From NCBI GenBank assembly GCA_965215615.1, contig OZ244068.1, positions 1,648,223-1,712,222 of the forward strand: a stretch of 64,000 bases of DNA, written 5' to 3'. Below, in pieces: positions 1 through 64,000 of the stretch; position 1 is the stretch's first letter; the number at the start of each line of letters is the position of its first letter. The notes beneath the pieces were generated by a model, which searched no databases, was not told the origin of the DNA, and saw only the letters and a list, made by a program, of their open reading frames with translations. The DNA comes from Vicinamibacteria bacterium (GTDB lineage: Bacteria > Acidobacteriota > Vicinamibacteria > Marinacidobacterales > Marinacidobacteraceae). The translations under genes were made by a program, and so were the position numbers.

Positions 1-294
1 AAATTGGATGCGGATTTCTTCTCGGGCCGCTGGTCCCGGTTGACCGATCGCCAACGGGATCTACTGTCCGTGGTTGCTCACCTCGACCACCAGGACGGCG
101 AATTCAGTGTCCGGGACATCGTTCGGGCATCCGCCGAATTGCCGAGGCCGTTCAGCGCGAGCCACATCAACCAGATGCTCCTGAGTCTCGCCGGACAGGG
201 TCTGGTGTTCAAGAACCGTCACGGCAGCTACTCGTTCGCGGTTCCCCTGCTCGATGCTTTCATCCGAAGACGGACAGGCCCGGAGGGGGCATAG
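1..294 (+). CDS. C-terminal fragment of an ATPase with a winged-helix domain (partial at window start)
   Basis: Open frame from base 1; the tail '...LTDRQRDLLSVVAHL...FSVRDI...GLVFKNRHGSYSFAVPLL' resembles C-terminal wHTH domains of AAA/ORC-like ATPases; no start codon inside the window. Confidence 0.35.
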   Translation, partial: KLDADFFSGRWSRLTDRQRDLLSVVAHLDHQDGEFSVRDIVRASAELPRPFSASHINQMLLSLAGQGLVFKNRHGSYSFAVPLLDAFIRRRTGPEGA

Positions 295-1797
295 TCAGCG
301 GGCCCAGTCGAAGCTCCGCTCCACCGCGCGCCGCCAGTCGGCGAGCCGGGCTTCGCGGTCGCTTTCCGGCATCTTCGGCTCGAAACGGGCATCTTCGGCG
401 AGCGCCGCGCCGAGATCGGCTCCGGACTCCCAGAACCCCACCGCGAGTCCGGCCGCCACCGCCGCGCCGAGCGCCGTCGTCTCGCGCTGGAGCGGCCGGG
501 CCACCGGAACCCCGAGGATGTCTGCCTGGAATCCCAGCAGCAGGTCGGAGACGGTCATCCCGCCGTCCACCCGGAGCTCGGAAATGGTCTGGCCGGAGTC
601 CTGACGCATGGCCTCGAGCACCTCGGCGACCTGGAAGGCGGTGGACTCGAGGGCGGCCCGCGCGATGTGCCGCCGGTCGGCGAAGCGGGTGAGCCCGCAG
701 ATCGTCCCCCGGGCATCCGGCCGCCACCACGGCGCGAAAAGGCCGGAAAACGCGGGAACGATGTACACGCCGCCGCTATCCGGAACCTCGAGCGCGAGCC
801 GCTCGACACCGGCGGCGGTTTCCGCGAAGCCGAGCTGGTCACGGAGCCACTGGACGAGCGAACCCGCCACCGCGACCGCTCCTTCGAGCGCGTATTCGAC
901 CCCGTTCCGGTCCGCGAAGGCCACGGTGGTGAGCATCCCGGATCGGGAGGGAACCGGCCGGGTTCCGGTGTGGAGCAACAGGAACGCCCCGGTCCCGTAG
1001 GTGCACTTCGCCTCTCCCGGCCGCCGGCATTGCTGGCCGAGGAGCGCTGCCTGCTGGTCTCCGATCATTCCGGTGATCGGGATTTCCGCTCCGAACGGGC
1101 CGTCCTTGCGGGTGTGGCCGAAGGCTTCCGGGTGCGACGACGGAAGGATCTCCGGCAGCATCCGCTCGGGAACCTCGAGCGCCGCCAGGAGTTCGGGATC
1201 CCACCGGCAGCCATCGAGCGCCATCATCTGGGTCCGGCTCGCGTTGGTCGCATCGGTGCGGTGGTCGCGGTCTCCGGTGAGACAGGCGAGGATCCACGAA
1301 TCCACCGTGCCGAAGACGGCGCGCCCTTCCCCCGCCCGTTCGCGGAGTCCGGGCGTGTTGTCGAGCAGCCACCGCAGCTTCGGCCCCGAGAAATAGGTCG
1401 CGGGAGGAAGCCCGGTGCGCTTGCGAAGCCGCTCCTCGCCGACCGTTTCGCCGAACTGCTCGGCGAGCCCCCGGGTCCTCGTGTCCTGCCAGACGATCGC
1501 CGGGGCGAGGGGCGCTCCGGTTTCGGGGTCCCAGACCACGGCCGTCTCGCGCTGGTTGGTGATCCCGACCGCCGCCACGTCCTTCCCGGCGAGCCCGGAC
1601 TTCCCGAGTGCCCGCGAAACGGTCTCGAAAACCCGGTCGCGGATCTCGGCCGGATCGTGCTCGACGAGGCCGCGGTCCGGCGTGAACTGGCGGTGTTCGC
1701 GCTGGGCAGAGCCCACCACCCGTCCCTTTCGATCGAAGAGCAGGCAGCGGCTGCTGGTGGTCCCCTGGTCCACCGCCGCGATGACTCGTTCTGACAC
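295..1797 (-). CDS. glpK: glycerol kinase (FGGY family)
   Basis: Protein has 'VIAAVDQGTTSSRCLLFD', 'GTGAFLL' and full-length similarity to GlpK; likely GTG start at 1795-1797 preceded by GGAGG; the ATG 66 nt further upstream would add a non-conserved extension. Confidence 0.9.
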   Translation of the reverse strand: MSERVIAAVDQGTTSSRCLLFDRKGRVVGSAQREHRQFTPDRGLVEHDPAEIRDRVFETVSRALGKSGLAGKDVAAVGITNQRETAVVWDPETGAPLAPAIVWQDTRTRGLAEQFGETVGEERLRKRTGLPPATYFSGPKLRWLLDNTPGLRERAGEGRAVFGTVDSWILACLTGDRDHRTDATNASRTQMMALDGCRWDPELLAALEVPERMLPEILPSSHPEAFGHTRKDGPFGAEIPITGMIGDQQAALLGQQCRRPGEAKCTYGTGAFLLLHTGTRPVPSRSGMLTTVAFADRNGVEYALEGAVAVAGSLVQWLRDQLGFAETAAGVERLALEVPDSGGVYIVPAFSGLFAPWWRPDARGTICGLTRFADRRHIARAALESTAFQVAEVLEAMRQDSGQTISELRVDGGMTVSDLLLGFQADILGVPVARPLQRETTALGAAVAAGLAVGFWESGADLGAALAEDARFEPKMPESDREARLADWRRAVERSFDWAR

Positions 1798-1885
1798 CTT
1801 CGCCTCCTCGCGCCGAAACGCCTTCCGGTATTCTCTCCGCCCGCCAACCGATTTCCCCCCCAAGGAAATTTCTCAAGAAGATTTC

Positions 1886-3229
1886 ATGAAGATCGGCCGC
1901 CTTCTCGCTGCGCCCCTGCTGTTCGCCTCGCTCGCCTCGCTTGCCCCCGCCCAGCCGAGCGTCCTCCCGATGCGGGAGCGGGCAGCGCTCGTGGATCGCT
2001 GGCTCGACATCCGCTTCGAGACGGTGCTGCCGGAAATCATGCGGCGCGAAGGGGTGGATCTGTGGATCGTGGCGGCCCGCGAATACAACGAGGATCCGGT
2101 GATCCGGACCATGCTCCCCTACACCTGGCTCGCCGCCCGGCGGCGCACGGTGCTGATGTTCCATGACCTTGGAATGGAAGAAGGAGTCGAGCGGCTCGCG
2201 GTGGCCCGCTACGACATCGGCGGCATCCCGCGGGCCTGGGATCCCGATTCGGAGCCCGATCAATGGGGCCGGGTCGCGGAGCTCATCCGCGAACGGGATC
2301 CGGAGGTGATCGGGATCAACTGGTCCGAGGACTTCGGGCTCGCCGACGGTTTCACCGCGAGCGAGAACGCGGCGTTCCGGGAAGCGCTCGGGCCAGAACT
2401 CGCGGGCCGGGTGAAGCCGGTGGAGCGGCTCGCCATCGCCTGGCTCGAAACCCGGACCCCGGAGGAGATGGAGGTCTATCCGGGAGTGGTGCGGCTTGCC
2501 CGCTGGATCCTCTCGCGGGGGCTCTCCGGCGAAGTCATCCAGCCGGGGGCAACCACCACCGACGATGTCTCGTGGTGGTACCGGGAGAAAATCCGGGAAC
2601 TCAAGCTCCAGGCGTGGTTCCAGCCGGGCGTCTCGGTGCAGCGGCACGAAACCCAGGCCGTCGAGCTACGCGAGGACTACTCGGGGCGTCCGCCGCCGAA
2701 CACCATCCTCCCCGGTGACCTGATCCACGTGGACCTCGGGATCACCTACCTGCGGCTCAACACCGACACCCAGATGAATGCCTACGTGCTGCGGCCCGGC
2801 GAGACCGACGCTCCGGAAGGACTCCGCGAAGCGTTCGCAATCGGAAACCGGCTCCAGGACATCCTCACCGACGAGTTCGTCAGCGGCCGCACCGGGAACG
2901 AGATTCTCGGGGCGGCGCTCGAACAGGCGAGCCTCGAAGGAATCCGGGCTTCCATCTACACCCACCCGATCGGCTACCACGGCCACGGAGCCGGCCCCAC
3001 CATCGGCCTCTGGGATCGCCAGGAAGGCGTCCCCGGCAAGGGCGACTACCCGCTCTTCCCGATGACCGCCCACGCGATCGAGTTGAACGCGCGGGTTCCG
3101 GTCCCCGAGTGGGACGACCAGGAAGTCCGGATCGCTCTCGAAGAGGATGCCTTCTTCGACGGCGAAAGCACCTGGTACATCGATCCCCGCGCCGAACGGT
3201 TGCTGCTCATCCCCCGCCAGGAGAACTAG
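1886..3229 (+). CDS. secreted M24-family metallopeptidase (Xaa-Pro aminopeptidase/prolidase-like)
   Basis: ATG at 1886 gives signal peptide MKIGRLLAAPLLFASLASLAPA; creatinase/prolidase N-domain; metal-ligand region 'HPIGYHGHGAGPTIGLWD'; the upstream part of the track ORF is a non-coding extension. Confidence 0.8.
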   Translation: MKIGRLLAAPLLFASLASLAPAQPSVLPMRERAALVDRWLDIRFETVLPEIMRREGVDLWIVAAREYNEDPVIRTMLPYTWLAARRRTVLMFHDLGMEEGVERLAVARYDIGGIPRAWDPDSEPDQWGRVAELIRERDPEVIGINWSEDFGLADGFTASENAAFREALGPELAGRVKPVERLAIAWLETRTPEEMEVYPGVVRLARWILSRGLSGEVIQPGATTTDDVSWWYREKIRELKLQAWFQPGVSVQRHETQAVELREDYSGRPPPNTILPGDLIHVDLGITYLRLNTDTQMNAYVLRPGETDAPEGLREAFAIGNRLQDILTDEFVSGRTGNEILGAALEQASLEGIRASIYTHPIGYHGHGAGPTIGLWDRQEGVPGKGDYPLFPMTAHAIELNARVPVPEWDDQEVRIALEEDAFFDGESTWYIDPRAERLLLIPRQEN

Positions 3230-3234
3230 AAACA

Positions 3235-5192
3235 TGAATCAGGCATTGTCCCTGTCAGAAGTCTTCGACAAGCGGCTTTTCCGCATCCCCGACTACCAGC
3301 GTGGATATTCCTGGCGAGAGAAGCAACTCGAACAGTTCTGGGACGACCTCGTCTCCATGGGGGACCGACGCCACTACGCCGGTGTCCTCACCGTCCGCGC
3401 CGTATCCGTTGACAGTCCCAAATCACAGGAACACTGGCTTTGCCACGATCACAGTTATCGGTGCTACCACGTCGTGGACGGCCAGCAGCGCCTGACCAGT
3501 ATCGTTCTGCTCGTCGCAGCGATCGTTCACCACTTCCGGCCTTACGCTGATGGAAGTGACCCCCAGGTTGTCGGCACTCTCATGACGAGCAATCTCGAAG
3601 ATACATTTCTCTATCGCATTCATCCTGAAGGCGACATGGAGACGAATATCGTCAACTATGCCGTAGATGGCTCTCTCTGTCAGGTTCTTCATTCCTGTCT
3701 TCGATCCACAAGAATTGACGCATCTATTCGTAATGAAGCATCCAATCTGTACACGCGAAATCTTGTCTTCGCCCGCGAATTTTTCATTTCGCGCCTGAAA
3801 GATCTCGTACAGCAACAGGGGCCCGATGCCATCGGCCTGTTTTATCATCGGTTGACTCAAAATCTGTTCTTCAACATGTACGAGATTGAGGATGAATTCG
3901 ATGTCCATATCTCGTTCGAGACGATGAACAATCGTGGGTTGTCGCTTTCGACTCTTGACCTGGTCAAGAATCGCTTGATGTATCTGACTAATCTGTTTCA
4001 CCCCGGGAAGGAGCAAACTGCGGCCCGGCACACACTCCTCACCCATGTCAAGGACAATTGGCAGAAAATCTACGACGAATTGGGACACCACCCCACACAG
4101 CAACTGAATGAGGATTCGTTTCTTCGCGACCATTGGATCGCATACTTCGGGAAATCAGGTAGCGAGAATGAATGCGCCCGCTTTCTGCTCGAGGAGCGAT
4201 TCACAAAAGCAGCCGTTCATGGCTCATCGCCATCGATCTCCCCGGGTGACATTCACGATTACGTAGTTGACCTCGGAACATCTGTACGTCACTGGGTCTC
4301 GACCCATTTCCCAGAAAAAGTCCACAACACTCCTCTGCGAGCGGAACTCGAAAGACTCCAGCGAATGGGTGTGGGCTCTTTGCGGCCCCTCGTGATGGAG
4401 ATCCTGGGTCATCGAGATGATCTGCTTGCCGGAGAGGCGATACGAACAGTGGAGCGCTTCCGCTTCCTTGCATTTGCGATGGCGGGTCGGCGATCCGACT
4501 ACGGAAAGGCAGAGTTCCATAGGTTGGCTCACGCAATTCACAGTGACCAGAAGGAGCTGCGGGATGCGATCGACCAGATCCAGGCATGGACAACCGAGAG
4601 TGCCGAAAGTGTTGATCTGTTGGCAAATCGCTTCGCAGGAATTCTGACCAAAAACAGCGGCCAACTGGATTACTACCAATGGTCTGGCCTCAAACATCTA
4701 CTCTACGAATACGAACGATTCCTGGCAAGAGAGGATGGACCGGAGAAGGTAACCTGGCAAAAAATCGTCACGAACAGCGAAACAACGATATCCATCGAAC
4801 ACATTGCGCCGCAGACACCCACCCCCTACTGGGAGCAAAAAATTCCAGACGAGTACGAGGCATGGGCACAACAGCTGGGCAACCTCGTTCTCTTGGCCAA
4901 ACCGATCAATTCGGCATTGCAGAATCGACCCTTTGAGGAAAAGAAGAACGCCACGTGGGACAAGAGCGGCAAGGTCGCCCGCGTGGGATACAGCACCGGG
5001 AGCTATTCCGAGCTGGAAGTTGCCAGAGAGACCGAATGGAATGCGGATTCGATCCGCAGGCGTGGGTTGCGAATTCTCGAGTTCATGGCCGAACACTGGT
5101 CCATTCCCTTCTCGGATGCCCACAAGCAGCAGCTCGTCTCTCCGACCCCGAAGCGGCAGGTCCCAATATCGGATCCACTCGATTTCGAGTAG
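3235..5192 (+). CDS. DUF262 (ParB/GmrSD N-terminal, DGQQR) plus DUF1524 (HNH-like) nuclease, GmrSD-like type IV restriction protein
   Basis: Motifs 'IPDYQRGYSWREKQLEQFWDDL', 'VVDGQQRLTS', C-terminal 'IEHIAPQ'; AGGAGA SD 10 nt before the ATG; gene GC ~48% against ~70% in flanks. Confidence 0.8.
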
Positions 5193-5248
5193 CAAACCGG
5201 CGGCGAGAGATCAAGCGATAACCCGCGGCGTTCCGAGCGCGAAATCCC

Positions 5249-6319
5249 ATGCGGCGCTCCGATTTCCTCGCCGGGGTCGGGCTCGCGGCCGGGGTATCCC
5301 TCCTCGCGACCTTCGGGGCCGACTGGATCGCCGAGTCGCTGCTCGGCCTCTCGGGAAACCCGATCAGTGCCGTCGTGCTGGCCATCGTTCTCGGCATGGC
5401 CATCTCGAATGGAACCGGCTGGGCCCGCTCCGGTGCTTCGGGGCTTCGGTTCTGCTCCACCACCATCCTCCGGCTCGGCATCGTGCTGCTCGGCTTTCGG
5501 CTCAGCCTGCTCGCCGCCGGCCGCTTCACCCTTGCGGCCCTTCCCTTCGTCCTTTTTGCGATCGCGGCGGGGATTTCCGTGGTGCGGCTTTTCGGGTCGC
5601 GCTTCGGACTCTCCCGAACCCTCGCCGGGCTGATCGCGATCGGGACCAGCATCTGCGGTGCCACCGCCATCGTCGCGACCGCTCCCCTGCTCCGCGCCCG
5701 CGATTCCGAAGTGGGTTATGCGGTCACCTGCGTCACCGTGTTCGGCATCGCCGCGATGTTCGGCTATCCGATCCTCGCACACGCGATCTTCCCCGCCGAA
5801 CCGCAGCTCGCCGGGCTCTTCCTCGGAGCCTCCATCCACGAAACTGCCCAGGTCGCCGGCGCGGGAGTGATGTACGAAACCCGATACGGCGCGCCGGAAG
5901 CGCTCGACGTGGCCACCGTCACCAAACTGGTCCGGAATCTATCCATGCTGGCGCTGATCCCGCTGGTGGGCATCCTGTTCGCCGGCAAACGGGGCGAGAA
6001 CTCTCCCTCCTGGCTGCGGATGATCCCGTGGTTCGTCGTCGGCTTCGCGGCCTGCTCGGCGCTCCGGACCCTCGGAGATCACCTGTTCCCCGGCGCTGCG
6101 GCGTGGGAGCAGATGGTCTCGTTCTTCCGTCACGCTGCCGAAACCTGCCTGCTGCTCGCGATGGCCGGAGTGGGCCTTCAGTCGAGCTTCGTCGGCCTCC
6201 GGCGCATCGGCTTCCGCCCCTTCGCCTTCGGACTTCTCACCGCCCTCGTGACAGGCGCGGTCAGCCTGAGCCTGATTACGGCGTTCGGAGAATCAACCCT
6301 CGCCTTCTTCGGCGACTGA
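5249..6319 (+). CDS. YeiH/UPF0324-family inner-membrane protein (putative sulfate exporter family)
   Basis: Polytopic membrane protein, glycine-rich helices, typical YeiH length and N-terminus. Confidence 0.7.
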   Translation: MRRSDFLAGVGLAAGVSLLATFGADWIAESLLGLSGNPISAVVLAIVLGMAISNGTGWARSGASGLRFCSTTILRLGIVLLGFRLSLLAAGRFTLAALPFVLFAIAAGISVVRLFGSRFGLSRTLAGLIAIGTSICGATAIVATAPLLRARDSEVGYAVTCVTVFGIAAMFGYPILAHAIFPAEPQLAGLFLGASIHETAQVAGAGVMYETRYGAPEALDVATVTKLVRNLSMLALIPLVGILFAGKRGENSPSWLRMIPWFVVGFAACSALRTLGDHLFPGAAAWEQMVSFFRHAAETCLLLAMAGVGLQSSFVGLRRIGFRPFAFGLLTALVTGAVSLSLITAFGESTLAFFGD

Positions 6320-6748
6320 CATCAGCGAACCTGTCTCCCATGGGTTGTGGAGTCCAATCCCCAACCCCTCGAAATCACCGACGTTGCGCGTCACCACCGT
6401 CAACCCGCCCAGGCGGGCGATCGCGGCGATCTGGCAGTCGATCGGATCCGGATGAAGGCCGCGGGCGCGCCGCATGGCCGCCATCTCTGCGTAAACACAG
6501 GCCGCTTCGCGATCAAAGGGCAGGACGCGGTCGCCGAAAGCTCTCCGTAGCATCCCCTCCATGCGGGAGAACAGCGCTTCGCGCCGATGTCCCACCGGCA
6601 GGATCGCGACAGCGTAGCGGAGCTCTGCCTCGCTCACAGCAGACAGGAAAAGTTCTTCAGGAACCTGGGCGGCGATCCATGATTCGACAGTGCGCGCCGG
6701 TTCCAGACGCATCAATTCGGACACCACGTTCGTGTCCAGCAGAAACAC
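6293..6748 (-). CDS. vapC: PIN-domain toxin VapC
   Basis: 'MFLLDTNVVSEL...' N-terminus with conserved D; ~150 aa; directly downstream of an RHH antitoxin gene. Confidence 0.8.
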   Translation of the reverse strand: MFLLDTNVVSELMRLEPARTVESWIAAQVPEELFLSAVSEAELRYAVAILPVGHRREALFSRMEGMLRRAFGDRVLPFDREAACVYAEMAAMRRARGLHPDPIDCQIAAIARLGGLTVVTRNVGDFEGLGIGLHNPWETGSLMSVAEEGEG

Positions 6749-6759
6749 GTGGCTCTCGA

Positions 6760-7008
6760 TCAGTCGAAGGAGGGTGGCTCGCGGGAGCCGCCCCGCGGCG
6801 GCAGCTCCAGTTCCACGCCATTCTCCGGGCCGAAGTACGACCGAATGATGCTCGCAAGGTCACGACCAGCCGGCTCCGGGGCCACTGCGCCACCGAGAAT
6901 CCGGCGGGCTTCCTCTTCCATGGATCGGCCGTTGACGGCGGCACGAACCCGCAAGCGGGCTTTCACTTCGTCGTCGAGTTTGCGGATCGTGATACTCGCC
7001 ACGGTCAT
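6760..7008 (-). CDS. vapB: RHH (FitA/StbC-like) antitoxin VapB
   Basis: 'MTVASITIRKLDDEVKARLRVRAAVNGRSMEEEARRIL'; ATG at 7008; 11-nt gap to vapC. Confidence 0.7.
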   Translation of the reverse strand: MTVASITIRKLDDEVKARLRVRAAVNGRSMEEEARRILGGAVAPEPAGRDLASIIRSYFGPENGVELELPPRGGSREPPSFD

Positions 7009-7052
7009 CCTCCTGTTTTGATGGCATCGCAATCCTTTCGATTGTAACGCCA

Positions 7053-7676
7053 TCAATCTTCGGCGATGGCCTCGGTGCCGAGCAACTCGCCGACGAGGCG
7101 GCGCGCCCGCTCTTCGGTCTCCGGGAGCGAGCCGGAAGTGTCCACCAGATCGTCCGCTGCCGCCATCTTGGCGGCCACCGGCATCTGCGCCGCAATCCGG
7201 GCCCGGGCTTCGGCCTCGGTGAGGGAAGAGCGGGCGAGCAGACGCTCGATCTGCTGCTCCGGCGGGCAGTGGGCCACCACCAACCGGTCGTAGGTTTTCG
7301 CGCTTCCGGTTTCGACCATGAGCGCCGCCTCCACCCCGGCCGCCGCCGCGCCTGCGGCCGACCGCTGCTCGAGGAACTCCTGAATCGCGCGGCGCACCTC
7401 CGGGTGCACGATCCGGTTCAGCCGCTCGCGGGCCGCGGGGTCCGAAAACACGATCCCTCCGAGCTTCGAACGATCCACGCCGCCGGTCGAATCCCGGACA
7501 TCTCCGAACTCGCGCCCGAACTCCTGGACGATCGCTTGGATCAGCTCGCCGCCCGGCGCGAGAAAGTCGTGGGTCAGCCGGTCGGCATCCAGCATCGGGA
7601 TGCCGGCGCGCTCGAAGACCCGGCGAACGACCGATTTCCCCGACGCGATCCCCCCGGTCAGGCCGATCCGAAGCAT
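7053..7676 (-). CDS. coaE: dephospho-CoA kinase
   Basis: 'IGLTGGIASGKS' P-loop and full-length CoaE similarity. Confidence 0.9.
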   Translation of the reverse strand: MLRIGLTGGIASGKSVVRRVFERAGIPMLDADRLTHDFLAPGGELIQAIVQEFGREFGDVRDSTGGVDRSKLGGIVFSDPAARERLNRIVHPEVRRAIQEFLEQRSAAGAAAAGVEAALMVETGSAKTYDRLVVAHCPPEQQIERLLARSSLTEAEARARIAAQMPVAAKMAAADDLVDTSGSLPETEERARRLVGELLGTEAIAED

Positions 7677-7689
7677 CCGCGCTTTCCGG

Positions 7690-8616
7690 TCAGTCGCCGG
7701 CCTTTCGCCGCGCCTCGGCGAGCTCGATGGTGTTCTTCAGGAGCATGGCGATGGTCAGCGGGCCGACTCCCCCGGGGACCGGGGTGTAGGCAGAGGAAAG
7801 CTCGCGCATGAAGTGAGGATGCGCGTCGCCGACCAGCGCGTTCCCGTTCCGGCCAAACCGCTCGAGCCGCTTCGGTTCGGAACGGAAGAAATCGGCGGCG
7901 AGGGCCGGATCGGTGATGCGGTTCATCCCGACATCCACCACCACCGCTCCCGACCGGATGCTTTCCTCCCCTGCGAGCCCGGTCCGGCCGGTCGCAAGCA
8001 GCAGGATGTCGGCCTCCCGGCAGGCCGCCGGAAGATCGGCCGTCCGGGAATGACAGATGGTGACCGTCGCGTGAGCGTGGAGCAGCATCAAGGCGAGCGG
8101 CTTGCCGACGATGTCGCTCCGACCGACCACCACCGCGCGCTTTCCCTTGAGGTCCACGCCTTCCCGGTGGAACATTTCGAGAATGCCCGCCGGAGTGCAG
8201 GGGCGCGGCCCCGGCTGGTTCGCGACCAGTCGTCCCACGTTTTCCGGGTGGAAGCCGTCCACATCCTTGTCCGGCCGGATGCGGGCGAGGAAACGACCGG
8301 CATCGAGTCCCTCCGGCAGCGGCAACTGGAGCAGGATCCCGTCCACCGCGTCGTCCTCGTTCAGCTCGTCCAGCAGATCGCCGAGTTCCCCGGCAGTGGT
8401 TTCCGCCGGCCGCCGGTGGATCGTGGAGTGGAATCCGGCTTCGGTCGAGGCCCGGCCCTTGCCCCGCACATAGATCGCGGAAGCCGGGTCGTCCCCGACC
8501 AGGACCACCGCGAGTCCCGGAGGCCGGCCCTCCCGCGCGAAATCCCGCGCCGACTCCGCCGCTTCGGCCCGGATCGCGGCGGCGATCCGTTTTCCGTCCA
8601 GAATGCGTCCCGGCAT
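7690..8616 (-). CDS. folD: bifunctional methylenetetrahydrofolate dehydrogenase/cyclohydrolase
   Basis: 308-aa protein 'MPGRILDGKRIAAAIRAE...YVRGK...PGGVGPLTIAML'; ATG (cat) at 8614-8616; the longer track ORF is an upstream extension. Confidence 0.9.
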   Translation of the reverse strand: MPGRILDGKRIAAAIRAEAAESARDFAREGRPPGLAVVLVGDDPASAIYVRGKGRASTEAGFHSTIHRRPAETTAGELGDLLDELNEDDAVDGILLQLPLPEGLDAGRFLARIRPDKDVDGFHPENVGRLVANQPGPRPCTPAGILEMFHREGVDLKGKRAVVVGRSDIVGKPLALMLLHAHATVTICHSRTADLPAACREADILLLATGRTGLAGEESIRSGAVVVDVGMNRITDPALAADFFRSEPKRLERFGRNGNALVGDAHPHFMRELSSAYTPVPGGVGPLTIAMLLKNTIELAEARRKAGD

Positions 8617-8621
8617 CTCCC

Positions 8622-9329
8622 TCACCCCTTCCCGGTTTCTTCCCGGGCAGCGCGCAGCAGAACCCGCGCCGATTCCCGAGCCCTCGCGGGGCTCGTCATA
8701 TCGATCGCCGAAACGACCGCAAACGCGTCGGCTCCCGACGCGATCACTTCGGCGGCCCGCCTTCCCCGGATACCGCCGATCGCAACCAGCGACCGCCCTC
8801 CGGTTTCGCGGGTCGCGGCGCGCACTCCTTCGAGACCGACCACCGGCTCCGGGTTCGCCTTCGACCCGGTGGGAAAGACCGGGCCGATCGCCAGATAGTC
8901 GCAAGGTGCGGGGCGCGCTTTTTCCAGCTCGGCGAGGGAATGGGTGGACAAACCGAGAACCCGGCGGTCGCCGAGGAACTGCCGGGCGCGGCCGGCAGAG
9001 AGATCGTCCTGGCCGATGTGCGCGCCACCCGCGCCGGAAAGCAGCGCGATATCCACCCGGTCGTTCACGAGGAGCGTGACCCCTGCTCCGGCGGTGCCCC
9101 GGACACCCGCGCGAACCCAGTGCAGGAACTCCCTCGCGGACATGTTCTTGGCCCGGAGCTGCGCGACCCGGATCGAGAGATCGGCAAGGGCCCGGAACAA
9201 GGGGCCGGGGTCGGGGTCGCCGTGGACTTCCGCATCGAGAATCGGGTAGAGCGGCGCGCCGGGCCACCTTCCGGATCCGGCGCGATCACCCCATCCGCTC
9301 GAGGATTCCGGTGTCGAATCCGCCAGCAA
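8622..9329 (-). CDS. thiE: thiamine-phosphate synthase
   Basis: 'LYPILD', 'AHIGQDDL', 'AIGPVFPTGSK' motifs; start uncertain (ATG at 9329 overlaps accC 3' end by 44 nt). Confidence 0.75.
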   Translation of the reverse strand: MLADSTPESSSGWGDRAGSGRWPGAPLYPILDAEVHGDPDPGPLFRALADLSIRVAQLRAKNMSAREFLHWVRAGVRGTAGAGVTLLVNDRVDIALLSGAGGAHIGQDDLSAGRARQFLGDRRVLGLSTHSLAELEKARPAPCDYLAIGPVFPTGSKANPEPVVGLEGVRAATRETGGRSLVAIGGIRGRRAAEVIASGADAFAVVSAIDMTSPARARESARVLLRAAREETGKG

Positions 9330-10620
9330 CGAATTCCTCGTTCTCCAGCACCCGGAGGTGGAAAGGAAGGGTGGTGTGGACTCCCTCGATCACCATCTCA
9401 CGGAGCGCCCGGCGCATGCGCGCCACCGCCATCTCGCGATTCTCTCCGTGCGCGATGACCTTGGCCAGCAGCGAGTCGTACCACGGAGGCACGTCGGCAC
9501 CGGCGTGGAATGCGGTGTCCACCCGGATGCCCGGCCCGCCGGGGCTGTGGAATTCCCGGATGCGCCCCGGTGAAGGGGCGAAGGTCTCCGGGTGTTCGGC
9601 GTTGATGCGGCACTCGACGGCCGCCCCCGAAGGAGCGAACTCCTCGCCGGCGAACGAGAGAGGCTCTCCGGCGGCTACCAGGATCTGCTCCCGCACCAGA
9701 TCCTTTCCGGTCACCATCTCGGTCACCGGATGCTCGACCTGGATCCGGACGTTCATCTCGCTGAAGTAGAAGTTGCCTTCGGGATCCATCAGGAACTCGA
9801 CCGTCCCGGCGTTCCGGTAGGAGACCGCCTCGGCTGCCCGGACGGCCGCCTCGCCCAGCTCTTCGCGGAGCTTCGCGGAAATCCCGGGGGCCGGCGATTC
9901 CTCCACGAGCTTCTGGTGGCGACGCTGGACCGAACAATCCCGCTCGCCGAGATGGGTGGTGTTTCCGTGAGCATCGGCGAACACCTGCACCTCGACGTGG
10001 CGGACGCTCTGAAGGAAGCGCTCGAGGTAGAGAGCGCCGTCTCCGAAAGCCGCCTGCGCCTCGCTCGAAGCGGACTGGAAAGCAGCTTCGAGCTCCGGGA
10101 GCTCCCGGACGATCCGCATGCCGCGCCCACCACCGCCGAACGATGCCTTGAGCAACACCGGAAAGCCCACGTCCCGGGCGATGCGGGCTGCTTCCTCGGG
10201 GCTCGCAATGGGTTCCTCCACGCCGGGAAGCACCGGAACCCCGGCATCGCGCATGACCCGGCGGGCGAGCGCCTTGTCCCCCATGGTGCGAATCGCCTCC
10301 GGCCCCGGCCCGATGAAGGTCACCCGGCAGCTTTCGCACACTTCGGCGAGCGCCGCGCTCTCGGCCAGAAAGCCGTAGCCCGGATGGATGGCATCGGCAC
10401 CCGCGATCTCGGCAGCGGTGAGGATGCGGGGGACATCCAGATAGCTTTCCTTCGGTGCCGGAGGGCCGATGCAGATCGCCTCGTCGGCGAGGCGCGTCGG
10501 CAGGGAACCCGAATCGGCCGACGAATGAACGACCACCGTCTGGATCCCGAGGTCACGGCAGGCCGCGAGAATCCGGACCGCGATCTCTCCCCGGTTCGCG
10601 ATCAGAACCTTGTGGAACAT
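9286..10620 (-). CDS. accC: acetyl-CoA carboxylase biotin carboxylase subunit
   Basis: 'MFHKVLIANRGEIAVRI...' ATP-grasp biotin carboxylase, full length 444 aa. Confidence 0.95.
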   Translation of the reverse strand: MFHKVLIANRGEIAVRILAACRDLGIQTVVVHSSADSGSLPTRLADEAICIGPPAPKESYLDVPRILTAAEIAGADAIHPGYGFLAESAALAEVCESCRVTFIGPGPEAIRTMGDKALARRVMRDAGVPVLPGVEEPIASPEEAARIARDVGFPVLLKASFGGGGRGMRIVRELPELEAAFQSASSEAQAAFGDGALYLERFLQSVRHVEVQVFADAHGNTTHLGERDCSVQRRHQKLVEESPAPGISAKLREELGEAAVRAAEAVSYRNAGTVEFLMDPEGNFYFSEMNVRIQVEHPVTEMVTGKDLVREQILVAAGEPLSFAGEEFAPSGAAVECRINAEHPETFAPSPGRIREFHSPGGPGIRVDTAFHAGADVPPWYDSLLAKVIAHGENREMAVARMRRALREMVIEGVHTTLPFHLRVLENEEFVAGGFDTGILERMG

Positions 10621-10651
10621 CGGCTGGCGAACGTGGCCCTTCCGGGGCGAA

Positions 10652-11119
10652 TCAGCCCGGACGGATCGTGAGAAGGCGATCTCCGAACTGGACCGGCGAT
10701 CCGTCCTCGCAGGCGATCCCGACCACCTCGCCCGCGCATTCGGCGACGATGTTGTTCATCAGCTTCATGGCTTCGATGATGCAGAGCACCTGGCCTTCCT
10801 CGACCCGGTCTCCGGGCGCGACGAACGGGTCCGCATCGGGGCGGGGGCGCCGGTAGAAGGTGCCCACCATCGGTGCCTCGACGACGACGAGCCCGGCATC
10901 CTGATCCGATTCCGGAGGAGCGGGGGCGGGATCTGCGGGACTTCCCGAAGCGAGCGGAGGCGCGGATGCGGGGCCGAACACCGCCGCGGGAGCGCTCCGG
11001 GAGACCCGGACCCGGGCATCCCCGAGGCGGATTTCCACCTCGTGGAAACCACTCTCGCCAAGGCGCTCGACCGCTTCGAGCAGTTCGGGGAGAGTGGGAC
11101 CGGAAGGAGACGGGGACAC
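10652..11119 (-). CDS. accB: biotin carboxyl carrier protein
   Basis: Biotinyl motif 'EAMKLMN'; proline/alanine linker; immediately upstream of accC. Confidence 0.9.
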   Translation of the reverse strand: MSPSPSGPTLPELLEAVERLGESGFHEVEIRLGDARVRVSRSAPAAVFGPASAPPLASGSPADPAPAPPESDQDAGLVVVEAPMVGTFYRRPRPDADPFVAPGDRVEEGQVLCIIEAMKLMNNIVAECAGEVVGIACEDGSPVQFGDRLLTIRPG

Positions 11120-11170
11120 GGCAGCGCGGGGAACGGTACCACAGACAAACCGCCTCTTCCCGAACGGAAA

Positions 11171-12928
11171 TCAGCCCTCCCGAACCTCTTCTCCGGCCGG
11201 ATTCCGAAGGCGCGGCGTGAGAAAAATGATCAGCTCTTCCTCCCGCTCACGCGACCCGGAAGACCGGAAGAGCCTCCCCAGCAGCGGGATGCGATGGAGG
11301 AAGGGAACGCGCTGTTGGTCTTCCGATTCCTGGGTAACGAACACGCCCCCCAGAACCGTCGTCTGCCCGTCCACGACCCGGACCCGGGTGGTCGCCTGCT
11401 GGGTCAGGATGCTCGGGATTCCCCCGACCGCCTGCCCGAAGTCGAGGGTGTCGTTGTTGACCGCGAGATCCAGCAGGATGGTCCCGTCGGGGCCGATCTC
11501 GGGCGTGACGGTGAGCTCGAGCACCGCATCCTGGAATTGGACGGTCACCGTGTTGTTGGCCACCACCTGGACCGGGAAGGTGACTCCCTGCTTGATGGTC
11601 GCCGGACGGGCGTTCTGGGCCACGATGCGCGGCGCCGAAAGGATCCGGAGATCGCCACGCCGCTCGGCGGCGGTGAGCGCCAGATCGATGCGATCCACTC
11701 CGGGAATGGCACCGAGCGCGATCCCGAGCGCCCCGGTCGGCCTCCCGACAGCCGGGAGGTTCACCGCGTATCCCGGCCTGCTTCCGTCCGGTGCCGCAGG
11801 CGGGAGCAGGCCCCCTTCCGCTCCTTCGGTGAACCCGGACGTTCCGGAGGCTCCGAGCGCGCCACCGTCCACCCGGGCTTCTCCCCCGGAGCCGCCGCGG
11901 ATCACTTCCCCGCCCCACTGGATTCCGAGGCTGCGGCTCTCGGACCGGGTGGTCAGAACGATCCGCGCCTCGATTTCGACCCCCGGGACCGCCACGTCGA
12001 GAGCCGAGATCATGTCTTCCAGCGCTTCCATCCTCCCTTCCACTTCGCGAATCAGAAGAACACCGGTCCGGGCATCCGCGATCAGGGAGCCCCGCTCGCT
12101 CAGCCGTTCGGCGAGCAGATCCCGGACCTGCTCCGGAGAGACGTGCGCGAGCCGTCTCACCCGGCTCAGGAGGGCACCGGCCAACTCCTGCTCTTCCTCC
12201 TGCCGGGCGCGCTCGATTTCTTCGGCGGAAAGCTCGGAGAGCGTCCCGACCCGCAGCACGGTTCCCTCGAGAGTCCAGCCGAGCCCGCGCGAGCGAAGGA
12301 TCACATCGAGAGCCTGATCCCAGGGAGTTTCGGTGAGACGAAGGCTGATCCGCCCGGCGACCGTGGGCTGGAGCACGAAGTCGAGCCCGCTCACCTCCCC
12401 GAGCACCCGGAGCACGTCCCGGATGTCGGCATCCCGAAAATCGAGCGTGACCCGCTCCGCCTCCAGCTCTTCCATCTCCTGCTGCTCGATTTCCTTCTCT
12501 TCCTCCGGGGCCGGTGATTCTCCCGGCGGTTCCTCCAGCGGTTCGGGCGGGGCCGGAACATCCCCGGATGCCGAGGCGCAAGCGATTTCGAGACCGCCCG
12601 AGGCTTCGTCGAAATCACATCGGACCCCGGAGCTCAGTTCGAGCACGAGTTCGGCCTGCCCGTCCCCGGCGACGCGGATCCGCACGCTCCGGATCTCGGC
12701 AGTCCCGACTTCCCAGACACCCCGGACCGCGCCGATGTCCACCCGGCCGAGCCCGAGCGTCATCCGCTCGCTTCCCCGCAGGATGCTCACCGGCGACAAC
12801 GGGCCATCGGCGAGCAACCGCACCCGGGTGATTTCCAGATCGCGGCGCAACTCCACTGCGGTGACCGGAAGAAGCGGAGCTTCGGTCTGTGCTCCGAACG
12901 AACAGGCAAAAAGGACCGCGAGAATCAT
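11171..12928 (-). CDS. pilQ: type IV pilus secretin PilQ
   Basis: Signal peptide; AMIN-like N-domain; C-terminal secretin domain '...VPFLHRIPLLGRLF...LIIFLTPRL'; 4-nt overlap with the upstream pil gene. Confidence 0.85.
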   Translation of the reverse strand: MILAVLFACSFGAQTEAPLLPVTAVELRRDLEITRVRLLADGPLSPVSILRGSERMTLGLGRVDIGAVRGVWEVGTAEIRSVRIRVAGDGQAELVLELSSGVRCDFDEASGGLEIACASASGDVPAPPEPLEEPPGESPAPEEEKEIEQQEMEELEAERVTLDFRDADIRDVLRVLGEVSGLDFVLQPTVAGRISLRLTETPWDQALDVILRSRGLGWTLEGTVLRVGTLSELSAEEIERARQEEEQELAGALLSRVRRLAHVSPEQVRDLLAERLSERGSLIADARTGVLLIREVEGRMEALEDMISALDVAVPGVEIEARIVLTTRSESRSLGIQWGGEVIRGGSGGEARVDGGALGASGTSGFTEGAEGGLLPPAAPDGSRPGYAVNLPAVGRPTGALGIALGAIPGVDRIDLALTAAERRGDLRILSAPRIVAQNARPATIKQGVTFPVQVVANNTVTVQFQDAVLELTVTPEIGPDGTILLDLAVNNDTLDFGQAVGGIPSILTQQATTRVRVVDGQTTVLGGVFVTQESEDQQRVPFLHRIPLLGRLFRSSGSREREEELIIFLTPRLRNPAGEEVREG

Positions 12929-13323
12929 GGCGGAGCGCCCTCTTCGGCGGGGAGCGCGAGGGGAATCTGCAGCTCGTTTTCGGGGTCCGACCGAAGCACG
13001 AAAAAGACCCCTTCCCGATCGACCCCGGAAACGATGCCGTCCATCAGGGAATCACCAGGGCGTGCGACGAACCCGTCCCCACGGGGGGATTCGAGCACCG
13101 CCAGCCCGTCCCTCGGGATATCCCCGCGGACCAGCACTCCCCGGACACGGATCTCCGAAATCAGCCAGCCGGCGAGACCCGCCGGGCGCTCGGCATCGAT
13201 CGGAGCCGGCGGCGGCCGGAAGGGATCCCGTCCTTCCTCCCGTCTTTCCTGGGCGATTCCCGGAGAAGCCATGAGCAAGGCTGCTCCGGGGATCGAGGTG
13301 ACGATCCACCGGAAAACCATCAC
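12925..13323 (-). CDS. pilP: pilus assembly lipoprotein PilP-like
   Basis: Small signal-peptide protein in the pilO-pilQ position, translationally coupled (4-nt overlaps). Confidence 0.55.
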   Translation of the reverse strand: MMVFRWIVTSIPGAALLMASPGIAQERREEGRDPFRPPPAPIDAERPAGLAGWLISEIRVRGVLVRGDIPRDGLAVLESPRGDGFVARPGDSLMDGIVSGVDREGVFFVLRSDPENELQIPLALPAEEGAPP

Positions 13324-13901
13324 CGCCCCTCGTCAGCAGGTTCGGGCATAACCGATTCCGGGCCGATCACCACCGCGACGAATCGCCCGGAAAGCGCTCC
13401 GCCGGGCTCCGCGGGGGCCGAGAGCTCGAAGTCATCGATCACGATCGCCTTGCCGAACCCGGCGACTCTCTCGAAGAACCGAACGAAATCGAAGTAGTTG
13501 CCCTCCGCTTCCACCGCGGCCGAACGAGCCGTGAAGGGCCCCATCGAGAACGCCGGTTCCGGGGCGAACCGGCGCATGCGGAGGCCTTCCTCGGTGGCGG
13601 CGGCCGCCAGCGAATCCAGCAGATCCTGCGCTTGTTGGCCGGCGCTCAGAACCCCGCGAAGGATCTCGACCTGACGTGCCTGGCGGTCGAGGTCGGCGCG
13701 CGCCACTTCGGCCACCTTCCGATCTCCGTCGCCCCCGCTCGCTTCCGCCGAGCGCAGGTCGTCACCAAGCCGGGCCACCCGGCTCTCTTCCGCGAGAAGC
13801 GCCGCCTGCTTCGCGGGTCGCACGAAAAGGCGGAAGCCGAACTGAATCCCGAGCGCGATGACCAGAAAAGGGAGGATCCACCGCAGGGTGGACGCGGTCA
13901 T
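13320..13901 (-). CDS. pilO: type IV pilus assembly protein PilO
   Basis: 193-aa protein with one N-terminal TM helix then a coiled coil; ATG at 13899-13901; the track ORF is a 5' extension. Confidence 0.65.
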   Translation of the reverse strand: MTASTLRWILPFLVIALGIQFGFRLFVRPAKQAALLAEESRVARLGDDLRSAEASGGDGDRKVAEVARADLDRQARQVEILRGVLSAGQQAQDLLDSLAAAATEEGLRMRRFAPEPAFSMGPFTARSAAVEAEGNYFDFVRFFERVAGFGKAIVIDDFELSAPAEPGGALSGRFVAVVIGPESVMPEPADEGR

Positions 13902-14578
13902 GACCCCTCCCCGTCGCCGCCGAGCGCCGCGATCAGGGCGACGAGCGGTTCGGGTTCGCGCGAGTTGAACCGGAGCGCACCCGCGAGCGAGAAGCGGTGA
14001 TCCCCCAACATCGTGGCCCGAACGTCTCCTCCCCCTCCGCGTTCGACGTACTGGAGAGTCAACGTCCGGACCCGATCCATCCCGGCGAACCGCTCCGCGG
14101 CGCTCCGGGCCGCACCGGTGGACCCGGTCCGTCCGGTAATCACGAGCTCGTCTCCCCGGCGGCTCAGGTTCTCGAGAACGACCCCGTCTCCGATTTCGAG
14201 CGCGAGCTCCCGGAGCAGATCGGGGAGCACGTAGCGCTCCTCGTCCCAGCGCTCGAGACGGCCGGACACGATGTGCAGCCGTTCGAGATGTCTTCGATCC
14301 TCCGCAATCTGGCTGGCGAGTCCCTCGAGATCGGCGATCCGCGTCTCGATCTGGCCGGCGACGGCGGATTCGGCCCGATGGCGGGTGTCGAGGCGGCGCG
14401 CGTCGGTGATCGCGACCAGGGTGGAGAGCGCGACGAGCCCGGTGCCAGCGAGAAGCGGCAACGCCGCGCCCCGGACCCTCCATGGACGGGCGGACTTCTG
14501 AAGGAGGCCTTCTTCCGGAAGCAGGTTCAGGCCGCGCCGGGGGCGAGCGATGGCAGACGGGCGGGTTTCGCGTTTCAT
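13898..14578 (-). CDS. pilN: type IV pilus assembly protein PilN
   Basis: 'MKRETRPSAIARPRRGLNLLPEE' PilN-type N-terminus with TM helix; ATG at 14576-14578; overlaps pilM stop by 4 nt. Confidence 0.65.
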   Translation of the reverse strand: MKRETRPSAIARPRRGLNLLPEEGLLQKSARPWRVRGAALPLLAGTGLVALSTLVAITDARRLDTRHRAESAVAGQIETRIADLEGLASQIAEDRRHLERLHIVSGRLERWDEERYVLPDLLRELALEIGDGVVLENLSRRGDELVITGRTGSTGAARSAAERFAGMDRVRTLTLQYVERGGGGDVRATMLGDHRFSLAGALRFNSREPEPLVALIAALGGDGEGS

Positions 14579-15540
14579 GACGAGTCCTCTAGATGGTTCT
14601 TGGCGAGTCCGGCCGCAAATGCGAGCGCCGGATCCCGACGTTCGGAATCGAAAAAGCCGATCGGATCGAGAACGGCTGGCTCTCCACGGGCAAGCGGCCG
14701 GAGCACTTCGTGGATTTCCTTCTGCCCCGCCCCGCCGCCACTCAGACGCACGGAACACGGCGGAGCGAGTCCGGCCTCGGCCAGCGCTTCCGCGAGCGCA
14801 GCAGCGACGCGCTTCCCGAGCGGGGATTCGGAGAAAGCCTCCTCGGAGCCGGTGCCCACGCCCCCACCCGGAGCCTGGACGCTCGCCGCCAGATCGGCCC
14901 AGGGCACCGCATCCCCGCCCGGAGACGGCGATACGAAGCGGAATACGTGGACCGCCGCGTGGGAAGCGCCCACTTCGACGATCGAGATCGGTTGCTCCCC
15001 GACCGCCCGGGAGTCGCCGAGCCGGTTCTCGAGCTCCCAGGCGGCGAGCAGGCCGTACGGTTCGATCTCCACCCGTCGGGGCGCGAGACCGGCTCGCGCG
15101 ACCGCCCGTCCGTGGCTCAGAACCAGATCACGGCGCGCCGCGCCAAAAACGACGCACCTGCCGCCCTCGCCGTTCCACGCCCGACCCCGCTCGAAATCGA
15201 ACAGCAAATCCTGCATGTGAAACGGGATGTGCCGGGCCGCTTCGGCCTCGACCGCCTGCCGCAAGGAGCCTTCCTCCCCGGCGGAGCCTTCCGGCAGGAC
15301 GAGACGCTTGACCAGGTACGCCCTGCCGCCGACTCCCACCGAAGCCGTCCGGCTCCGGACTCCCAACCTGCCGACGAGGCGCTCCAGGGCATCGCCGGCG
15401 GCTTCCCCATCGAGTACCGCGCCTTCCCGCACCACCCCCGAAGGAAGCGGCTCGCTCCCGGCAGCAACCAGGCGGATTTCGGTCCGCTCCCGGGCGAGCG
15501 CCACCAGCTTCACCGAGGACGCACCGAAGTCCACGCCCAC
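14575..15540 (-). CDS. pilM: type IV pilus assembly ATPase-like protein PilM (actin-like)
   Basis: 'GVDFGASSVKLVAL' PilM/FtsA-like N-terminus; start uncertain (GTG at 15538-15540 just below the conserved 80-nt element, or ATG at 15618 inside it). Confidence 0.75.
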   Translation of the reverse strand: MGVDFGASSVKLVALARERTEIRLVAAGSEPLPSGVVREGAVLDGEAAGDALERLVGRLGVRSRTASVGVGGRAYLVKRLVLPEGSAGEEGSLRQAVEAEAARHIPFHMQDLLFDFERGRAWNGEGGRCVVFGAARRDLVLSHGRAVARAGLAPRRVEIEPYGLLAAWELENRLGDSRAVGEQPISIVEVGASHAAVHVFRFVSPSPGGDAVPWADLAASVQAPGGGVGTGSEEAFSESPLGKRVAAALAEALAEAGLAPPCSVRLSGGGAGQKEIHEVLRPLARGEPAVLDPIGFFDSERRDPALAFAAGLAKNHLEDSS

Positions 15541-15562
15541 CCCGAACTCGGGGCGGGACCAA

Positions 15563-15641
15563 CTGATTCGATCGGGGAACACACTTACATTGACGCAACA
15601 GCGCCCTTTTTGTCCCACCTGGGGTCCAAAATGTGGAAAAC
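15563..15641 (-). repeat. conserved ~80-nt intergenic element, copy A (inverted relative to copy B at 47215..47294)
   Basis: Reverse complement 'gttttccacattttggaccccaggtgggacaaaaagggcgctgttgcgtcaatgtaagtgtgttccccgatcgaatcag' matches 47215..47294 at ~90% identity; both copies follow a '...ATVRW' stop. Confidence 0.8.
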
Positions 15642-15660
15642 TTCTACCCCGCCCGCGCCC

Positions 15661-15985
15661 TCACCAGCGTACGGTGGCCTCGATCCCGAAGATGTGCACA
15701 CCGGGGCCAGGGGCTCCCCCTCGCGGCGGGCCGAACGCGAGGTCGGACGCCATCGGCGGACTCTGACAACTGTGTTTCTGCCCGCTACCTGCCTCAATGC
15801 GATGTCCACCGCCGAGATCACGTAGCCTTCGCGATTGGCCCCGGTGGTGCATTTCGTCGCAATTTCAGCGGGAGTACCGAGCCTTCCGTTTTCCTCTCAC
15901 CAGCGTCGTCTGCGCTTCGGCACCGGGAGCGAGGCCGAGCAGCAGCGGCAGGAAGAGAGGCACACGAAGAGAGGCACACAAAAAC
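15661..15985 (-). pseudogene. degraded paralog of the giant autotransporter-like gene (signal-peptide end fused to C-terminal beta-barrel tail)
   Basis: Minus strand encodes '...LAPGAEAQTT' (17/18-nt match to 'gccgaagcgcagacgac' at the signal-peptide end of 34409..47212). In another frame it encodes '...ASDLAFG...GVHIFGIEATVRW*', ~80% nt identity to the last ~100 nt of the giant gene; broken frames; the ~12-kb interior is missing. Confidence 0.55.
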
Positions 15986-16148
15986 GGGCGCGCCACCACG
16001 CGCGAGACGCGGGAACAACGCCTCAACCCGCCCGTTGTTGTTTCGTTGTTGGTTGGAGGGGGGCTGCACGATGTCCTGCCACCTCGTCGTTCCGGGCGAT
16101 AACGCAACCCGCAGTCATTTCGGCTGGCTTTCCGCCGTATTTCCCCTG

Positions 16149-16177
16149 TTGACCGTCGGGAGAGCCACGCCTATACT
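16149..16177 (+). promoter_or_regulatory. sigma70-type promoter candidate for rplM-rpsI
   Basis: TTGACC (16149-16154), 17-nt spacer, TATACT (16172-16177), ~100 nt upstream of the rplM ATG. Confidence 0.45.
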
Positions 16178-16276
16178 CCCGTCTCCCTTTGCGGGCGGCG
16201 GCCCCGGAGTTCGTTTCCGGTGACTGCGCCCGTCTTTTTTTGCAGGCGGATCCGAACCGCGTTTCCTTCCTCGTGC

Positions 16277-16735
16277 ATGCCTCGAACTGAATCCACCACC
16301 TTCCTGAAGGCGGGGGATGTGTCGCGTCGCTGGTACATCGTGGATGCGGATGGCCAGGTTCTCGGCAGGCTCGCCGCGCGGGTCGCCCGGGTTCTCTCCG
16401 GGAAACACAAGGCCGCCTGGACACCCTTTCTCGACTGTGGAGACCACGTCGTCGTCCTGAACGCGGCGCGGGTTCGTCTGAGCGGCAGAAAGGACGAACA
16501 GAAGATCTACTACCGGCAGAGCGGGCGTCCCGGAGGGCTGAAATCGGCAACCGCCGCCCAGGTCCGGGCGCGGCGGCCGGAGCGGCTCGTGGAAAGCGCG
16601 GTGCGCGGCATGCTGCCCAAGGGATCCCTCGGACGGAGCCAGTTCATGAAATTGAAGGTCTATGCGGGTGACCGGCATCCGCACGCGGCGCAGCAGCCCT
16701 CCCCGTTGCCGGCCGTCCTCGAGGCGCGCTCCTGA
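16277..16735 (+). CDS. rplM: 50S ribosomal protein L13
   Basis: 'RRWYIVDADGQVLGRLA...' L13 signature; ATG at 16277; stop overlaps the rpsI start (TGATG). Confidence 0.9.
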   Translation: MPRTESTTFLKAGDVSRRWYIVDADGQVLGRLAARVARVLSGKHKAAWTPFLDCGDHVVVLNAARVRLSGRKDEQKIYYRQSGRPGGLKSATAAQVRARRPERLVESAVRGMLPKGSLGRSQFMKLKVYAGDRHPHAAQQPSPLPAVLEARS

Positions 16736-17127
16736 TGTCGGCGCCTCTCGCCTACGGAACCGGGAAACGCAAGTGCTCCGTCGCCAAGGTCTTCCTCCGC
16801 GAAGGTAGCGGCGAGATCCGGATCAACCAGCGCCCGCTCGCCGACTACTTTCCCCGCTCCACCTACCAGGGGTGGGTCACCCAGCCTCTTCAGGCGACCG
16901 ATCGGACGGCCCGGTTCGACGTGGATGCCCGGGTCATGGGCGGCGGTCTCTCCGGCCAGGCCGCAGCCGTGAGGCTCGGCATCGCCCGTGCTCTCAGCGC
17001 GGGCGAGAGCGGGCTGCGGCCCGAGCTGAAACGCAGGGGGTTCCTGACGCGCGACGCAAGGCGCAAGGAACGCAAGAAGTACGGCCAGCCCGGTGCCCGC
17101 AAGCGGTTCCAGTACTCGAAGCGCTAG
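16735..17127 (+). CDS. rpsI: 30S ribosomal protein S9
   Basis: 'YGTGKRK...' and C-terminal '[10 protein letters not shown]' typical of S9. Confidence 0.9.
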
Positions 17128-17134
17128 ATCCCTC

Positions 17135-18046
17135 GTGTCCGAGACCACCATCAGCATGCGGGATCTGCTCGAGGCAGGTCTCCACTTCGGACACGAGACC
17201 AAGTGGTGGAACCCGAGGATGCGGCCGTATATCTACGGGACGCGCAGCGGTATCCACATCCTGGATCTCAACCAGACGCTCCCCATGTTCCGGGACGCGC
17301 TGCACTTCATCTCCCGTCTCGGGGCCGAAGGGAAGACGATCCTGTTCGTGGGAACGAAGCGCCAGGCCCAGGAAGTGATCGCGTCGGAAGCGAGCCGGGT
17401 GGACGCTTTCTACGTGAACCACCGGTGGCTCGGCGGCCTCCTCACCAACTTCAAGACGATCCGCAAGAGCATCGCGCGTTTCCAGGAGCTTCGGGACATC
17501 ACCGACAATGCGGATCCCGGTGGCTTCTCGAACAAGGCCCGGTCGCGACTCGACAAGCGCCGCCGCCGGCTCGAAAAGACGCTCGCCGGGATCGAGAAGA
17601 TGGAGCGGCTGCCGGATGCGATCTGCATCGTCGATCCGAAGAACGAAATGATCGCGGTGCACGAGGCGCGAAAGCTCGGGATTCCGATCATCGCCATCGT
17701 GGATTCGGACTGCGACCCGGATCTCATCGACTACATCATCCCCGGCAATGACGACGCGCTGCGCGCCATCCGCCTGTTCGCCTCCCGCGTCGCGAGTGCC
17801 TTCGAGGAAGGCCGCCGCCTTTACGGCAGCGTCGAGACCGAAGATTTCGCCGAACCGGTAGCGGAAACTCCTGACGCGCTCGAAGAGAACGGGGCCGAAG
17901 CGAGCCAGGAGACTTCCCCTAACCCGGAAGACCCTAACCCGGAAGAGCCCGTTGAAACCGCTGTCGAGACTCCCGAAGAAGCCGAAACACCGCCCCCCGA
18001 ACCGGAATTTCCCGCCGACTCCTCCTCCGACCCTTCGTCCGCCTGA
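17135..18046 (+). CDS. rpsB: 30S ribosomal protein S2
   Basis: '[14 protein letters not shown]'; probable GTG start at 17135 (the ATG at 17156 would cut off conserved N-terminal residues); acidic C-terminal tail. Confidence 0.85.
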
Positions 18047-18103
18047 AGGGCGACGGACGGACGGGCGAAACCCACGAAAAACCCATCGAGGATGTGACTT
18101 GAA

Positions 18104-18736
18104 ATGCCCGCCATCTCCGCCCAACAGGTCAAGAATCTCCGCGACCGGACCGGTGCCGGGTTCGCCGACTGCAAAAAGGCGCTCACCGAGGCCGGCGGCG
18201 ACTTCGACAAGGCCATCCGCCTGCTCCGCGAAAAGGGGGTGGCCGCCGCCGAAAAGCGTGCCGGCCGGCGCGCGAGCGAGGGGCTGATCCACTCCTACAT
18301 CCACGATGGCCGCATCGGCGTCATGGTGGAACTCTCCTGCGAGACGGATTTCGTCGCCCGCAACCAGACCTTCCGCCAACTCGCGAACGATGTTGCGATC
18401 CACATCGCGAGCAACTACCCGGCGCCGGCGCGCTGGGTGCGTCGGGAGGATGTGCCGGAATCGGTGCTGGATTCGGAGAAGGAGCTCATCCACACCCAGA
18501 TCGCGAACGACCCGAAGAACGCGAAGAAACCCCCGCAGGTCGTCGAGCGGATCGTCAGCGGGAAGCTGGATCGCTTCCTGTCGGAGCGAGTGCTGCTGGA
18601 TCAGCCCTGGGCGCTCGACGACAGCAAGGACATGAAGGTTCGGGATCGGGTGCTCGAAGCCGCGCAGGCCATCAAGGAGAACATCCAGATCCGCCGGTTC
18701 ATCCGATTCGAACGGGGCGAGGAATCAGGCGGCTGA
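18104..18736 (+). CDS. tsf: elongation factor Ts (short form)
   Basis: 'ISAQQVKNLRDRTGAGFADCKKALTEAGGDFDKAIRLLREKG' UBA-like N-terminus of EF-Ts. Confidence 0.9.
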   Translation: MPAISAQQVKNLRDRTGAGFADCKKALTEAGGDFDKAIRLLREKGVAAAEKRAGRRASEGLIHSYIHDGRIGVMVELSCETDFVARNQTFRQLANDVAIHIASNYPAPARWVRREDVPESVLDSEKELIHTQIANDPKNAKKPPQVVERIVSGKLDRFLSERVLLDQPWALDDSKDMKVRDRVLEAAQAIKENIQIRRFIRFERGEESGG

Positions 18737-18750
18737 CCGGAGCATCCCGG

Positions 18751-19467
18751 GTGAGCAGGCAGGCGGAGGATCGCCCCCGGCGGGTTCTGCTCAAGATGAG
18801 CGGGCAGGCTCTCGGAGGAGAGGAAGCCGGCGTTTCGGTGGAAGCGGTGGAGGCGATGGCCCGGCGGATCGCCGCGGTGCGCGCAAGCGGGATCGAGGCC
18901 GCCTGCGTGATCGGCGGCGGCAACATCTTCCGTGGACTGTCTCCCCGAACACGCGGGATGGATCGGGTCACCGCCGATTCCATGGGGATGCTCGCGACCC
19001 TGATCAACGCCCTCGCCCTCCAGGAGAGGCTCGAACTCCTCGGGTGCGATACGCGCCTGATGTCGGCCATCACCGTGCGACAGGTCGCCGAACCCTTCAT
19101 CCTGCGGCGCGCCCTGCGCCACCTCGAAAAGGGACGCATCGTTCTGTTCGCCGCCGGGACCGGCAGCCCGTACTTCTCCACCGACACCGCCGCCGCCCTC
19201 CGTGCCGCGGAAATCCGCGCTTCGGTTCTCATCAAGGCGACCCGGGTGCGGGGGGTGTTCACGAGCGACCCGGAAAAGGATGACGATGCCCGCCAGATCC
19301 GGCAGATCAGTCACCTCGAAGCCATCCGGCAAAAGCTCCGCTTCATGGATACCACCGCGATTTCTCTCTGCATGGAGAACGACATGCCCATCGTGATCTG
19401 CCATCAGGACGATCTCGAGCGCGCTGCGGCGGGGGAAGAAGTGGGGACCCGGGTCGGGAACCCATAG
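18751..19467 (+). CDS. pyrH: UMP kinase
   Basis: 'RVLLKMSGQALGGE' amino-acid kinase fold, PyrH length. Confidence 0.9.
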   Translation: MSRQAEDRPRRVLLKMSGQALGGEEAGVSVEAVEAMARRIAAVRASGIEAACVIGGGNIFRGLSPRTRGMDRVTADSMGMLATLINALALQERLELLGCDTRLMSAITVRQVAEPFILRRALRHLEKGRIVLFAAGTGSPYFSTDTAAALRAAEIRASVLIKATRVRGVFTSDPEKDDDARQIRQISHLEAIRQKLRFMDTTAISLCMENDMPIVICHQDDLERAAAGEEVGTRVGNP

Positions 19468-19478
19468 ACTTTCCGGAC

Positions 19479-20036
19479 ATGAACCACGAAGTCCTCGACG
19501 ACGTATCCCGTCGCATGTCCCGGACGGTCGAGAATCTGGAGAACGAGCTCGCGAGCATCCGGACCGGACGCGCCTCGGTGACGCTCCTCGACCCGGTTCG
19601 GGTGGAGTACTACGGCCAGATGGTTCCGTTGAATCAGGTGGCCACGCTCAAGACCCCGGATGCGCAGACCCTCACCGTGCAGCCGTGGGAACGCCAGATG
19701 CTCGGCCCGGTGGATCGCGCCATCCGCGCCGCCAACCTGGATCTGAACCCGGGTTCGGACGGCGAAATGCTCCGGATTCCCATCCCGCCGCTGAGCCAGG
19801 AGCGCCGCAAGCAGCTCTCGCGGAGCATCACCCGGATGGCCGAGGAGCACCGGAACGCGCTGCGCCAGATCCGTCGCGACGCGAACCAGAAGATCAAGAA
19901 ACTCGCGAAATCAGGCGAACTCTCCGAGGATCTCGGGCACGATCTCGAAGCGGAAGTTCAGAAATGCACCGACCGCCACGGCAAGCAGCTCTCCGAGCTC
20001 GCTACCAAAAAGACGGAGAGCATCCTCACGATCTGA
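19479..20036 (+). CDS. frr: ribosome recycling factor
   Basis: 185-aa protein with 'LASIRTGRA' and 'IRRDANQKIKKL' motifs. Confidence 0.9.
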   Translation: MNHEVLDDVSRRMSRTVENLENELASIRTGRASVTLLDPVRVEYYGQMVPLNQVATLKTPDAQTLTVQPWERQMLGPVDRAIRAANLDLNPGSDGEMLRIPIPPLSQERRKQLSRSITRMAEEHRNALRQIRRDANQKIKKLAKSGELSEDLGHDLEAEVQKCTDRHGKQLSELATKKTESILTI

Positions 20037-21368
20037 TCAGAACCCGGCAGCTTCCCGGAACGACTCCTTCCGGTCGAGGCGACGCAGGGTTTCGAGCATG
20101 ACCCGGGCACCTTGCGCCACCTGGCCGGCCTCGGTGAACTCGAGCGGGGAATGGCTGATCCCGTCGCGGCTCGGAACGAAGATCATCCCGATCGGCGCGA
20201 ACGCCGCGATGGACTGGGCATCGTGGCCCGCCCCGGAGGGCATCCGCCGCTGCGGATAGCCGAGATCCCGGGCCGATGCGGAAAGCAGCTCGAGGATCCC
20301 GGGATCGCAGGGAGCCGCCCGGCTCAGGTAGTACGGCTCGAAGTGGATGCTCGTGCCGTTCCTCTCCGCGATCCGGGCGCCGAGCTCCCGGTACCGGTCG
20401 TACATCTGCTGGATGACTTCCATGCTCAGATCGCGGATTTCGAGCGTCAGTTCGACTTCGCCGGGAATCACGTTGGCCGCCCCCGGATGCGCCTCCAGCC
20501 AGCCGACTGTGGCCACCTGGTGGCCCTCCCGGGCGAGCGTCTCGTCGTGGACCGCGGCGATGAAGCGGCCCGCCGTGACCATCGGATCCCTCCGCCGGGC
20601 CATCGCGGTGGTTCCGGCGTGGTTCGCGAAGCCGCGGATCGTCACCAGGAACCGCCGGATGCCGACGATGCCCTCCACGATCCCGATCGGGATACCCGAT
20701 TCGTGGAGGGTCGGGCTCTGCTCGATGTGGAGCTCGAGGAAAGCGTGATAGGCGCCCTGCGGGAGCGCCGCCTCGGTGATGCGCCCGGGGTCGCCTCCGA
20801 CGCGGGCGAGCGCCTCTCCGAGGGAGAAGCCTCCATACACTTCCCGGTCCATTTCTTCCGCGGACACTTCGCCGGCGAGCGCCCGGCTCCCGGTCTTGCC
20901 GTTCTCCTCGTTGAAGAAGACCACGACCTCGAAGGGGTGGCGCAGGCCGGAGCTTTCCCGAAGCGCCCGGGCGCACTCGAGAGCGGCCACCGATCCGGCC
21001 ACCCCGTCGAAGTTGCCGCCGTCCGGAACCGAATCGAGGTGCGAACCGGCGACCAGCGGCCGGAGCCCCGGCACCGAGCCCGGAATCGAGCCGATGAGAT
21101 TCCCGGCGAGATCCACCCGAACCGCCATGCCGGCCTCCTGCATCCAGGAGGCGAAGAGTTCCCGGGAGGCCCGATCCGCATCGCTCCCCGCGGTGCGGGA
21201 AACGCCGCCTTCCGGGGTCGCTCCGTGGCGGGCGAGCGCCTCGATCGCCGCCGCGACGCGGGACTCCGGAATGAGTTCCTGGATGGATCCCGCTTCCGCC
21301 GCCCGCATCATCACCCCTGCCCCGGCCGCGGCTCCGAGCCATTCCCTGCGCGTCAGTCCGGATTCCAT
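20037..21368 (-). CDS. M20-family Zn-dependent amidohydrolase (allantoate amidohydrolase / N-carbamoyl-L-amino-acid hydrolase family), Tat-exported
   Basis: Tat motif 'TRREWLGAAAGAG'; M20 metal-binding and dimerisation-domain similarity across 443 aa. Confidence 0.75.
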   Translation of the reverse strand: MESGLTRREWLGAAAGAGVMMRAAEAGSIQELIPESRVAAAIEALARHGATPEGGVSRTAGSDADRASRELFASWMQEAGMAVRVDLAGNLIGSIPGSVPGLRPLVAGSHLDSVPDGGNFDGVAGSVAALECARALRESSGLRHPFEVVVFFNEENGKTGSRALAGEVSAEEMDREVYGGFSLGEALARVGGDPGRITEAALPQGAYHAFLELHIEQSPTLHESGIPIGIVEGIVGIRRFLVTIRGFANHAGTTAMARRRDPMVTAGRFIAAVHDETLAREGHQVATVGWLEAHPGAANVIPGEVELTLEIRDLSMEVIQQMYDRYRELGARIAERNGTSIHFEPYYLSRAAPCDPGILELLSASARDLGYPQRRMPSGAGHDAQSIAAFAPIGMIFVPSRDGISHSPLEFTEAGQVAQGARVMLETLRRLDRKESFREAAGF

Positions 21369-21418
21369 CGGAGTCAGTCTATGCGGTGCCGAGCAATGGC
21401 GCGAGCCGGAGAATTCCC

Positions 21419-21605
21419 TTAACAGGCTGTGGATAAACTGGCGTGAGCACCGAGACGGGTGAGGCGCCCGGCTGACAAGGCGCGTGAATGAGCAATAGCA
21501 GCGCTATTTCGAGCGAATCGCAACGAAGAGCGAGCCTCCAGGCGAGCGTTCAGACGGGATGCATCGCTCGTCGAATGCCGCGTTAGTTTTTCCACAGCCT
21601 GTTAA
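21419..21605. repeat. 187-bp element bounded by 20-bp terminal inverted repeats (ttaacaggctgtggataaac ... gtttttccacagcctgttaa); MITE-like or large regulatory palindrome
   Basis: Arms at 21419-21438 and 21586-21605 match 19/20 as reverse complements; each arm carries a TTAA tetranucleotide at its outer edge; lies in the divergent intergenic region. Confidence 0.5.
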
Positions 21606-21640
21606 CCTAGTCAGGTATCAACCCCTTGGAGGCGTTTTTC

Positions 21641-23236
21641 ATGAACAGGTTCCTCGTTCCCCTCGTCGGGATCCTCGCCTTCGCCGCGTCGTCGTTCGGC
21701 CAGTCCCGACTCGGCACCGTGCATTTCCCGAACTCCGGCGCCGAAGAAGCGCAGGAGGCTTTCCAGCGCGGCATCGCCGCTCTCCACAGCTTCTGGTACG
21801 AAGAAGCCGCCGAGGCTTTCCGGAACGCCCAGGAGATCGATCCCGACTTCGCGCTCGCCTACTGGGGCGAGGCCCTGAGTCACAACCATCCGCTCTGGTC
21901 GGAGCAGGACATCAGCGCGGCGCGCGAGGTGCTGCGGCGCTTCGGCGACACCCGCGCCGAAAGGCTCCGGAAGACTCCCACCGAACGCGAGCGGATGTAC
22001 ATGGAAACGGTCGAGGTTCTCTACGGCGCGGGGGACAAGTACGAGCGGGATGAGCTCTACCACGAAGCGCTCGCCCGTCTGGTGGATGCCCATCCGGAGG
22101 ACAACGAAGCACAGGCCTTCAAAGCGCTCTCGTACCTGGGCCTCGTCCGGCGGGGCGAGCCGGGGTTCCACCGCCAGATGAGGGCGGGGGCCATCGCTAC
22201 CCGGCTCTTTCAGGAAGAGCCGAATCATCCGGGAGCGGCGCACTACGTGATCCACTCGTTCGATGATCCGGAACACGCTCCGCTGGCTCTCGATGCCGCG
22301 AACCGCTACGCCGAGATCGCTCCCGAAGCCCACCACGCCCAGCACATGCCGTCCCACATCTTCTTGCAGCACGGCATGTGGAACCGGGTCTCCCGCTCCA
22401 ACCAGGTGGCCTACGACGCCTCGGTGAAATGGGTGAAGGAGAAGAACCTCTCGATCACCAAGCACGACTTCCACAGCCTCGAGTGGAAGGCTTACGCCGA
22501 TCTCCAGCGCGGCCAGTACCAGGCCTCCGCGGAGGCCATCCGCGAAGTCGAGGAGTCCGCCGACACCACCGACGAGCTCCGCCTTCGCCGCCTCGCCGCC
22601 TCGATGGCGGCCCGGCACGCCATCGAGACCGGCCGCTTCGACGAGATCCGGATGCCGGGAGAGGAAGTGGACACCAGCCGGTACAACTCGACGGCGAACG
22701 TGCTGCTCGCGGTGGGAATGAAGGCATTTGCGATGGCGGATGCCGACCTGGCCGACGGGGCGGCGATGCGGCTCCGGAAGCTCGCCGAAGCGCGCGATGC
22801 GGAGGGCGAGAGCTACCAGGCCGACTCGGTGCGCATCATGCAGCACGGGATCGAAGCGCTGGCCGCCAGCGTGCGCGGGGATACCGAAGCGGCGCTCGAA
22901 CACGCGAGGATGGCCACCGACATCGAAGAGACGCAGGATCCGCCTTCCGGTCCGACCTACCCGATGAAGCCGTCCCACGAGCTGCGGGGTGAGCTGCTGC
23001 TCGCCGCCGGACAGTACGAAGAAGCGATCACCGTCCTCGAAGAGGGGCTTTCCCGCACGCCGAACCGATCCCTTTCGCTGCTGGCGCTCGCCCGCGCCCG
23101 GGCCGGGTTCGGCGATACCACGGGCGCGAACGCCGCCTACGCCACCCTCCAGACCTTCCTGAACGAAGCGGACAGCGATGTTCCCTTCCTCGACGAGGTC
23201 CGGCGCCACGCGGCACCGATGACCGACCAGCAGTAG
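21641..23236 (+). CDS. secreted TPR-like repeat protein (hypothetical)
   Basis: GGAGG 9 nt upstream of the ATG at 21641; signal peptide MNRFLVPLVGILAFAASSFG; helical repeat-rich 531-aa protein. Confidence 0.6.
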   Translation: MNRFLVPLVGILAFAASSFGQSRLGTVHFPNSGAEEAQEAFQRGIAALHSFWYEEAAEAFRNAQEIDPDFALAYWGEALSHNHPLWSEQDISAAREVLRRFGDTRAERLRKTPTERERMYMETVEVLYGAGDKYERDELYHEALARLVDAHPEDNEAQAFKALSYLGLVRRGEPGFHRQMRAGAIATRLFQEEPNHPGAAHYVIHSFDDPEHAPLALDAANRYAEIAPEAHHAQHMPSHIFLQHGMWNRVSRSNQVAYDASVKWVKEKNLSITKHDFHSLEWKAYADLQRGQYQASAEAIREVEESADTTDELRLRRLAASMAARHAIETGRFDEIRMPGEEVDTSRYNSTANVLLAVGMKAFAMADADLADGAAMRLRKLAEARDAEGESYQADSVRIMQHGIEALAASVRGDTEAALEHARMATDIEETQDPPSGPTYPMKPSHELRGELLLAAGQYEEAITVLEEGLSRTPNRSLSLLALARARAGFGDTTGANAAYATLQTFLNEADSDVPFLDEVRRHAAPMTDQQ

Positions 23237-23291
23237 CCGCCGGATCGGGCTTCCCTCCCTCCACCCTCACCGGGCTGGAGGGAGCGCGAGG

Positions 23292-24395
23292 TCACTCGAA
23301 GGACGGCGCGATATCCACGAAAGCTCCCGGATGGGAGAGCCGGATCTCGAATCCGGGGCCGAGTCGGATCGGCTCGCGGAACGCGTATTTCTCGACCCAG
23401 TCAGAATCCTCACGACGGATCCGCAGGAGGGGGGTCGTCGTTCCGTCCGGGCTCGCGAGTTCCGCGGAAAAGGCCGAACCCGGCGGCGGCATCAGCGCGA
23501 GAAGCACACCGGGGCCGGGGCGGAGAACCGGGCCGTCCGCGGGAAGCACCGTGATCGGAGCGTCGGCATCTTCGGGAGCCGGAAGGAGAACCACTTCCGG
23601 ACGATCCTCGAAGCCGGTTCCTTCGGTCTCGAAGCCCTTGCGATACTCGAGCAGCAGGAAGAGCCGCTCCTCCCGCCCCAGCGGGTCGAAGGTTCCGGCA
23701 GGGCGACGACGGACCTCCTGCCCCACGACCCAGGTGTAGAGCGGCTCACCCTCGCAGCCCGACCGATAGAGCCCCGACCGGTAGAGCCCCGACCGGTAAA
23801 GCACTGCCCGACGGAGCACCGGAGCCGCTTCGCCGGGCCGCAACTCGAAACCACCGGCTCCCGAAAGCGGCTCCCTCCCGTCGAGAACCAGCGGAACGCA
23901 GGTGGAAAGCTCCGAGAGCTCTTCGGAGATTTCGATCGGCGCAGCGGGCCGGGCCCGAACGGACCCCGGAATCATGCCGTCTGAAGGAGTTTCCGGTTGC
24001 TCCGGACCGGACTCCGGACGGGACTCCGGACGGGGCCCCTCGGGGGCGAGGCCGATCGCCCAATCCACCAGCATGTCGGTCTCCCGGTCGTCGAGCGTCC
24101 GGGCGTGGGCGAAAGCACCGATCCCGTCTTCGGGAAGCCACGGCGGCATCCGACGATGGAGCACCTGCCGGGCGATGGAGTTGGACCAGGACACCGCCTC
24201 CGCGTACCGCATCAGGTTCACCGGGGCCGGGCCGACTCCCGAATGACAGGACGCGCAGTGCTTTTGGAGAAGAGGGCGAATCTCTTCGTAGTAGGTGTAG
24301 CGGGAGAGTTCGGGTTCGTGCGCCCGCGCCTCGGGCGGGTTCCTTGCAGGGAACACGCAAAACAGCCCAGCCGCCAAAAGAAGGAGGAGCCTCAC
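23292..24395 (-). CDS. secreted protein with a c-type cytochrome-like CxxCH motif (hypothetical)
   Basis: Signal peptide; 'CASCHSG' heme-binding-type motif; contains 3x tandem 'LYRSG' encoded by three 15-bp repeats. Confidence 0.55.
   Translation of the reverse strand: MRLLLLLAAGLFCVFPARNPPEARAHEPELSRYTYYEEIRPLLQKHCASCHSGVGPAPVNLMRYAEAVSWSNSIARQVLHRRMPPWLPEDGIGAFAHARTLDDRETDMLVDWAIGLAPEGPRPESRPESGPEQPETPSDGMIPGSVRARPAAPIEISEELSELSTCVPLVLDGREPLSGAGGFELRPGEAAPVLRRAVLYRSGLYRSGLYRSGCEGEPLYTWVVGQEVRRRPAGTFDPLGREERLFLLLEYRKGFETEGTGFEDRPEVVLLPAPEDADAPITVLPADGPVLRPGPGVLLALMPPPGSAFSAELASPDGTTTPLLRIRREDSDWVEKYAFREPIRLGPGFEIRLSHPGAFVDIAPSFE
23758..23802. repeat. three tandem 15-bp repeats (cccgaccgRtaRagc) inside the CxxCH protein gene
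   Basis: Direct reading: units at 23758-23772, 23773-23787 and 23788-23802; they encode LYRSGLYRSGLYRSG on the minus strand. Confidence 0.85.
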
Positions 24396-25465
24396 CGATC
24401 TCCTCCCGGCAACCCCTGCATCCCCTCGGCAAAGATTTCATAGGCTTCGAGCACGCGCACCCGGTCGCCTTCGTCCCCGTAGAGATCGAGAAGCCAGGCG
24501 CCGCGGATGAGAGTCTTGAGCGCCGGCCACGGACGACCCGGAACCTGTTCGCCCCAGGCGAGCGCGAGCGATTTGGCTTCGAGCGCCGGGATGAAGAGAT
24601 CGGCCCAGCGGCCATCCGCGATCAATCGCTGGACGCGGACATCACGCTTGCGGATCTCCGCCAGAATCTCGTCGGCGCTCCCCGGAATCCGGAGCTCGGG
24701 AAGCGCGGAGGGGGGCACTTCCCGGCCCAGTTCGGCGAGCTCCGCCTCCGAGAGGAACACGAAGTCGAAGCGGTCGGAGGCATCGCGGCCGGGGAAGGTC
24801 ACGAACGCCGTGAAGGAGGAGCGCTCGGACCGGTCCCGGCCGACCTCTGCCCCGAGAAAGCCATCCGCCTCGGGAGCGGCATCGAGCGGGGCCGGCTCGC
24901 CGAGCGGGGCACCCATCCCGTCCGCTTCCACCACCTCGGCGGCGAAGAGCCGCGGATCGATCGGGCGAGTGAAGCTGTCGTAGAAATAGAGGCGGAACTG
25001 GCCGTCCTCGAGAGTTCCCTCCAGGTGATGCACTCCGTCCGGCGCCATGAACAGGACACCGCCGTGACGCGGGTTGTGGTCGCCATGTTCGGCAACCCGG
25101 GTCTCCATCGCCGCCGGAGATCCGTCGGAACAGACACCGGGTTCGACCTGCTCCTCGGCGGAGTCGCCGGAGCAGATCCAGACGACCTCGCGGGTGGTGG
25201 GAACGAGAGGCTCCCCGGTTTTCGGACAGGGGCCCGGCTCTTCGGCGACGAACCCTTCTTCCTCCCCGAGACAGACGTAGCGGGTGACGAGCGTCCGCCT
25301 CACGAGCGCCATGCCGCAAACCGGACAGTCGCCCTCGGCGTGGGACTGGTGGTCGCGGTGCATCGGGCAGAGCCAGACCGTGTATGCATCCGTCAGATTC
25401 TGGGCGGCCGCGGGGAGAGCGACGGAAAAAAGCGCGAGAAGAATCACGCCGATCCGGAGCTTCAT
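24392..25465 (-). CDS. secreted protein with N-terminal heavy-metal-binding domain (CPMH...CPVCGM)
   Basis: Signal peptide; 'WLCPMHRDHQSHAEGDCPVCGMAL' HMBD-type motif plus further Cys/His clusters; 4-nt overlap with the downstream CxxCH gene. Confidence 0.55.
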   Translation of the reverse strand: MKLRIGVILLALFSVALPAAAQNLTDAYTVWLCPMHRDHQSHAEGDCPVCGMALVRRTLVTRYVCLGEEEGFVAEEPGPCPKTGEPLVPTTREVVWICSGDSAEEQVEPGVCSDGSPAAMETRVAEHGDHNPRHGGVLFMAPDGVHHLEGTLEDGQFRLYFYDSFTRPIDPRLFAAEVVEADGMGAPLGEPAPLDAAPEADGFLGAEVGRDRSERSSFTAFVTFPGRDASDRFDFVFLSEAELAELGREVPPSALPELRIPGSADEILAEIRKRDVRVQRLIADGRWADLFIPALEAKSLALAWGEQVPGRPWPALKTLIRGAWLLDLYGDEGDRVRVLEAYEIFAEGMQGLPGGDR

Positions 25466-25476
25466 TCAGGCAGAGT

Positions 25477-25962
25477 CTAAGAGAGGCCGTCCCGCTCGGT
25501 GAGGTTCACCACCGTGGCATCCGTGGCGCGCACCAGGTCCCCGGGGGTCATCAGGATCTCCTCTCCCCAGACCCCGGCACCCACCCCGAGGAGCGGCTCC
25601 CGCATCAGCGCGAGGTCGAGGAAGGTGCGCGTGCCGGGCGACTGCCAACTGAACGGAGGGATCGAACCGACCGCGTAGCCGGTGCATGCCAGAACCTCTT
25701 CGGGGGGTGCGAGCCGGATGTTCCGGTTCCCCATGGCGCGCTTCAACCGGCCGGAAATCACGCTGCGGTCTCCTCCGACCCCGATGAGCGCGAGTTCCCC
25801 CACCCCCGACCGGAAGATCAGGGTCTTGACCATCTGGCTTTCGCGGAACCCGAGCGCACGGGCCACCGAAGCTGCGCCTTTCGGCGTGTCCTCGGGGAAG
25901 ACCCGCCTCTCCCACGGGATGCCCCGCTCGTCGAGAAAGCGGTGCGGCGGAAGCGGGGTCAC
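25477..25962 (-). CDS. ybaK: YbaK/ProX-type aminoacyl-tRNA deacylase domain protein
   Basis: 161 aa with 'MVKTLIF...', 'GYAVGSIPPF' motifs of the YbaK deacylase fold. Confidence 0.75.
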   Translation of the reverse strand: MTPLPPHRFLDERGIPWERRVFPEDTPKGAASVARALGFRESQMVKTLIFRSGVGELALIGVGGDRSVISGRLKRAMGNRNIRLAPPEEVLACTGYAVGSIPPFSWQSPGTRTFLDLALMREPLLGVGAGVWGEEILMTPGDLVRATDATVVNLTERDGLS

Positions 25963-26783
25963 CCGCGCGACTCCCGGGCCATTTGCCGCCCCACCCGGGC
26001 CCCGATCTTCCGCAGCGCGAAGCGCGGCACGAGGCGCGAAACCACCGGAACCAGCCGGGGAAGAAGGCCGGGGTGGATCGTCGCCTTGCCTTTCAGCGCT
26101 CCCCGGTACCCGGCGCGGGCCACCGAGACCGGATCGGCAAGCGCCAGTCGGCGAACCCCCGCGAGCCTCCGGATCCCCGCGGCCCCCAGAAAGGGAGTGT
26201 CCACCGGCCCCGGACAGAGCACGCTCACCGTCACCCCGGTTCCGCGCACCTCTTCGGCGAGCCCCTCGGAGAGGTGCTGCACGAAGGCCTTGGTCGCGGC
26301 ATAGACGGTGAATCCGAGGCCGGGAACGAACGCGGCGGCAGATCCCACGTTCAGGATCCGGCCCCTGCCCCGGCGCAGCATGTCAGGCAAACAGCGACGA
26401 CAGAGCTCGGCGACCGCCGAGACGTTCAGCCCGATCATCGCCTGCTGCCTTTCCGTTTCGACTTCCGGGAACCCGGCGCTGATCCCGAAACCGGCGTTGT
26501 TGACGAGGAAATCCACTTCGAGGTTTCGCCGGGCGATTTCTTCCACGAGTTCCGCCGAAGCCCCCGGGATGCCGAGATCCATCGGGACCGCCCACGCCTC
26601 GATCCCGTATTCGCGGGACAACTCGTTCGCCACCGCTTGGAGCCGGTCCGCACGACGGCTGACGAGGACCAGATCGCGCCCGTCCCTGGCCGCGATCCCG
26701 GCGATCTCCTTGCCGATCCCGGTAGATGCGCCGGTGACGAGCGTGACGAAGCGCGGCTCCCCACTCTCTGCTCCCGTTCGCAT
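25959..26783 (-). CDS. SDR-family oxidoreductase
   Basis: 'VTGASTGIGKEIA' Rossmann motif and 'YAATKAF' catalytic YxxxK. Confidence 0.85.
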   Translation of the reverse strand: MRTGAESGEPRFVTLVTGASTGIGKEIAGIAARDGRDLVLVSRRADRLQAVANELSREYGIEAWAVPMDLGIPGASAELVEEIARRNLEVDFLVNNAGFGISAGFPEVETERQQAMIGLNVSAVAELCRRCLPDMLRRGRGRILNVGSAAAFVPGLGFTVYAATKAFVQHLSEGLAEEVRGTGVTVSVLCPGPVDTPFLGAAGIRRLAGVRRLALADPVSVARAGYRGALKGKATIHPGLLPRLVPVVSRLVPRFALRKIGARVGRQMARESRG

Positions 26784-26853
26784 CTCCTGCCCATTCTACG
26801 GTCCGCCCGACTCTCCTCTCTTCCGCCGTGCGAAAGAATCCACCCTCCGCCCG

Positions 26854-28962
26854 ATGTCCAATCCGCCCCTTCGCGAAGAGCCCGCCCTCGCGCCGAAGGA
26901 GCTCTCGCAGCTCGCCTTCAACGCGCGCGTGCTGCAAGAAGCGCAGGACAAAAGCGTCCCGCTGCTGGAACGGCTTCGTTTCCTCGGAATCTTTTCGAGC
27001 AACCAGGATGAGTACTACCGGGTGCGGGTCGCCACCATCCAGCGGCTGGAGCGGCTCGGTTCGCGTGGCGCGGCTCTCCTCGGTTCGTCGCCCGCCGAAC
27101 TCCTCGAAGCGATCCAGGGGCGCATCCTCGACGATCAGGCCGTCTTTCTCGAAACCTACGAAAAGCTGCTTCGGGAACTCGAAGAGAACGGCATCCACAT
27201 CGTCACCGAAAGCGACCTGAACCGAAGACAACGGCGATTCGTCGCCGAATTCTTCGAGCGGGAAGTGCGGCCCCACCTCACCCCGATTCTCCTTCAGGAA
27301 ACCCCCCGCCGGCTGGTTCTCTCCGAGCGGGACATCTACCTCGGAGTTCGGGTCGAACGGGGCGAAAACCGCGACCCCATCTACGCGATCGTGGATGTCC
27401 CGACCCGGGTCCTGACCCGCTTCGTGCGGCTGCCGACGCAGCGGAAACAATCCGCCTTCATCCTGCTCGAAGACGTCATCCGCTTCGGCCTCGCCGACGT
27501 ATTTTCCGTTTTCGGCCCCGAACGCGCCGAGGGCTTCGTGGTCAAGCTCACCCGCGATGCCGAACTGGATCTCGACGGCCACCCCAAGGAGAGCTACCTG
27601 ACCAAGGTGGAGAAGAGCATCAGCCGGCGAAGGACTGCCGACCTCGTCCGCTTCGTCTATGACGAGAACATGCCGGAAGATCTGCTGCACGCGCTCCGCA
27701 AGAACCTCGACGTGGACGAGAGCACTTCGCTGGTCCCCGGCGGGAGACACCACAACTTCAAGGACTTCATCGATTTTCCCGATCTGGACCCGAACCTGCG
27801 CTACACCCCCGAAGAACCGCTGCCGCTGCCCGACATCGATTCCCGCAAAACCGTCCTGAGCGCGGTCCGGCGCGGGGACATCCTGCTCCACACGCCCTAT
27901 CAGCGTTTTTCCTATCTGATCGATCTCCTCCGCGAGGCGGCGATCGACCCCAAGGTCACCCGGATCGCGGTCACTCTCTATCGGGTCGCCACCAACTCGA
28001 GCATCGTCCGGGCGCTCATCGGGGCGGCGCGGAACGGCAAGCGGGTGACCGCGGTGGTCGAGCTCACCGCCCGCTTCGACGAGGCCGTCAACATCGGGTT
28101 CACCGAACGGCTGGTCCGCGAAGGGGTCCGGGTCGTCTTCGGGCCGGAGGATCTGAAGGTGCACGCCAAGCTCGGCCTGATCGAGCGTCGGGAGCACGGC
28201 CGGAAGGCTCTTTACGGGTTACTCGGCACCGGCAACATGAACGAGAACACCGGAAGGCTCTACACCGACCATTTCCTGCTGACCACCCACCGCGGGCTTT
28301 GCGAGGACATCGCGACGCTGTTCCGGATCATCCGGCATCCGTACGAGGATCGAAGGTTTCGTCATCTGCTGGTCGCCCCCTGGACGCTGCGCTCTTCCAT
28401 CGAAGAACGGATCGAGGCGGAGGCGGAGCGGGCCCGGAACAGGGAACCGGCGTTCATCGATGTGAAGCTGAACAACCTGACCCACCCCGAAACCATGCGC
28501 CGGCTCCTCGCCGCCGCGGAGGCCGGAGTCCGGGTGCGCCTGAACGTGCGCGGCGCACTCGCGCTTCCCACCGAAGAGAAGAGGATCCCCTCCCGCCTGA
28601 AGGCCATCGGTCTCATCGACCGGCGCCTCGAGCATTCCCGCTTCTTCACGTTCGGAAACGGCGGGCAGCCGCTGACCTTTGTCGCTTCCGCCGACTGGAT
28701 GCCCCGCAACTTCGAGCGACGGATCGAAATCGCGTTTCCGGTGTTCGAGCCGCGCCACCAGGAGGCCCTCCGCCAGTACTTCGAAATCCAGTGGGCGGAC
28801 AACACCAAGGCGCGCCTTCACGATCCGCGGGGGCGAAACCGGCGGGTCCGGCGCACCGGACGCGCGCGGCGGGCCCAGTCCGAGCTTCACGACTGGCTTG
28901 CCCGATCTTCCGAAGAGACGAGCGTCGCGGTGAGTCCTTCGCCGGCTTCGAGCCTTTCGTAG
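26854..28962 (+). CDS. ppk: polyphosphate kinase 1
   Basis: 'LERLRFLGIFSSNQDEYYRVR...' PPK N-domain, two PLD-like C-domains; ATG at 26854 (the track ORF starts 546 nt upstream in a non-coding extension). Confidence 0.9.
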   Translation: MSNPPLREEPALAPKELSQLAFNARVLQEAQDKSVPLLERLRFLGIFSSNQDEYYRVRVATIQRLERLGSRGAALLGSSPAELLEAIQGRILDDQAVFLETYEKLLRELEENGIHIVTESDLNRRQRRFVAEFFEREVRPHLTPILLQETPRRLVLSERDIYLGVRVERGENRDPIYAIVDVPTRVLTRFVRLPTQRKQSAFILLEDVIRFGLADVFSVFGPERAEGFVVKLTRDAELDLDGHPKESYLTKVEKSISRRRTADLVRFVYDENMPEDLLHALRKNLDVDESTSLVPGGRHHNFKDFIDFPDLDPNLRYTPEEPLPLPDIDSRKTVLSAVRRGDILLHTPYQRFSYLIDLLREAAIDPKVTRIAVTLYRVATNSSIVRALIGAARNGKRVTAVVELTARFDEAVNIGFTERLVREGVRVVFGPEDLKVHAKLGLIERREHGRKALYGLLGTGNMNENTGRLYTDHFLLTTHRGLCEDIATLFRIIRHPYEDRRFRHLLVAPWTLRSSIEERIEAEAERARNREPAFIDVKLNNLTHPETMRRLLAAAEAGVRVRLNVRGALALPTEEKRIPSRLKAIGLIDRRLEHSRFFTFGNGGQPLTFVASADWMPRNFERRIEIAFPVFEPRHQEALRQYFEIQWADNTKARLHDPRGRNRRVRRTGRARRAQSELHDWLARSSEETSVAVSPSPASSLS

Positions 28963-29918
28963 GCCGTCGCCGCGTCCGGGAACGCCACCCGGAACGACGG
29001 GAGTTCCTCGAGCGGAAGCTCCGCGAGAAGCGACCACGCCACCTCCCGGCGGCGGCCGATGCTCCAGGCCGGCCCGAGCGCCGGGAGATGGCTCACCTGG
29101 CTGGACACGATCCGCAACCGGCCCCGGTGGAACCAGCCGCCGAGATCGAGCGATGCCTTTCCCCCCGCGAGCCAGGAACCGGCGACGAGCTTCCCGTCGC
29201 GCGCCGTGAGGCCGATCGCCGCATCGAGGCCGGCCGGGCTCCCCGAGACTTCGAAGACGAGGTCCGCGCCGTTCGGGTGCTTGCGAGCGAGCGTCCCGAT
29301 CTCTTCCGGAGCGAGCACCGTCCGGGCACCCAGCCCGGCCGAAAGAGCCCGGCGTTCGGGAAGCGGATCCACCGCGACCAGATCGCCGAGCGGAAACCGG
29401 GCGAGCAGGGCCACGAGCGCAAGCCCGAGCATCCCCTGCCCGATCACCACCACCCGGTCTCCCACCCGGGGCGGGCCGTCGAGCAGCAGGTTCACTGCCG
29501 TTTCGCAATAGGGAAAGCGCACCGCGCGCTCGTCGGGGATTCCCGGGGGAACCGGAAGCAGCCCGGCGGGAGCGGCATGAAAGCGCGTTTCATGGGGGAC
29601 GAAGGCGAAGACCGGCCCCTCGGGCACCGACTCCGGGGAAACTCCGGCACCGACCTCCTCGATCTCTCCGAGGGTCGCGTAGCCGTAGCGAAAGGGAAAA
29701 CCGAACCCGCTCCCCCCGAGCGCCTCGATGGATTCATCGCGCACGAGAGACGGGTCCAGATCCCCGCGCCACGCCGCGAGTTCGGTTCCGGTGCTGATCA
29801 GCGCGAGCCGCGAGCGAACCTGAACCCGCTCCCTCGGTGGCGGGGGAAGCTCCTCCCGTCGGATGCCGATTCTTCGCGGCCCCTCGAACCAGACCGAAAG
29901 GCGCTCGCGCGGTGTCAT
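28887..29918 (-). CDS. medium-chain (Zn-dependent alcohol dehydrogenase-like) dehydrogenase/reductase
   Basis: MDR fold with 'VVVIGQGMLGL' nucleotide-binding motif; ATG at 29916-29918; the track ORF carries a 49-codon 5' extension. Confidence 0.7.
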   Translation of the reverse strand: MTPRERLSVWFEGPRRIGIRREELPPPPRERVQVRSRLALISTGTELAAWRGDLDPSLVRDESIEALGGSGFGFPFRYGYATLGEIEEVGAGVSPESVPEGPVFAFVPHETRFHAAPAGLLPVPPGIPDERAVRFPYCETAVNLLLDGPPRVGDRVVVIGQGMLGLALVALLARFPLGDLVAVDPLPERRALSAGLGARTVLAPEEIGTLARKHPNGADLVFEVSGSPAGLDAAIGLTARDGKLVAGSWLAGGKASLDLGGWFHRGRLRIVSSQVSHLPALGPAWSIGRRREVAWSLLAELPLEELPSFRVAFPDAATAYERLEAGEGLTATLVSSEDRASQS

Positions 29919-30679
29919 CGGCTGCGGAAATCCGGGACTCCGGCGACGACCAGATCGTCGTCGAAGCGCTCCCACTGCCAGCGGCGCAGGGAAACCGCGG
30001 CGGCGACCCGCGCGAGGGCCGGCTCTCCCCCGACGAGTCGGGGAGCGACGGTGATCACCGCGCAATCAGCCAGCCGGGCGGCGAAGAGCGAGGTGAGCAC
30101 CCGCCCTCCCCCTTCGACGAGCACCCGCCGGAATCCACGTTGCCAGAGGAGGCGCGCCAAAAGCGTCAGGGGAACCCTGCCGGCCCGATCCACCGGGAAT
30201 CGCAGGACGACGGCTCCCCGCTCCCGGAGCTGCTCTTCGGCCTCGGCGGGGGCATCTTCCGCAGCGGCGACCAAAAGGTTCCGCTTGTCGGGAATCCCCT
30301 TGAAAAGACGCGCTTCGAGCGGCAATCGCAACCGGCTGTCGAGGACGACCGGATCCGGGCTCTGGCCGGATGCCAGCCGGACATCGAGCCTCGGATCGTC
30401 GGAAAGCACCGTCCCGATTCCGACCAGGATGGCGTCGTGCTGGGAACGGAGCCGGTGGGTGAGTTCGAGGGCCGCGGAGCCGCTGAGTCGCAGCGGCTCG
30501 CTCGGGTTGGCGGCGATCGAGCCGTCGAGGCTCTGCGCGTAGGTGACGGTGATGGAGGGACGGCTCGGGCGACGACGACGCGCCCCTCCCACCAGCTCCC
30601 GGACGAGCGCTTCGATCCGGGAAGACGGCACCGCTTCGGAGGCCGGCCTCACTGCGGGTTTTCGGCCGGGTGCCACCAC
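29915..30679 (-). CDS. RibD C-terminal domain (DHFR-like) reductase
   Basis: 'ITVTYAQSLDGSIA...DAILVGIGTVLSDDPRL...RVLVEGGGRVLTSL' typical of 5-amino-6-(5-phosphoribosylamino)uracil reductase-like proteins; start uncertain. Confidence 0.65.
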   Translation of the reverse strand: MVAPGRKPAVRPASEAVPSSRIEALVRELVGGARRRRPSRPSITVTYAQSLDGSIAANPSEPLRLSGSAALELTHRLRSQHDAILVGIGTVLSDDPRLDVRLASGQSPDPVVLDSRLRLPLEARLFKGIPDKRNLLVAAAEDAPAEAEEQLRERGAVVLRFPVDRAGRVPLTLLARLLWQRGFRRVLVEGGGRVLTSLFAARLADCAVITVAPRLVGGEPALARVAAAVSLRRWQWERFDDDLVVAGVPDFRSR

Positions 30680-32868
30680 CCGATGTCGTCGAGCAGGACA
30701 TCACCCGCAACCGTCCCGCCAAAGGAGAACCGGACAGCCCGGACGAACACTTCGGCCTCGGTTCCGGTCAGCTCGCGAAGGGAGATGGCGCGCGCCTGGG
30801 GGATGGGCTCGGTCAGCCGCCGGTACCGCGCCCGGTTCATGCGCGCCGATTTCAGGAAACGCACTTCGAAGGCCGGTTCGGGAGAGGGGACGGCCACCGG
30901 CTGGAAGTCCGTCTCCTCGCAGGGAGTCTCGACGGGGACATCGGCCGGGCAATCGCCTTCGATGAGTTCCACGCTCATCGCGAGCGGAGGCGAGGGTTCG
31001 CCGCCCGTCCGGCCGGGTGTCCAGGTCACCGAGAAAACCAGCTCGTCGCTTCCATCGAGCCGCTGCGGTTCGGGAAACTGCAGTTCGTAGAAGGCCGGGG
31101 AAACGCTTTCGGCGATCCGGAGCCGCACCGCCGAGGTCGCCTGCTTCGAGCCGTCCCGGAACATCACTTCCTCTTCTCCCCATTCGGAAAACCCTTCGGC
31201 CTCGATGCGGATGCCCGGAGCGGTCCCGGAGACGAGATCGAGGTCTTCCTCGAACGTCGCAAGGTACGTGGTCTGTCCGTCCGCGTACTGGTTCTGGTAG
31301 GGAATGTCGGGCAGGAAGAGCATCCCCGCCCGGTAATCCCGGAGAAGCGGAAGCCATTCGGTCTCGCCCAGCAGGGTGACCCGGAGGAAGGCCGCGAGGT
31401 AGGAGCGGGCTACCTGTTGCTGGTCTTCCTCGGAGACGAGCGGTGTCCGGTTCAGATAGAGCGATCCGGGAAGGCCGGAATCCATGCCCCAGGTGCTGTT
31501 GAACTGCCCGTGGTTGCCTCCATGAAGGAGGATGCCCGCTTTCACGCCGTAGGGGATCGCGCCTTCGAGCGGCTCACCGCTGAACCGGACCCGGTGGTAC
31601 TGCCGCAACCCGTGGAAGCTCGGCTCGTCGGTGTCGTAGGAGCCGTGGATCGCGAGGAAATGCTTGTCCTCGAGGAACATCCGCCTCGAGTAGCGGCGAT
31701 CGATCTGGGCGATCGCGACGACGGCACGGATTCCGAATCCGTAGTCGAACTCCATCCCGGCGCGGTCGGGGAAGCGATCCAGATCGTTGAACACCGCCGC
31801 GATCGCCGCGGCTTCTCCGCCGCGGGAGTGGCCGACCAGAGCTACCTGGTCGAGATCGAGGCGCTGGTAGAGCGGGGAATCCGGGTCCATGTCCATCTCC
31901 CGGAGCGCCGCGAGGTGTTCGAGCAGCAAGATGCCGCGGGCGGGCATTTCCCGGCCCCCGAAATCACCGGACCAGGTTCCGTTCAGGAAGTTCGAGTCCA
32001 CGGAGATGCCCACGATCCCCATGCTCGCGAGCATCCCGGTCAGATAGCCGTATCCGTCGTCCGAAAAGTCTTCCATCGCGTGATTGCCGTGGACGATGAG
32101 GGCGACCGGATGCCGTTCCCCGGCCCCGCCTCGCGGCAGGTGCACCCGCCCGTTCACCGGCGCGTCGGAGATTCCGAAACCCCACCACCACTCCCGGTGA
32201 CTCGCGCGGAATCCGGCCCACTCCGGAAGCGCCGGGCCGAGATCCACCGGCTCGGTGCGGATATCGACGCGGGCACCGAACTCCTCGCGATGCGGATCTT
32301 CCCCGCTGCCGTAGGTGAGTGATTCGATCGGGCGGCGGCCCATTCCCGGATCGGCCTGAAGGATCACCGGAGCGCCTTCCCGATCGAGAGGCACCCGCGG
32401 GTACGGATCCGACCCGCTGTCGAAGAGCCACCAGATTCCCGGACCGAGCAGGAGGATGCCCCCGGAGAGGAGCAACCACCCGCCCCGCGTGCCGTAGCCC
32501 CCGTATCGCCCGAAGGACACCGAAAAACCCCAGCCGAGCAGGAAGGGGCCCCCCAGCGCGACGAGCAGGAACCAGAGGAACAACTCGTCCGGAACCCGCA
32601 GCAGATGGTTGCGCAGGAGCACGAGGCCGACCACCGAAGCGAGCGCGACGGCGATGGCGTCCGAACGCAGCCAATCCGCGTCGTGGAGCAGATTCCGGAT
32701 GAGAATCGCCGCGACGACCAGAACGACGATTCCGGCGAGAAGCGCCAGAAACGCCGTCAGGATGCCGAGCGCCCCCGGAGCGAACAGCAGCCCCCCCGTC
32801 ACGTACAGGAGCAGCGCGACGGTCGCCGCCGCCACGCCGCCGCCGCCGAGAACCCTGATGTCTCTCAT
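30649..32868 (-). CDS. membrane-anchored alpha/beta-hydrolase (lipase/esterase-like)
   Basis: Four to five N-terminal TM helices; 'GHSRGG' nucleophile elbow; 739 aa. Confidence 0.6.
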   Translation of the reverse strand: MRDIRVLGGGGVAAATVALLLYVTGGLLFAPGALGILTAFLALLAGIVVLVVAAILIRNLLHDADWLRSDAIAVALASVVGLVLLRNHLLRVPDELFLWFLLVALGGPFLLGWGFSVSFGRYGGYGTRGGWLLLSGGILLLGPGIWWLFDSGSDPYPRVPLDREGAPVILQADPGMGRRPIESLTYGSGEDPHREEFGARVDIRTEPVDLGPALPEWAGFRASHREWWWGFGISDAPVNGRVHLPRGGAGERHPVALIVHGNHAMEDFSDDGYGYLTGMLASMGIVGISVDSNFLNGTWSGDFGGREMPARGILLLEHLAALREMDMDPDSPLYQRLDLDQVALVGHSRGGEAAAIAAVFNDLDRFPDRAGMEFDYGFGIRAVVAIAQIDRRYSRRMFLEDKHFLAIHGSYDTDEPSFHGLRQYHRVRFSGEPLEGAIPYGVKAGILLHGGNHGQFNSTWGMDSGLPGSLYLNRTPLVSEEDQQQVARSYLAAFLRVTLLGETEWLPLLRDYRAGMLFLPDIPYQNQYADGQTTYLATFEEDLDLVSGTAPGIRIEAEGFSEWGEEEVMFRDGSKQATSAVRLRIAESVSPAFYELQFPEPQRLDGSDELVFSVTWTPGRTGGEPSPPLAMSVELIEGDCPADVPVETPCEETDFQPVAVPSPEPAFEVRFLKSARMNRARYRRLTEPIPQARAISLRELTGTEAEVFVRAVRFSFGGTVAGDVLLDDIGWWHPAENPQ

Positions 32869-32898
32869 CCCCGTCAGAGCGAATCCGGCCCGGCCGGA

Positions 32899-33282
32899 TC
32901 AGTCTCCCCTGATGTAATCGTCCGTCCCGTCCAGCCAGTCCTGCCGGGGAGGGGTGAAGATGTCCACGTCGAGAGTGTCTTCGAGCGCAAGCGCCTTGTG
33001 CGGAACCCAGGAAGGCAGCACCAGCACCTCCCCCTCCCGCACGTCGATGGGCGCGGAGTCCTCCGAGTCGATCCAGAAGCGGAGCGCCCCCTTCAGCACC
33101 CAGGTGATCTGCTCGTTCTCGTGGGAATGCATGGGAACCACCGCGCCCTTGTCCAGATGGACGTGCGTGAGCATGGCCCGCTCACCGGTGATGATCCGCC
33201 GTTTTATGGAACTGCTGAGGCGTTCCTTTTCCATCGCTTCCCAGCGAATGAGGCGAACCTCGTTCTTTTTGTTGTCTTTCAT
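32899..33282 (-). CDS. cupin-domain protein
   Basis: 'HSHENEQITWVLKGAL...' cupin motifs. Confidence 0.7.
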   Translation of the reverse strand: MKDNKKNEVRLIRWEAMEKERLSSSIKRRIITGERAMLTHVHLDKGAVVPMHSHENEQITWVLKGALRFWIDSEDSAPIDVREGEVLVLPSWVPHKALALEDTLDVDIFTPPRQDWLDGTDDYIRGD

Positions 33283-33359
33283 GTTGTTCCTTATGACCGC
33301 TCCTTCCGGGCCGCATCATACCGATCTGTCGGGCCGATCTGTCAGGAAGCGGTGGACCA

Positions 33360-33752
33360 TCATCTCCAGTAGCCGGAGAGGATGCCGAGCGCGAGGCCGA
33401 AAACGCCGACCACCGCCGGGAAGACGAGCAGCCCGGCGAAAAGCCGTCCCGGAAGGCCCAGCCGGCCCGGCCAGAAGATGACGAGCGCCTGCGCGCCCAT
33501 CGTCGCGTAGAGGCTTGCGTTCGCGATCTCCGGCCGGGCGCAGAACGGGCAATCGGGATGCCCGGGAGTCTGGATGTTGCAATACGCGATGCCCCCCGCC
33601 CAGAGCGAAACGCAACCACAGTCGTAGATCAGGTCGCAGAGATTGATGAAGAAGATTCCGGCGACCGCCGCCACGACTGCGAAAGCGCCGGCCCGCAGCA
33701 AAAGCCGGGAGAACAGGCCGGGCGGAAACCGCGGGGGCAGATCACTGGTCAC
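33360..33752 (-). CDS. DUF2752-family small membrane protein
   Basis: Cys-rich 'CDLIYDCGCVSLW...CPFCA' with flanking TM helices. Confidence 0.55.
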   Translation of the reverse strand: MTSDLPPRFPPGLFSRLLLRAGAFAVVAAVAGIFFINLCDLIYDCGCVSLWAGGIAYCNIQTPGHPDCPFCARPEIANASLYATMGAQALVIFWPGRLGLPGRLFAGLLVFPAVVGVFGLALGILSGYWR

Positions 33753-33808
33753 GACCCGCCCATTGTACGGAGCCGGAGGGCCGGGTTCACCCGGCTAGAC
33801 TGGCCCGG

Positions 33809-34138
33809 ATGCCCGAAGCTCCTCGCGGGAAGTTCGGTCGCGTGCACCAGCTCGTCCGCCGGATTCCGGCCGGCCGGGTCACGAGCTACGGCCGCCTGGC
33901 CCGCGCGGTCAGCGCCGAAGGACACCCGCTTTCAGCGCGGGAGGCCGGCTGGGCCATGCGGAACTGCCCCGACGGGGTGCCCTGGCACCGGGTGGTGAAC
34001 GCGGCGGGCGAGCTCTCGGCAGAGGCGCGGGGCGGCTGTCCGCAGGGCCTTCAGCGAGCCCTCCTCGAACGCGAACGGGTTTTGTTCGATTCTCGCGGGA
34101 AAGTCCGGATGGATCTCCACCTCTGGGAGCCCGCCTGA
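33809..34138 (+). CDS. atl: alkyltransferase-like protein (MGMT DNA-binding domain without the catalytic Cys; PWHRV)
   Basis: 'TSYGRLA' and 'PWHRVVNAAG' where MGMT has PCHRV; 109 aa. Confidence 0.7.
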   Translation: MPEAPRGKFGRVHQLVRRIPAGRVTSYGRLARAVSAEGHPLSAREAGWAMRNCPDGVPWHRVVNAAGELSAEARGGCPQGLQRALLERERVLFDSRGKVRMDLHLWEPA

Positions 34139-34235
34139 CAGGCTGTGGAAAAACCAACCTGACGCGGCATTCGCCGGGCGGTCGGGCGGTTCCCTGTTAC
34201 CATTCCGCTTGTGGGATGGGTGCCATTGGTGGACC

Positions 34236-34268
34236 GACAATCTCCACCGACAATCCCCACCGACCCGC
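34236..34268 (+). repeat. tandem direct repeats (caccgacaatcYc x2.5) in the 5' region of the giant gene
   Basis: 'gaccgacaatctccaccgacaatccccaccgacc' read directly, ~150 nt upstream of the ATG. Confidence 0.8.
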
Positions 34269-34382
34269 ACGGGAAGAGGACAGAACAGAGTGAGACGAAT
34301 GGACAGACCGGCGGTATGTGCGCCGAACACCCCGCTACGCACTGCCGGGCGGCTCACGGATAGCTCGCAGATAGCCCCTCTT

Positions 34383-34403
34383 CCCCCCCCCCCCCCCCCC
34401 CCC
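34383..34403 (+). repeat. homopolymeric poly-C tract (21 nt) ending 5 nt upstream of the giant gene ATG
   Basis: Direct reading: C run 34383-34403, then 'gaaaa', then ATG at 34409; no SD-like purine run; in-frame TAG 48 nt upstream rules out an earlier start. Confidence 0.95.
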
Positions 34404-34408
34404 GAAAA

Positions 34409-37400
34409 ATGCGCGGTGTAAGGGGCTGGTTTCGTGGGCGGGTAGCCCTGTCATGCAGGAGTCTCCGGGGCGTTCTCGCCGCCGCGCTGCTGTTCGGCAT
34501 CGCCACCGCCGCCGAAGCGCAGACGACCGTCACTTTCGTAAGCAATCTGAATAGCGAAGGCGGAACCGACAATGCTAATACATTTAGAGATCGCCTAGCG
34601 CAATCCTTCACCACGGGTGCCAGCAGTGGCGGCTATCTCCTGTCGTCCGTCGAGATCTACCTCGGTAGAAATGCCTATGTAGGGGGCACCCCTGTGGTCG
34701 TCATCCGTGCGGACAGCAGTGGCGACCCCGGTGATGTCGTAGTCACCCTGACCAATCCGGGAAGCTATCCCGGAAGGCAAGATAGAGATGGGGGCACTGC
34801 CATCTTCACCGCCCCAGCGGGCACGACGCTCGCCGCGAGCACCACCTACTGGGTGGTCATCAACGACGAAGATCGAAGTCTTTTCTGGGCGAGCGCCTAC
34901 AGCAAAAACCACACGACGACGGGACTGCCCGGCTGGAGCATGGGTGGTACAAAGATACGTCGACAGGGTGCTACTAATTGGGCAACTTTTGACGACCTAC
35001 TACCGATGGAACTCAGCGGCACGGTGGTCACTGCCAGCGGCCCCGACGCCCCCGCGAACCTGCAGGCGGTGGTGAGCAGCGGCCAGGTGGAGTTGACATG
35101 GGATGACCCGTCGGACGACACGATCACGAAGTACCAGTACCAGCAGCGGACGCCTCCCAGCACCGGCACCTGGGGAGAGTGGACGGACATTTCGAACAGC
35201 GACGAGGACACCACCGATCACACGGTGACGGGGTTGACGAACGGCACGGAGTACGAGTTCGGGGTGCGTGCAGTGGCGGGGAGCACGAACGGCACGGCGG
35301 CCACGGTGAGCGCGACGCCCGTCGCCCCACCGGCAGCGCCGACGAGCCTGACGGCCAGGGCGGGTGCCACCCAGGTCACGCTGAGCTGGACCGACCCGGG
35401 CAACGCCACGATCACGAAGTACCAGGTGCGTTACGGCGCGGGCCTGACCACCGATTCGGGCTTCAGTTGGGGGACGTGGGCAGACGTTTCGAGCAGCAGC
35501 GCGACCACCACGAGCGCCACGGTGACCGGGCTGACGAACGGCACGGAATACACCTTCGGGGTCCGCGCCGTCGGCCTTTCGGGGGATGGCGCGGAGGCGA
35601 CGGTGTCGGCGACGCCTTTGGCCTCGGGCGCCCCGGCCAAGCCGACGGGCCTGACGGCGACAGCGGGCGGTAGCAGCGTCACCCTGAGCTGGACCGCCCC
35701 GAGCGGCACGATCACGAAGTACCAGGTCCGTCAGGGGACGGGCGATCCGGTCATGTGGGGGGCGTGGGCGGACATCACGGGCACCACGAGCCACACGGTG
35801 ACGGGCCTGACGAACGGCACGGAATACAGCTTTCAGGTGCGCGCGGTGGCGAACACGGTGCTGGGTGCGATGTCGGACACGGCGTCCGCGACGCCGAACG
35901 CCCCGCCGGCGGCGCCCGCCGGCTTGAAGGCCGAGGCGTACCCCGCCGAGATCAGACTGGAGTGGACCGAGCAGACCGACGACACCATCACCGGGTACCA
36001 GTATCAGACCCGCGCCAGAAGCGAAGGCGACTGGGGCGACTGGAGCGGCTGGAGCAATGTGCCCCTCGGCGAAGTCGGCGAGGATGACAAGGTCTTCAGC
36101 TTTTCGGGCAAGAGCTATTACAAGGTGGCCGACCTGACCAACGGCACCGAGTACGGCGTCCGGATCCGGGCGGTGGCCGGAACGGTGCCCGGCGCGGCGT
36201 CGGCCATCGTGACCGGGACTCCGAACGTCCGGCCGCTCGCGCCCACGGGCCTGAGCGCCACGGCGGGCGACGGGCAGGTCAGCCTGACGTGGGACGATCC
36301 CTCGAACGCCGCGATCACCAAATACCAGGTGACTTACGAGGTGGTCGCCACGAGCGTGCCCGCGACGGAGGACGTCCCGGTCAACGGCGCCACCACCAGC
36401 CACACCGTGACGGGCCTGGTGAACGGCACCCTGTACAGCTTCGAACTCGTCCCCTTCGCCGGCACGGTGTCGGGCCCGTCTTCGGGCAAGGTGCGGGCGA
36501 CCCCGACGGCCCCGGCGGGCCTGACGCTGACGCAGCCGGACGACAGGCAGGTGGACGAGGGCGACACCGCGGACACGGCAACCTTCACGGTCGCGCTGAG
36601 GAGCTTGCCGGCCGCGGACGTGATGGTGACGGTGACCGCCCCCGCCGGGCTGGAACTCGACGGCCCGGATGCCGGCGGCGTGTTTGCTTCCAGCGAGGAC
36701 CTCGCCTTCACCACCGCGAACTGGAACAGCGCGCAGACGGTGACGGTGCGCGCCACCGACGACAGCACGGACAGCCCGAGCGGGCGGGAAGAGGTCATCG
36801 CCTGGTCCGCGACCTCGACGGACACCGACTACAGCGGCCTGAAAGGCGATGCGGCCACCGTCACGGTGGTGGACAACGACCCGACGACGGTGACGCTCGC
36901 GGGCGCCGCCGGGGATGTGACCGAGGGCGGGACGAAGGACTTCACCGTCACCCTGGGGCGCGGCCTGGTGAGCGGCGAGAGGCTGGTGGTGCCGCTGACC
37001 TTCGGCACCGGCACCGGCACCGCGACGCGGAACACGGACTACACGGTGGCGTGCCCCTCGCCGCTGCCGGACGGGGCCGGAGTGGTCTGCGCGAACCTGA
37101 ACACCGGAAACGCGGCGTTGACCTTCGCCGGTCCGAGCATGGGGGAGACGTTGAAGGAGGTGACGCTGACGCTGAGTGCGGCGAGCGACAACACGACCGA
37201 AACGGGCGGCGAGACGGTGATCATCGGCCTCGGCACGCTGAACGCGAGTTCGGGGACCGGTCTGGAGGGCGGGGCGAGCGGCACCGACAGCCTGGCGGAC
37301 TTCAAGATCACCGACCCGGACGCGAGTGTGCCGACGGTTGCGATCACCGGGATCCCGGCGAAGATCAACAACACGAACGCGCTGACGGCGACCTTCACCT

Positions 37401-40400
37401 TCTCGGAGGCGGTGACGGGCTTCGAGAAGGCCGACATCACGGTGACGGGCGGCACGGCGGGCACGTTCTCGGCGACGAGCACGACGGTCTATACGCTCGG
37501 GATCACTCCCGACGGCGATGCGAACGTGGTGGTGACGGTGGCGGCGAACAGCGCGACCGACGGCACGAACATGGGCCCGGCGAGCGCGGAGAGTGCGACG
37601 GCCGTGTGGGACGAGACGGCGCCGACGGTCGAGATCACCGGGGTACCCGGCAAGATCAGCAACCGCGATGCGTTCACCGTGACCTTCAGCTTCTCGGAGA
37701 CGGTGACGGGCTTCGACACGGACGATGTCAGCGTCACGAACGGCGACAAGAGCGCGTTCTCGGGCAGCGGCAGCAGCTATACGGTGGTGGTGACCCCGAA
37801 TGCCGACGCGGACGTGACGGTGACGGTGGCCGCGGGCGGCGCAACCGACGGGTTGAACACCGGCCCGGCGAACGCGGTGAGCGCGACGGCCACCTGGGAT
37901 GCGAGCGTGCCGACGGTCGAGATCAGCGGGGTACCGAAGAGGATCACGACCCGCGCCGCGTTCACGGTGACGTTCACCTTCTCGGAGTCGGTGACGGATT
38001 TCGTGACCGGCGATGTCACGGTCACGAACGGCGACAAGAGCTCGTTCACGGGCAGCGGCAGCAGCTATACGGTGGTGGTGACCCCGAATGCCGACGCGGA
38101 CGTGACGGTGACGGTGGATGCGAACTCGGCGACGGACGGCACGAACACCGGCCCGACGGCCGATGTGGTCGCGACCGCGGTGTTCGGCGCGCCGGCGGCG
38201 CCGACCGTGACGGCGACGGCGGGGAACGGTCAGGTCACTCTGAGCTGGACCGACCCGTCCGACGACACGATCACTGAGTACGAGTATCAGCAGCGGGAGG
38301 AGGGCGGCACCTGGCCGAACAGCTGGACGGACATCGCGAACAGCGCGAGTCTCACCGAGTACGCGGTCACCAGCCTGACGAACGGGACGACCTACGAGTT
38401 CCGGGTCCGCGCCGTGTCCGGGACGGTGACCAGCCCGGCCTCGAGCGTCGTGACCGCGACGCCTCTCGCGGCGACCGCCCCCGGCCCGCCGCGGGACCTG
38501 AGGGTCGCGCCGGGCGACGGGCAGGTCGTTCTGAATTGGCGTGTCCCCGGAACCAACGCCGACGCGATCACGAAGTACGAGTTCCGCCAGGGAACGGGCG
38601 ACCCCCTCGCCTGGGGTGCGTGGGGGGACGCCTCCGGCACCACCACGAGCCACACGGTGACGGGCCTGACGAACGGCACGGAATACAGCTTTCAGGTGCG
38701 CGCGGTGGCGAACACGGTGCTGGGTGCGATGTCGGACACCGTGGAAGCGACTCCCAACCCGGTACCGGCCGCCCCGACGAACTTCACGGCCACGAAGGGG
38801 ACAGCCAGCGGCGCTATCGCCCTGAGCTGGACCGCCCCGAGCGGCACGATCACCAGGTATGAATACCGGCTCCGCCCTGTCGGTGGTGACTGGCCACAAA
38901 GCTGGACCCGCTTGACTGTCCTCGTCACCAGCTTCACGGTGGGGAGCCAGACGGACGGCACGGAGTACGAGATCGAACTCCGCGCCGTCAACGATTCGGG
39001 CGCGGGTGCCGCCGCCAGCGCGACCGCGACCCCGTTGGACCCGACCGCCGCGGCGGCGCCGACGAGCTTCACGGCGACGGCGGGGAGCGGTCAGGTCGCT
39101 CTGGCATGGACGGCCCCGAGCGGCACGATCACGAAGTACCAGGTGCGGCAGGGGACGGGCGATCCGGTCGTGTGGGGGGCGTGGGCGGACATCACGGGCA
39201 CCACGAGCCACACGGTGACGAGTCTGACGAACGGCACGGAATACAGCTTCCAGGTGCGTGCGGTGACCGGGACTTCGGTGCTGGGTGCGATGTCGGCGAC
39301 CGCGACGGCGACGCCGACGGCCGCGCCGGGGGTGACGATCTCGGTGACGGACGCGTCGGTGAGCGAGGCCGACCAGACGGACACGGCGACCTTCACGGTG
39401 GTGCTGAACACGGAGCCGTCGTCGGGGCTGGTGGTCGTGAGCGTGGATGCAAGCGGAGCCCCCGGGCTGGAGCTCGACGGCCCGGACGCCCCCACTGCGT
39501 TCAGCAACGCCGAGGTCCTGACGTTCACCACCACGAACTGGAACAGCCCGCGGACGATCAGGGTGCGCGCCACTTCCGAGGCCACGGACAACCCGAGCGG
39601 CCGGGAGGAGACGATCACCTGGACCGCGACTGCGACCGCGGATACCGACTACCAGAACCTGACCGGGGATGCGGCGACGGTCACGGTGGTGGACAACGAC
39701 CCGACGACGGTGACGCTCGCGGGCGCGGCGGGGGATGTGGCCGAGGGGGCGACGAAGACCTTCACGGTGACCCTGGGCCGGGGTCTGGTGGACGGCGAGA
39801 CGCTCGGGGTGCCGCTGGCCTTCACCGGTACCGCGACGCGGGGCACGGACTACATGACGGCGTGCCCGACGACACTTCCGACCGGGGTGACCTGTAACGA
39901 CCTCGACGACACGAGCCTGACCCCGACGGTGACCTTCACGGGGCCGACCTCGGGGGCGACGGCGCGGACGGTGACGCTGACGCTGAGTGCGGCGAGCGAC
40001 AACACGACCGAAACGGGCGGCGAGACGGTGATCATCGGCTTCGGCACGCTGACGGCCACCGGTCTGGAGGGTGGCACGAGCACCACCGACAGCCTGGCGG
40101 ACTTCAAGATCACGGACCCGGACGCGAGTGTGCCGACGGTTGCGATCACCGGGATCCCGGCGAAGATCAACAACACGAATGCGCTGACGGCGACCTTCAC
40201 CTTCTCGGAGGCGGTGACGGGCTTCGAGAAGGCCGACATCGCGGTGACGGGCGGCACGGCGGGCACGTTCTCGGCGACGAGCACGACGGTCTATACGCTC
40301 GGGATCACTCCCGACGGCGACGCGAACGTGGTGGTGACGGTGGCGGCGAACAGCGCGACCGACGGCACGAACATGGGCCCGGCGAGCGCGGAGAGTGCGA

Positions 40401-43400
40401 CGGCCGTGTGGGACGAGACGGCACCGACGGTGGAGATCACCGGGGTACCCGGCAAGATCAGCAACCGCGATGCGTTCACCGCGACCTTCAGCTTCTCGGA
40501 GACGGTGACGGGCTTCGACACGGACGATGTCAGCGTCACGAACGGCGACAAGAGCGCGTTCTCGGGCAGCGGCAGCAGCTATACGGTGGTGGTGACCCCG
40601 AATGCCGACGCGGACGTGACGGTGACGGTGGCCGCGGGCGGCGCAACCGACGGGTTGAACACCGGCCCGGCGAACGCGGTGAGCGCGACGGCCGTGTGGG
40701 ACGAGACGGCGCCGACGGTGGATATCACCGGGATACCGGCGAAGATCAACAACACGAATGCGCTGACGGCGACCTTCACCTTCTCGGAGTCGGTGACGGG
40801 CTTCGCGAAGAGCGACATCACGGTGACGGGCGGCACGGCGGGGGCGTTCGGGGGCAGCGGCACCACCTATACGCTCGCGATCACCCCGACGAGCGGTTCG
40901 AACGTGGTGGTGACGGTGGCTGCGAACAGCGCGACCGACGGCACGAACATGGGCCCGGCGAGCGCGGAGACGGCGACGGCCACCTGGGATGCGAGCGTGC
41001 CGACGGTCGGGATCACCGGGGTGCCGGCGCGGATCAGCGGCACGAGCGACCTGACGGCGACGTTCACCTTCTCGGAGGATGTCACGGGCTTCGTGAAGAA
41101 CGACATCACGGTGACGGGCGGCACGGCGGGCACGTTCACGGAGAGCAGTTCCACGGTCTATACGCTCGTGATCACCCCCGACGGCGACGCGAACGTGGTG
41201 GTGACGGTGACGGCGGACAGCGCGACCGACGGGTTGAACATGGGCCCGGCGAGCGCGGAGACGGCGACGGCGGTGTGGACCGCCCTGGTCTTCAACCCGG
41301 CGGCGGTGACCGTGGTCGAGGAGGCGAGCGCGACCTACACGGTGGAACTCTCGAGCCAGCCCGATGGGAACGTCACGGTGACGGTCTCGGGGGCGAGCGG
41401 GGAGGTGACGTTCGACACCGACTCCACGACGCCGGGCACCCAGACGACGGCGCTGACCTTCACGACGACCACCTGGGACGATGCGCAGACGGTGACGGTG
41501 TTGGCGGCGGCCGACGGCGACACGGCGAACGACAGCGCGACGCTGACGCACACCGCGTCGGGCGGCGGGTACGGCTCGGTGACCGGGGATGTGGAGGTGA
41601 CGGTGACCGACAACGACACGCCGGGTCTCGTCCTCGATCCGACGAGCCTGACGGTGGCGGAGGGCGGCAGCGGCACCTACACGGTGGCGCTCGCGACCCA
41701 GCCGACGGCGAGCGTGACGGTGACGGTCGCGGGGGCGAGCGGCGAGGTGACGTTCGACACCGACGGCGACACGGGCGGCAACCAGAACACGCTGACCTTC
41801 ACGACGAGCGACTGGGGCACGGCGCAGACGGTGACGGTGTCGGCGGGTCAGGACAACGATGCCGACGACGACAGCGCGACGCTGACGCACAGCGCGTCGG
41901 GTGGCGGCTACGGCTCGGTGACCGGGAACGTGGCGGTGACGGTGACCGACGACGACACGGCGAGCGTGGTCACGACAGAACCCGACGCGACGGCGACCGA
42001 GGGCAGCACCACGGACGAGGCGACCTTCACGGTGGCGCTGAACACCCGGCCGTCGAGCGATGTCACGGTGACGGTGACCGCGCCGACGGGTCTGACGCTC
42101 GACGGCCCGGACAGCGCCACCACGTTCACGAGCAGCGAGGGCCTCACCTTCACCAGCACGAACTGGAGCACGGCGCAGACGGTGACGGTGCGCGCGACCG
42201 ACGACAACGATGACAGCCCGATCGGTCGGGAACTGACGGTCACCTACGCCGTGACTTCGTCGGACAGTGGCTACAGCGGCCTGAGCGGGGATGCGGCGAC
42301 GGTCACGGTGGTGGACGACGACCCGACGACGGTGACGCTCGCGGGCACTGCCGGGGATGTCGTGGAGGGCGGGACGAAGACCTTCACGGTCACGCTGGAG
42401 CGCGGCCTCGTGAACGGCGAGACGTTGCCGGTGCCGCTGACCTTCGGCGGGGACGCGACGCGGGGCACGGACTACACGACGGCGTGTCCCACGACACTGC
42501 CGACGGGGGTGACCTGCGCGAACCTCGACTCGGGGACCCCGACGGTGACCTTCACGGGGCCGAGCACGGGGGCGACGGCGACGACGGTGACGCTGACCTT
42601 GACGGCGACGACGGACAACACCGCGGAGGCGGGCGGCGAGTCGGTGGTCATCGGCCTCGGCACGCTGAACGCGAGTTCGGGGACCGGTCTCGGGGGCGGC
42701 GCGAGCGGCACCGACAGCCTGGCGGACTTCGACATCACCGACCCGGACGCGAGCGCGCCGACGCTCGAGATCAGCGGGGTACCGAAGAGGATCACGACCC
42801 GCGCCGCGTTCACGGTGACGTTCACCTTCTCGGAGTCGGTGACGGACTTCGTCACCGGCGATGTCACGGTCACGAACGGCGACAAGAGCTCGTTCACGGG
42901 CAGCGGCAGCAGCTATACGGTGGTGGTGACCCCGAATGCCGACGCGGACGTGACGGTGACGGTGGATGCGGACTCGGCGACGGACGGCACGAACACCGGC
43001 CCGCCGGCCGATGTGGTCGCGACCGCGGTGTTCGGCGCGCCGGCGGCGCCGGCCAGTCTCTCCGCCACGGCGGGCAACGCCGCGGTCACCTTGAGCTGGA
43101 CCGACCCGATGGACGACACGATCACCGGGTACGAGTTCCGTCAGGGTGTCCAGAGTTCGCCCGTCACCTGGGGCAGCTGGACGCCCATCACGAACAGCGA
43201 CAAGGACACCACCTCCCACACGGTGACGGGTTTGACCGACGGCACGGAGTACTACTTCCAGGTCCGCGCGGTGTCCGATGCGGTGATGGGCGAGCCCTCG
43301 GCCGAGGAGAACCGGGACGCGGTGGTAACACCGGTGGCGGTGAACGCGCCGGCGGCGCCGACGGGCCTCGGGGCGACGGCGGGCAACGGCCAGGTGGCCT

Positions 43401-46400
43401 TGAGCTGGACGGCCTCGAGCAGCAACGGCATCACGAAGCACCAGGTGCGCAGCGGATCGGGCGATCCGCTCGTCTGGGGGAGTTGGACGGACATCGCGAA
43501 CAGCGCCAGTATCACGAGCCACACGGTGACGGGGCTGACGAACGGGACGGAGTACAGCTTCCAGGTGCGCGCGGTGGCGACGGCGGTGCTGGGTGTGACG
43601 TCGGACACGGCGGTCGCGACCCCGAGGGGTGCCGCGGGCGTGACGACGACGCAGCCGAGCGACCGGCAAGTGACCGAGGGTGACACTTCGGACACGGCGA
43701 CCTTCACGGTGGAACTCGACACCCAGCCGTCGAGCGATGTCACGCTGACGGTCGAGGCTGTCGCCGGGCTGGAACTCGACGGCCCGGACGGCGCCACCGC
43801 GTTCACGGCGAGCGAGGCGCTGACCTTCACGAGCAGCAACTGGGGCACGGCGCAGACGGTGACGGTGCGCGCCACGGACGACAGTGTTGACAGGCCCAGC
43901 GGGGGCGATCTGACCGTGAGCTACTCGATAGCATCGTCGGACAGTGGCTACAACTTGCTCTTCGGTGTGGCCGCCCTCGTCACCGTCATCGACAACGACC
44001 CGACCGCGGTGACCCTTGCGGGGGCCGCCGGGGACATCACCGAGGGCGAGACGAAGGACTTCACCGTCACGCTGGGCGTGCGCGGTCTGGTGAGCGGCGA
44101 GACGCTCGGGGTGCCGCTGACCTTCACCGGTGGCGCGACGCGGGGCACGGACTACACGACGGCGTGTCCCTCGTCGCTGCCGACCGGGGTGACGTGTAAC
44201 GACCTGAACACGGCGGCGACTCCGACCGTGACCTTCACCGGGCCGAGCACGGGGGAGACGGCGCGGACGGTGACGCTGACGCTGAGTGCGGCGACGGACA
44301 ACACGGCCGAGACGGGCGGCGAGACGGTGATGATCGGCCTCGGCACGCTGACGGCTACCGGTCTGGAGGGCGGGGCGAGCGGCACGGGCAGTCTGGCGGA
44401 CTTCCGGATCACCGACCCGTCGGCGACGGACACGACGGTACCGACGCTTTCGATCTCGGGAGTACCGGGGACGATCAGCACGAGGGCGGCGTTCACGGCG
44501 AACTTCACCTTCAGCGAGTCGGTGACGGACTTCGATACGAACGACATCACGGTGACCGGCGGGAGCAAGGGCACGCTCTCGGGCAGCGGGAGGAGCTACC
44601 GGATGCGGATCACGCCGACCGGCGGGGTGAACGTGGTGGTGACGGTGCGTCGAAATGCGGCGACCGACGGCACGAACCGGGGCCCGGCGGCGGCGGTGTC
44701 GCGGACCGCGACCTGGCGTGCCCCGAGTCCGCCGCCGCAGCAGCCGCCAGCGGAGGAAGACGACGACGATCCGCCTTCTTCCGGTGGTGGCGGCGGTGGT
44801 GGGGGTAGTACCCCGTCCCTCCCCTCGGCTTCTCTGTCCGCCGTCTCGGTGAGCGCGGGGCAGATGGTGATCGAGGGCGGCGAGGCGCTGTTCCGGATCA
44901 CCGCGAGTCCGGTGCCGAGCGACGAGATCACGGTGCGGGTGCGGGTGTCGGCGACGGGCGACTTCGTGGACGGGGTGCAGCTCGGCGAGCGGCTCGTCAC
45001 GCTCTCGGCTTCGGCGCCCACGGCGAGTCTGCGGGTAGCCACCATCGATGACCGCCGGAACGAGGCGGACGGGACGGTGACGGTGACGGTGCTTTCGGGC
45101 GAGGACTACCGCCTGTCGCAGGCCTCGGCCTCGCTCGCGGTCACGGACGACGACACGCCCGCGCTGGTCCTGACTCCGGAGACGCTGACGGTGGACGAGG
45201 GCGGCAGCGGGAACTACCGGGTGGCGCTCGCCACCGAACCCGCCGGCGATGTGACGGTGAGCATCGCGGGCACGGGTGAGGTGACGACGGCGCAGAACAC
45301 GCTGACCTTCACCGCGGGGAACTGGAACGTGGCGCAACCGGTGACAGTGTCGGCGGGGCAGGACGCGGATGCGGCGGACGACCGGGCGAGACTGGATCAC
45401 CGCGCGAGCGGCGGCGGCTACGACTCGGTGACCGGCAGCGTGGCGGTGACCGTCATGGACGACGACACGCCGGGCCTGATCCTGACTCCGGCGGCGCTGA
45501 CGCTGGCGGAAGGCGCGAGCGCGAGCTACACGGTGGCACTCGCCACCGAGCCGACGGGGAACGTGACGGTGAGCATCGCGGGCACGGGCGATGTGACGGT
45601 GGACCGGAGCACGCTGAGCTTCACCGCCCGGAACTGGAGCGCGGCGCAGACGGTGACGCTCTTCGCGGCGCGGGACGAGGATGTGGCGAACGACAGCGCG
45701 ACGCTGGCGCACCACGCACGGGGCGGTGACTACTCATCGGTCACCGGCAGCGTGGAGGTGACGGTGACGGATGCGGGCGCGGCGGTGGTGTCGGCGCATC
45801 TGGCACGGTTCGGCCGGACGGTGGCGGAGCAGGCGCTCGACGGGATCGCGGGAAGGCTGCGGGCGCCGCGCACGGCGGGGATGCAGAAGACGCTCGCAGG
45901 TCCCCGCCTGAACGTTCCGCGCGAAGGAGATACGGCGCAGGGCACGATGCACGCCGAGGCGCGGAGGACCGGCTTCGAGAACGAGTACGAGAGCCAAAAC
46001 CGCGACCTGCTGCACCTCCCGAACGCCCGGGAAATGCTGCTCGGGTCGAGCTTCACGCTCACGACCCAGGAGGCGGAGGGAACCGGGGGCAGCTTCGCCT
46101 TCTGGGGCCGGGCGAGCGCGAACCGCTTCGACGGCGCCACGAACGACGGAGCCACGGCGATCGGCCTCGACGGCGAGGTGCTGACGGGTCTCGTGGGCGC
46201 GGACTATGCGCGGGGCGACTGGCTCTTCGGCCTGGCGCTGACCCACAGCCTCTCCGAGGGGGGCTACACCAGCGAAGGTGCCAGCGGCGGCAAGGTGGAT
46301 GCGTCGCTGACGGCGGCGCTGCCGTATGCGTCGATCCAGGCGAACCCGCGGCTGAAGCTCTGGGGTGCGGGCGGCTACGGCATCGGCGAGGTGACGCTCA

Positions 46401-47212
46401 AGACCGGAGGCGAGAGCCACCGGGCGGACACCGACTGGACGATGGCGGCGGCGGGAATACGGGGAGACCTGCTGGATCCGGCGGGCGGGCCGCTCGCGGT
46501 AGCGGTGATCGGCGACGGACTGTGGACGCGGAGCACATCGGATGAGATCGCCGCGCTTTCGACGGCGGATACCTTCGTGACCCGGCTGCGGCTCGGGGTG
46601 GAGGCCAGCTACGACTTCAACTTCGACGGCATGGGCGATCTCACGCCGCGGGTGGAAGCGGGCGCCCGCCACGACGGGGGCGATGCGGAGACCGGGGCCG
46701 GGATGGATCTCGGTGTCGGAATCAACTGGAAGGCACCGGTCTTCGGATTGAGCCTCGATGTCGCGGGACGGATGCTGATCCTCCACGAGAACGAGGACTT
46801 CGCGGACCGGGGGATTTCGGCGGCGGTGGTCTTCGACCCGAACCCGGAGAGCGAGCGGGGGCCGTCGCTTTCGCTGCGCCAGGCGATCGGCGGGAGCGCC
46901 GACGGGGGGATCGAGGCGCTGTTCGCGACGACGACCCCACTCGGCGACGGCGGGAACATCGGGAGCGGAGCGGGAATGCGACGGACGCTTGAGACCGCGT
47001 ACGGCTTCTCCGCCTTCGGGGGGCGCTTCACGGCGAGTCCGCACGCCGAGGTGGACTTCACGGAGCGGGCGCGGGACTACGCGCTCGGCTGGCGGTTCGT
47101 GCCGCACAAGCTGGCATCGGACCTCGCGTTCGGCATCAAGGCCACCCGCCGGGAAGGCGAGACCCTGGCCCCGGTGCACGTCTTCGGGGTCGAGGCCACC
47201 GTGCGCTGGTGA
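34409..47212 (+). CDS. giant (4267 aa) autotransporter-like surface adhesin with FN3, Ig-like and Calx-beta-like repeat arrays and a C-terminal outer-membrane beta-barrel
   Basis: Single 12,804-nt ORF; signal peptide ending AEAQT; >15 FN3-like modules ('TITKYQVR...GTEYSFQVRAV'); Calx-beta-like 'VTVVDNDPTTVTLAG' modules; Ig-like 'PTVAITGIPAKINN...' modules; last ~450 aa autotransporter-type barrel ending 'VEATVRW'. Confidence 0.9.
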   Translation: MRGVRGWFRGRVALSCRSLRGVLAAALLFGIATAAEAQTTVTFVSNLNSEGGTDNANTFRDRLAQSFTTGASSGGYLLSSVEIYLGRNAYVGGTPVVVIRADSSGDPGDVVVTLTNPGSYPGRQDRDGGTAIFTAPAGTTLAASTTYWVVINDEDRSLFWASAYSKNHTTTGLPGWSMGGTKIRRQGATNWATFDDLLPMELSGTVVTASGPDAPANLQAVVSSGQVELTWDDPSDDTITKYQYQQRTPPSTGTWGEWTDISNSDEDTTDHTVTGLTNGTEYEFGVRAVAGSTNGTAATVSATPVAPPAAPTSLTARAGATQVTLSWTDPGNATITKYQVRYGAGLTTDSGFSWGTWADVSSSSATTTSATVTGLTNGTEYTFGVRAVGLSGDGAEATVSATPLASGAPAKPTGLTATAGGSSVTLSWTAPSGTITKYQVRQGTGDPVMWGAWADITGTTSHTVTGLTNGTEYSFQVRAVANTVLGAMSDTASATPNAPPAAPAGLKAEAYPAEIRLEWTEQTDDTITGYQYQTRARSEGDWGDWSGWSNVPLGEVGEDDKVFSFSGKSYYKVADLTNGTEYGVRIRAVAGTVPGAASAIVTGTPNVRPLAPTGLSATAGDGQVSLTWDDPSNAAITKYQVTYEVVATSVPATEDVPVNGATTSHTVTGLVNGTLYSFELVPFAGTVSGPSSGKVRATPTAPAGLTLTQPDDRQVDEGDTADTATFTVALRSLPAADVMVTVTAPAGLELDGPDAGGVFASSEDLAFTTANWNSAQTVTVRATDDSTDSPSGREEVIAWSATSTDTDYSGLKGDAATVTVVDNDPTTVTLAGAAGDVTEGGTKDFTVTLGRGLVSGERLVVPLTFGTGTGTATRNTDYTVACPSPLPDGAGVVCANLNTGNAALTFAGPSMGETLKEVTLTLSAASDNTTETGGETVIIGLGTLNASSGTGLEGGASGTDSLADFKITDPDASVPTVAITGIPAKINNTNALTATFTFSEAVTGFEKADITVTGGTAGTFSATSTTVYTLGITPDGDANVVVTVAANSATDGTNMGPASAESATAVWDETAPTVEITGVPGKISNRDAFTVTFSFSETVTGFDTDDVSVTNGDKSAFSGSGSSYTVVVTPNADADVTVTVAAGGATDGLNTGPANAVSATATWDASVPTVEISGVPKRITTRAAFTVTFTFSESVTDFVTGDVTVTNGDKSSFTGSGSSYTVVVTPNADADVTVTVDANSATDGTNTGPTADVVATAVFGAPAAPTVTATAGNGQVTLSWTDPSDDTITEYEYQQREEGGTWPNSWTDIANSASLTEYAVTSLTNGTTYEFRVRAVSGTVTSPASSVVTATPLAATAPGPPRDLRVAPGDGQVVLNWRVPGTNADAITKYEFRQGTGDPLAWGAWGDASGTTTSHTVTGLTNGTEYSFQVRAVANTVLGAMSDTVEATPNPVPAAPTNFTATKGTASGAIALSWTAPSGTITRYEYRLRPVGGDWPQSWTRLTVLVTSFTVGSQTDGTEYEIELRAVNDSGAGAAASATATPLDPTAAAAPTSFTATAGSGQVALAWTAPSGTITKYQVRQGTGDPVVWGAWADITGTTSHTVTSLTNGTEYSFQVRAVTGTSVLGAMSATATATPTAAPGVTISVTDASVSEADQTDTATFTVVLNTEPSSGLVVVSVDASGAPGLELDGPDAPTAFSNAEVLTFTTTNWNSPRTIRVRATSEATDNPSGREETITWTATATADTDYQNLTGDAATVTVVDNDPTTVTLAGAAGDVAEGATKTFTVTLGRGLVDGETLGVPLAFTGTATRGTDYMTACPTTLPTGVTCNDLDDTSLTPTVTFTGPTSGATARTVTLTLSAASDNTTETGGETVIIGFGTLTATGLEGGTSTTDSLADFKITDPDASVPTVAITGIPAKINNTNALTATFTFSEAVTGFEKADIAVTGGTAGTFSATSTTVYTLGITPDGDANVVVTVAANSATDGTNMGPASAESATAVWDETAPTVEITGVPGKISNRDAFTATFSFSETVTGFDTDDVSVTNGDKSAFSGSGSSYTVVVTPNADADVTVTVAAGGATDGLNTGPANAVSATAVWDETAPTVDITGIPAKINNTNALTATFTFSESVTGFAKSDITVTGGTAGAFGGSGTTYTLAITPTSGSNVVVTVAANSATDGTNMGPASAETATATWDASVPTVGITGVPARISGTSDLTATFTFSEDVTGFVKNDITVTGGTAGTFTESSSTVYTLVITPDGDANVVVTVTADSATDGLNMGPASAETATAVWTALVFNPAAVTVVEEASATYTVELSSQPDGNVTVTVSGASGEVTFDTDSTTPGTQTTALTFTTTTWDDAQTVTVLAAADGDTANDSATLTHTASGGGYGSVTGDVEVTVTDNDTPGLVLDPTSLTVAEGGSGTYTVALATQPTASVTVTVAGASGEVTFDTDGDTGGNQNTLTFTTSDWGTAQTVTVSAGQDNDADDDSATLTHSASGGGYGSVTGNVAVTVTDDDTASVVTTEPDATATEGSTTDEATFTVALNTRPSSDVTVTVTAPTGLTLDGPDSATTFTSSEGLTFTSTNWSTAQTVTVRATDDNDDSPIGRELTVTYAVTSSDSGYSGLSGDAATVTVVDDDPTTVTLAGTAGDVVEGGTKTFTVTLERGLVNGETLPVPLTFGGDATRGTDYTTACPTTLPTGVTCANLDSGTPTVTFTGPSTGATATTVTLTLTATTDNTAEAGGESVVIGLGTLNASSGTGLGGGASGTDSLADFDITDPDASAPTLEISGVPKRITTRAAFTVTFTFSESVTDFVTGDVTVTNGDKSSFTGSGSSYTVVVTPNADADVTVTVDADSATDGTNTGPPADVVATAVFGAPAAPASLSATAGNAAVTLSWTDPMDDTITGYEFRQGVQSSPVTWGSWTPITNSDKDTTSHTVTGLTDGTEYYFQVRAVSDAVMGEPSAEENRDAVVTPVAVNAPAAPTGLGATAGNGQVALSWTASSSNGITKHQVRSGSGDPLVWGSWTDIANSASITSHTVTGLTNGTEYSFQVRAVATAVLGVTSDTAVATPRGAAGVTTTQPSDRQVTEGDTSDTATFTVELDTQPSSDVTLTVEAVAGLELDGPDGATAFTASEALTFTSSNWGTAQTVTVRATDDSVDRPSGGDLTVSYSIASSDSGYNLLFGVAALVTVIDNDPTAVTLAGAAGDITEGETKDFTVTLGVRGLVSGETLGVPLTFTGGATRGTDYTTACPSSLPTGVTCNDLNTAATPTVTFTGPSTGETARTVTLTLSAATDNTAETGGETVMIGLGTLTATGLEGGASGTGSLADFRITDPSATDTTVPTLSISGVPGTISTRAAFTANFTFSESVTDFDTNDITVTGGSKGTLSGSGRSYRMRITPTGGVNVVVTVRRNAATDGTNRGPAAAVSRTATWRAPSPPPQQPPAEEDDDDPPSSGGGGGGGGSTPSLPSASLSAVSVSAGQMVIEGGEALFRITASPVPSDEITVRVRVSATGDFVDGVQLGERLVTLSASAPTASLRVATIDDRRNEADGTVTVTVLSGEDYRLSQASASLAVTDDDTPALVLTPETLTVDEGGSGNYRVALATEPAGDVTVSIAGTGEVTTAQNTLTFTAGNWNVAQPVTVSAGQDADAADDRARLDHRASGGGYDSVTGSVAVTVMDDDTPGLILTPAALTLAEGASASYTVALATEPTGNVTVSIAGTGDVTVDRSTLSFTARNWSAAQTVTLFAARDEDVANDSATLAHHARGGDYSSVTGSVEVTVTDAGAAVVSAHLARFGRTVAEQALDGIAGRLRAPRTAGMQKTLAGPRLNVPREGDTAQGTMHAEARRTGFENEYESQNRDLLHLPNAREMLLGSSFTLTTQEAEGTGGSFAFWGRASANRFDGATNDGATAIGLDGEVLTGLVGADYARGDWLFGLALTHSLSEGGYTSEGASGGKVDASLTAALPYASIQANPRLKLWGAGGYGIGEVTLKTGGESHRADTDWTMAAAGIRGDLLDPAGGPLAVAVIGDGLWTRSTSDEIAALSTADTFVTRLRLGVEASYDFNFDGMGDLTPRVEAGARHDGGDAETGAGMDLGVGINWKAPVFGLSLDVAGRMLILHENEDFADRGISAAVVFDPNPESERGPSLSLRQAIGGSADGGIEALFATTTPLGDGGNIGSGAGMRRTLETAYGFSAFGGRFTASPHAEVDFTERARDYALGWRFVPHKLASDLAFGIKATRREGETLAPVHVFGVEATVRW

Positions 47213-47214
47213 CA

Positions 47215-47294
47215 GTTTTCCACATTCTGGCCCCCAGGCGGGACAAAACGGGCGCTGTTGCGTCAATGTATGTATGTTCCCCGATCGAATCAGG
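47215..47294 (+). repeat. conserved ~80-nt intergenic element, copy B (pairs with 15563..15641)
   Basis: See copy A; sits 2 nt after the giant gene stop. Confidence 0.8.
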
Positions 47295-47347
47295 CGTGAC
47301 GATGCGGGGCAGGTGGATACGGCTACACTGAACCACGGACCCGTTCG

Positions 47348-47944
47348 ATGACCGACGAAAAAATGACCGACGCAGAGCTGAAAGCGCTGGTTGCTGGCCT
47401 GGCCACGGCGCAGGACCGCACCGATGCCCAGATGGCGAAGACCGATGCCAAGATCGACCGGCTGGTGGACCGAATTGCGGAGACCGAGGTCCTGGTGAGG
47501 GAAACCTCCGTCGAAATCAAAGAGCTGTCGAAAATGTACGGCGGTGCCAGCAACAACCTGGGCGCGGCGGTCGAGGAGTTCTTCTACAACAGCCTCAAGG
47601 CCCATCCGGTTCTCGGTGGGGTGCGCTTCGAATCCGTCGAAAGGAACGTCCCGGGCCGCGACGACAAAACCGGCCAGAAGGACGAGTTCGACCTGCTGCT
47701 CGTGAACGGCAGCGAGGTGTTCGTCGTGGAGGTGAAGCACAGGGCGCACAAGGACGACCTGAAGGACCTGCTGGACGAGAAGGCACCGAACTCCCGGCGG
47801 ATGTTCCCGAAGTACGCCGGCCACCGGCACCGGTTCGCTCTCGCCACGTTCCACATCCATGACGAACTGAAGGAGTCGGCTCTGGAGAAGGGGGTGACCG
47901 TGCTGCAGCGCAAGGGCGACGTGATCGAAACCTCCCCGGCCTGA
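47348..47944 (+). CDS. hypothetical protein: N-terminal coiled coil plus C-terminal PD-(D/E)xK-like nuclease fold
   Basis: N-terminus is a heptad-like K/E/D-rich helix; C-terminal 'DEFDLLLVNGSEVFVVEVKHR' fits a D...E-x-K restriction-endonuclease-like core. Confidence 0.5.
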   Translation: MTDEKMTDAELKALVAGLATAQDRTDAQMAKTDAKIDRLVDRIAETEVLVRETSVEIKELSKMYGGASNNLGAAVEEFFYNSLKAHPVLGGVRFESVERNVPGRDDKTGQKDEFDLLLVNGSEVFVVEVKHRAHKDDLKDLLDEKAPNSRRMFPKYAGHRHRFALATFHIHDELKESALEKGVTVLQRKGDVIETSPA

Positions 47945-48046
47945 AGCGGGGCGAACGGCGCTCGGCAGGCTCTTCGGAGGGTAGCTCAGCCTCCCTCCGC
48001 GCCGCTCCACCCGGGTCACGATGAGCCGCTGCTACTCTCGCGTGCC

Positions 48047-49378
48047 ATGAACCGAACCGGACTCACCAGAAGACAATGGCTCGCCGCCGGAGCGGCCGCC
48101 GCCACCATCCCGCAGACGCTCGGCGCCGCCCCCCGGGCACCGCTCGCGGCTTCACCGATTCCGCTGGTCCGGATCGGTTTCGTCGGGATCGGTGGCATGG
48201 GGTCGGTCCACGTCCGCAATCTTCTCGCCATCGGCAAGGCCATCGGCGGCGTGGAGATTCGGGCGCTTGGCGACATCCGCCGGGAGCATGCCGAGCGCGC
48301 CCGGGAATGGGTACGGGAAGCGGGCGGCCCCGAACCCCGGCTCTACACCCGAGGAGAACGGGATTTCGAGCGCCTCTGCGCCGAAGAGGATCTCGACCTG
48401 ATCTTCACCGCCACCCCCTGGCGCTGGCACGTCCCGGTGATGCTCGCGGCGATGGAAAACGGAAAACACGCGGCCACCGAAGTCCCGGCGGCGACCACCC
48501 TCGACGAATGCTGGCAACTGGTCGAGACCGCCGAGAGCACCGGCCGGCACGCGGTGATGATGGAGAACTGCAACTACGGGCGCTTCGAGATGCTGGTCTT
48601 CCATCTGACCCGGCTCGGCATGTTCGGAGACATCCTCCACGCCGAAGGCGGCTATCTCCACGATCTGCGGTCGGTCAAGTTTTCGGACCGGGGCGAGGGA
48701 CTCTGGCGGCGCGCCCACTCGCGGACCCGGAACGCCAACCTCTACCCCACCCACGGGCTCGGGCCGGTGGCGAACTGCATGGACATCGGGCGCGGCGACC
48801 GCTTCGAATATCTGGTCTCGATGAGCGGCCCTTCGCGGGGGCTTCAGGAATACGCACGGGAGCGCTTCCCCGAAAAAGCCCCCGAGCGACGGGAGCACTT
48901 CCTGCTCGGGGATGTGAACCTGAGCCTCATCCGCACCGCCCGGGGACGCACCATCACCGTCGTCCACGACACGAATCTGCCCCGGCCCTACAGCCGCATC
49001 CATGCGGTGCAGGGGACGAAAGGGATTTTCAACGGGTACCCCAACCGCATCCATCTCGAAGGCCGAAGCCCGGAGCACCAGTGGGAGGATGCCGCCGACT
49101 ACCTCGCCGAGTTCGAGCATCCGCTCTGGCGCGAGGTTGCGGGACCGGGCGAGGAGCTCGGCCACGGACGGATGGATTACCTCGAGGACTACCGGCTGAT
49201 CCGCTGCCTCCAGCAGGGACTGCCCACCGAGATGAACGTTTATGACGCCGCGGCTCTTTCGGTGGTCACCGACCTCTCGGAGCGTTCGGCGGCGGACCGC
49301 AGCCGCCCGGTGGATTTCCCGGACTTCACCCGCGGCGGCTGGCGCAGTTTTCCGAAACTTCCGCTGGTCGCCGCCTGA
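48047..49378 (+). CDS. Tat-exported Gfo/Idh/MocA-family oxidoreductase (GH109-like)
   Basis: 'LTRRQWLAAGAAAA' Tat signal; 'IGFVGIGGMGSVH' Rossmann motif. Confidence 0.8.
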   Translation: MNRTGLTRRQWLAAGAAAATIPQTLGAAPRAPLAASPIPLVRIGFVGIGGMGSVHVRNLLAIGKAIGGVEIRALGDIRREHAERAREWVREAGGPEPRLYTRGERDFERLCAEEDLDLIFTATPWRWHVPVMLAAMENGKHAATEVPAATTLDECWQLVETAESTGRHAVMMENCNYGRFEMLVFHLTRLGMFGDILHAEGGYLHDLRSVKFSDRGEGLWRRAHSRTRNANLYPTHGLGPVANCMDIGRGDRFEYLVSMSGPSRGLQEYARERFPEKAPERREHFLLGDVNLSLIRTARGRTITVVHDTNLPRPYSRIHAVQGTKGIFNGYPNRIHLEGRSPEHQWEDAADYLAEFEHPLWREVAGPGEELGHGRMDYLEDYRLIRCLQQGLPTEMNVYDAAALSVVTDLSERSAADRSRPVDFPDFTRGGWRSFPKLPLVAA

Positions 49379-49381
49379 AAG

Positions 49382-50044
49382 TCACGGCTCTACCCGTCCC
49401 CGACGGACCACCCAGTAACCGCCCCGGAACACTTCGGCGACGTTCGCGATCGCCCCGATCTGGGTCAGCGGATCCCCTTCGACGACCAGGATATCCGCGA
49501 GCTTGCCGACCTCGAGGCTTCCGAGTCGATCGTCCACTCCCAGAACCCGCGCACCGTCGAGCGTGGCCGCCCGAAGCGCTCCGGCTTCGGAAAGACCCGC
49601 CTCGACAAGGGCCTCCAGTTCGAGGACATAGGCCCGCACCACTTCTTCCGGGCTCGCACCGGTCCCTACTCCGGACTCGCGCGGCCCGGGCCCCGGCGCG
49701 AAGACGCGGGGACCGGAAATCCCGCTCTCGACCTCCTCGTCGAAGCGCACCGAAGTGATTCCGGCCCCGAGGAAAGCGACAGGGTCCCCGGATGAGCGTG
49801 CCTCGATATCGATCAGACCCGGCAGCACGGTGTGCCCGGAGACATCCAGCACCATCGCGCCCCGGGGCCATCCGGTTTCTCCCTCGGGCAGGATGGCGAC
49901 GATCCGGCCCCCTTCGAGAACGAGGCTCCCCGGAACGGATTCCGAGCCGGTCCCGTCGAAGAGGAAGCCGTTCCAGAGCACGGTGGTTCGAGGTGGCGGG
50001 AGCCCGGCCTGCACTGCGGCGAGAACCAGCAGGAGGCCAGGCAT
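49382..50044 (-). CDS. amidohydrolase-like protein lacking the catalytic TIM-barrel core (internally deleted paralog or mini-protein)
   Basis: N-terminal beta-sandwich segment '...GHTVLPGLIDIEARSS' (HxH ligands replaced) joined directly to C-terminal segment '...GSLEVGKLADILVVEGDPL...'; only 220 aa; signal peptide present. Confidence 0.5.
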   Translation of the reverse strand: MPGLLLVLAAVQAGLPPPRTTVLWNGFLFDGTGSESVPGSLVLEGGRIVAILPEGETGWPRGAMVLDVSGHTVLPGLIDIEARSSGDPVAFLGAGITSVRFDEEVESGISGPRVFAPGPGPRESGVGTGASPEEVVRAYVLELEALVEAGLSEAGALRAATLDGARVLGVDDRLGSLEVGKLADILVVEGDPLTQIGAIANVAEVFRGGYWVVRRGRVEP

Positions 50045-51766
50045 TCAGGCCTGATGCATCGTCTTTCCGCCCACCACCGTCCGATGGATGGCGATCTCCT
50101 TCAGACGGTCGGGGTCGGATGCGGCGACGTCGTGCGGGTCTTCCTCGAGCATCACGAAATCGGCCACCTTGCCGATCTTGATGCTCCCCTTGATGTTCTC
50201 CTCGAAGGAAGCCCAGGCACCGTGGATCGTGCCGATGCGGATCGCCTCGTCCATCGTCACCTTCTGGTTCCCACCCCAGACCCGGCCCTCCAGATCCTTG
50301 CGGGTGAGCATCGCCTGAAGCGCCATCATCGGCTCGTAGGGCCCCGGAACGTAGTCGGAGGCACCCGCTACCTTGATGTCGTAGTCGAGGAACGAACGGT
50401 GGGCGAACATCCACTTCATCTTCTCCTCGCCGTACTCCACCCACTTGTTCCCGTGGTAATGGACATAGGTCCAGAACGGAGTGGGGATCGAGCCGGAGTC
50501 GTGGATCCGCTGGAGCAGCTCCGGATTCACGAGCGAACAGTGTTCGATCCGGTGGCGGGCATCGCGCGGCGCGTCGCGGAGAACCTTTTCGTAGGCATCG
50601 AGCACGTACTGGATGGTCAGGTCGCCGTTCGCGTGGATCCCGATGTGGAAATCGTGGGCGTGAGAATCCTCCACCGCCTCCATGATCTCCTCGGGGGTCA
50701 TGGTCAGGATGCCGTGATCGTGAGTCCCTTCGTACGGCGTGCTCATGTACATGGTGCGGCCGGAGGCGGAACCGTCGGCCCCGTACTTGATCGCCCCGAG
50801 CCGCAGCCACTCGTCGCCGAAACCCCGATGGATGCCGGCGCTCTTCAAGCCGCGGTGGAGATCGGAATCCGCGGACGCGAAGTAGTACATCCGGTAGCGG
50901 AGCTCGCCGGCCGCATAGGCATCCTCGAGCGCCCGGAGACCGTTCGCGTCGCCGCCGGTCTGGTGCACGCTCGTGATCCCCGCCGCGGTCATGAGCCCCG
51001 ACATGTGCGCGACCCCGGCCTGGTAATCGGCCCGCGAAAAGACCCGGCGCTCGCCCACTCCGTCGAAGACCTCGTCGGCCTTTTCCTCCACGAGGCCGGT
51101 CAGTTCGCCGTTCGCGTCCCGCTCGAAACGGCCGCCCGGCGGGTCGGCGATGTCCCTCGTCACCCCGGCCATCTCGAGCGCCTTCGAGTTGTACCAGTAG
51201 ATGTGGCCGCCCCGGTGCGAGACCCGCACTGGAACCCGGGTCGTCGCCTCGTCCAGATCGTGCCGGTTGATGCGACGGTACTCCCCGTTTTCGTCGGTGA
51301 CCTTGGTGTCGTCGTACTTGAACCCGCGCACCCAGTGCCCCGGCCGGGTATCGGCGGCGGCCGCCCGGATGGCGAGCTTGATGTCCTCGATGGTCCGGAC
51401 ATCGAGGTTTACCTCGAACAGATCCCGCATGCCGTTCGGATGGCAATGGGCATCGATGAAGCCGGGAACCACGGTCATCCCGCCGGCATCCACGACCTCG
51501 GTGGCTGGCCCGGCGAGGTTCATCACGTCCTCGTCGGAGCCCACCGCGACGAACTTGCCGTGGTTCACCGCGAGCGCTTCAGCCCGGTCCATGGTCTCCC
51601 CGCCCTCGCTGTACTCCGAGGTATAGACCCGGGCGTTCCTCACGATCATCTGGGGGCTGACCGACTCCGGAGCACCACAGGCATTCGCGAGACCGGCCGC
51701 CGCGGCGGCGGTTCCGAGCTTCAGGAACTCGGTGCGACTCAATTTGTTATCGAGCAAACGGGACAT
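50045..51766 (-). CDS. amidohydrolase-family protein (YtcJ-like, Amidohydro_3)
   Basis: 'VPGFIDAHCHP', 'HIGIHANGD', 'GKVADFVML' motifs; 573 aa. Confidence 0.8.
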   Translation of the reverse strand: MSRLLDNKLSRTEFLKLGTAAAAAGLANACGAPESVSPQMIVRNARVYTSEYSEGGETMDRAEALAVNHGKFVAVGSDEDVMNLAGPATEVVDAGGMTVVPGFIDAHCHPNGMRDLFEVNLDVRTIEDIKLAIRAAAADTRPGHWVRGFKYDDTKVTDENGEYRRINRHDLDEATTRVPVRVSHRGGHIYWYNSKALEMAGVTRDIADPPGGRFERDANGELTGLVEEKADEVFDGVGERRVFSRADYQAGVAHMSGLMTAAGITSVHQTGGDANGLRALEDAYAAGELRYRMYYFASADSDLHRGLKSAGIHRGFGDEWLRLGAIKYGADGSASGRTMYMSTPYEGTHDHGILTMTPEEIMEAVEDSHAHDFHIGIHANGDLTIQYVLDAYEKVLRDAPRDARHRIEHCSLVNPELLQRIHDSGSIPTPFWTYVHYHGNKWVEYGEEKMKWMFAHRSFLDYDIKVAGASDYVPGPYEPMMALQAMLTRKDLEGRVWGGNQKVTMDEAIRIGTIHGAWASFEENIKGSIKIGKVADFVMLEEDPHDVAASDPDRLKEIAIHRTVVGGKTMHQA

Positions 51767-51768
51767 GG

Positions 51769-54700
51769 TCAGTCCTCCTGATTGGGACGGGGAGTGAGAC
51801 GCGGGGGGCCGCCGGCGCGGAGCTCATCGCCCAGTGGGCCGATGCGGGCACGCACCGCATCCCACGCGGCGATCCGCTCCCCGTACTCGGCGGCGAGCGC
51901 CTCGATGCGGGCAAGGGTTTCCGGTCCGGGGGCCTCGGTGTAGGCATCGAGATTTCGCGCGATCGCCGCCAAACGGGCGAAGAGCGGCCGGGGCCAGGCA
52001 CCGAAACCGGGCCGGCCCTCGTTCCGGGAGAGATTTCGGGCCGCTTCGGTGGCCGCCTCGTGGAATTCGCCGACCCGGGTCTTGAGCTCGCTGTCCGGCT
52101 CTTCGGCGAAGGCCGCGACCAGCGCTTCGGCTTCTTCGGCGGTGGCTTCCGCCTGCTCGTTAGCGCGATGCATCCCGGAAATCATCCCGGCGAGCCGCAG
52201 GAGCGCCGCGTGGTTCGCCCGCCGGTCGGCATCCGAAATCCGGATGCGCGGGTCTTCGGAAACCCGGACGGTCTCCTCGGCGGAGGCCTCGCCGCTCTCG
52301 ATCCGGACCCGGTACTCGCCGGGGAGCGCCCGTGGGCCGGCCGGCGGGCCGCCGAACCCCTGCCCGCCTCCGGGAATCGGCGAGTCGTGACGAAGGTTCC
52401 AGTTCACCCGGTTGAGTCCGGGCTCGAAGTCCGCTTCGAGGGTTCGCACCACCATCCCCCCGGCGTCGCGGACCGTGACCTCAGCCTTGCCGGCGGTGGA
52501 CGCATACACGTGCAGCAGCGCTCCTTCCGGAGGGTTCTCCGCGAGGAAGAACTTGTGACCGGTGTTTCCCTTGTGGTTGTAGATGCGAAAGGCGTGAGCC
52601 TCCCGGATCGGGAAAAGGTGGAGCTCCTTCTCGAAGACCGAGGCATCGAGAGTGGTGAGCGGGGCGATGTCGTCGGCGATCCAGACGCTCCGGCCGTGAG
52701 TGCCGAGAATCAGGTCGTTCTCCCGGGGGTGGATCGCGAGGTCGTCCACCGGGACGGTCGGAATCTGGCCGCCGATCCGGTGCCAGTTCTCTCCCCGGTC
52801 GAGGGTCAGATAGACGCCGAATTCGCCGCCCGTCACCAGGAAGTTCTCGTTCTCGTGGTGCTCGCGGATGACGTTCAGCGCAGCTTCCGGCGGGAGAGCG
52901 GCCGCGAGCGAGCGGAAACTGTCTCCGTAGTCCTCGCTCGCGAACACGTAAGTCGCGTAGTCGTTGTTGCGGTGGCCGTCGAGCGTCACATAGACCCGCG
53001 AAGCCGAATGCGCGGAAGCGACCAGCCGGGTGACATAGGTCTGGTCGGGCACGCCGGGGAGATTCCCGGTCAGGTTTTCCCAGGTTTCGCCGCCGTCCCG
53101 ACTCCGCTGGAGGTTGCCGTCGTCGGCCCCCACATAGATCACCCCCGCTTCCACCGGCGAGACCGCGATGGTCACGATCTGGCCGAAAGTCGAAATCCCG
53201 TCATGGCGGGAGAGGGTGTCCTCGGTCACCGGCGCGCCCATGATCGGCAGTTCATCGCGGTCGAGGCGCTTGGTCAGATCTTCGGTACGGGTCCAGGCAT
53301 CGCCCCGATTCTTCGAGATGAAGAGGCGGTTGCCTCCGTAGAAGACGGTGTCGGGGTCGTGCGGGGAAACCACGATCGGGCTGTTCCAGTCGAAGCGGTA
53401 GCGCTCGCCGTCCGCTTCCGGCTCGGGCCGGATCGTCTTGGTCTCCGAGGTAAGCCGGTTGAGGCGGCGCAGGTTGCCGTTCTGGGATTCGATATAGACG
53501 GTGTCCGGATCGTCCGGAATCACCTGGGTGTAGAAGCCGTCGCCCCCGCCGATCCGGAACCAGTCCTCGTTGCTGATCCCCTGCCGGAAGAGGGTCCGCG
53601 AGGGGCCGGCCCAGCTCCCGTTGTCCTGAAGTCCCCCATAGACGAGGTAGGGAGCGTTCATGTCGTAGCCGATCTCGTAGAACTGGCCGAGCGGGATCGT
53701 GTTCACGAAGTCCCAGCTCCGCCCGCGATCCCACGAGAGATGGATGCCGCCGTCGTTGCCGAGCACCATGTGGTTCGAATCGGCAGGGTTGATCCAGAGC
53801 GCGTGGTGATCCACGTGGATGCGCTGGACCCAGTCGGTATCGAAGGTTCGCCCGCCATCCTGCGAGTAGTGCATCCGGGTTCCCAGCACCCAGATGCGCT
53901 GGTCGTTGTTCGGGTCGATCCGGATCTGACTGTAGTACATCGGCCGCGGGTTGGTGTCGCTCATCCGCTCCCAGGTGAGTCCACGATCCTCCGAGCGGAA
54001 AACGCCGCCTTCGCGGTTTTCGACGATCGCATAGACGACGCGCGGATCGCGGCGATAGACCGCGAGGCCGATCCGGCCGGTGTCGCCTTCGGGGAGGCCG
54101 CCCCCGAGCTTCGTCCAGCTCTCGCCGCCGTCGGTGGTGCGATGGATGCCGCTCCCCGGCCCGCCGCCCGCGAATCCGTAGGCGCGCCGTCGCCGCTGGT
54201 AGAGCGCCGCGTAGAGGATGTCCGGGCTTTCCGGATCCATCGCGATCTCCACCGCTCCGGTGTTCTCGTCCCCGTGAAGCACCCGGTCCCAGCTCGCGCC
54301 GCCGTCGCGGGTCCGATAGACACCCCGCTCGTCGTTCGGCCCCCAGAGATGGCCGAGCGCGGCGACATACACGGTGTCGGGGTCAGCCGGATGGACCAGA
54401 ACCCGGCCGATGTGGTGGGTATCCGCGAGTCCCTTGTGCTCCCAGGTGGTCCCTCCGTCGCCCGACCGATAGACCCCGTTCCCCCACGAACTGCTCTGCC
54501 GGTTCGCGGGCTCCCCGGTCCCCACCCAGACGACCGAGGGATCCGAAGCGGCCACCGCCACCGAGCCGATGGAAGAGACTTCTTCGTTCTGGAACTGCGG
54601 AATCCAGGTCGTGCCGTGGTTCATCGTCTTCCAGAGACCGGCGCTCGCGGTGGCCACCCAGAAGGTCTTCGGATCGGACTCGACGACCGCCAGATCATCG

Positions 54701-54849
54701 ATCCGGCCGCCCATGATGGCCGGGCCGATGTTCCGCCACTCGATCCGGTTCAGGATGGATTCGACCTGCTCGGGGGTCTGCCCTGCCGCCGGAAGCGCCG
54801 GCAACACGAAAGCCACGAAGAGCAGGGCACGTGCGAAAGGAACGTTCAT
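51769..54849 (-). CDS. secreted BNR/Asp-box repeat protein (sortilin/VPS10-like glycoside-hydrolase-type beta-propeller)
   Basis: Signal peptide after the ATG at 54847-54849; multiple 'S.DGG.TW' Asp-box repeats; ~1026 aa. Confidence 0.75.
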   Translation of the reverse strand: MNVPFARALLFVAFVLPALPAAGQTPEQVESILNRIEWRNIGPAIMGGRIDDLAVVESDPKTFWVATASAGLWKTMNHGTTWIPQFQNEEVSSIGSVAVAASDPSVVWVGTGEPANRQSSSWGNGVYRSGDGGTTWEHKGLADTHHIGRVLVHPADPDTVYVAALGHLWGPNDERGVYRTRDGGASWDRVLHGDENTGAVEIAMDPESPDILYAALYQRRRRAYGFAGGGPGSGIHRTTDGGESWTKLGGGLPEGDTGRIGLAVYRRDPRVVYAIVENREGGVFRSEDRGLTWERMSDTNPRPMYYSQIRIDPNNDQRIWVLGTRMHYSQDGGRTFDTDWVQRIHVDHHALWINPADSNHMVLGNDGGIHLSWDRGRSWDFVNTIPLGQFYEIGYDMNAPYLVYGGLQDNGSWAGPSRTLFRQGISNEDWFRIGGGDGFYTQVIPDDPDTVYIESQNGNLRRLNRLTSETKTIRPEPEADGERYRFDWNSPIVVSPHDPDTVFYGGNRLFISKNRGDAWTRTEDLTKRLDRDELPIMGAPVTEDTLSRHDGISTFGQIVTIAVSPVEAGVIYVGADDGNLQRSRDGGETWENLTGNLPGVPDQTYVTRLVASAHSASRVYVTLDGHRNNDYATYVFASEDYGDSFRSLAAALPPEAALNVIREHHENENFLVTGGEFGVYLTLDRGENWHRIGGQIPTVPVDDLAIHPRENDLILGTHGRSVWIADDIAPLTTLDASVFEKELHLFPIREAHAFRIYNHKGNTGHKFFLAENPPEGALLHVYASTAGKAEVTVRDAGGMVVRTLEADFEPGLNRVNWNLRHDSPIPGGGQGFGGPPAGPRALPGEYRVRIESGEASAEETVRVSEDPRIRISDADRRANHAALLRLAGMISGMHRANEQAEATAEEAEALVAAFAEEPDSELKTRVGEFHEAATEAARNLSRNEGRPGFGAWPRPLFARLAAIARNLDAYTEAPGPETLARIEALAAEYGERIAAWDAVRARIGPLGDELRAGGPPRLTPRPNQED

Positions 54850-54907
54850 GGGATTCCTCCTCGTGCGAGCGTACACCACATGGACTCGGGAACCCCGGAG
54901 GCCCGCC

Positions 54908-55168
54908 TTGCGCACCGTGAACCTGCGTTACGCCAAGGCCCACCACTCCCGCCTCGTGCGCGAAGCGGTGAGCGGGCAGCCGTTCGTCATCGCCCGCGCC
55001 GGGAAACCGCTGGTGCGGGTCACGGCCATACCGGAGGAGACCCCGGCGAAGCGACTGATCGGTTGTCTCGACGGGCAGTTCTCGGTTCCCGACGACTTCG
55101 ACACCATGATGGCGGATGAGATCCAGGCGATGTTCGAAGGCAAGCCCAAGGAACCAATCCCGAAATAG
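54908..55168 (+). CDS. Phd/YefM-family antitoxin, orphan upstream copy (TTG start)
   Basis: 'RTVNLRYAKAHHSRLVREAVSGQPFVIARAGKPLVRV...'; ~119 nt identical to copy 2; the ATG is replaced by TTG; no toxin gene follows. Confidence 0.55.
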   Translation: MRTVNLRYAKAHHSRLVREAVSGQPFVIARAGKPLVRVTAIPEETPAKRLIGCLDGQFSVPDDFDTMMADEIQAMFEGKPKEPIPK

Positions 55169-55202
55169 ACTAAGCTGACTGAACTAACCCCGGAGATCCA
55201 CC

Positions 55203-55478
55203 ATGCGCACCGTGAACATGCACCACGCCAAAACCCACCTCTCGCGTCTCGTCCGCGAAGCGGTGAGCGGGCAGCCGTTCGTCATCGCCCGCGCCGGGAA
55301 ACCGCTGGTGCGGGTCACGGCCATACCGGAGGAGACCCCGGCGAAGCGACTGATCGGTTGTCTCGACGGCCAGTTCTCCGTACCGGACGACTTCGACACC
55401 ATGATGGCGGACGAGATTCAGGCGATGTTCGAGGGCAAGTACAAGGGCGTTCTCGATGAGGGACACGAACAGGAGTGA
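55203..55478 (+). CDS. Phd/YefM-family antitoxin (copy 2)
   Basis: 'MRTVNMHHAKTHLSRLVREAVSGQPFVIARAGKPLVRV'; stop overlaps the toxin GTG start (GTGA). Confidence 0.8.
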   Translation: MRTVNMHHAKTHLSRLVREAVSGQPFVIARAGKPLVRVTAIPEETPAKRLIGCLDGQFSVPDDFDTMMADEIQAMFEGKYKGVLDEGHEQE

Positions 55479-55867
55479 AATTTCTTCTCGACACCCACGT
55501 CCTTCTCTGGGCCACGAGCATTCCGGAAAAACGGACCCCGGAACTGCTGGCGCTTCTCGAAGCACCCCGAACGGAGTTGTTTTTCAGTGCGGTATCCATC
55601 TGGGAAGTCGCGATCAAGAACCAGCACCATTCGGGGAACCTCTTTTCTGCCGACACGCTCCGTTCCAGGCTCCTTGAAGTCGGATGCATCGAACTCCCTG
55701 TCACCAGCACCCACGCGGTCGCGATCCGGAACCTCCCTCCGATCCACAAGGATCCATTCGACCGGCTTCTGATCGCCCAGGCTCAGGTAGAAGGAGTCAC
55801 CCTACTGACCGCGGATCGGACCATCGCGCGGTACCCCGGCCCAATCCGCCTGCTCGGGAGGCGCTGA
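55475..55867 (+). CDS. PIN-domain (VapC-family) toxin
   Basis: 'KFLLDTHVLLWA...SIWEVAIK...' PIN acidic residues; GTG start overlapping the antitoxin stop. Confidence 0.8.
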   Translation: MKFLLDTHVLLWATSIPEKRTPELLALLEAPRTELFFSAVSIWEVAIKNQHHSGNLFSADTLRSRLLEVGCIELPVTSTHAVAIRNLPPIHKDPFDRLLIAQAQVEGVTLLTADRTIARYPGPIRLLGRR

Positions 55868-56081
55868 CGCGCGGAGCGTTGCTGATTTCGCCTACGCGAC
55901 GCGGCCTGTCGCGGTGGCCCCGGCTTGATCTGGCGGCAGAGAGGCGGGCCACTCGCTCGGCGATGGCGTGGATGCCATGACGGATCGCCTGACGTTCCTT
56001 GCTGGCGGTCCGCTGCCCGGTGAGGATGAGCCCGGCAAGACTCACCCCGACGGCGAGGATGGCGTAGAACTCGGGGGTCAT
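55797..56081 (-). CDS. possible small membrane protein (hypothetical, weak)
   Basis: ORF with an N-terminal TM helix 'EFYAILAVGVSLAGLILTG'; no clear RBS; overlaps the vapC-like 3' end. Confidence 0.2.
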   Translation of the reverse strand: MTPEFYAILAVGVSLAGLILTGQRTASKERQAIRHGIHAIAERVARLSAARSSRGHRDRPRRVGEISNAPRVSASRAGGLGRGTARWSDPRSVG

Positions 56082-56173
56082 GCGCTGAATCGTACGCCGA
56101 CCCCCCTTTCTGTCAGCACTCGTGAGACACTCGGCCGGATATGGTCAGAACAGTATATCGTCCGCGTCGCCGG

Positions 56174-57679
56174 TCATCGGTCGATGTGCTCTGGGGGCGA
56201 ACCTTTCGGAGGTATCGGAAGAAATCCCTCGTCACCGCTCGTCTGTTCAATACGCCTGTAAATCTCCATCATATTTTCCCCGTAGCGCTTGAGTTGAAGA
56301 TCGCGATCAGCTTGCGCCTCCTGCGATTCGAACTTTTTTTTGACCGACGGAAGTTTCTTCCAATCATCAAGCTCCTTCAGCCCCCCGCGCGTGGCTTCGC
56401 GTACAGCTTCCCACACGATCGGGTTCGTCATGCAGATATTTCTCCAAGGATCTAGTCTCATCTCTTTTCGAATCTCGTCACGTAGTTCTCGCAACGCCTT
56501 TTCTGCTTGAGTGGGATCAAGTCGTTTCTTTTGCTGCCAGTCAACCCGCGCTTTGGCTGACTTCTGTGCCACCCCGGTGTCGCCCGACTCCGCCTTCTGA
56601 CCCGTCTTTCGCACACCGATTCCTTCGGCCGACGTAAGCTTCGCGATGTCCTTGCGCAGACTATCGAGCAGTTCTGCCAGACCGCGTTCGATATGCTCGT
56701 GAACCCTGGCATCGAGCCGACCCATCCGGTCCTTGATTCCAGAATCCAGGCCGTCCAGCCTGGCGCTCCATTCCTTGCGACTCTCGTTCTGCTCCACCGC
56801 ACCTGAGATCTTCCGAAATATGTCTTCGATGCGCTTGTAGATCTTGTGAATCTTTTCGTGTTCTCCGACGACCACAGCCTTGACTTCGTCGTGGACTTTA
56901 CCGACCGTTTTGTGACGCTCTCCAGCAATCAACGCCGCGATCTGATCCGTTATTTCGCTACCTTTCGGCAATTCGTCAAGCGTCTTGATCAGTTCCTGGT
57001 TTTTCTCCTGCCGCTTCTGAAGTTCAACGCGTAATTCCTTCTCGTTCTCCTTCAGCTTGCGAATCGTCTCATCTCGATCTTGAATCTTCTCGAGGAGTTC
57101 TTTGCGGTCGGACTCCGCTCGCTCCCGTTCTTTCGATACAGAACGGGGAGAAGGAAGGTCGTCAACCCTTGCGAGCGCCTCCTGGCACAATTTTTCCAGA
57201 TTTTCGATCTTGTGCTTTTGCGGAAATTCGGGATAGGCCAGGTCCGTCGCATGCAAGATGGCACTGGCCGCAGATCGCAGCATGTGCTTGGTCAGTTGCC
57301 GTGAGTGGTTTGCACAGTTTCGAAGTTCCTGGATATACCAAAAAAGTCGCGAGAGTTCATAGCAGCGACGCTCGATCCATTTCCTATTGATATTGTTGTG
57401 CTTTTCCAGTTTGTCTTCGAACACACCGGGCAATTTCCAGAAGGGCATTCGTCCTTTGGTCGTTTCGATGTCACGGCGCAGGACTTGCAGTGTCTCGAAA
57501 TCCGGGTTCTCTCGTGGATCTCGTACTCTCGGGTTGAAGTTTCGGACACACTTCATTTTGACGAATATATCGACCGTTCTTCGATGAATATCTTCTGCGA
57601 GTTCGATCAGCAGAGTCATATTGTTGGGTTGGAGCAGCTCGTTATAGGCATCTCGGAGCTCCTCGGGTTTCAAGCTCAT
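56174..57679 (-). CDS. 501-aa hypothetical protein: N-terminal HEPN-like domain (Rx4H motif 'RNCANH'), long central coiled coil, C-terminal domain of unknown function
   Basis: GGAGGG SD 7 nt before the ATG at 57677-57679; gene GC ~53% against ~70%; K/E-rich heptad region ~aa 170-330; 'LFWYIQELRNCANHSRQL'. Confidence 0.7.
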   Translation of the reverse strand: MSLKPEELRDAYNELLQPNNMTLLIELAEDIHRRTVDIFVKMKCVRNFNPRVRDPRENPDFETLQVLRRDIETTKGRMPFWKLPGVFEDKLEKHNNINRKWIERRCYELSRLFWYIQELRNCANHSRQLTKHMLRSAASAILHATDLAYPEFPQKHKIENLEKLCQEALARVDDLPSPRSVSKERERAESDRKELLEKIQDRDETIRKLKENEKELRVELQKRQEKNQELIKTLDELPKGSEITDQIAALIAGERHKTVGKVHDEVKAVVVGEHEKIHKIYKRIEDIFRKISGAVEQNESRKEWSARLDGLDSGIKDRMGRLDARVHEHIERGLAELLDSLRKDIAKLTSAEGIGVRKTGQKAESGDTGVAQKSAKARVDWQQKKRLDPTQAEKALRELRDEIRKEMRLDPWRNICMTNPIVWEAVREATRGGLKELDDWKKLPSVKKKFESQEAQADRDLQLKRYGENMMEIYRRIEQTSGDEGFLPIPPKGSPPEHIDR

Positions 57680-57740
57680 CCGCCACCCTCCGAGGTCGTC
57701 AGCAGGGAGCCTTCTTTCACGAGCGCCCCGTAAATTTCCC

Positions 57741-58169
57741 TCATCCTGTCTCTTCGTATTCGTTCAGCATCAACACCGCCTCGCCATGCATGGAGGACGC
57801 GACGGCGTTCGCGAATCGCGAGTCGGCCGTCACTACCTTCGCGCCGACCCGGTGCGCGAGGGCGAGGTACACACAGTCGTACACGGGATGGTCAAGGGAT
57901 AGCGCCAAGCGAACGGCATCCGTGCTGACCGTCTCGTCGCCCGCCCAGCGCACCGGAATGCCAGACAGTTCAGCCATGGCGGTGCTTGCGTGGGCTCGAT
58001 CGATCTCGCCCACCCGCGCCTTGCGCCACAGCGCATTCGCAACCTCGGTCGCCATCAAGCGCGGCGCATGCAGCTCCTGGCCGCTCGCCACCAGTTTTCG
58101 CGCAGCTTCCGAAGTGCGCTCGTCCACCAGCAACTTGACCGCCACGCTGGCATCCATCACGAGACGCAT
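57741..58169 (-). CDS. vapC: PIN-domain toxin VapC
   Basis: 'MRLVMDASVAV...' PIN fold; ATGA overlap with the upstream antitoxin. Confidence 0.8.
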   Translation of the reverse strand: MRLVMDASVAVKLLVDERTSEAARKLVASGQELHAPRLMATEVANALWRKARVGEIDRAHASTAMAELSGIPVRWAGDETVSTDAVRLALSLDHPVYDCVYLALAHRVGAKVVTADSRFANAVASSMHGEAVLMLNEYEETG

Positions 58170-58429
58170 CAGAACCCGTCGCGATGGCCGCGGTCGCGGT
58201 CCTCCCGGATCAGCTCTTCGGCGGGAGTCTGCTTGCTTCCCCTCGTCTTCTCCCGCAGCCGGTCTGATGCCACGAGGAAAGCGGCCCGTTTCCCGGCCAC
58301 GTCGTCGTCGGACGCGCTCTCCAGAATGTGGCGCACCTCACCCTCGAGCGACCGATTGCTCGAGGCGGCGCGACGCTTGAGACGCTCCACGATGTCATCG
58401 CGGAGTTGTCGTACGAGGATCGTCGCCAT
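58169..58429 (-). CDS. vapB: RHH (FitA/StbC-like) antitoxin VapB
   Basis: 'MATILVRQLRDDIVERLKRRAASSNRSLEGEVRHIL'; ATG at 58427-58429. Confidence 0.7.
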   Translation of the reverse strand: MATILVRQLRDDIVERLKRRAASSNRSLEGEVRHILESASDDDVAGKRAAFLVASDRLREKTRGSKQTPAEELIREDRDRGHRDGF

Positions 58430-58504
58430 GGGTTCGTTCCACGAAGCTATCACATGGATAGCGTGCTCCCTGCGCTCGATGGGCGGCGGTCGCACTCACG
58501 CTGC

Positions 58505-61500
58505 CTACTCCGGGATCGTGAGCAGCGAGCCCTCCTTCGCGAGCGAGCCGTCCGCCACCAGCCCGTCGAGCACCTGCCGGAATCGCTCGACAACCGGCTT
58601 CGTCACCCGCTCGAAGCCGAACAGACGCGCCGCCTCCCGGGCCGCAGCTTCCGGCTCGATCCCGTAGCTCACCCGCGCCGCCTGGATCAGCGCGGTCGCG
58701 ATCTCTTCTTTCGCGATCCGCTCCGGCTTGCGGAGGGATGGGGGGAGCTCTCCGCTGCGAACGCGGACTTCCGCAGTCGCGCTCTCTCGCCGCCAGAGGA
58801 ATCCTTCCGCATCCATCCGGCAGAGGCCGCTGCGCTCCGCTTCCGCTACGCCGAGCCGCATCTGCTCGCGGATTCGGGACCCGGTGCGCCCGACACCCGT
58901 CGCCTCGCGGATGCGCAGCAGGACTTCCTCCTCGTGGACCGGACTCTCCACCGCGACCACTTTCCCGATCCAGTCGGCGAACCGGGCGGCCGGCGCCTCG
59001 TGGAGCGGGGTGGCCAGGATGAGAATTCCGAGATCGGCCACTTCGTAGGGGCGGGTGGGCACCGCGACTTCCCGCTCGGCCTCCGGGGCGCGATCGAGCG
59101 GCTTCGCCCGCTGCGGCGGTGCAGGCGGGGCCGGGCCGGTCGTCTCGGAGGCTGCCCGGATAGCCGCCTCCACCTTCTTCATCTCGGTATCCGGGTCGCG
59201 GAACCAGTCGGTGCTCCAGATGCGGTGGATCGTCCAGCCCAGCCCTTCGAGCACCTGCTGGCGGAGCCGGTCGCGATCGCGGGCGGAGCGGGAGCTGTGG
59301 TAGGTCGCGCCGTCACACTCGATCCCGAGGAGGTACCGGCCCGGCTGGCGGGGATCGCGCACCGCCAGATCGATGAAAAAGCCCACCGAGCCGACTTGGT
59401 GCTCCACCTCGAAGCCGAGCGCCCGCACCCGGTCGGCGACCGCTTCCTCGAAGGGAGAATCGGCACCGCGCCCGGTGGTCCGGGGGGTGTCCAGCTTGCC
59501 GGTTTCGGCATATTCGAGGAAGGTCTTGAGCGCGGCGATGCCCCGCGCATCCGAACGCCGCAGATCGAGGTCCGCGCCGGTGAAGTTGCAAAAGACCACC
59601 GAACGCCGCCGCGCCCGGGTGATCAGCACGTTCAGGCGGCGCTCCCCGCCCTCGCGGTTGAGCGGGCCGAAGTTCATCGGCAGGTAGGTTCCTTCGACCT
59701 TGCCGTAGCCGACGCTGATCAGGATCACGTCCCGTTCGTCGCCCTGGACGTTTTCGAGGTTCTTCACGAAGAAGGGCTCTTCCGGGTGCGCGCCGAAGAA
59801 TCCCTCGCCGCCGGATTCCTTCCGTCGCAGGATGTCCACCTCGTCCTCGATGCGCCGCGCCTGGGCGTTGCTGAAGGCGGCGACCCCGAGCGTGAGTCCG
59901 GGTGACTCGCGGGCGTGCTCCATCACCGCCTGCGCGATCCCTTTCGCCTCGGCGATGTTGATCCCCTTGCGTTCGTAGTGGTTTTCGGGGTTCTGGCGGA
60001 AGAGGAGCCCCGCGTCTTTCTTCCCGGCATCGGGGCTCGGGAAAACGATCAACCGATCGTCGTAGAACTCGTGGTTCGAGACCGCGATGAGCGATTCGTG
60101 CCGGCTGCGGTAGTGCCACTTGAGCATCCGCTCCGGCGCACCCTGCGCCGAGAACATCCCGAGGATGCTCTCCATGTCCGCCGTCAGGCTCCCCTCCTCT
60201 TCGTCCTCGTCCACCATCCGGTCGAAGAAGCTGGTGGGCGGGAGCTGCTTGCTGTCGCCGACCACCACCGTCTGCGCGCCGCGAAGAATCGCCCCGAGCG
60301 CGTCCACCGGCCGCACCTGACTCGCCTCGTCGAAAACCACCAGATCGAAGCGGATCGACCCCGGCGGGATGTACTTGGCGATCGAAAGCGGGCTCATCAT
60401 GAAGACCGGCTTGATGCTCTGGATGGCGCGCCCCGCCTCCCGCATGAGACGCCGGACCGGAAGATGGCGGCTCTTCTTCTGGAACTCCCGCTTGAGCACC
60501 CCGAGCTGGCCGCCTCCCTCGTGGCGCGGCAGTCGCTTCCAGTGCTGTTCGGCGATCCGTGCCTGGTTCTCGTGGAATTGCTCGGTATCCAGCTCGCGGA
60601 ACCGCTCGACGACCCCCGCGTGGGTCGCCCCGTCGAACTCGGCGAGCGGGAGGCGATCACGGAACGCGATGTCCAGCCAGCCGCCATAGCAGGCGTGCTC
60701 GAAGCGCGCGGTCAGGTTCCGGGCTGCATCCGCTGAGGAAGCGGCGAGGGCCGCCACCTCGGGGATTCCCTCCTCCGCCCCGCGGTGTTCGTACTGGTTG
60801 AAGCGGACCACATCGAAAGCGGAGTCGGCATCCGCGTGAGCTTCCTGTAGCCAGCCCCCGAGAGCGCCGAAGTTTCGATCCGCGAGCGGCCCCTCGTCAC
60901 CGAGCCGGTCAGGGCGCACTTCGAGAAACTCCTCGAGATCCCCGAGCGCCCGCCCGAATGCCTCTCTGGCGGCATCCGCGGCTTCGGCGGAAGTTTCGAG
61001 CTCAGGGAGGTCGGGCCGGTCGTCGAGAAGGGCGTGGATTTCGGGAGCGATCCGCCCCTCGGCCAGATCCCGGTGAAGCGCCGCGAGCCATTCCGCCGCC
61101 TCGGCGAAACTCCGGTATGTCTCCACCCGGTCCCCGAGACGGAGCCCGGGAAACAGCCGTTCCACGAGGTCGGCAGATTCCGCGACCTCTCGCCGCAGCC
61201 GACGGGCTTCGAGGATCGCGTCGAGGAGCTCGATCTGCTCGGAAACGGCCCCCGTTGCGGTATCGCGGCAGAGCCCGCCCACTTGGCGGCTCGCCTCCCG
61301 GAATCGTCCGGAAAGGAAGCGCCACCACTTGCTACCGACCGTGCGAAGCGTCTGGCGGATAGCCAGCACGTCCTGATCCCAAGCCTCGGGGATCAGAACA
61401 CGGTCGCGCTCTTCGCGGATTTCGGCGTAGCGCCGGGCGGCCTCTGCCACCAGTCCGGCCGGCTCGGAATCGCGATGCCTCGCCCCGAGCAGATCCGGCG

Positions 61501-63196
61501 CTTCCCGGACCCGACGGGCAGTCCGTGCCAGTCGCTCCAGATCCTCCCGCGTCAGCGCGGAAAACCTTTCCTCGCAACCCATCCGGCCGCGGAGTGCTTC
61601 GGAGCCTTCTTCGAGGCGGCGAAGGCTCGCCGTCACGCTCGCGACGAGCTCCCGGAGCCGGGGCGCATCGCTCGGGAGGAAGTTCCGACGGCCCGAGATC
61701 CACCAGCGGTGCCCGCCCGGAAGCCCGATCGTCGCCACCAGGGCCTCGATCTCCCGGACGAGCGCCCGGCGGCGAGCGAAATCCCCGGCAGTCCAGGAAG
61801 CCAGGTTTTCGATCCCGAGCGCGGCCTCTTCCGGATCGAGCCCTTTGGCTCTGAGCGCGGTGATCCGCCCCACGAGGTCGTGGGGAGTCAGCCGGCTCTC
61901 CCCGACCGGAGTGCCCACCGCTTCCGAATAGTCGTTGAGCCGCTCGCGGCTCGCCTCGAGGAGGGCGCGTCGCTCGCCCGTGTCCTGGGTCTTCGGGCAT
62001 CCGAGCGCGAGGGTCCGCTTGAGCTCGTCGAGCACCGCCCGCTTGTTCGTCTGGTGGCTGTGGAGTTCGAGGCACGCCTCCCCCAGATGGACGGAGTCGA
62101 GGCGGCGCTTCACGACCTCGAGCGCGGCCATCTTCTCCGCGACGAACAGGATCGTCTTGCCGCGGGCCAGCGCCTCGCCGATCAGGTTGGTGATCGTCTG
62201 GGACTTGCCGGTTCCGGGCGGCCCCTGGATGACCAGATTGCGTCCGGCCATCGCATCGAGCACCGCGAGCGCCTGCGAGCTGTCGGCATCCACCACCGGA
62301 TGGAGGCCAGCCTCCTCGACATCCCCCGTCCCCTCCCCGCCTGCCTCGAAATCGGGAGGCTCTTCCCGAAAACCCGCCTCGCTGAAGAGCTTCCGGGCGA
62401 CCGGGTGCTCCGAAGGCCCGGCTCCCTCCGGCCAGCTCGCCGGGTCCAGATCCTTGTAGATCAGCAACTTGTTGAAGGAAAAGAAGTCGAGATGGATGTC
62501 GTTCCGCTCGACCGACCAGCCGTTCTGGCTCTCCACCGCGCGTTCGACTTCGGTCAGGTACGTCTCCACGTCCAGCTCGTCTTCGGCCGGCATCCCGGGG
62601 AAACGCACGTCGAAATCGGTTCGCAGCTTGGTTTCGAGCGAGAGATTGGGTTCGATGTCTTCTCCGGTCCAGGAGAGCTTGAAACTCTCGCGACCACCCG
62701 ACCGGACGAGCTGCGCCGGCAGCAGGATCAGAGGGGCGCAGCGGTCGGCTTCGCTCTGATCGGATTCGCGCCAACGGAGCGTTCCGAGGGCGAGGAAGAG
62801 GAAGTTCACCCCCTGCTCTTCGGTCATGAGGCGTGCCTGCCTCGAGGTCTCGCGGAGGCGCAGGTTGAGGTTCGGGAGGGAGAGCGCGGTCTGGAGCTTG
62901 TTGTCGGTGTGCCTCGCGGCAGGTTCCGCATCGTCCGGCGGCTCGGCAAGGATCGCGAGCAGTTCCTCGGGAGCATCCGAGCGGGTTTCTTCCGTGTCTT
63001 CCCCGGGGAGGAAATACATGACGCGCTCCTCGCGGACCAGAATCCGGAACACCTCCCGGGAGAGTTCGTCCACGATCCGAACCCCCCGTCGCCTTCCCGG
63101 ACGGAAGCTCAGTAGCGGGTTGCGAAACGAGAAGTCGAGAACGTCGCGGCGGGAGCCCTCGATGGCGAGCGCGACCGGATCGGCAGCAGAGGACAT
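58505..63196 (-). CDS. 1563-aa DUF4011 / Upf1-DNA2-like SF1 helicase / DUF559 (Vsr-like PD-(D/E)xK) nuclease / DUF3320 fusion protein
   Basis: Walker A 'GPPGTGKSQTI', motif II 'VVFDEASQ', 'VVVGDSKQLPPT', motif VI 'NVLITRARR'; C-terminal 'FFIDLAV...LGIECDGATYHSS' nuclease core. Confidence 0.85.
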   Translation of the reverse strand: MSSAADPVALAIEGSRRDVLDFSFRNPLLSFRPGRRRGVRIVDELSREVFRILVREERVMYFLPGEDTEETRSDAPEELLAILAEPPDDAEPAARHTDNKLQTALSLPNLNLRLRETSRQARLMTEEQGVNFLFLALGTLRWRESDQSEADRCAPLILLPAQLVRSGGRESFKLSWTGEDIEPNLSLETKLRTDFDVRFPGMPAEDELDVETYLTEVERAVESQNGWSVERNDIHLDFFSFNKLLIYKDLDPASWPEGAGPSEHPVARKLFSEAGFREEPPDFEAGGEGTGDVEEAGLHPVVDADSSQALAVLDAMAGRNLVIQGPPGTGKSQTITNLIGEALARGKTILFVAEKMAALEVVKRRLDSVHLGEACLELHSHQTNKRAVLDELKRTLALGCPKTQDTGERRALLEASRERLNDYSEAVGTPVGESRLTPHDLVGRITALRAKGLDPEEAALGIENLASWTAGDFARRRALVREIEALVATIGLPGGHRWWISGRRNFLPSDAPRLRELVASVTASLRRLEEGSEALRGRMGCEERFSALTREDLERLARTARRVREAPDLLGARHRDSEPAGLVAEAARRYAEIREERDRVLIPEAWDQDVLAIRQTLRTVGSKWWRFLSGRFREASRQVGGLCRDTATGAVSEQIELLDAILEARRLRREVAESADLVERLFPGLRLGDRVETYRSFAEAAEWLAALHRDLAEGRIAPEIHALLDDRPDLPELETSAEAADAAREAFGRALGDLEEFLEVRPDRLGDEGPLADRNFGALGGWLQEAHADADSAFDVVRFNQYEHRGAEEGIPEVAALAASSADAARNLTARFEHACYGGWLDIAFRDRLPLAEFDGATHAGVVERFRELDTEQFHENQARIAEQHWKRLPRHEGGGQLGVLKREFQKKSRHLPVRRLMREAGRAIQSIKPVFMMSPLSIAKYIPPGSIRFDLVVFDEASQVRPVDALGAILRGAQTVVVGDSKQLPPTSFFDRMVDEDEEEGSLTADMESILGMFSAQGAPERMLKWHYRSRHESLIAVSNHEFYDDRLIVFPSPDAGKKDAGLLFRQNPENHYERKGINIAEAKGIAQAVMEHARESPGLTLGVAAFSNAQARRIEDEVDILRRKESGGEGFFGAHPEEPFFVKNLENVQGDERDVILISVGYGKVEGTYLPMNFGPLNREGGERRLNVLITRARRRSVVFCNFTGADLDLRRSDARGIAALKTFLEYAETGKLDTPRTTGRGADSPFEEAVADRVRALGFEVEHQVGSVGFFIDLAVRDPRQPGRYLLGIECDGATYHSSRSARDRDRLRQQVLEGLGWTIHRIWSTDWFRDPDTEMKKVEAAIRAASETTGPAPPAPPQRAKPLDRAPEAEREVAVPTRPYEVADLGILILATPLHEAPAARFADWIGKVVAVESPVHEEEVLLRIREATGVGRTGSRIREQMRLGVAEAERSGLCRMDAEGFLWRRESATAEVRVRSGELPPSLRKPERIAKEEIATALIQAARVSYGIEPEAAAREAARLFGFERVTKPVVERFRQVLDGLVADGSLAKEGSLLTIPE

Positions 63197-63200
63197 CCGG

Positions 63201-63971
63201 TCAGGCGCGCGCTTCCACGACGACCGTCACCACGTCCACCTCGTTGTATTGCTGGTGGCGGACCGAGGCCGCATGATGGCGGAGAAGACGCAGGGAAATC
63301 TCCTGCTCGGCGGCGACTCCGGAATCACCGAGTGTCAGGAGCTGGTCCTCGAAGTTCGTTTCCGAAGGGGCCGCGACGAACTCCACTTCCACCGAGCGGG
63401 CATCCCCGCGGGCGGTCACCCGGAGCTTGCGGTCCGCTGTCTTGCGGTCCGCTGTCCCGTCCTCCGGAGCGATCAGCAAAAAGGCTTCCTCCCCGCTCGA
63501 ACGAAGGCGCTCCCGCGAGCGGTCGCTCCACTTCCGCCGCTCGGCCCACCGGACGAGGAATTCATCCAGCCGGGGCATCGCCTTCCGGTCCAGCGCGGCT
63601 TCGAAGCGGACCGCGCGGGGGCCGGTCGCGACCAGAAACAGCATCAACAGCAGGATCACCCCTCCGCCAGCGGTCATCCCGTTGCCGAGCAGGGATTCCC
63701 AGAACTCCCCGAAGCGACCCGGAAAGATGGCTCGCGACTGGAAACCCACACCCACCCAGTACGCGACTCCGACCACCGTCGCGGTTCGGAGATCCATGCC
63801 GTCGCGCGACGCGATGCGGAACCCGACCATGAACAGCACCGCGATCAGCACGAAGGTATAGGCGGCGATGACCGGATCCGGAATCGAGACGACGAGCGCG
63901 GTCGCCTTGGGCATGAACGCGAGCACGAGGAAGGCGATCCCGACGTGGACACCCACGAGCCGCGATGCCAC
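63201..63971 (-). CDS. NCS2/xanthine-uracil-permease-like membrane protein C-terminal part with extra cytoplasmic domain (probably extends beyond the window)
   Basis: TM helices 'VVGVAYWVGVGF...GGGVILLLMLFLVATG' typical of nucleobase permease C-termini; the frame may continue past 64000. Confidence 0.45.
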   Translation of the reverse strand: MASRLVGVHVGIAFLVLAFMPKATALVVSIPDPVIAAYTFVLIAVLFMVGFRIASRDGMDLRTATVVGVAYWVGVGFQSRAIFPGRFGEFWESLLGNGMTAGGGVILLLMLFLVATGPRAVRFEAALDRKAMPRLDEFLVRWAERRKWSDRSRERLRSSGEEAFLLIAPEDGTADRKTADRKLRVTARGDARSVEVEFVAAPSETNFEDQLLTLGDSGVAAEQEISLRLLRHHAASVRHQQYNEVDVVTVVVEARA

Positions 63972-64000
63972 CCCGGTGAGCTCGACGAGCGAAATGCTGG

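What the first reader, a model, noticed from the sequence alone, without database searches (positions are those of the whole stretch)
56174..57679. Low-GC gene for a 501-aa HEPN-like / coiled-coil protein embedded between toxin-antitoxin modules
The ORF has ~53% GC in a ~70% GC genome and a strong GGAGGG SD. Its N-terminal ~165 aa contain 'LFWYIQELRNCANHSRQLTKHML', with an Rx4H arrangement characteristic of HEPN RNase active sites (as in Abi, RnlA/LsoA and Cas13-type HEPN domains). A ~160-aa K/E-rich coiled coil follows, then a C-terminal domain ('DPWRNICMTNPIVWEAV...') that matches nothing I recognise. It is flanked by a Phd/PIN module on one side and vapBC plus a giant helicase-nuclease on the other. 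This fits an abortive-infection or RNA-targeting defence effector of an undescribed family.
Basis: inference. Interest (0 to 1): 0.75.

Follow-up and report, generated by a model that had tools for sequence, protein, structure and literature searches.

The report
Rare HEPN-like coiled-coil accessory gene
This low-GC gene encodes a member of a very rare, unnamed protein family that most likely is a HEPN-type RNA-cutting toxin/defence effector, it is missing from a sister genome, and it once sat directly behind an anti-phage helicase gene; its function has not been tested.

Summary

The protein matches no Pfam, NCBIfam, PADLOC, PHROG or PDB model. An exhaustive search of 1.84 billion proteins found only about 25 distant relatives. 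They share three parts:
- an N-terminal helical domain whose only invariant residues are R120, N121 and H125 (RNxxxH);
- a helical/acidic middle of variable length;
- a conserved 5-helix C-terminal domain (WENICM..PIV..YG..MM.IYRRVE).

dN/dS is 0.1-0.2 in all three regions. The gene has lower GC than its host in all 8 loci and has no conserved partner gene.

A sister genome (96-98% identical flanks) lacks vapBC and this gene. A decayed copy of the helicase 3' end, with an ATGA stop/start overlap, sits just upstream of the gene, so it was once coupled to the ProA/Hhe-like helicase.

Verdict: a new family or architecture within a known kind. A defence role is plausible but only circumstantial.

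The parts
56174..57679 (-). Gene for the 501-aa protein: HEPN-like N-domain, helical middle, conserved C-domain
   Evidence: ORF. Family of about 25 distant homologs. dN/dS 0.145 between two homologs. GC 0.52 against 0.67.
57155..57679 (-). N-terminal helical domain (aa 1-175), HEPN-like. Proposed helix-1 is aa 5-15, helix-2 aa 18-41, insert aa 42-98, helix-3 aa 99-125, helix-4 aa 131-147, plus an extra helix aa 155-173
   Evidence: AF2 model pLDDT 89.6, pTM 0.84. A3 alignment: the only invariant residues are R120, N121, H125. Weak Pfam HEPN_MAE_28990 hit and PADLOC Cas13-ApeA hit.
57305..57322 (-). Codons for R120-N121-C-A-N-H125, the putative catalytic RNxxxH motif
   Evidence: Invariant in 18/18 homologs. 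Lies at the C-terminal end of helix 99-125, the position described for HEPN in PMC3710099.
56630..57151 (-). Helical K/E/R-rich middle region (aa 177-350), three long predicted helices; its length varies across the family
   Evidence: AF2 helices 177-234, 241-295, 300-350. 48% K+E+R+D+Q. The equivalent region in homologs has dN/dS 0.10.
56534..56629 (-). Predicted disordered linker (aa 351-382)
   Evidence: pLDDT <50. Homologs carry acidic low-complexity stretches here.
56258..56518 (-). Conserved C-terminal five-helix domain (aa 388-474), signature PW(E/R)NICMxxPIV...W..LP.V...YG..MM.IYRR(V/I)E
   Evidence: A2 alignment mean column identity 50%, invariant N, W, Q, M, Y. pLDDT about 92-97. No Pfam or PDB sequence match. 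Only a 20-column, 5%-probability hhalign match to helix 1 of the RecQ HRDC domain.
57672..57731 (-). A': decayed copy of the helicase gene's 3' end (reads GALVKEGSLLTTSEGGG*). It supplies the SD sequence, and its stop codon overlaps the target ATG (GGATGA)
   Evidence: blastn of sister L070:14655-14709 against window 57725-57672: 87% identity, E=3e-10. Alignments and translation.
58494..58551 (-). A: the authentic 3' end of the helicase gene, direct-repeat partner of A'
57741..58495 (-). vapBC module (FitA-like RHH antitoxin, probable start at 58426; PIN toxin 58169-57741), lying exactly between A and A'
   Evidence: Pfam hits. Position relative to the repeats. Absent from the sister genome.
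56100..58493 (.). 2,394-bp segment (vapBC + A' + target gene + 74 bp) absent from the sister genome, whose flanks are 95.8% and 98.4% identical
58505..63196 (-). 1563-aa DUF4011 / SF1 (AAA_11/AAA_12) helicase / MTES_1575 REase / DUF3320 protein; former immediate upstream neighbour of the target gene
   Evidence: PADLOC PDC-S37 1809 bits, Hhe 778 bits. NCBIfam 'anti-phage protein ProA' 1425 bits, cutoff 1500. Pfam domains.

Best explanation
The gene encodes a stand-alone member of a rare, unnamed family in the HEPN superfamily.

Shown:
- It is a real, selected protein with three conserved parts.
- The only invariant residues of its N-domain form RNxxxH, at the position HEPN active sites occupy.
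- It is an accessory, compositionally foreign gene, present in this genome and absent from a close relative.
- It was formerly fused stop-to-start (ATGA) behind a ProA/Hhe/PDC-S37-type helicase-nuclease gene; a vapBC cassette now separates them.

Inferred mechanism:
- The N-domain is a metal-independent HEPN endoribonuclease. Like other HEPN enzymes, it should be active only when two Rx4H sites are brought together in a dimer.
- The long helical middle provides or regulates that dimerisation. It may also hold the enzyme in an inactive state.
- The conserved C-terminal helical domain binds a nucleic acid or another ligand, possibly a phage-derived trigger.
- Activation leads to RNA cleavage and growth arrest (abortive-infection or toxin logic).
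- No antitoxin is needed because the enzyme is autoinhibited.
For: - Family and selection: 25 homologs match both the N- and C-terminal parts. dN/dS is 0.21 (N-domain), 0.10 (middle) and 0.13 (C-domain) at dS 0.46.
- HEPN: R120, N121 and H125 are the only invariant residues in 18 sequences that are 17-31% identical to the query. The N after R is the typical polar residue (PMC3710099).
- Fold: in the AF2 model (pLDDT 89.6, pTM 0.84) the motif ends helix 99-125 and starts the loop to helix 131-147, with a 57-residue insert between the second and third core helices. quotes this as distinguishing HEPN from other four-helix bundles.
- Weak model hits: across 18 N-domains, the only PADLOC hit is Cas13-ApeA (E=0.011), and one of only 5 Pfam hits is HEPN_MAE_28990 (E=0.021), covering 125 residues that include the motif.
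- Accessory and foreign: gene GC is below its surroundings in 8/8 loci. The sister genome lacks it.
- Context: TA, Abi, transposase or defence-type genes lie within about 5 kb in most of 12 loci.
- Modularity: P0023 has the same N-domain with an unrelated C-terminus.
- Stand-alone: no conserved neighbour in any locus.
Against: - Profile searches of PDB sequences and hhalign against three Pfam-annotated HEPN/NTase_sub_bind proteins found nothing.
- The second HEPN feature, a conserved acidic residue or Ex3[KR] in helix-2, is not conserved in the family.
- The weak model hits are individually insignificant.
- Some homologs sit among housekeeping genes (L071, L002). None is on a phage, plasmid or viral contig.
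- No background rate of TA or defence genes was computed for these genomes, which look TA-rich.
- Dimerisation, RNase activity, toxicity and phage defence are all untested.
Confidence: 0.55

Rival explanations
1. It is the effector subunit of a two-gene helicase + RNase system. The HEPN/coiled-coil protein docks through its helical region or C-domain onto the upstream DUF4011/UPF1-like helicase-nuclease, and it is switched on when the helicase senses foreign nucleic acid. This is analogous to the CnuH-CnuE modules of CoCoNuT systems.
For: A', directly upstream of the gene, is a remnant of a helicase 3' end whose stop codon overlaps the gene's ATG. So the two genes were once translationally coupled. 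They are still on the same strand with no terminator-like site between them. PMC11090510 reports that UPF1-like SF1 helicases are typically followed by an effector gene with coiled coils and a HEPN domain, and that one subtype has a Vsr-like nuclease fused to the helicase, as here (AAA_11/AAA_12 + MTES_1575).
Against: None of the other 11 family loci has such a helicase next to the gene; only L004 has a UvrD-type helicase, three genes away. The sister genome keeps the helicase without this gene. Plasmid homologs of the helicase have no family member downstream. PADLOC classes the helicase as a single-gene candidate, PDC-S37. The domain order is the reverse of CnuE, no wHTH was detected, and there are no McrB or McrC genes.
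Confidence: 0.15
2. It is a non-catalytic nucleic-acid-binding or scaffolding coiled-coil protein. It could, for example, be a regulator or a structural protein of an unrecognised mobile element, in which RNxxxH serves binding, not cleavage, and has nothing to do with defence.
For: There is no significant structural or profile match to any HEPN. The helix-2 acidic residue is not conserved. Several homologs lie between metabolic genes. The middle region is under the strongest constraint, dN/dS 0.10, as expected for a structural coiled coil.
Against: Invariance of exactly R, N and H in an otherwise highly divergent helical domain argues for chemistry, not packing. According to PMC3710099, HEPN domains that lost catalysis have also lost the motif. 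No element boundaries, integrase or structural genes accompany the gene in any locus.
Confidence: 0.2
3. It is the third component or a cargo of the adjacent vapBC toxin-antitoxin cassette. It would be acquired together with vapBC and controlled by it, for example by being repressed by VapB or acting as a second toxin.
For: vapBC and the gene are missing together from the sister genome. The intergenic distance is 61 bp, on the same strand, with no promoter-like site of its own.
Against: vapBC has host-like GC (0.65; GC3 0.78) while the gene does not (GC3 0.60). The A/A' repeat brackets vapBC alone, which indicates a separate insertion event. No homolog has an adjacent RHH/PIN pair in the same arrangement.
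Confidence: 0.07

Closest known systems
HEPN superfamily, MAE_28990/MAE_18760-like family (Pfam PF18737) and the Abi2/Swt1-type 'RNxxxH' HEPN families (Anantharaman et al. 2013, PMC3710099)
   Same: All-helical domain of HEPN size plus an insert. [quoted passage not shown] The residue after R is polar. A weak Pfam match (E=0.021) runs over 125 residues. These families are found in conflict and defence contexts and are fused to variable partner domains.
   Different: No significant sequence or structure match. No conserved helix-2 acidic residue. The HEPN domain is N-terminal and followed by a long helical region and a C-domain found nowhere else. There are no ParB, methylase or R-M genes alongside.
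CnuE effectors of CoCoNuT type II/III systems (PMC11090510)
   Same: A protein combining coiled-coil segments with an RxxxxH HEPN domain, encoded immediately downstream of an SF1 UPF1-like helicase. A Vsr-like PD-(D/E)xK nuclease is associated with that helicase.
   Different: The domain order is reversed: CnuE is wHTH, coiled coil, HEPN, while here it is HEPN, helices, helical C-domain. No wHTH was detected. No McrB/McrC (CnuB/CnuC) genes are present. Linkage to a helicase is seen only in this lineage. No sequence similarity was tested or found.
Single-protein HEPN abortive-infection/toxin RNases (RnlA/LsoA, AbiD/AbiF, AbiJ, ApeA, PrrC/RloC)
   Same: A stand-alone or nearly stand-alone HEPN protein with extra sensor or regulatory domains. 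The proposed logic is the same: latent RNase, trigger, RNA cleavage, growth arrest. The only PADLOC hit is the Cas13-ApeA model (E=0.011).
   Different: No PADLOC, Pfam or NCBIfam model of any of these reaches significance. There is no cognate antitoxin (RnlB-like) and no ATPase domain (PrrC/RloC). The C-terminal domain is unique.
HRDC domain (RecQ, RNase D)
   Same: About 85 residues with five helices. The pattern 'L..LR..I..e..v.Pw.i.....i..a......l..w..l..V......YG...m.iy' resembles the HRDC consensus by eye. The best hhalign match to E. coli RecQ falls on helix 1 of its HRDC domain.
   Different: The match spans only 20 columns at 5% probability. There was no match to RNase D, to Pfam HRDC or to any PDB HRDC sequence. 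The last helix is much longer. The fold could not be searched separately.

Membership tests
HEPN superfamily | Conserved Rx4-6H motif | tested here: met
   R120 and H125 (Rx4H) are invariant in 18/18 family N-domains that are 17-31% identical to the query.
HEPN superfamily | Polar residue (N, D or H) immediately after the conserved R | tested here: met
   N121 is invariant. The criterion is quoted from PMC3710099.
HEPN superfamily | [quoted passage not shown] | tested here: met
   In the AF2 model (pLDDT 89.6), helix 99-125 ends with RNCANH, then loop 126-130, then helix 131-147. This rests on a predicted structure, not a solved one.
HEPN superfamily | [quoted passage not shown] | tested here: met
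   Residues 42-98 form a loop, a short helix, a beta-hairpin and two short helices, lying between helix 18-41 and helix 99-125.
HEPN superfamily | Second conserved acidic residue in helix-2, often Ex3[KR] (present in many but not all families) | tested here: not met
   The query has E29-x3-R33, but the column is not conserved in the family. The feature is optional according to PMC3710099.
HEPN superfamily | Significant structural similarity to solved HEPN domains | tested here: inconclusive
HEPN superfamily | Significant profile match to a HEPN family model | tested here: inconclusive
   Only sub-threshold hits: PF18737 at E=0.021, 15.5 bits against a cutoff of 26.8, and PADLOC Cas13-ApeA at E=0.011. 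Nothing from hhalign against three HEPN-clan proteins.
HEPN superfamily | Metal-independent RNase activity dependent on R and H; active as a dimer | not testable with these tools
   Needs biochemistry or multimer modelling.
HRDC domain (for the C-terminal domain) | Sequence or profile match to HRDC | tested here: not met
   No Pfam HRDC hit in 21 members at E<=10. No PDB HRDC hit. hhalign against RecQ gave 20 columns at 5% probability, and nothing against RNase D.
HRDC domain (for the C-terminal domain) | Five-helix HRDC/SAM-like fold | tested here: inconclusive
   AF2 gives five helices with HRDC-like order and lengths.
CoCoNuT CnuH-CnuE module | Effector gene immediately downstream of a UPF1-like SF1 helicase | tested here: met
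   Met for the ancestral arrangement only: A' shows a helicase stop overlapping the gene's ATG. vapBC now intervenes.
CoCoNuT CnuH-CnuE module | CnuE architecture of N-terminal elongated wHTH, coiled coil, C-terminal HEPN; McrB/McrC homologs (CnuB/CnuC) in the operon | tested here: not met
   The HEPN-like domain is N-terminal and no wHTH was found. Upstream of the helicase is a permease gene, with no McrBC.
Type II toxin-antitoxin system | Conserved adjacent antitoxin gene | tested here: not met
   No conserved neighbour in 12 loci.

The most novel reading that the evidence does not exclude
The family is a previously unrecognised single-gene anti-phage (abortive-infection) RNase with a new architecture: HEPN, then a helical ruler, then a novel ligand-binding domain. 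It is spread by horizontal transfer among uncultured, possibly sponge-associated, bacteria. In this lineage it was recruited as a translationally coupled RNA-targeting effector of a Hhe/ProA-type helicase-nuclease. That would be an independent, domain-inverted counterpart of the CnuH-CnuE helicase/HEPN pairing.
Probability: 0.3. Interest if true: 0.6.

Novelty: new variant of a known kind. Interest (0 to 1): 0.5.

Why it matters
If the prediction holds, this adds a family and a new domain architecture to the HEPN RNase toxins, a group that has already given Cas13, Csm6, RnlA and ApeA. The family has about 25 sequence clusters among 1.84 billion representatives and is seen only in uncultured bacteria, so standard defence-finder models miss it entirely. 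The fossil ATGA junction with a Hhe/ProA-like helicase-nuclease gives a concrete, testable hint that DNA-sensing helicases can be paired with RNA-cutting effectors outside the CoCoNuT systems. The sister-genome comparison also documents stepwise build-up of a small defence/TA island at one site. The finding is a bioinformatic prediction about a rare family, not a change to any general principle.

Tried and rejected
- The word-indexed homolog search returned only the query itself or one fragment. Coiled-coil and acidic words swamped the candidate list. The exhaustive phmmer search was needed.
- Fold search of the full-length model was dominated by coiled-coil proteins and was uninformative.
- The weak PDB hit 9pfx 'PbrRohS', sharing 'WEgICM', was rejected. 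RohS is a heme-oxygenase-like N-oxygenase.
- The tRNA-ligase and apolipoprotein PDB hits are low-complexity or coiled-coil noise.
- The idea that the C-domain is HRDC could not be substantiated.
- AAA_14/DUF4143 ATPase as a partner was rejected. It is near the gene in 4/12 loci, but its position and orientation vary, the copies are mostly 24-36% identical to each other, and the window has none.
- The strict WENICMxxPIV DNA pattern gave 3 true hits in reference genomes, 0 in viral contigs and 0 in JGI metagenomes. The looser pattern gave 56 metagenome matches, all false by HMM check.
- No Rfam family is present in the window.
- No promoter or terminator signal is specific to the gene, and the 3' UTR has no stable structure.
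- A literature search for 'ProA' as a named defence system found nothing.
- The small ORF 55797-56081 (-) downstream has no family hit and is not called in the sister genome. It is not treated as a partner.
Full report
**1. Observation.** The ORF is real. It lies at 56174..57679 on the minus strand, has an ATG start and encodes 501 aa. A GGAGGG Shine-Dalgarno sequence lies 7 nt upstream of the ATG. The gene's GC is 0.522 against 0.673 for the rest of the window. Its GC3 is 0.60, against 0.72-0.84 in the neighbouring genes. So the dip is not only an effect of K/E-rich amino-acid composition.

- Phd (55203-55478) and PIN (55475-55867) on the + strand;
- a FitA-like RHH antitoxin and a PIN toxin (58495-57741) on the - strand;
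- a 1563-aa DUF4011 / AAA_11-AAA_12 SF1 helicase / MTES_1575 REase / DUF3320 protein (58505-63196, - strand). It scores 1809 bits on PADLOC PDC-S37 and 1425 bits on NCBIfam 'anti-phage protein ProA' (cutoff 1500), and it also matches Hhe.

The quoted peptide contains two Rx4H matches. In a single sequence that is what chance gives: 2 observed against 1.3 expected, P=0.38.

**2. What it is: a rare family.** The protein matches no model in Pfam, NCBIfam, PADLOC or PHROGs and no PDB sequence. The word-indexed search of 5.8 billion proteins returned only the protein itself. An exhaustive phmmer search of 1.84 billion cluster representatives found 25 relatives (E 2e-31 to 9e-4). Most are 370-460 aa and match both the N-terminal and C-terminal parts.

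A degenerate DNA pattern for the family signature gave 3 true hits among about 185,000 species genomes, all MAGs: two Gammaproteobacteria and one Spirochaetales. It gave none in IMG/VR viral contigs and no true hit in JGI metagenomes. tblastn found nothing in 50,697 phage or 72,556 plasmid records.

The closest homolog pair for which I had DNA (87% aa identity) gives dN/dS of 0.145 overall: 0.21 for the N-domain, 0.10 for the middle and 0.13 for the C-domain, at dS 0.46. All three regions, including the helical middle, are therefore under purifying selection.

**3. Anatomy.** The AlphaFold2 model built with the family alignment has mean pLDDT 80.5. It shows:
- an N-terminal helical domain, aa 1-175, block-mean pLDDT mostly 83-97, with one low-confidence loop (about 56) around aa 51-60;
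- three long helices, 177-350;
- a disordered linker, 351-382;
- a five-helix C-terminal domain, 388-474, pLDDT about 92-97.

Modelled alone, the N-domain reaches pLDDT 89.6 and pTM 0.84.

In the N-domain alignment of 18 sequences (17-31% identical to the query), the only invariant residues besides the initiator Met are R120, N121 and H125.

The C-domain is the best-conserved part, with mean column identity of 50%. Its signature is PWENICMxxPIV...W..LP.V...YG..MM.IYRRVE.

The middle region varies in length. In several homologs part of it is replaced by poly-acidic tracts. One homolog, P0023, joins the same N-domain to an unrelated C-terminal half, so the N-domain behaves as a separable module.

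**4. Is the N-domain HEPN?** Anantharaman et al. 2013 (PMC3710099) list the defining features:
- a four-helix bundle;
[quoted passage not shown] - a polar residue (N, D or H) after the R;
- an optional acidic residue in helix-2.

The model meets the first four. Helix 18-41 is followed by a 57-residue insert. Helix 99-125 ends in R120-N-C-A-N-H125. Then come loop 126-130 and helix 131-147. The helix-2 acidic residue is not conserved.

Two curated libraries each gave a weak hit to a HEPN model. Across the 18 N-domains, one of only five Pfam hits is HEPN_MAE_28990: P0021 residues 25-149 align to model positions 77-196 of 211, at E=0.021. The single PADLOC hit among 5,027 models is Cas13-ApeA, at E=0.011. 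Neither is significant alone. HEPN-type models are a small minority of each library (roughly 0.1-0.2% of Pfam by my own estimate), so a hit from each is unlikely by chance.

Several tests failed to support the assignment:
- Foldseek gave no hit better than E=0.57.
- The family profile found no HEPN in PDB sequences.
- hhalign against three Pfam-annotated HEPN-clan proteins from the fetched loci found nothing.

The 2013 paper itself stresses that HEPN families share little beyond the motif, so these negatives are weak. I put HEPN membership at about 0.75.

**5. The C-domain.** By eye its pattern resembles HRDC. The objective tests did not confirm this:
- no Pfam HRDC hit in 21 members;
- no PDB HRDC sequence hit;
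- an hhalign match to E. coli RecQ that falls on helix 1 of its HRDC domain, but covers only 20 columns at 5% probability;
- nothing against RNase D.

I could not fold-search the domain on its own. It remains a conserved helical domain of unknown fold. 'HRDC-like nucleic-acid binding' is only a lead.

**6. Genomic behaviour.** In all eight loci where it could be measured, the family gene has lower GC than its surroundings, by 3 to 16 points.

No neighbouring gene is conserved across 12 independent loci. What recurs nearby is the typical content of variable islands:
- PIN/Phd, MNT/HEPN and HigBA toxin-antitoxin pairs;
- AbiEii;
- IS21 and DDE transposase genes;
- AAA_14/DUF4143 and AAA_16/22 ATPases;
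- an HD/dGTPase-like gene.

Two loci (L002, L071) are mainly metabolic. I computed no background rate, and these genomes look TA-rich. The neighbourhood evidence is therefore suggestive only.

**7. The sister genome: the most informative result.** The helicase has a >90%-identical copy in a second 2.9-Mb contig. That locus is colinear with the window, at 95.8% identity on the helicase side and 98.4% on the other side. It lacks window 58493..56100, which is 2,394 bp holding vapB, vapC and the 501-aa gene. Only 17 unaligned bases take its place.

Within the window-specific segment, the 60 bp immediately upstream of the target gene (A', 57731-57672) is a decayed copy of the helicase's own 3' end (A, 58551-58494). 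blastn against the sister's helicase end gives 87% identity and E=3e-10. In frame, A' reads GALVKEGSLLTTSEGGG*, compared with the real C-terminus DGSLAKEGSLLTIPE* (sister...TIPEDGA*). Its TGA stop overlaps the target's ATG (GGATGAGC). The gene's SD sequence and start codon therefore lie in a fossil helicase 3' end.

The vapBC cassette (762 bp, host-like GC) lies exactly between A and A'. The simplest history is that the target gene once sat directly behind a ProA/Hhe-like helicase gene and was translationally coupled to it. vapBC was inserted later, duplicating the junction.

The sister genome either lost the gene or never received it. At the same place it has GCATGAGTCTT..., a 14-codon ORF that also begins MSL. 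This weakly favours loss.

There is no promoter-like or terminator-like signal between vapC and the gene. It is probably still co-transcribed with the upstream genes.

**8. Mechanism.**
*Shown:* the gene is real, selected, accessory and compositionally foreign, and it has a conserved RNxxxH in a HEPN-like position.
*Inferred from established HEPN biochemistry* (metal-independent RNases whose R and H are catalytic and whose active sites form at dimer interfaces; PMC3710099, PMC8266594): the N-domain is a latent endoribonuclease. The constrained helical region mediates or gates dimerisation. The conserved C-domain binds a nucleic acid or trigger. Activation causes RNA cleavage and growth arrest. 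I give this stand-alone HEPN toxin/defence reading 0.55.

The main rivals are:
- a helicase-coupled effector analogous to CnuH-CnuE. PMC11090510 reports that UPF1-like helicases typically have a downstream coiled-coil HEPN effector, and that one subtype has a Vsr-like nuclease fused to the helicase. Confidence 0.15, because no other family member is linked to such a helicase.
- a non-catalytic binding or scaffold protein. Confidence 0.2.
- cargo of the vapBC cassette. Confidence 0.07.

**9. Novelty and verdict.** This is not a member of any named family. It is best described as a new family and architecture within the HEPN kind. It is rare, seen only in uncultured bacteria, and invisible to current defence-annotation models.

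Its HEPN inference is probably right, though for reasons it could not have known. Its defence interpretation is plausible but unproven.

Interest is moderate (0.5). The architecture and the fossil helicase coupling are new and testable. However, HEPN toxins in defence/TA islands are a familiar theme, and nothing here has been shown experimentally.

Noticed in passing
window 54891-55151 and 55186-55446 (+): Tandem duplication of the Phd antitoxin gene (261 nt, 91% identical) upstream of a single PIN toxin gene. The sister genome has the same two Phd genes.
   Followed up: partly
window 58494-58551 and 57672-57731 (-); sister L070:14655-14723: The window helicase ends ...TIPE* (TAG), while the sister's ends ...TIPEDGA* with an ATGA overlap onto a 14-codon ORF, MSLQRRVGGVRFSA*. 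A degenerate ~60-bp direct repeat of this junction brackets the vapBC cassette, an unusual footprint for a TA-cassette insertion.
   Followed up: yes
L001:8791-9909, L008:1769-2923, L005:3433-4692, L071:2420-3649: AAA_14/DUF4143 ATPase genes lie within 5.5 kb of the family gene in 4 of 12 loci, directly adjacent in two. The window has none. They are 24-58% identical to each other and sit in varying positions, so they are probably co-residents of variable islands and not partners.
   Followed up: partly
L002, L003, L008, L072, L073/L074, L009, L010 (record names): Study and MAG codes of many homolog contigs (PANK22-1, ROBB21-1, ENGE20-1, SB0662_bin_60, RHO2_bin_33) look like marine-sponge microbiome projects. 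The family may be enriched in sponge symbionts. This is inferred from the names only.
   Followed up: no
window 58505-63196 (-); plasmid loci L075-L077: The helicase-nuclease scores just under the NCBIfam 'ProA' cutoff (1425 against 1500 bits) and lacks the first ~360 model positions. Plasmid homologs at 43% identity sit next to SIR2, DUF262, WYL and RecD-like genes, with no conserved downstream gene.
   Followed up: partly
window 55797-56081 (-): A 94-aa ORF lies just downstream of the target gene. It has a hydrophobic N-terminus (MTPEFYAILAVGVSLAGLILTG) and overlaps the convergent PIN gene. It has no family match and is not called as a gene in the sister genome, so it may be spurious in this high-GC DNA.
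   Followed up: partly
P0023 / L071:8001-9260: One homolog has the same RNxxxH N-domain fused to an unrelated C-terminal half. Its start overlaps the preceding short-chain dehydrogenase gene by 4 bp, and it sits among housekeeping genes.
   Followed up: no
window 51769-54915 (-): A 1048-aa Sortilin/Vps10 and BNR-repeat protein is conserved in the sister genome. It is unrelated to the finding.
   Followed up: no

Follow-up and report, generated by a model that had tools for sequence, protein, structure and literature searches.

Architecture of the locus

The window, meaning the whole 64,000-nt stretch of DNA analyzed here, carries a cluster of four minus-strand genes for a large helicase-nuclease, VapB, VapC, and a 501-aa HEPN-like/coiled-coil protein (Table 1). 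These ORFs are genuine genes and did not arise by chance: homologues or family matches exist for all four, and AF2 models the 501-aa protein with confidence. Their order and spacing agree with the earlier note: a gap of 75 nt separates the helicase gene from vapB, vapB and vapC overlap, and 61 nt lie between vapC and the 501-aa gene. For VapB, an alternative 108-aa version starts from the GTG at 58495. No terminator-like sites are found between the cluster genes, and co-transcription, as already suggested, stays plausible.

Two flanking features are missing from the earlier note. The gene of a xanthine/uracil-family permease ends only 4 nt before the helicase gene starts, and a second toxin-antitoxin (TA) module converges on the cluster from the other side. 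The latter consists of tandem phd/YefM antitoxin genes (54908–55168 and 55203–55478), two paralogues with 91% DNA identity, and a PIN toxin gene (55475–55867). It is also present in the sister genome introduced below, where the called genes match Pfam PIN and PhdYeFM.

Table 1. Features of the locus in window coordinates.
Feature	Position	Strand	Basis
Xanthine/uracil-family permease gene, 3' part	63201–64000	−	PF00860
Helicase-nuclease gene, 1563 aa	58505–63196	−	ORF call, Pfam domains, PADLOC PDC-S37 match
Copy A, functional helicase 3' end	58490–58551	−	Alignment with L001 14649–14710
vapB, FitA-like ribbon-helix-helix antitoxin, 86 aa from ATG	58169–58429	−	PF22513
vapC, PIN-domain toxin, 142 aa	57741–58169	−	PF01850
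Copy B, noncoding relic of helicase 3' end	57670–57731	−	blastn, local alignment, frames
HEPN-like/coiled-coil protein gene, 501 aa	56174–57679	−	ORF call, family alignments, AF2 models
2.4-kb segment (vapB, vapC, copy B, 501-aa gene)	56100–58493	none	Absent in sister genome L001
Second TA module, convergent on the cluster	54908–55867	+	Pfam PIN and PhdYeFM, NCBIfam phd_fam

The base composition is uneven along the cluster. The GC content is 0.68 for the helicase gene, 0.66 for vapB, 0.65 for vapC, and 0.52 for the 501-aa gene, compared with 0.67 for the window; the respective GC3 values are 0.84, 0.79, 0.78, and 0.60. The high GC of the helicase gene and the drop in the 501-aa gene given in the earlier note are thus reproduced, its value of about 63% for vapBC being slightly low, and its reading as a mosaic island is correct. 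The 501-aa gene is foreign by composition (GC3 0.60 versus 0.84 for the helicase gene). The GC3 difference between vapBC and the 501-aa gene suggests that these two have separate origins.

The helicase-nuclease

The 1563-aa protein contains the Pfam domains DUF4011 (PF13195), AAA_11/AAA_12 of SF1 helicases (PF13086/PF13087), MTES_1575 (PF18741, E = 7e-39), and DUF3320. All motifs quoted previously are found in the translation, namely GPPGTGKSQT, DEASQ, GDSKQLPPT, NVLITRARR, and LGIECDGATYHSS. The previous domain calls are likewise correct, with the nuclease domain being MTES_1575 and DUF559 matching only below threshold. The protein is classified as a stand-alone DUF4011/SF1B (Upf1-like) helicase/Vsr-like MTES_1575 nuclease/DUF3320 protein of the PDC-S37 family. 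The PADLOC model PDC-S37 (PDLC05009), a single-gene phage defense candidate of PADLOC-DB v2, matches with E = 0 and 1808.8 bits in a single stretch that places residues 8–1558 on positions 6–1543 of the 1550 profile positions.

Two named relatives were considered and rejected as identities of the protein. ProA (NF058533.1) is the best NCBIfam match, covering residues 13–1530, with a score of 1424.9 bits below the equivalog cut-off of 1500, and its profile is unmatched over the first ~360 positions. The NCBIfam Hhe model (NF042953.1) reaches 1038.4 bits in three stretches (best, residues 772–1342), about half of its cut-off of 2000; with the PADLOC Hhe model, the score is 778 bits and the best stretch spans residues 854–1339. 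The protein represents a sister family and not Hhe itself. The earlier view of this architecture as lacking an established role is outdated, as models for Hhe, PDC-S37, and ProA exist. Our literature search found neither a paper on PDC-S37 nor the one describing ProA.

More than 7900 homologues exist with a uniform length of 1580–1660 aa and invariant helicase and nuclease motifs. Across phyla, the mean column identity is 57%, with hundreds of invariant columns. The distribution of the family is patchy, extends across phyla, and includes plasmids; PGAP names the plasmid and chromid copies simply "DUF3320 domain-containing protein".

The VapBC pair

VapB matches the FitA-like ribbon-helix-helix (RHH) family PF22513 with residues 2–39 (E = 1.5e-13). 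VapC matches the PIN family PF01850 (E = 3.6e-13) and has an intact acidic tetrad of D6, E42, D98, and D116. The vapB stop codon and the vapC ATG share 1 nt. No specific NCBIfam or PADLOC model matched either protein. Judged by domains and gene overlap, vapBC is an ordinary type II TA pair, in which the RHH antitoxin VapB would neutralize the PIN RNase VapC and exert autoregulation.

The 501-aa HEPN-like protein

The 501-aa protein is composed of a HEPN-like N-terminal domain (aa 1–175), a coiled coil (aa ~178–351), and a C-terminal domain (aa ~384–480). It belongs to a very rare family outside Pfam, PADLOC, and NCBIfam, none of which holds a model that fits its architecture; 26 cluster representatives were found among 1.84 billion. 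The AF2 model of the full protein has a pLDDT of 79.6, and the N-terminal domain alone is modeled as all-alpha with a pLDDT of 90.5. The RNxxxH motif, which conforms to the Rx4–6H pattern of the HEPN superfamily, is RNCANH at positions 120–125, and R120, N121, and H125 form the only invariant columns in an alignment of 18 N-terminal domains.

The HEPN assignment put forward in the earlier note is plausible in view of this motif, and it is weak with regard to the fold and profile searches: Foldseek with the N-terminal domain returned nothing significant, a PDB profile search found nothing, and the Pfam family HEPN_MAE_28990 weakly matched one of the 18 members (E = 0.02). The C-terminal domain is weakly HRDC-like. 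One of 22 members weakly matches Pfam HRDC (E = 0.0049), an hhalign comparison with a RecQ HRDC alignment yields a probability of 52% and P = 1.4e-4 over 20 columns only, and a PDB profile search found nothing. The protein may be a HEPN RNase that dimerizes through its coiled coil and binds nucleic acid with the C-terminal domain, and it could act as a toxin or an abortive-infection-type effector.

Homologues of the 501-aa gene occur in varied contexts, that is, after AAA_14/DUF4143, after IscS, beside a PLD-like gene, and before MNT-HEPN plus UvrD. In none of these four loci does a DUF4011-type helicase gene lie beside it.

An indel at the 3' end of the helicase gene

A sister genome (L001) with 96 to 98% DNA identity shares the permease-helicase junction and the downstream genes; its 576-aa permease also ends 4 nt before the helicase. 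Window positions 64000–58494 correspond to L001 9197–14706 (95.7% identity) and positions 56099–46159 to L001 14724–24693 (98.3% identity). Synteny stops at 58494, and the segment 56100–58493 with vapB, vapC, and the 501-aa gene is missing from L001, where the helicase is intact and stands without adjacent cargo. From this comparison, the 2.4-kb segment is read as occupying a small variable cargo slot beside a conserved DUF4011 helicase gene. The direction of the indel cannot be polarized because there is only one close sister genome.

The window contains the helicase 3' end twice. Copy A terminates the functional gene with LTIPE and a stop codon, four codons short of the end of the sister-genome helicase. 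Copy B is a degenerate copy of 57 to 62 nt, stop codon included, directly before the 501-aa gene. It aligns with L001 14649–14705 by blastn over 57 nt (86% identical), and its local alignment score of 64 compares with 13.2 ± 2.2 in 2000 shuffles. Copy B would encode GALVKEGSLLTTSEGGG followed by a stop; it keeps a GGAGG Shine-Dalgarno sequence, and its TGA and the start codon of the 501-aa gene overlap as ATGA. The 501-aa gene was probably once translationally coupled to the helicase gene because the stop codon of copy B overlaps its start. The sister genome retains the same Shine-Dalgarno sequence and ATGA, followed by MSL and a 14-codon stump. An ATGA overlap of this kind, here with a relic helicase stop, is an arrangement typical of functionally linked genes and counts against independence.

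These traces could be read as a present or past sensor-effector pair, in which the helicase and the 501-aa HEPN-like protein were translationally coupled and vapBC intruded later to split them: the relic with its in-frame TGA on the ATG and the preserved GGAGG fits this, and the stump in L001 is consistent with gene loss there. We nevertheless regard such a pair as rather improbable. The L001 helicase is intact without the 501-aa gene, the latter is compositionally foreign, its family counts 26 representatives against thousands of helicases, its homologues in four loci have no adjacent helicase, and none of 80 helicase loci contains a homologue of it. Moreover, selection would favor coupling of promoterless cargo at a stop codon without any functional link.

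Genomic neighborhoods of helicase homologues

When these 80 helicase loci with 8-kb flanks were searched by tblastn, no significant match to VapB, VapC, or the 501-aa protein was found. In 64 diverse loci, a sample from thousands with crude ORF calling, the two ORFs closest to the helicase gene on either side were surveyed. Those downstream represent 122 Pfam families and those upstream 157, and the highest recurrence of any family is 6, reached by a clade-specific MacB/FtsX. PIN, HEPN, and TA families are not among the recurrent neighbor families listed for the 64 loci, and PADLOC matches among the neighbors are few. Tightly coupled downstream genes vary by locus (UvrC, LysE, a methylase, a histidine kinase), and so do the accessory genes downstream in Gemmatimonadota relatives (a YhgA-like transposase, an NYN protein, an AAA_16/HSDR_N pair). 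The surroundings of the homologues are diverse and consist mostly of housekeeping genes, and neither TA nor HEPN genes recur as partners, a pattern that largely contradicts the association proposed in the earlier note. The lack of a recurrent neighbor and the sister-genome helicase without cargo bear out the single-gene status.

The same data bear on the composite system that the earlier note proposed, in which a nucleic-acid-sensing helicase-nuclease would control PIN and HEPN RNase effectors. In its favor, all four genes run in one direction, their junctions are short, no terminators are predicted in between, and the combination of domains resembles sensor-plus-effector systems. Every point raised against the two-gene pair applies here as well, VapB and VapC form a self-contained TA pair with their own overlap, the GC3 of vapBC (0.78–0.79) departs from that of the 501-aa gene (0.60), and the four-gene arrangement was seen in no other locus examined. 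With a helicase that is intact in the sister genome without vapBC or the 501-aa gene, no recurrent partner, and 501-aa homologues without a helicase, a four-gene system is highly improbable.

A different question is whether the helicase has an immune role at all. It might be a conserved genome-maintenance or repair helicase-nuclease beside unrelated cargo, whose PADLOC status reflects guilt by association with variable defense slots. Its cross-phylum conservation is unusually high, its GC3 is host-like, it is syntenic in L001 with the 4-nt junction to the permease gene, and PGAP names plasmid and chromid copies only after the DUF3320 domain. In addition, its neighbors are mostly housekeeping genes, with UvrC directly downstream in Methanobrevibacter and UDG upstream in three loci, and a DUF4011 core gene is present in all Pseudomonas aeruginosa (bioRxiv 10.1101/2022.11.11.516204). 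Against this stand its relation to Hhe, which is used as a working anti-phage system (bioRxiv 10.1101/2024.04.14.589459) and listed with defense helicases (PMC12278908), a score near the cut-off of the NCBIfam "anti-phage protein ProA", and a patchy cross-phylum distribution including plasmids, which fits horizontal spread. We consider such a maintenance or repair role less likely than not.

A probable set of three juxtaposed modules

The cluster is best explained, with a probability of roughly 0.7, as three functionally independent modules juxtaposed by insertion and not as one system. The helicase, conserved and syntenic in its lineage and related to the single-protein anti-phage helicase-nucleases Hhe and ProA, would act alone. 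Its SF1B motor would translocate on nucleic acid with ATP, and the C-terminal Vsr-like PD-(D/E)xK domain would cut DNA, either that of phages or damaged host DNA. VapBC and the 501-aa gene would be strain-specific cargo in the slot at the helicase 3' end. The shared direction of the four genes and the missing terminator-like sites between them count against independence.

A more far-reaching idea is a long shot. Herein, the 501-aa protein would be the founder of a new family in which a single protein serves as HEPN RNase effector, with an RNxxxH domain, a long coiled coil, and an HRDC-like nucleic-acid-binding domain, that was captured promoterless at the stop codon of a DUF4011 helicase and gave rise to a coupled helicase-sensor/RNase-effector pair; the 3' flanks of DUF4011 genes would be preferred landing sites for defense cargo in phyla as distant as Gemmatimonadota and P. 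aeruginosa (cDHS1).

A composite reading is tempting, but the comparative data show a single-gene candidate that is already catalogued (PDC-S37, Hhe-like) and, beside it, TA and HEPN cargo to which it is unrelated. Conserved DUF4011 helicases may carry the label of defense candidates partly from bordering variable cargo slots, and a check of the PDC-S37 label is warranted before it is counted as immunity in surveys. The 501-aa protein, from a very rare family with an invariant HEPN-type motif, lends itself to cheap testing for toxicity and phage defense.

Comparison with known systems

Mokosh is defined by an MkoA- or MkoC-type helicase with a PLD nuclease, either as partner or fused. The helicase described here matches MkoA with 90 bits and MkoC with 51 bits in the shared SF1 core only (residues ~949–1206), and a PLD domain is absent from the cluster. 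Hachiman consists of the nuclease HamA (DUF1837) and the SF2 helicase HamB (PMC12278908). No PADLOC Ham model matched the four cluster proteins or the permease fragment, and the helicase is SF1, not SF2. The analogy drawn earlier to Mokosh and Hachiman hence fails on the defining components, a PLD partner and HamA/DUF1837.

PDC-S37 is matched in full length and collinearly, and the gene stands on its own, in line with how the candidate is defined. PDC-S37 is a computational candidate only, and the helicase here behaves as a conserved, syntenic chromosomal gene. Gao et al. 2020 reportedly described Hhe as an anti-phage system made of one protein, a DUF4011 helicase combined with a Vsr-like endonuclease. 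Both proteins are single polypeptides that unite DUF4011, an AAA_11/AAA_12 motor of SF1, and a Vsr-like nuclease, whereas the best-scoring stretches lie solely in the C-terminal part of the helicase. Hhe has been used as a working system (bioRxiv 10.1101/2024.04.14.589459) and is listed among defense helicases (PMC12278908). ProA resembles the helicase as its top-scoring NCBIfam model and differs by the subthreshold score and the unmatched N-terminal profile region.

In every P. aeruginosa isolate, the defense hotspot cDHS1, variable and lower in GC, is bounded by a large DUF4011 core gene (Johnson et al., bioRxiv 10.1101/2022.11.11.516204). Compared by domain, the locus likewise has a conserved large DUF4011 gene that borders a variable, lower-GC segment with defense/TA cargo, but the slot measures 2.4 kb versus a mean of 34 kb and is seen in two genomes only. 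Conserved flanks with variable lower-GC cargo are present in one genome pair, a sample too small for a hotspot call.

VapBC conforms to VapBC/FitAB type II TA systems, with a FitA-like RHH antitoxin gene overlapping that of a PIN toxin with its acidic tetrad, and shows nothing unusual. Stand-alone HEPN RNase toxins and abortive-infection proteins include ApeA, AbiD/F-type proteins, and HEPN-MNT toxins. The 501-aa protein resembles them in its all-alpha domain with RNxxxH as the sole invariant residues, and its gene stands alone in surroundings that vary and in one case include an MNT-HEPN pair. It differs from them by adding a coiled coil of ~170 residues and a conserved C-terminal domain.

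Gene Content and Composition of the Cluster

The four minus-strand ORFs of the cluster, described in an earlier note from the sequence alone, are borne out at their positions (see the table), with junctions of 75 nt, a 1-nt overlap, and 61 nt. The translation of the DUF4011 helicase–nuclease (hereafter, the helicase) contains every motif quoted for it. The domain calls are also right, with Pfam matches to DUF4011, AAA_11/AAA_12, MTES_1575, and DUF3320, except that DUF559 is matched only below threshold. By sequence, the MTES_1575 part is assigned to the Vsr-like restriction-endonuclease fold. Pfam identifies VapB as a FitA-like RHH protein and VapC as a PIN protein, in which the acidic residues D6, E42, D98, and D116 are present. 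They constitute an ordinary type II toxin–antitoxin (TA) pair, the RHH antitoxin gene overlapping the PIN toxin gene. The 501-aa protein has no Pfam match. The GC content falls along the cluster as claimed, from 0.68 in the helicase gene to 0.52 in the 501-aa gene, with vapBC at 0.65–0.66 as opposed to the ~63% given before; GC3 amounts to 0.84, 0.60, and 0.78–0.79, respectively. The label of a mosaic island is apt. As a whole, the cluster holds little novelty, and the 501-aa family is its sole really uncharacterised element.

Most likely, the cluster is composed of three independent modules. Herein, the helicase would act alone, presumably as an ATP-driven SF1B translocase delivering its Vsr-like nuclease, and VapBC would form a self-regulating RNase toxin–antitoxin pair. 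The 501-aa protein would likewise work by itself, either as a toxin or as an effector of abortive infection, being a putative coiled-coil–dimerised HEPN RNase with a C-terminal nucleic-acid–binding domain. All three modules may be co-transcribed since no terminator-like sites lie between them, a generic scan that carries little weight either way.

Coordinates of the features discussed (window positions unless a locus number is given; L001 is the sister-genome locus, the other loci carry homologues of the helicase)
Feature	Position	Strand	Details
Helicase gene	58505-63196	-	1563 aa
vapB	58169-58429	-	86 aa
vapC	57741-58169	-	142 aa
501-aa gene	56174-57679	-	501 aa
Copy A	58490-58551		Functional helicase 3' end
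Copy B	57670-57731		Degenerate copy of the helicase 3' end
Second TA module	54908-55867	+	Two tandem phd/YefM antitoxin genes, then PIN toxin gene; converges on the cluster; also in L001
94-aa ORF	55797-56081; L001 ~14742-15026	-	Begins just past the insertion junction
Giant ORF	34409-47212; L001 23640 onward	+	4267 aa; L001 counterpart 5082 aa
Shared segment, helicase side	64000-58494; L001 9197-14706		DNA identity 95.7%
Shared segment, far side	56099-46159; L001 14724-24693		DNA identity 98.3%
UvrC, full-length	L066 7530-9278; L076 15117-16874		Starts 0-6 nt past the stop of the helicase homologue; Methanobrevibacter
NYN RNase-like protein	L006 13500-14231		Just downstream of helicase; Gemmatimonadota
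AAA_16 fragment and HSDR_N-like protein	L041 13088-14678		Just downstream of helicase; Gemmatimonadota
YhgA-like transposase	L002 8755-9651		Just downstream of helicase; Gemmatimonadota

The Cluster in a Sister Genome

A sister genome carries a counterpart of the helicase (1567 aa; member P0122 of the same 90% protein cluster) on a 2.9-Mb contig, where two segments align with the window (see the table). In place of window 56100–58493, which contains vapB, vapC, and the 501-aa gene, this locus (L001) has 17 nt. Hence, an intact helicase exists without its proposed partners. In both genomes, a permease gene of the xanthine/uracil family ends 4 nt before the helicase ATG (window 63197–63200; L001 9997–10000), so the helicase may be co-transcribed with this transporter gene.

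Downstream, both genomes have in common a sortilin/BNR protein, amidohydrolases, a giant fn3/Big_12 protein, and a second TA module, whose phd/YefM pair is 91% identical in DNA. The giant fn3/Big_12 repeat protein differs in length between the two genomes, so its repeat number probably differs as well, at ~98% identity in this region. The 94-aa ORF (MTPEFYAILAVGVSLAGLILTG...) next to the insertion junction has a hydrophobic N terminus and is absent from the L001 gene calls; it may be spurious.

The 501-aa Protein

A word-indexed search with the 501-aa protein returned only the self match, and phmmer, run exhaustively over 1.84 billion cluster representatives, yielded 26 relatives; none was found in phage and plasmid collections. 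The family members comprise 370 to 460 aa. In them, a variable coiled coil separates two conserved terminal domains, the C-terminal one bearing the motifs WENICMxxPIV, W, and MMxIYRRVE. The sole invariant residues of the N-terminal domain are R120, N121, and H125, corresponding to the HEPN-type RNxxxH motif. Its top match in a lenient Pfam search is HEPN_MAE_28990 (E = 0.02, one of 18 members). The AF2 models of the full-length protein (pLDDT 79.6) and of the N-terminal domain (pLDDT 90.5) are both confident. Foldseek found nothing with the full-length model, a search probably dominated by the coiled coil, and nothing significant with the N-terminal domain alone; PDB profile searches with both terminal domains were likewise empty. 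The protein is thus regarded with moderate confidence as HEPN-like, mainly on the basis of the RNxxxH motif. The C-terminal domain matches HRDC best in Pfam (E = 0.0049, one of 22 members), and hhalign against the RecQ HRDC alignment gives a probability of 52% (P = 1.4e-4) over only 20 columns; it is tentatively considered HRDC-like.

The four homologues whose surroundings were inspected have unrelated neighbours: they lie after an AAA_14/DUF4143 ATPase, after IscS, beside a PLD-like gene, and directly before an MNT (NTP_transf_2) plus HEPN toxin–antitoxin pair and a UvrD helicase. The last arrangement (L085 1259–4221) resembles a small islet of defence or TA genes. None of the four adjoins a DUF4011 helicase. 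This, together with the intact helicase of L001 without a 501-aa gene, argues against the helicase and the 501-aa protein forming a two-gene system. Such a system is improbable and retains its residual weight from the start of the 501-aa gene.

History of the Slot Downstream of the Helicase

This start overlaps a relic of the helicase gene. The stretch from the vapC stop to the 501-aa ATG contains copy B, a degenerate 57–62-nt copy of the helicase 3' end that is 86% identical to L001 14649–14705, with a local alignment score of 64 versus 13.2 ± 2.2 in 2000 shuffles. Translated in the frame of the helicase, copy B gives GALVKEGSLLTTSEGGG followed by a stop; the L001 helicase tail gives GSLAKEGSLLTIPEDGA and a stop. 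The stop codon of copy B, TGA, shares bases with the 501-aa start codon (ATGA), and GGAGG lies upstream. In L001, the same SD–ATGA is followed by 'MSL', with which the 501-aa protein also begins, in different codons and then by a 14-codon stump. Of the two helicase tails in the window, the active copy A kept the coding part and copy B the translation-initiation part. A third copy considered at the right edge (56100–56173), which would have pointed to an array of cassettes, was rejected (score 14, equalled in 36% of shuffles).

The simplest account, whose order rests on two genomes only and cannot be fixed, comprises three steps. The 501-aa gene would have lain directly after the helicase and been translationally coupled to it; vapBC would have been inserted later with duplication of the helicase tail; and L001 would have lost the cargo or never received it. 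Among the gene calls adjoining the slot, neither the window nor L001 has a recognised transposase or integrase gene, and no tRNA or Rfam RNA was found. Repeat scans gave, beyond copies A and B, only short repeats at chance level.

Neighbourhoods of the Helicase

Eighty helicase loci were fetched from one-genome-per-species data, covering Gemmatimonadota, Acidobacteriota, Bacteroidota, Chloroflexota, Planctomycetota, Firmicutes, Pseudomonadota, and methanogenic archaea. Searching all of them, including 8-kb flanks, for VapB, VapC, and the 501-aa protein by tblastn gave noise only. In the 64 loci with an intact helicase ORF, the two nearest ORFs per side are mostly housekeeping genes: 126 downstream ORFs match 122 Pfam families and 129 upstream ORFs match 157. 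The commonest family, MacB/FtsX, occurs six times, in Chitinophaga only, and PIN, HEPN, and TA families are not among the recurrent families listed. PADLOC matches in the 255 neighbours are few, comprising two methyltransferases, one GajA, one PDC-S32, and one DinG. The large ORFs adjoining the helicase in L027, L039, and L045 are no paralogues of it.

In these loci, the helicase is without a conserved partner and lies mostly among housekeeping genes; this is, for the most part, the pattern that the earlier note had named as speaking against its proposal. With both these neighbourhoods and the partner-less helicase of L001 against it, one composite defence system of four genes is not supported and very improbable.

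Where a gene follows the helicase stop codon in tight coupling, its identity varies by locus, with UvrC in Methanobrevibacter and, elsewhere, LysE, a DNA methylase, or a histidine kinase. A UvrC gene directly after the helicase suggests that some family members may be linked to DNA repair. The Methanobrevibacter helicase homologues upstream of UvrC are longer (2290–2370 aa).

The Helicase Family Compared with Known Systems

More than 7900 homologues of the helicase, with a uniform length of 1580 to 1660 aa, were found. The best matches (67–68% identity) would, taken by themselves, point to a Gemmatimonadota (Longimicrobiales-like) bacterium as the probable source of the window. In an alignment of 20 sequences across phyla, the mean column identity is 57% and the helicase and nuclease motifs are all invariant, which marks an unusually high conservation. 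In one Gemmatimonadetes MAG protein (P0066), the helicase domains occur together with those of an IS3 transposase (PF00665 and PF13276), probably an IS inserted into, or fused with, a helicase homologue.

End to end, the helicase matches PDC-S37, which PADLOC models as a phage defence candidate of one gene, with 1808.8 bits. The PADLOC Hhe model reaches 778 bits in two stretches (best, residues 854–1339), and matches to the Mokosh models MkoA and MkoC are confined to the common SF1 core. The best NCBIfam matches are "anti-phage protein ProA" (1424.9 bits versus a cut-off of 1500, with profile positions 1–360 lacking a counterpart) and Hhe (1038 bits versus 2000). Because these scores lie below the cut-offs, the helicase is placed in a sister family of Hhe and ProA and is a member of neither. 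Hhe was reportedly first described by Gao et al. 2020. A literature search found no paper on PDC-S37 or ProA. In the literature, Hhe figures as a functioning defence system of a single protein: it is counted among defence helicases (PMC12278908), and knockout of a phage gene reduced plating on hhe-bearing cells (bioRxiv 10.1101/2024.04.14.589459).

The high conservation, the composition, which is like that of the host, the synteny with the sister genome, the mostly housekeeping neighbours, and the occasional coupling to UvrC or UDG suit genome maintenance at least as well as immunity. That the helicase is a genome-maintenance enzyme, which may owe part of its listing as a PADLOC candidate to the variable slots beside it, is a possible, rather doubtful alternative to an immune role.

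The differing accessory genes just downstream of the helicase in Gemmatimonadota are consistent with a variable slot at this place. In Pseudomonas aeruginosa, all isolates have a large DUF4011 gene that forms one boundary of the core defence hotspot cDHS1, a variable, lower-GC region, and a 'conserved small hypothetical gene' lies beside it at the boundary (bioRxiv 10.1101/2022.11.11.516204). The slot described here resembles cDHS1 in miniature, with the 94-aa ORF as a possible parallel to the small hypothetical gene.
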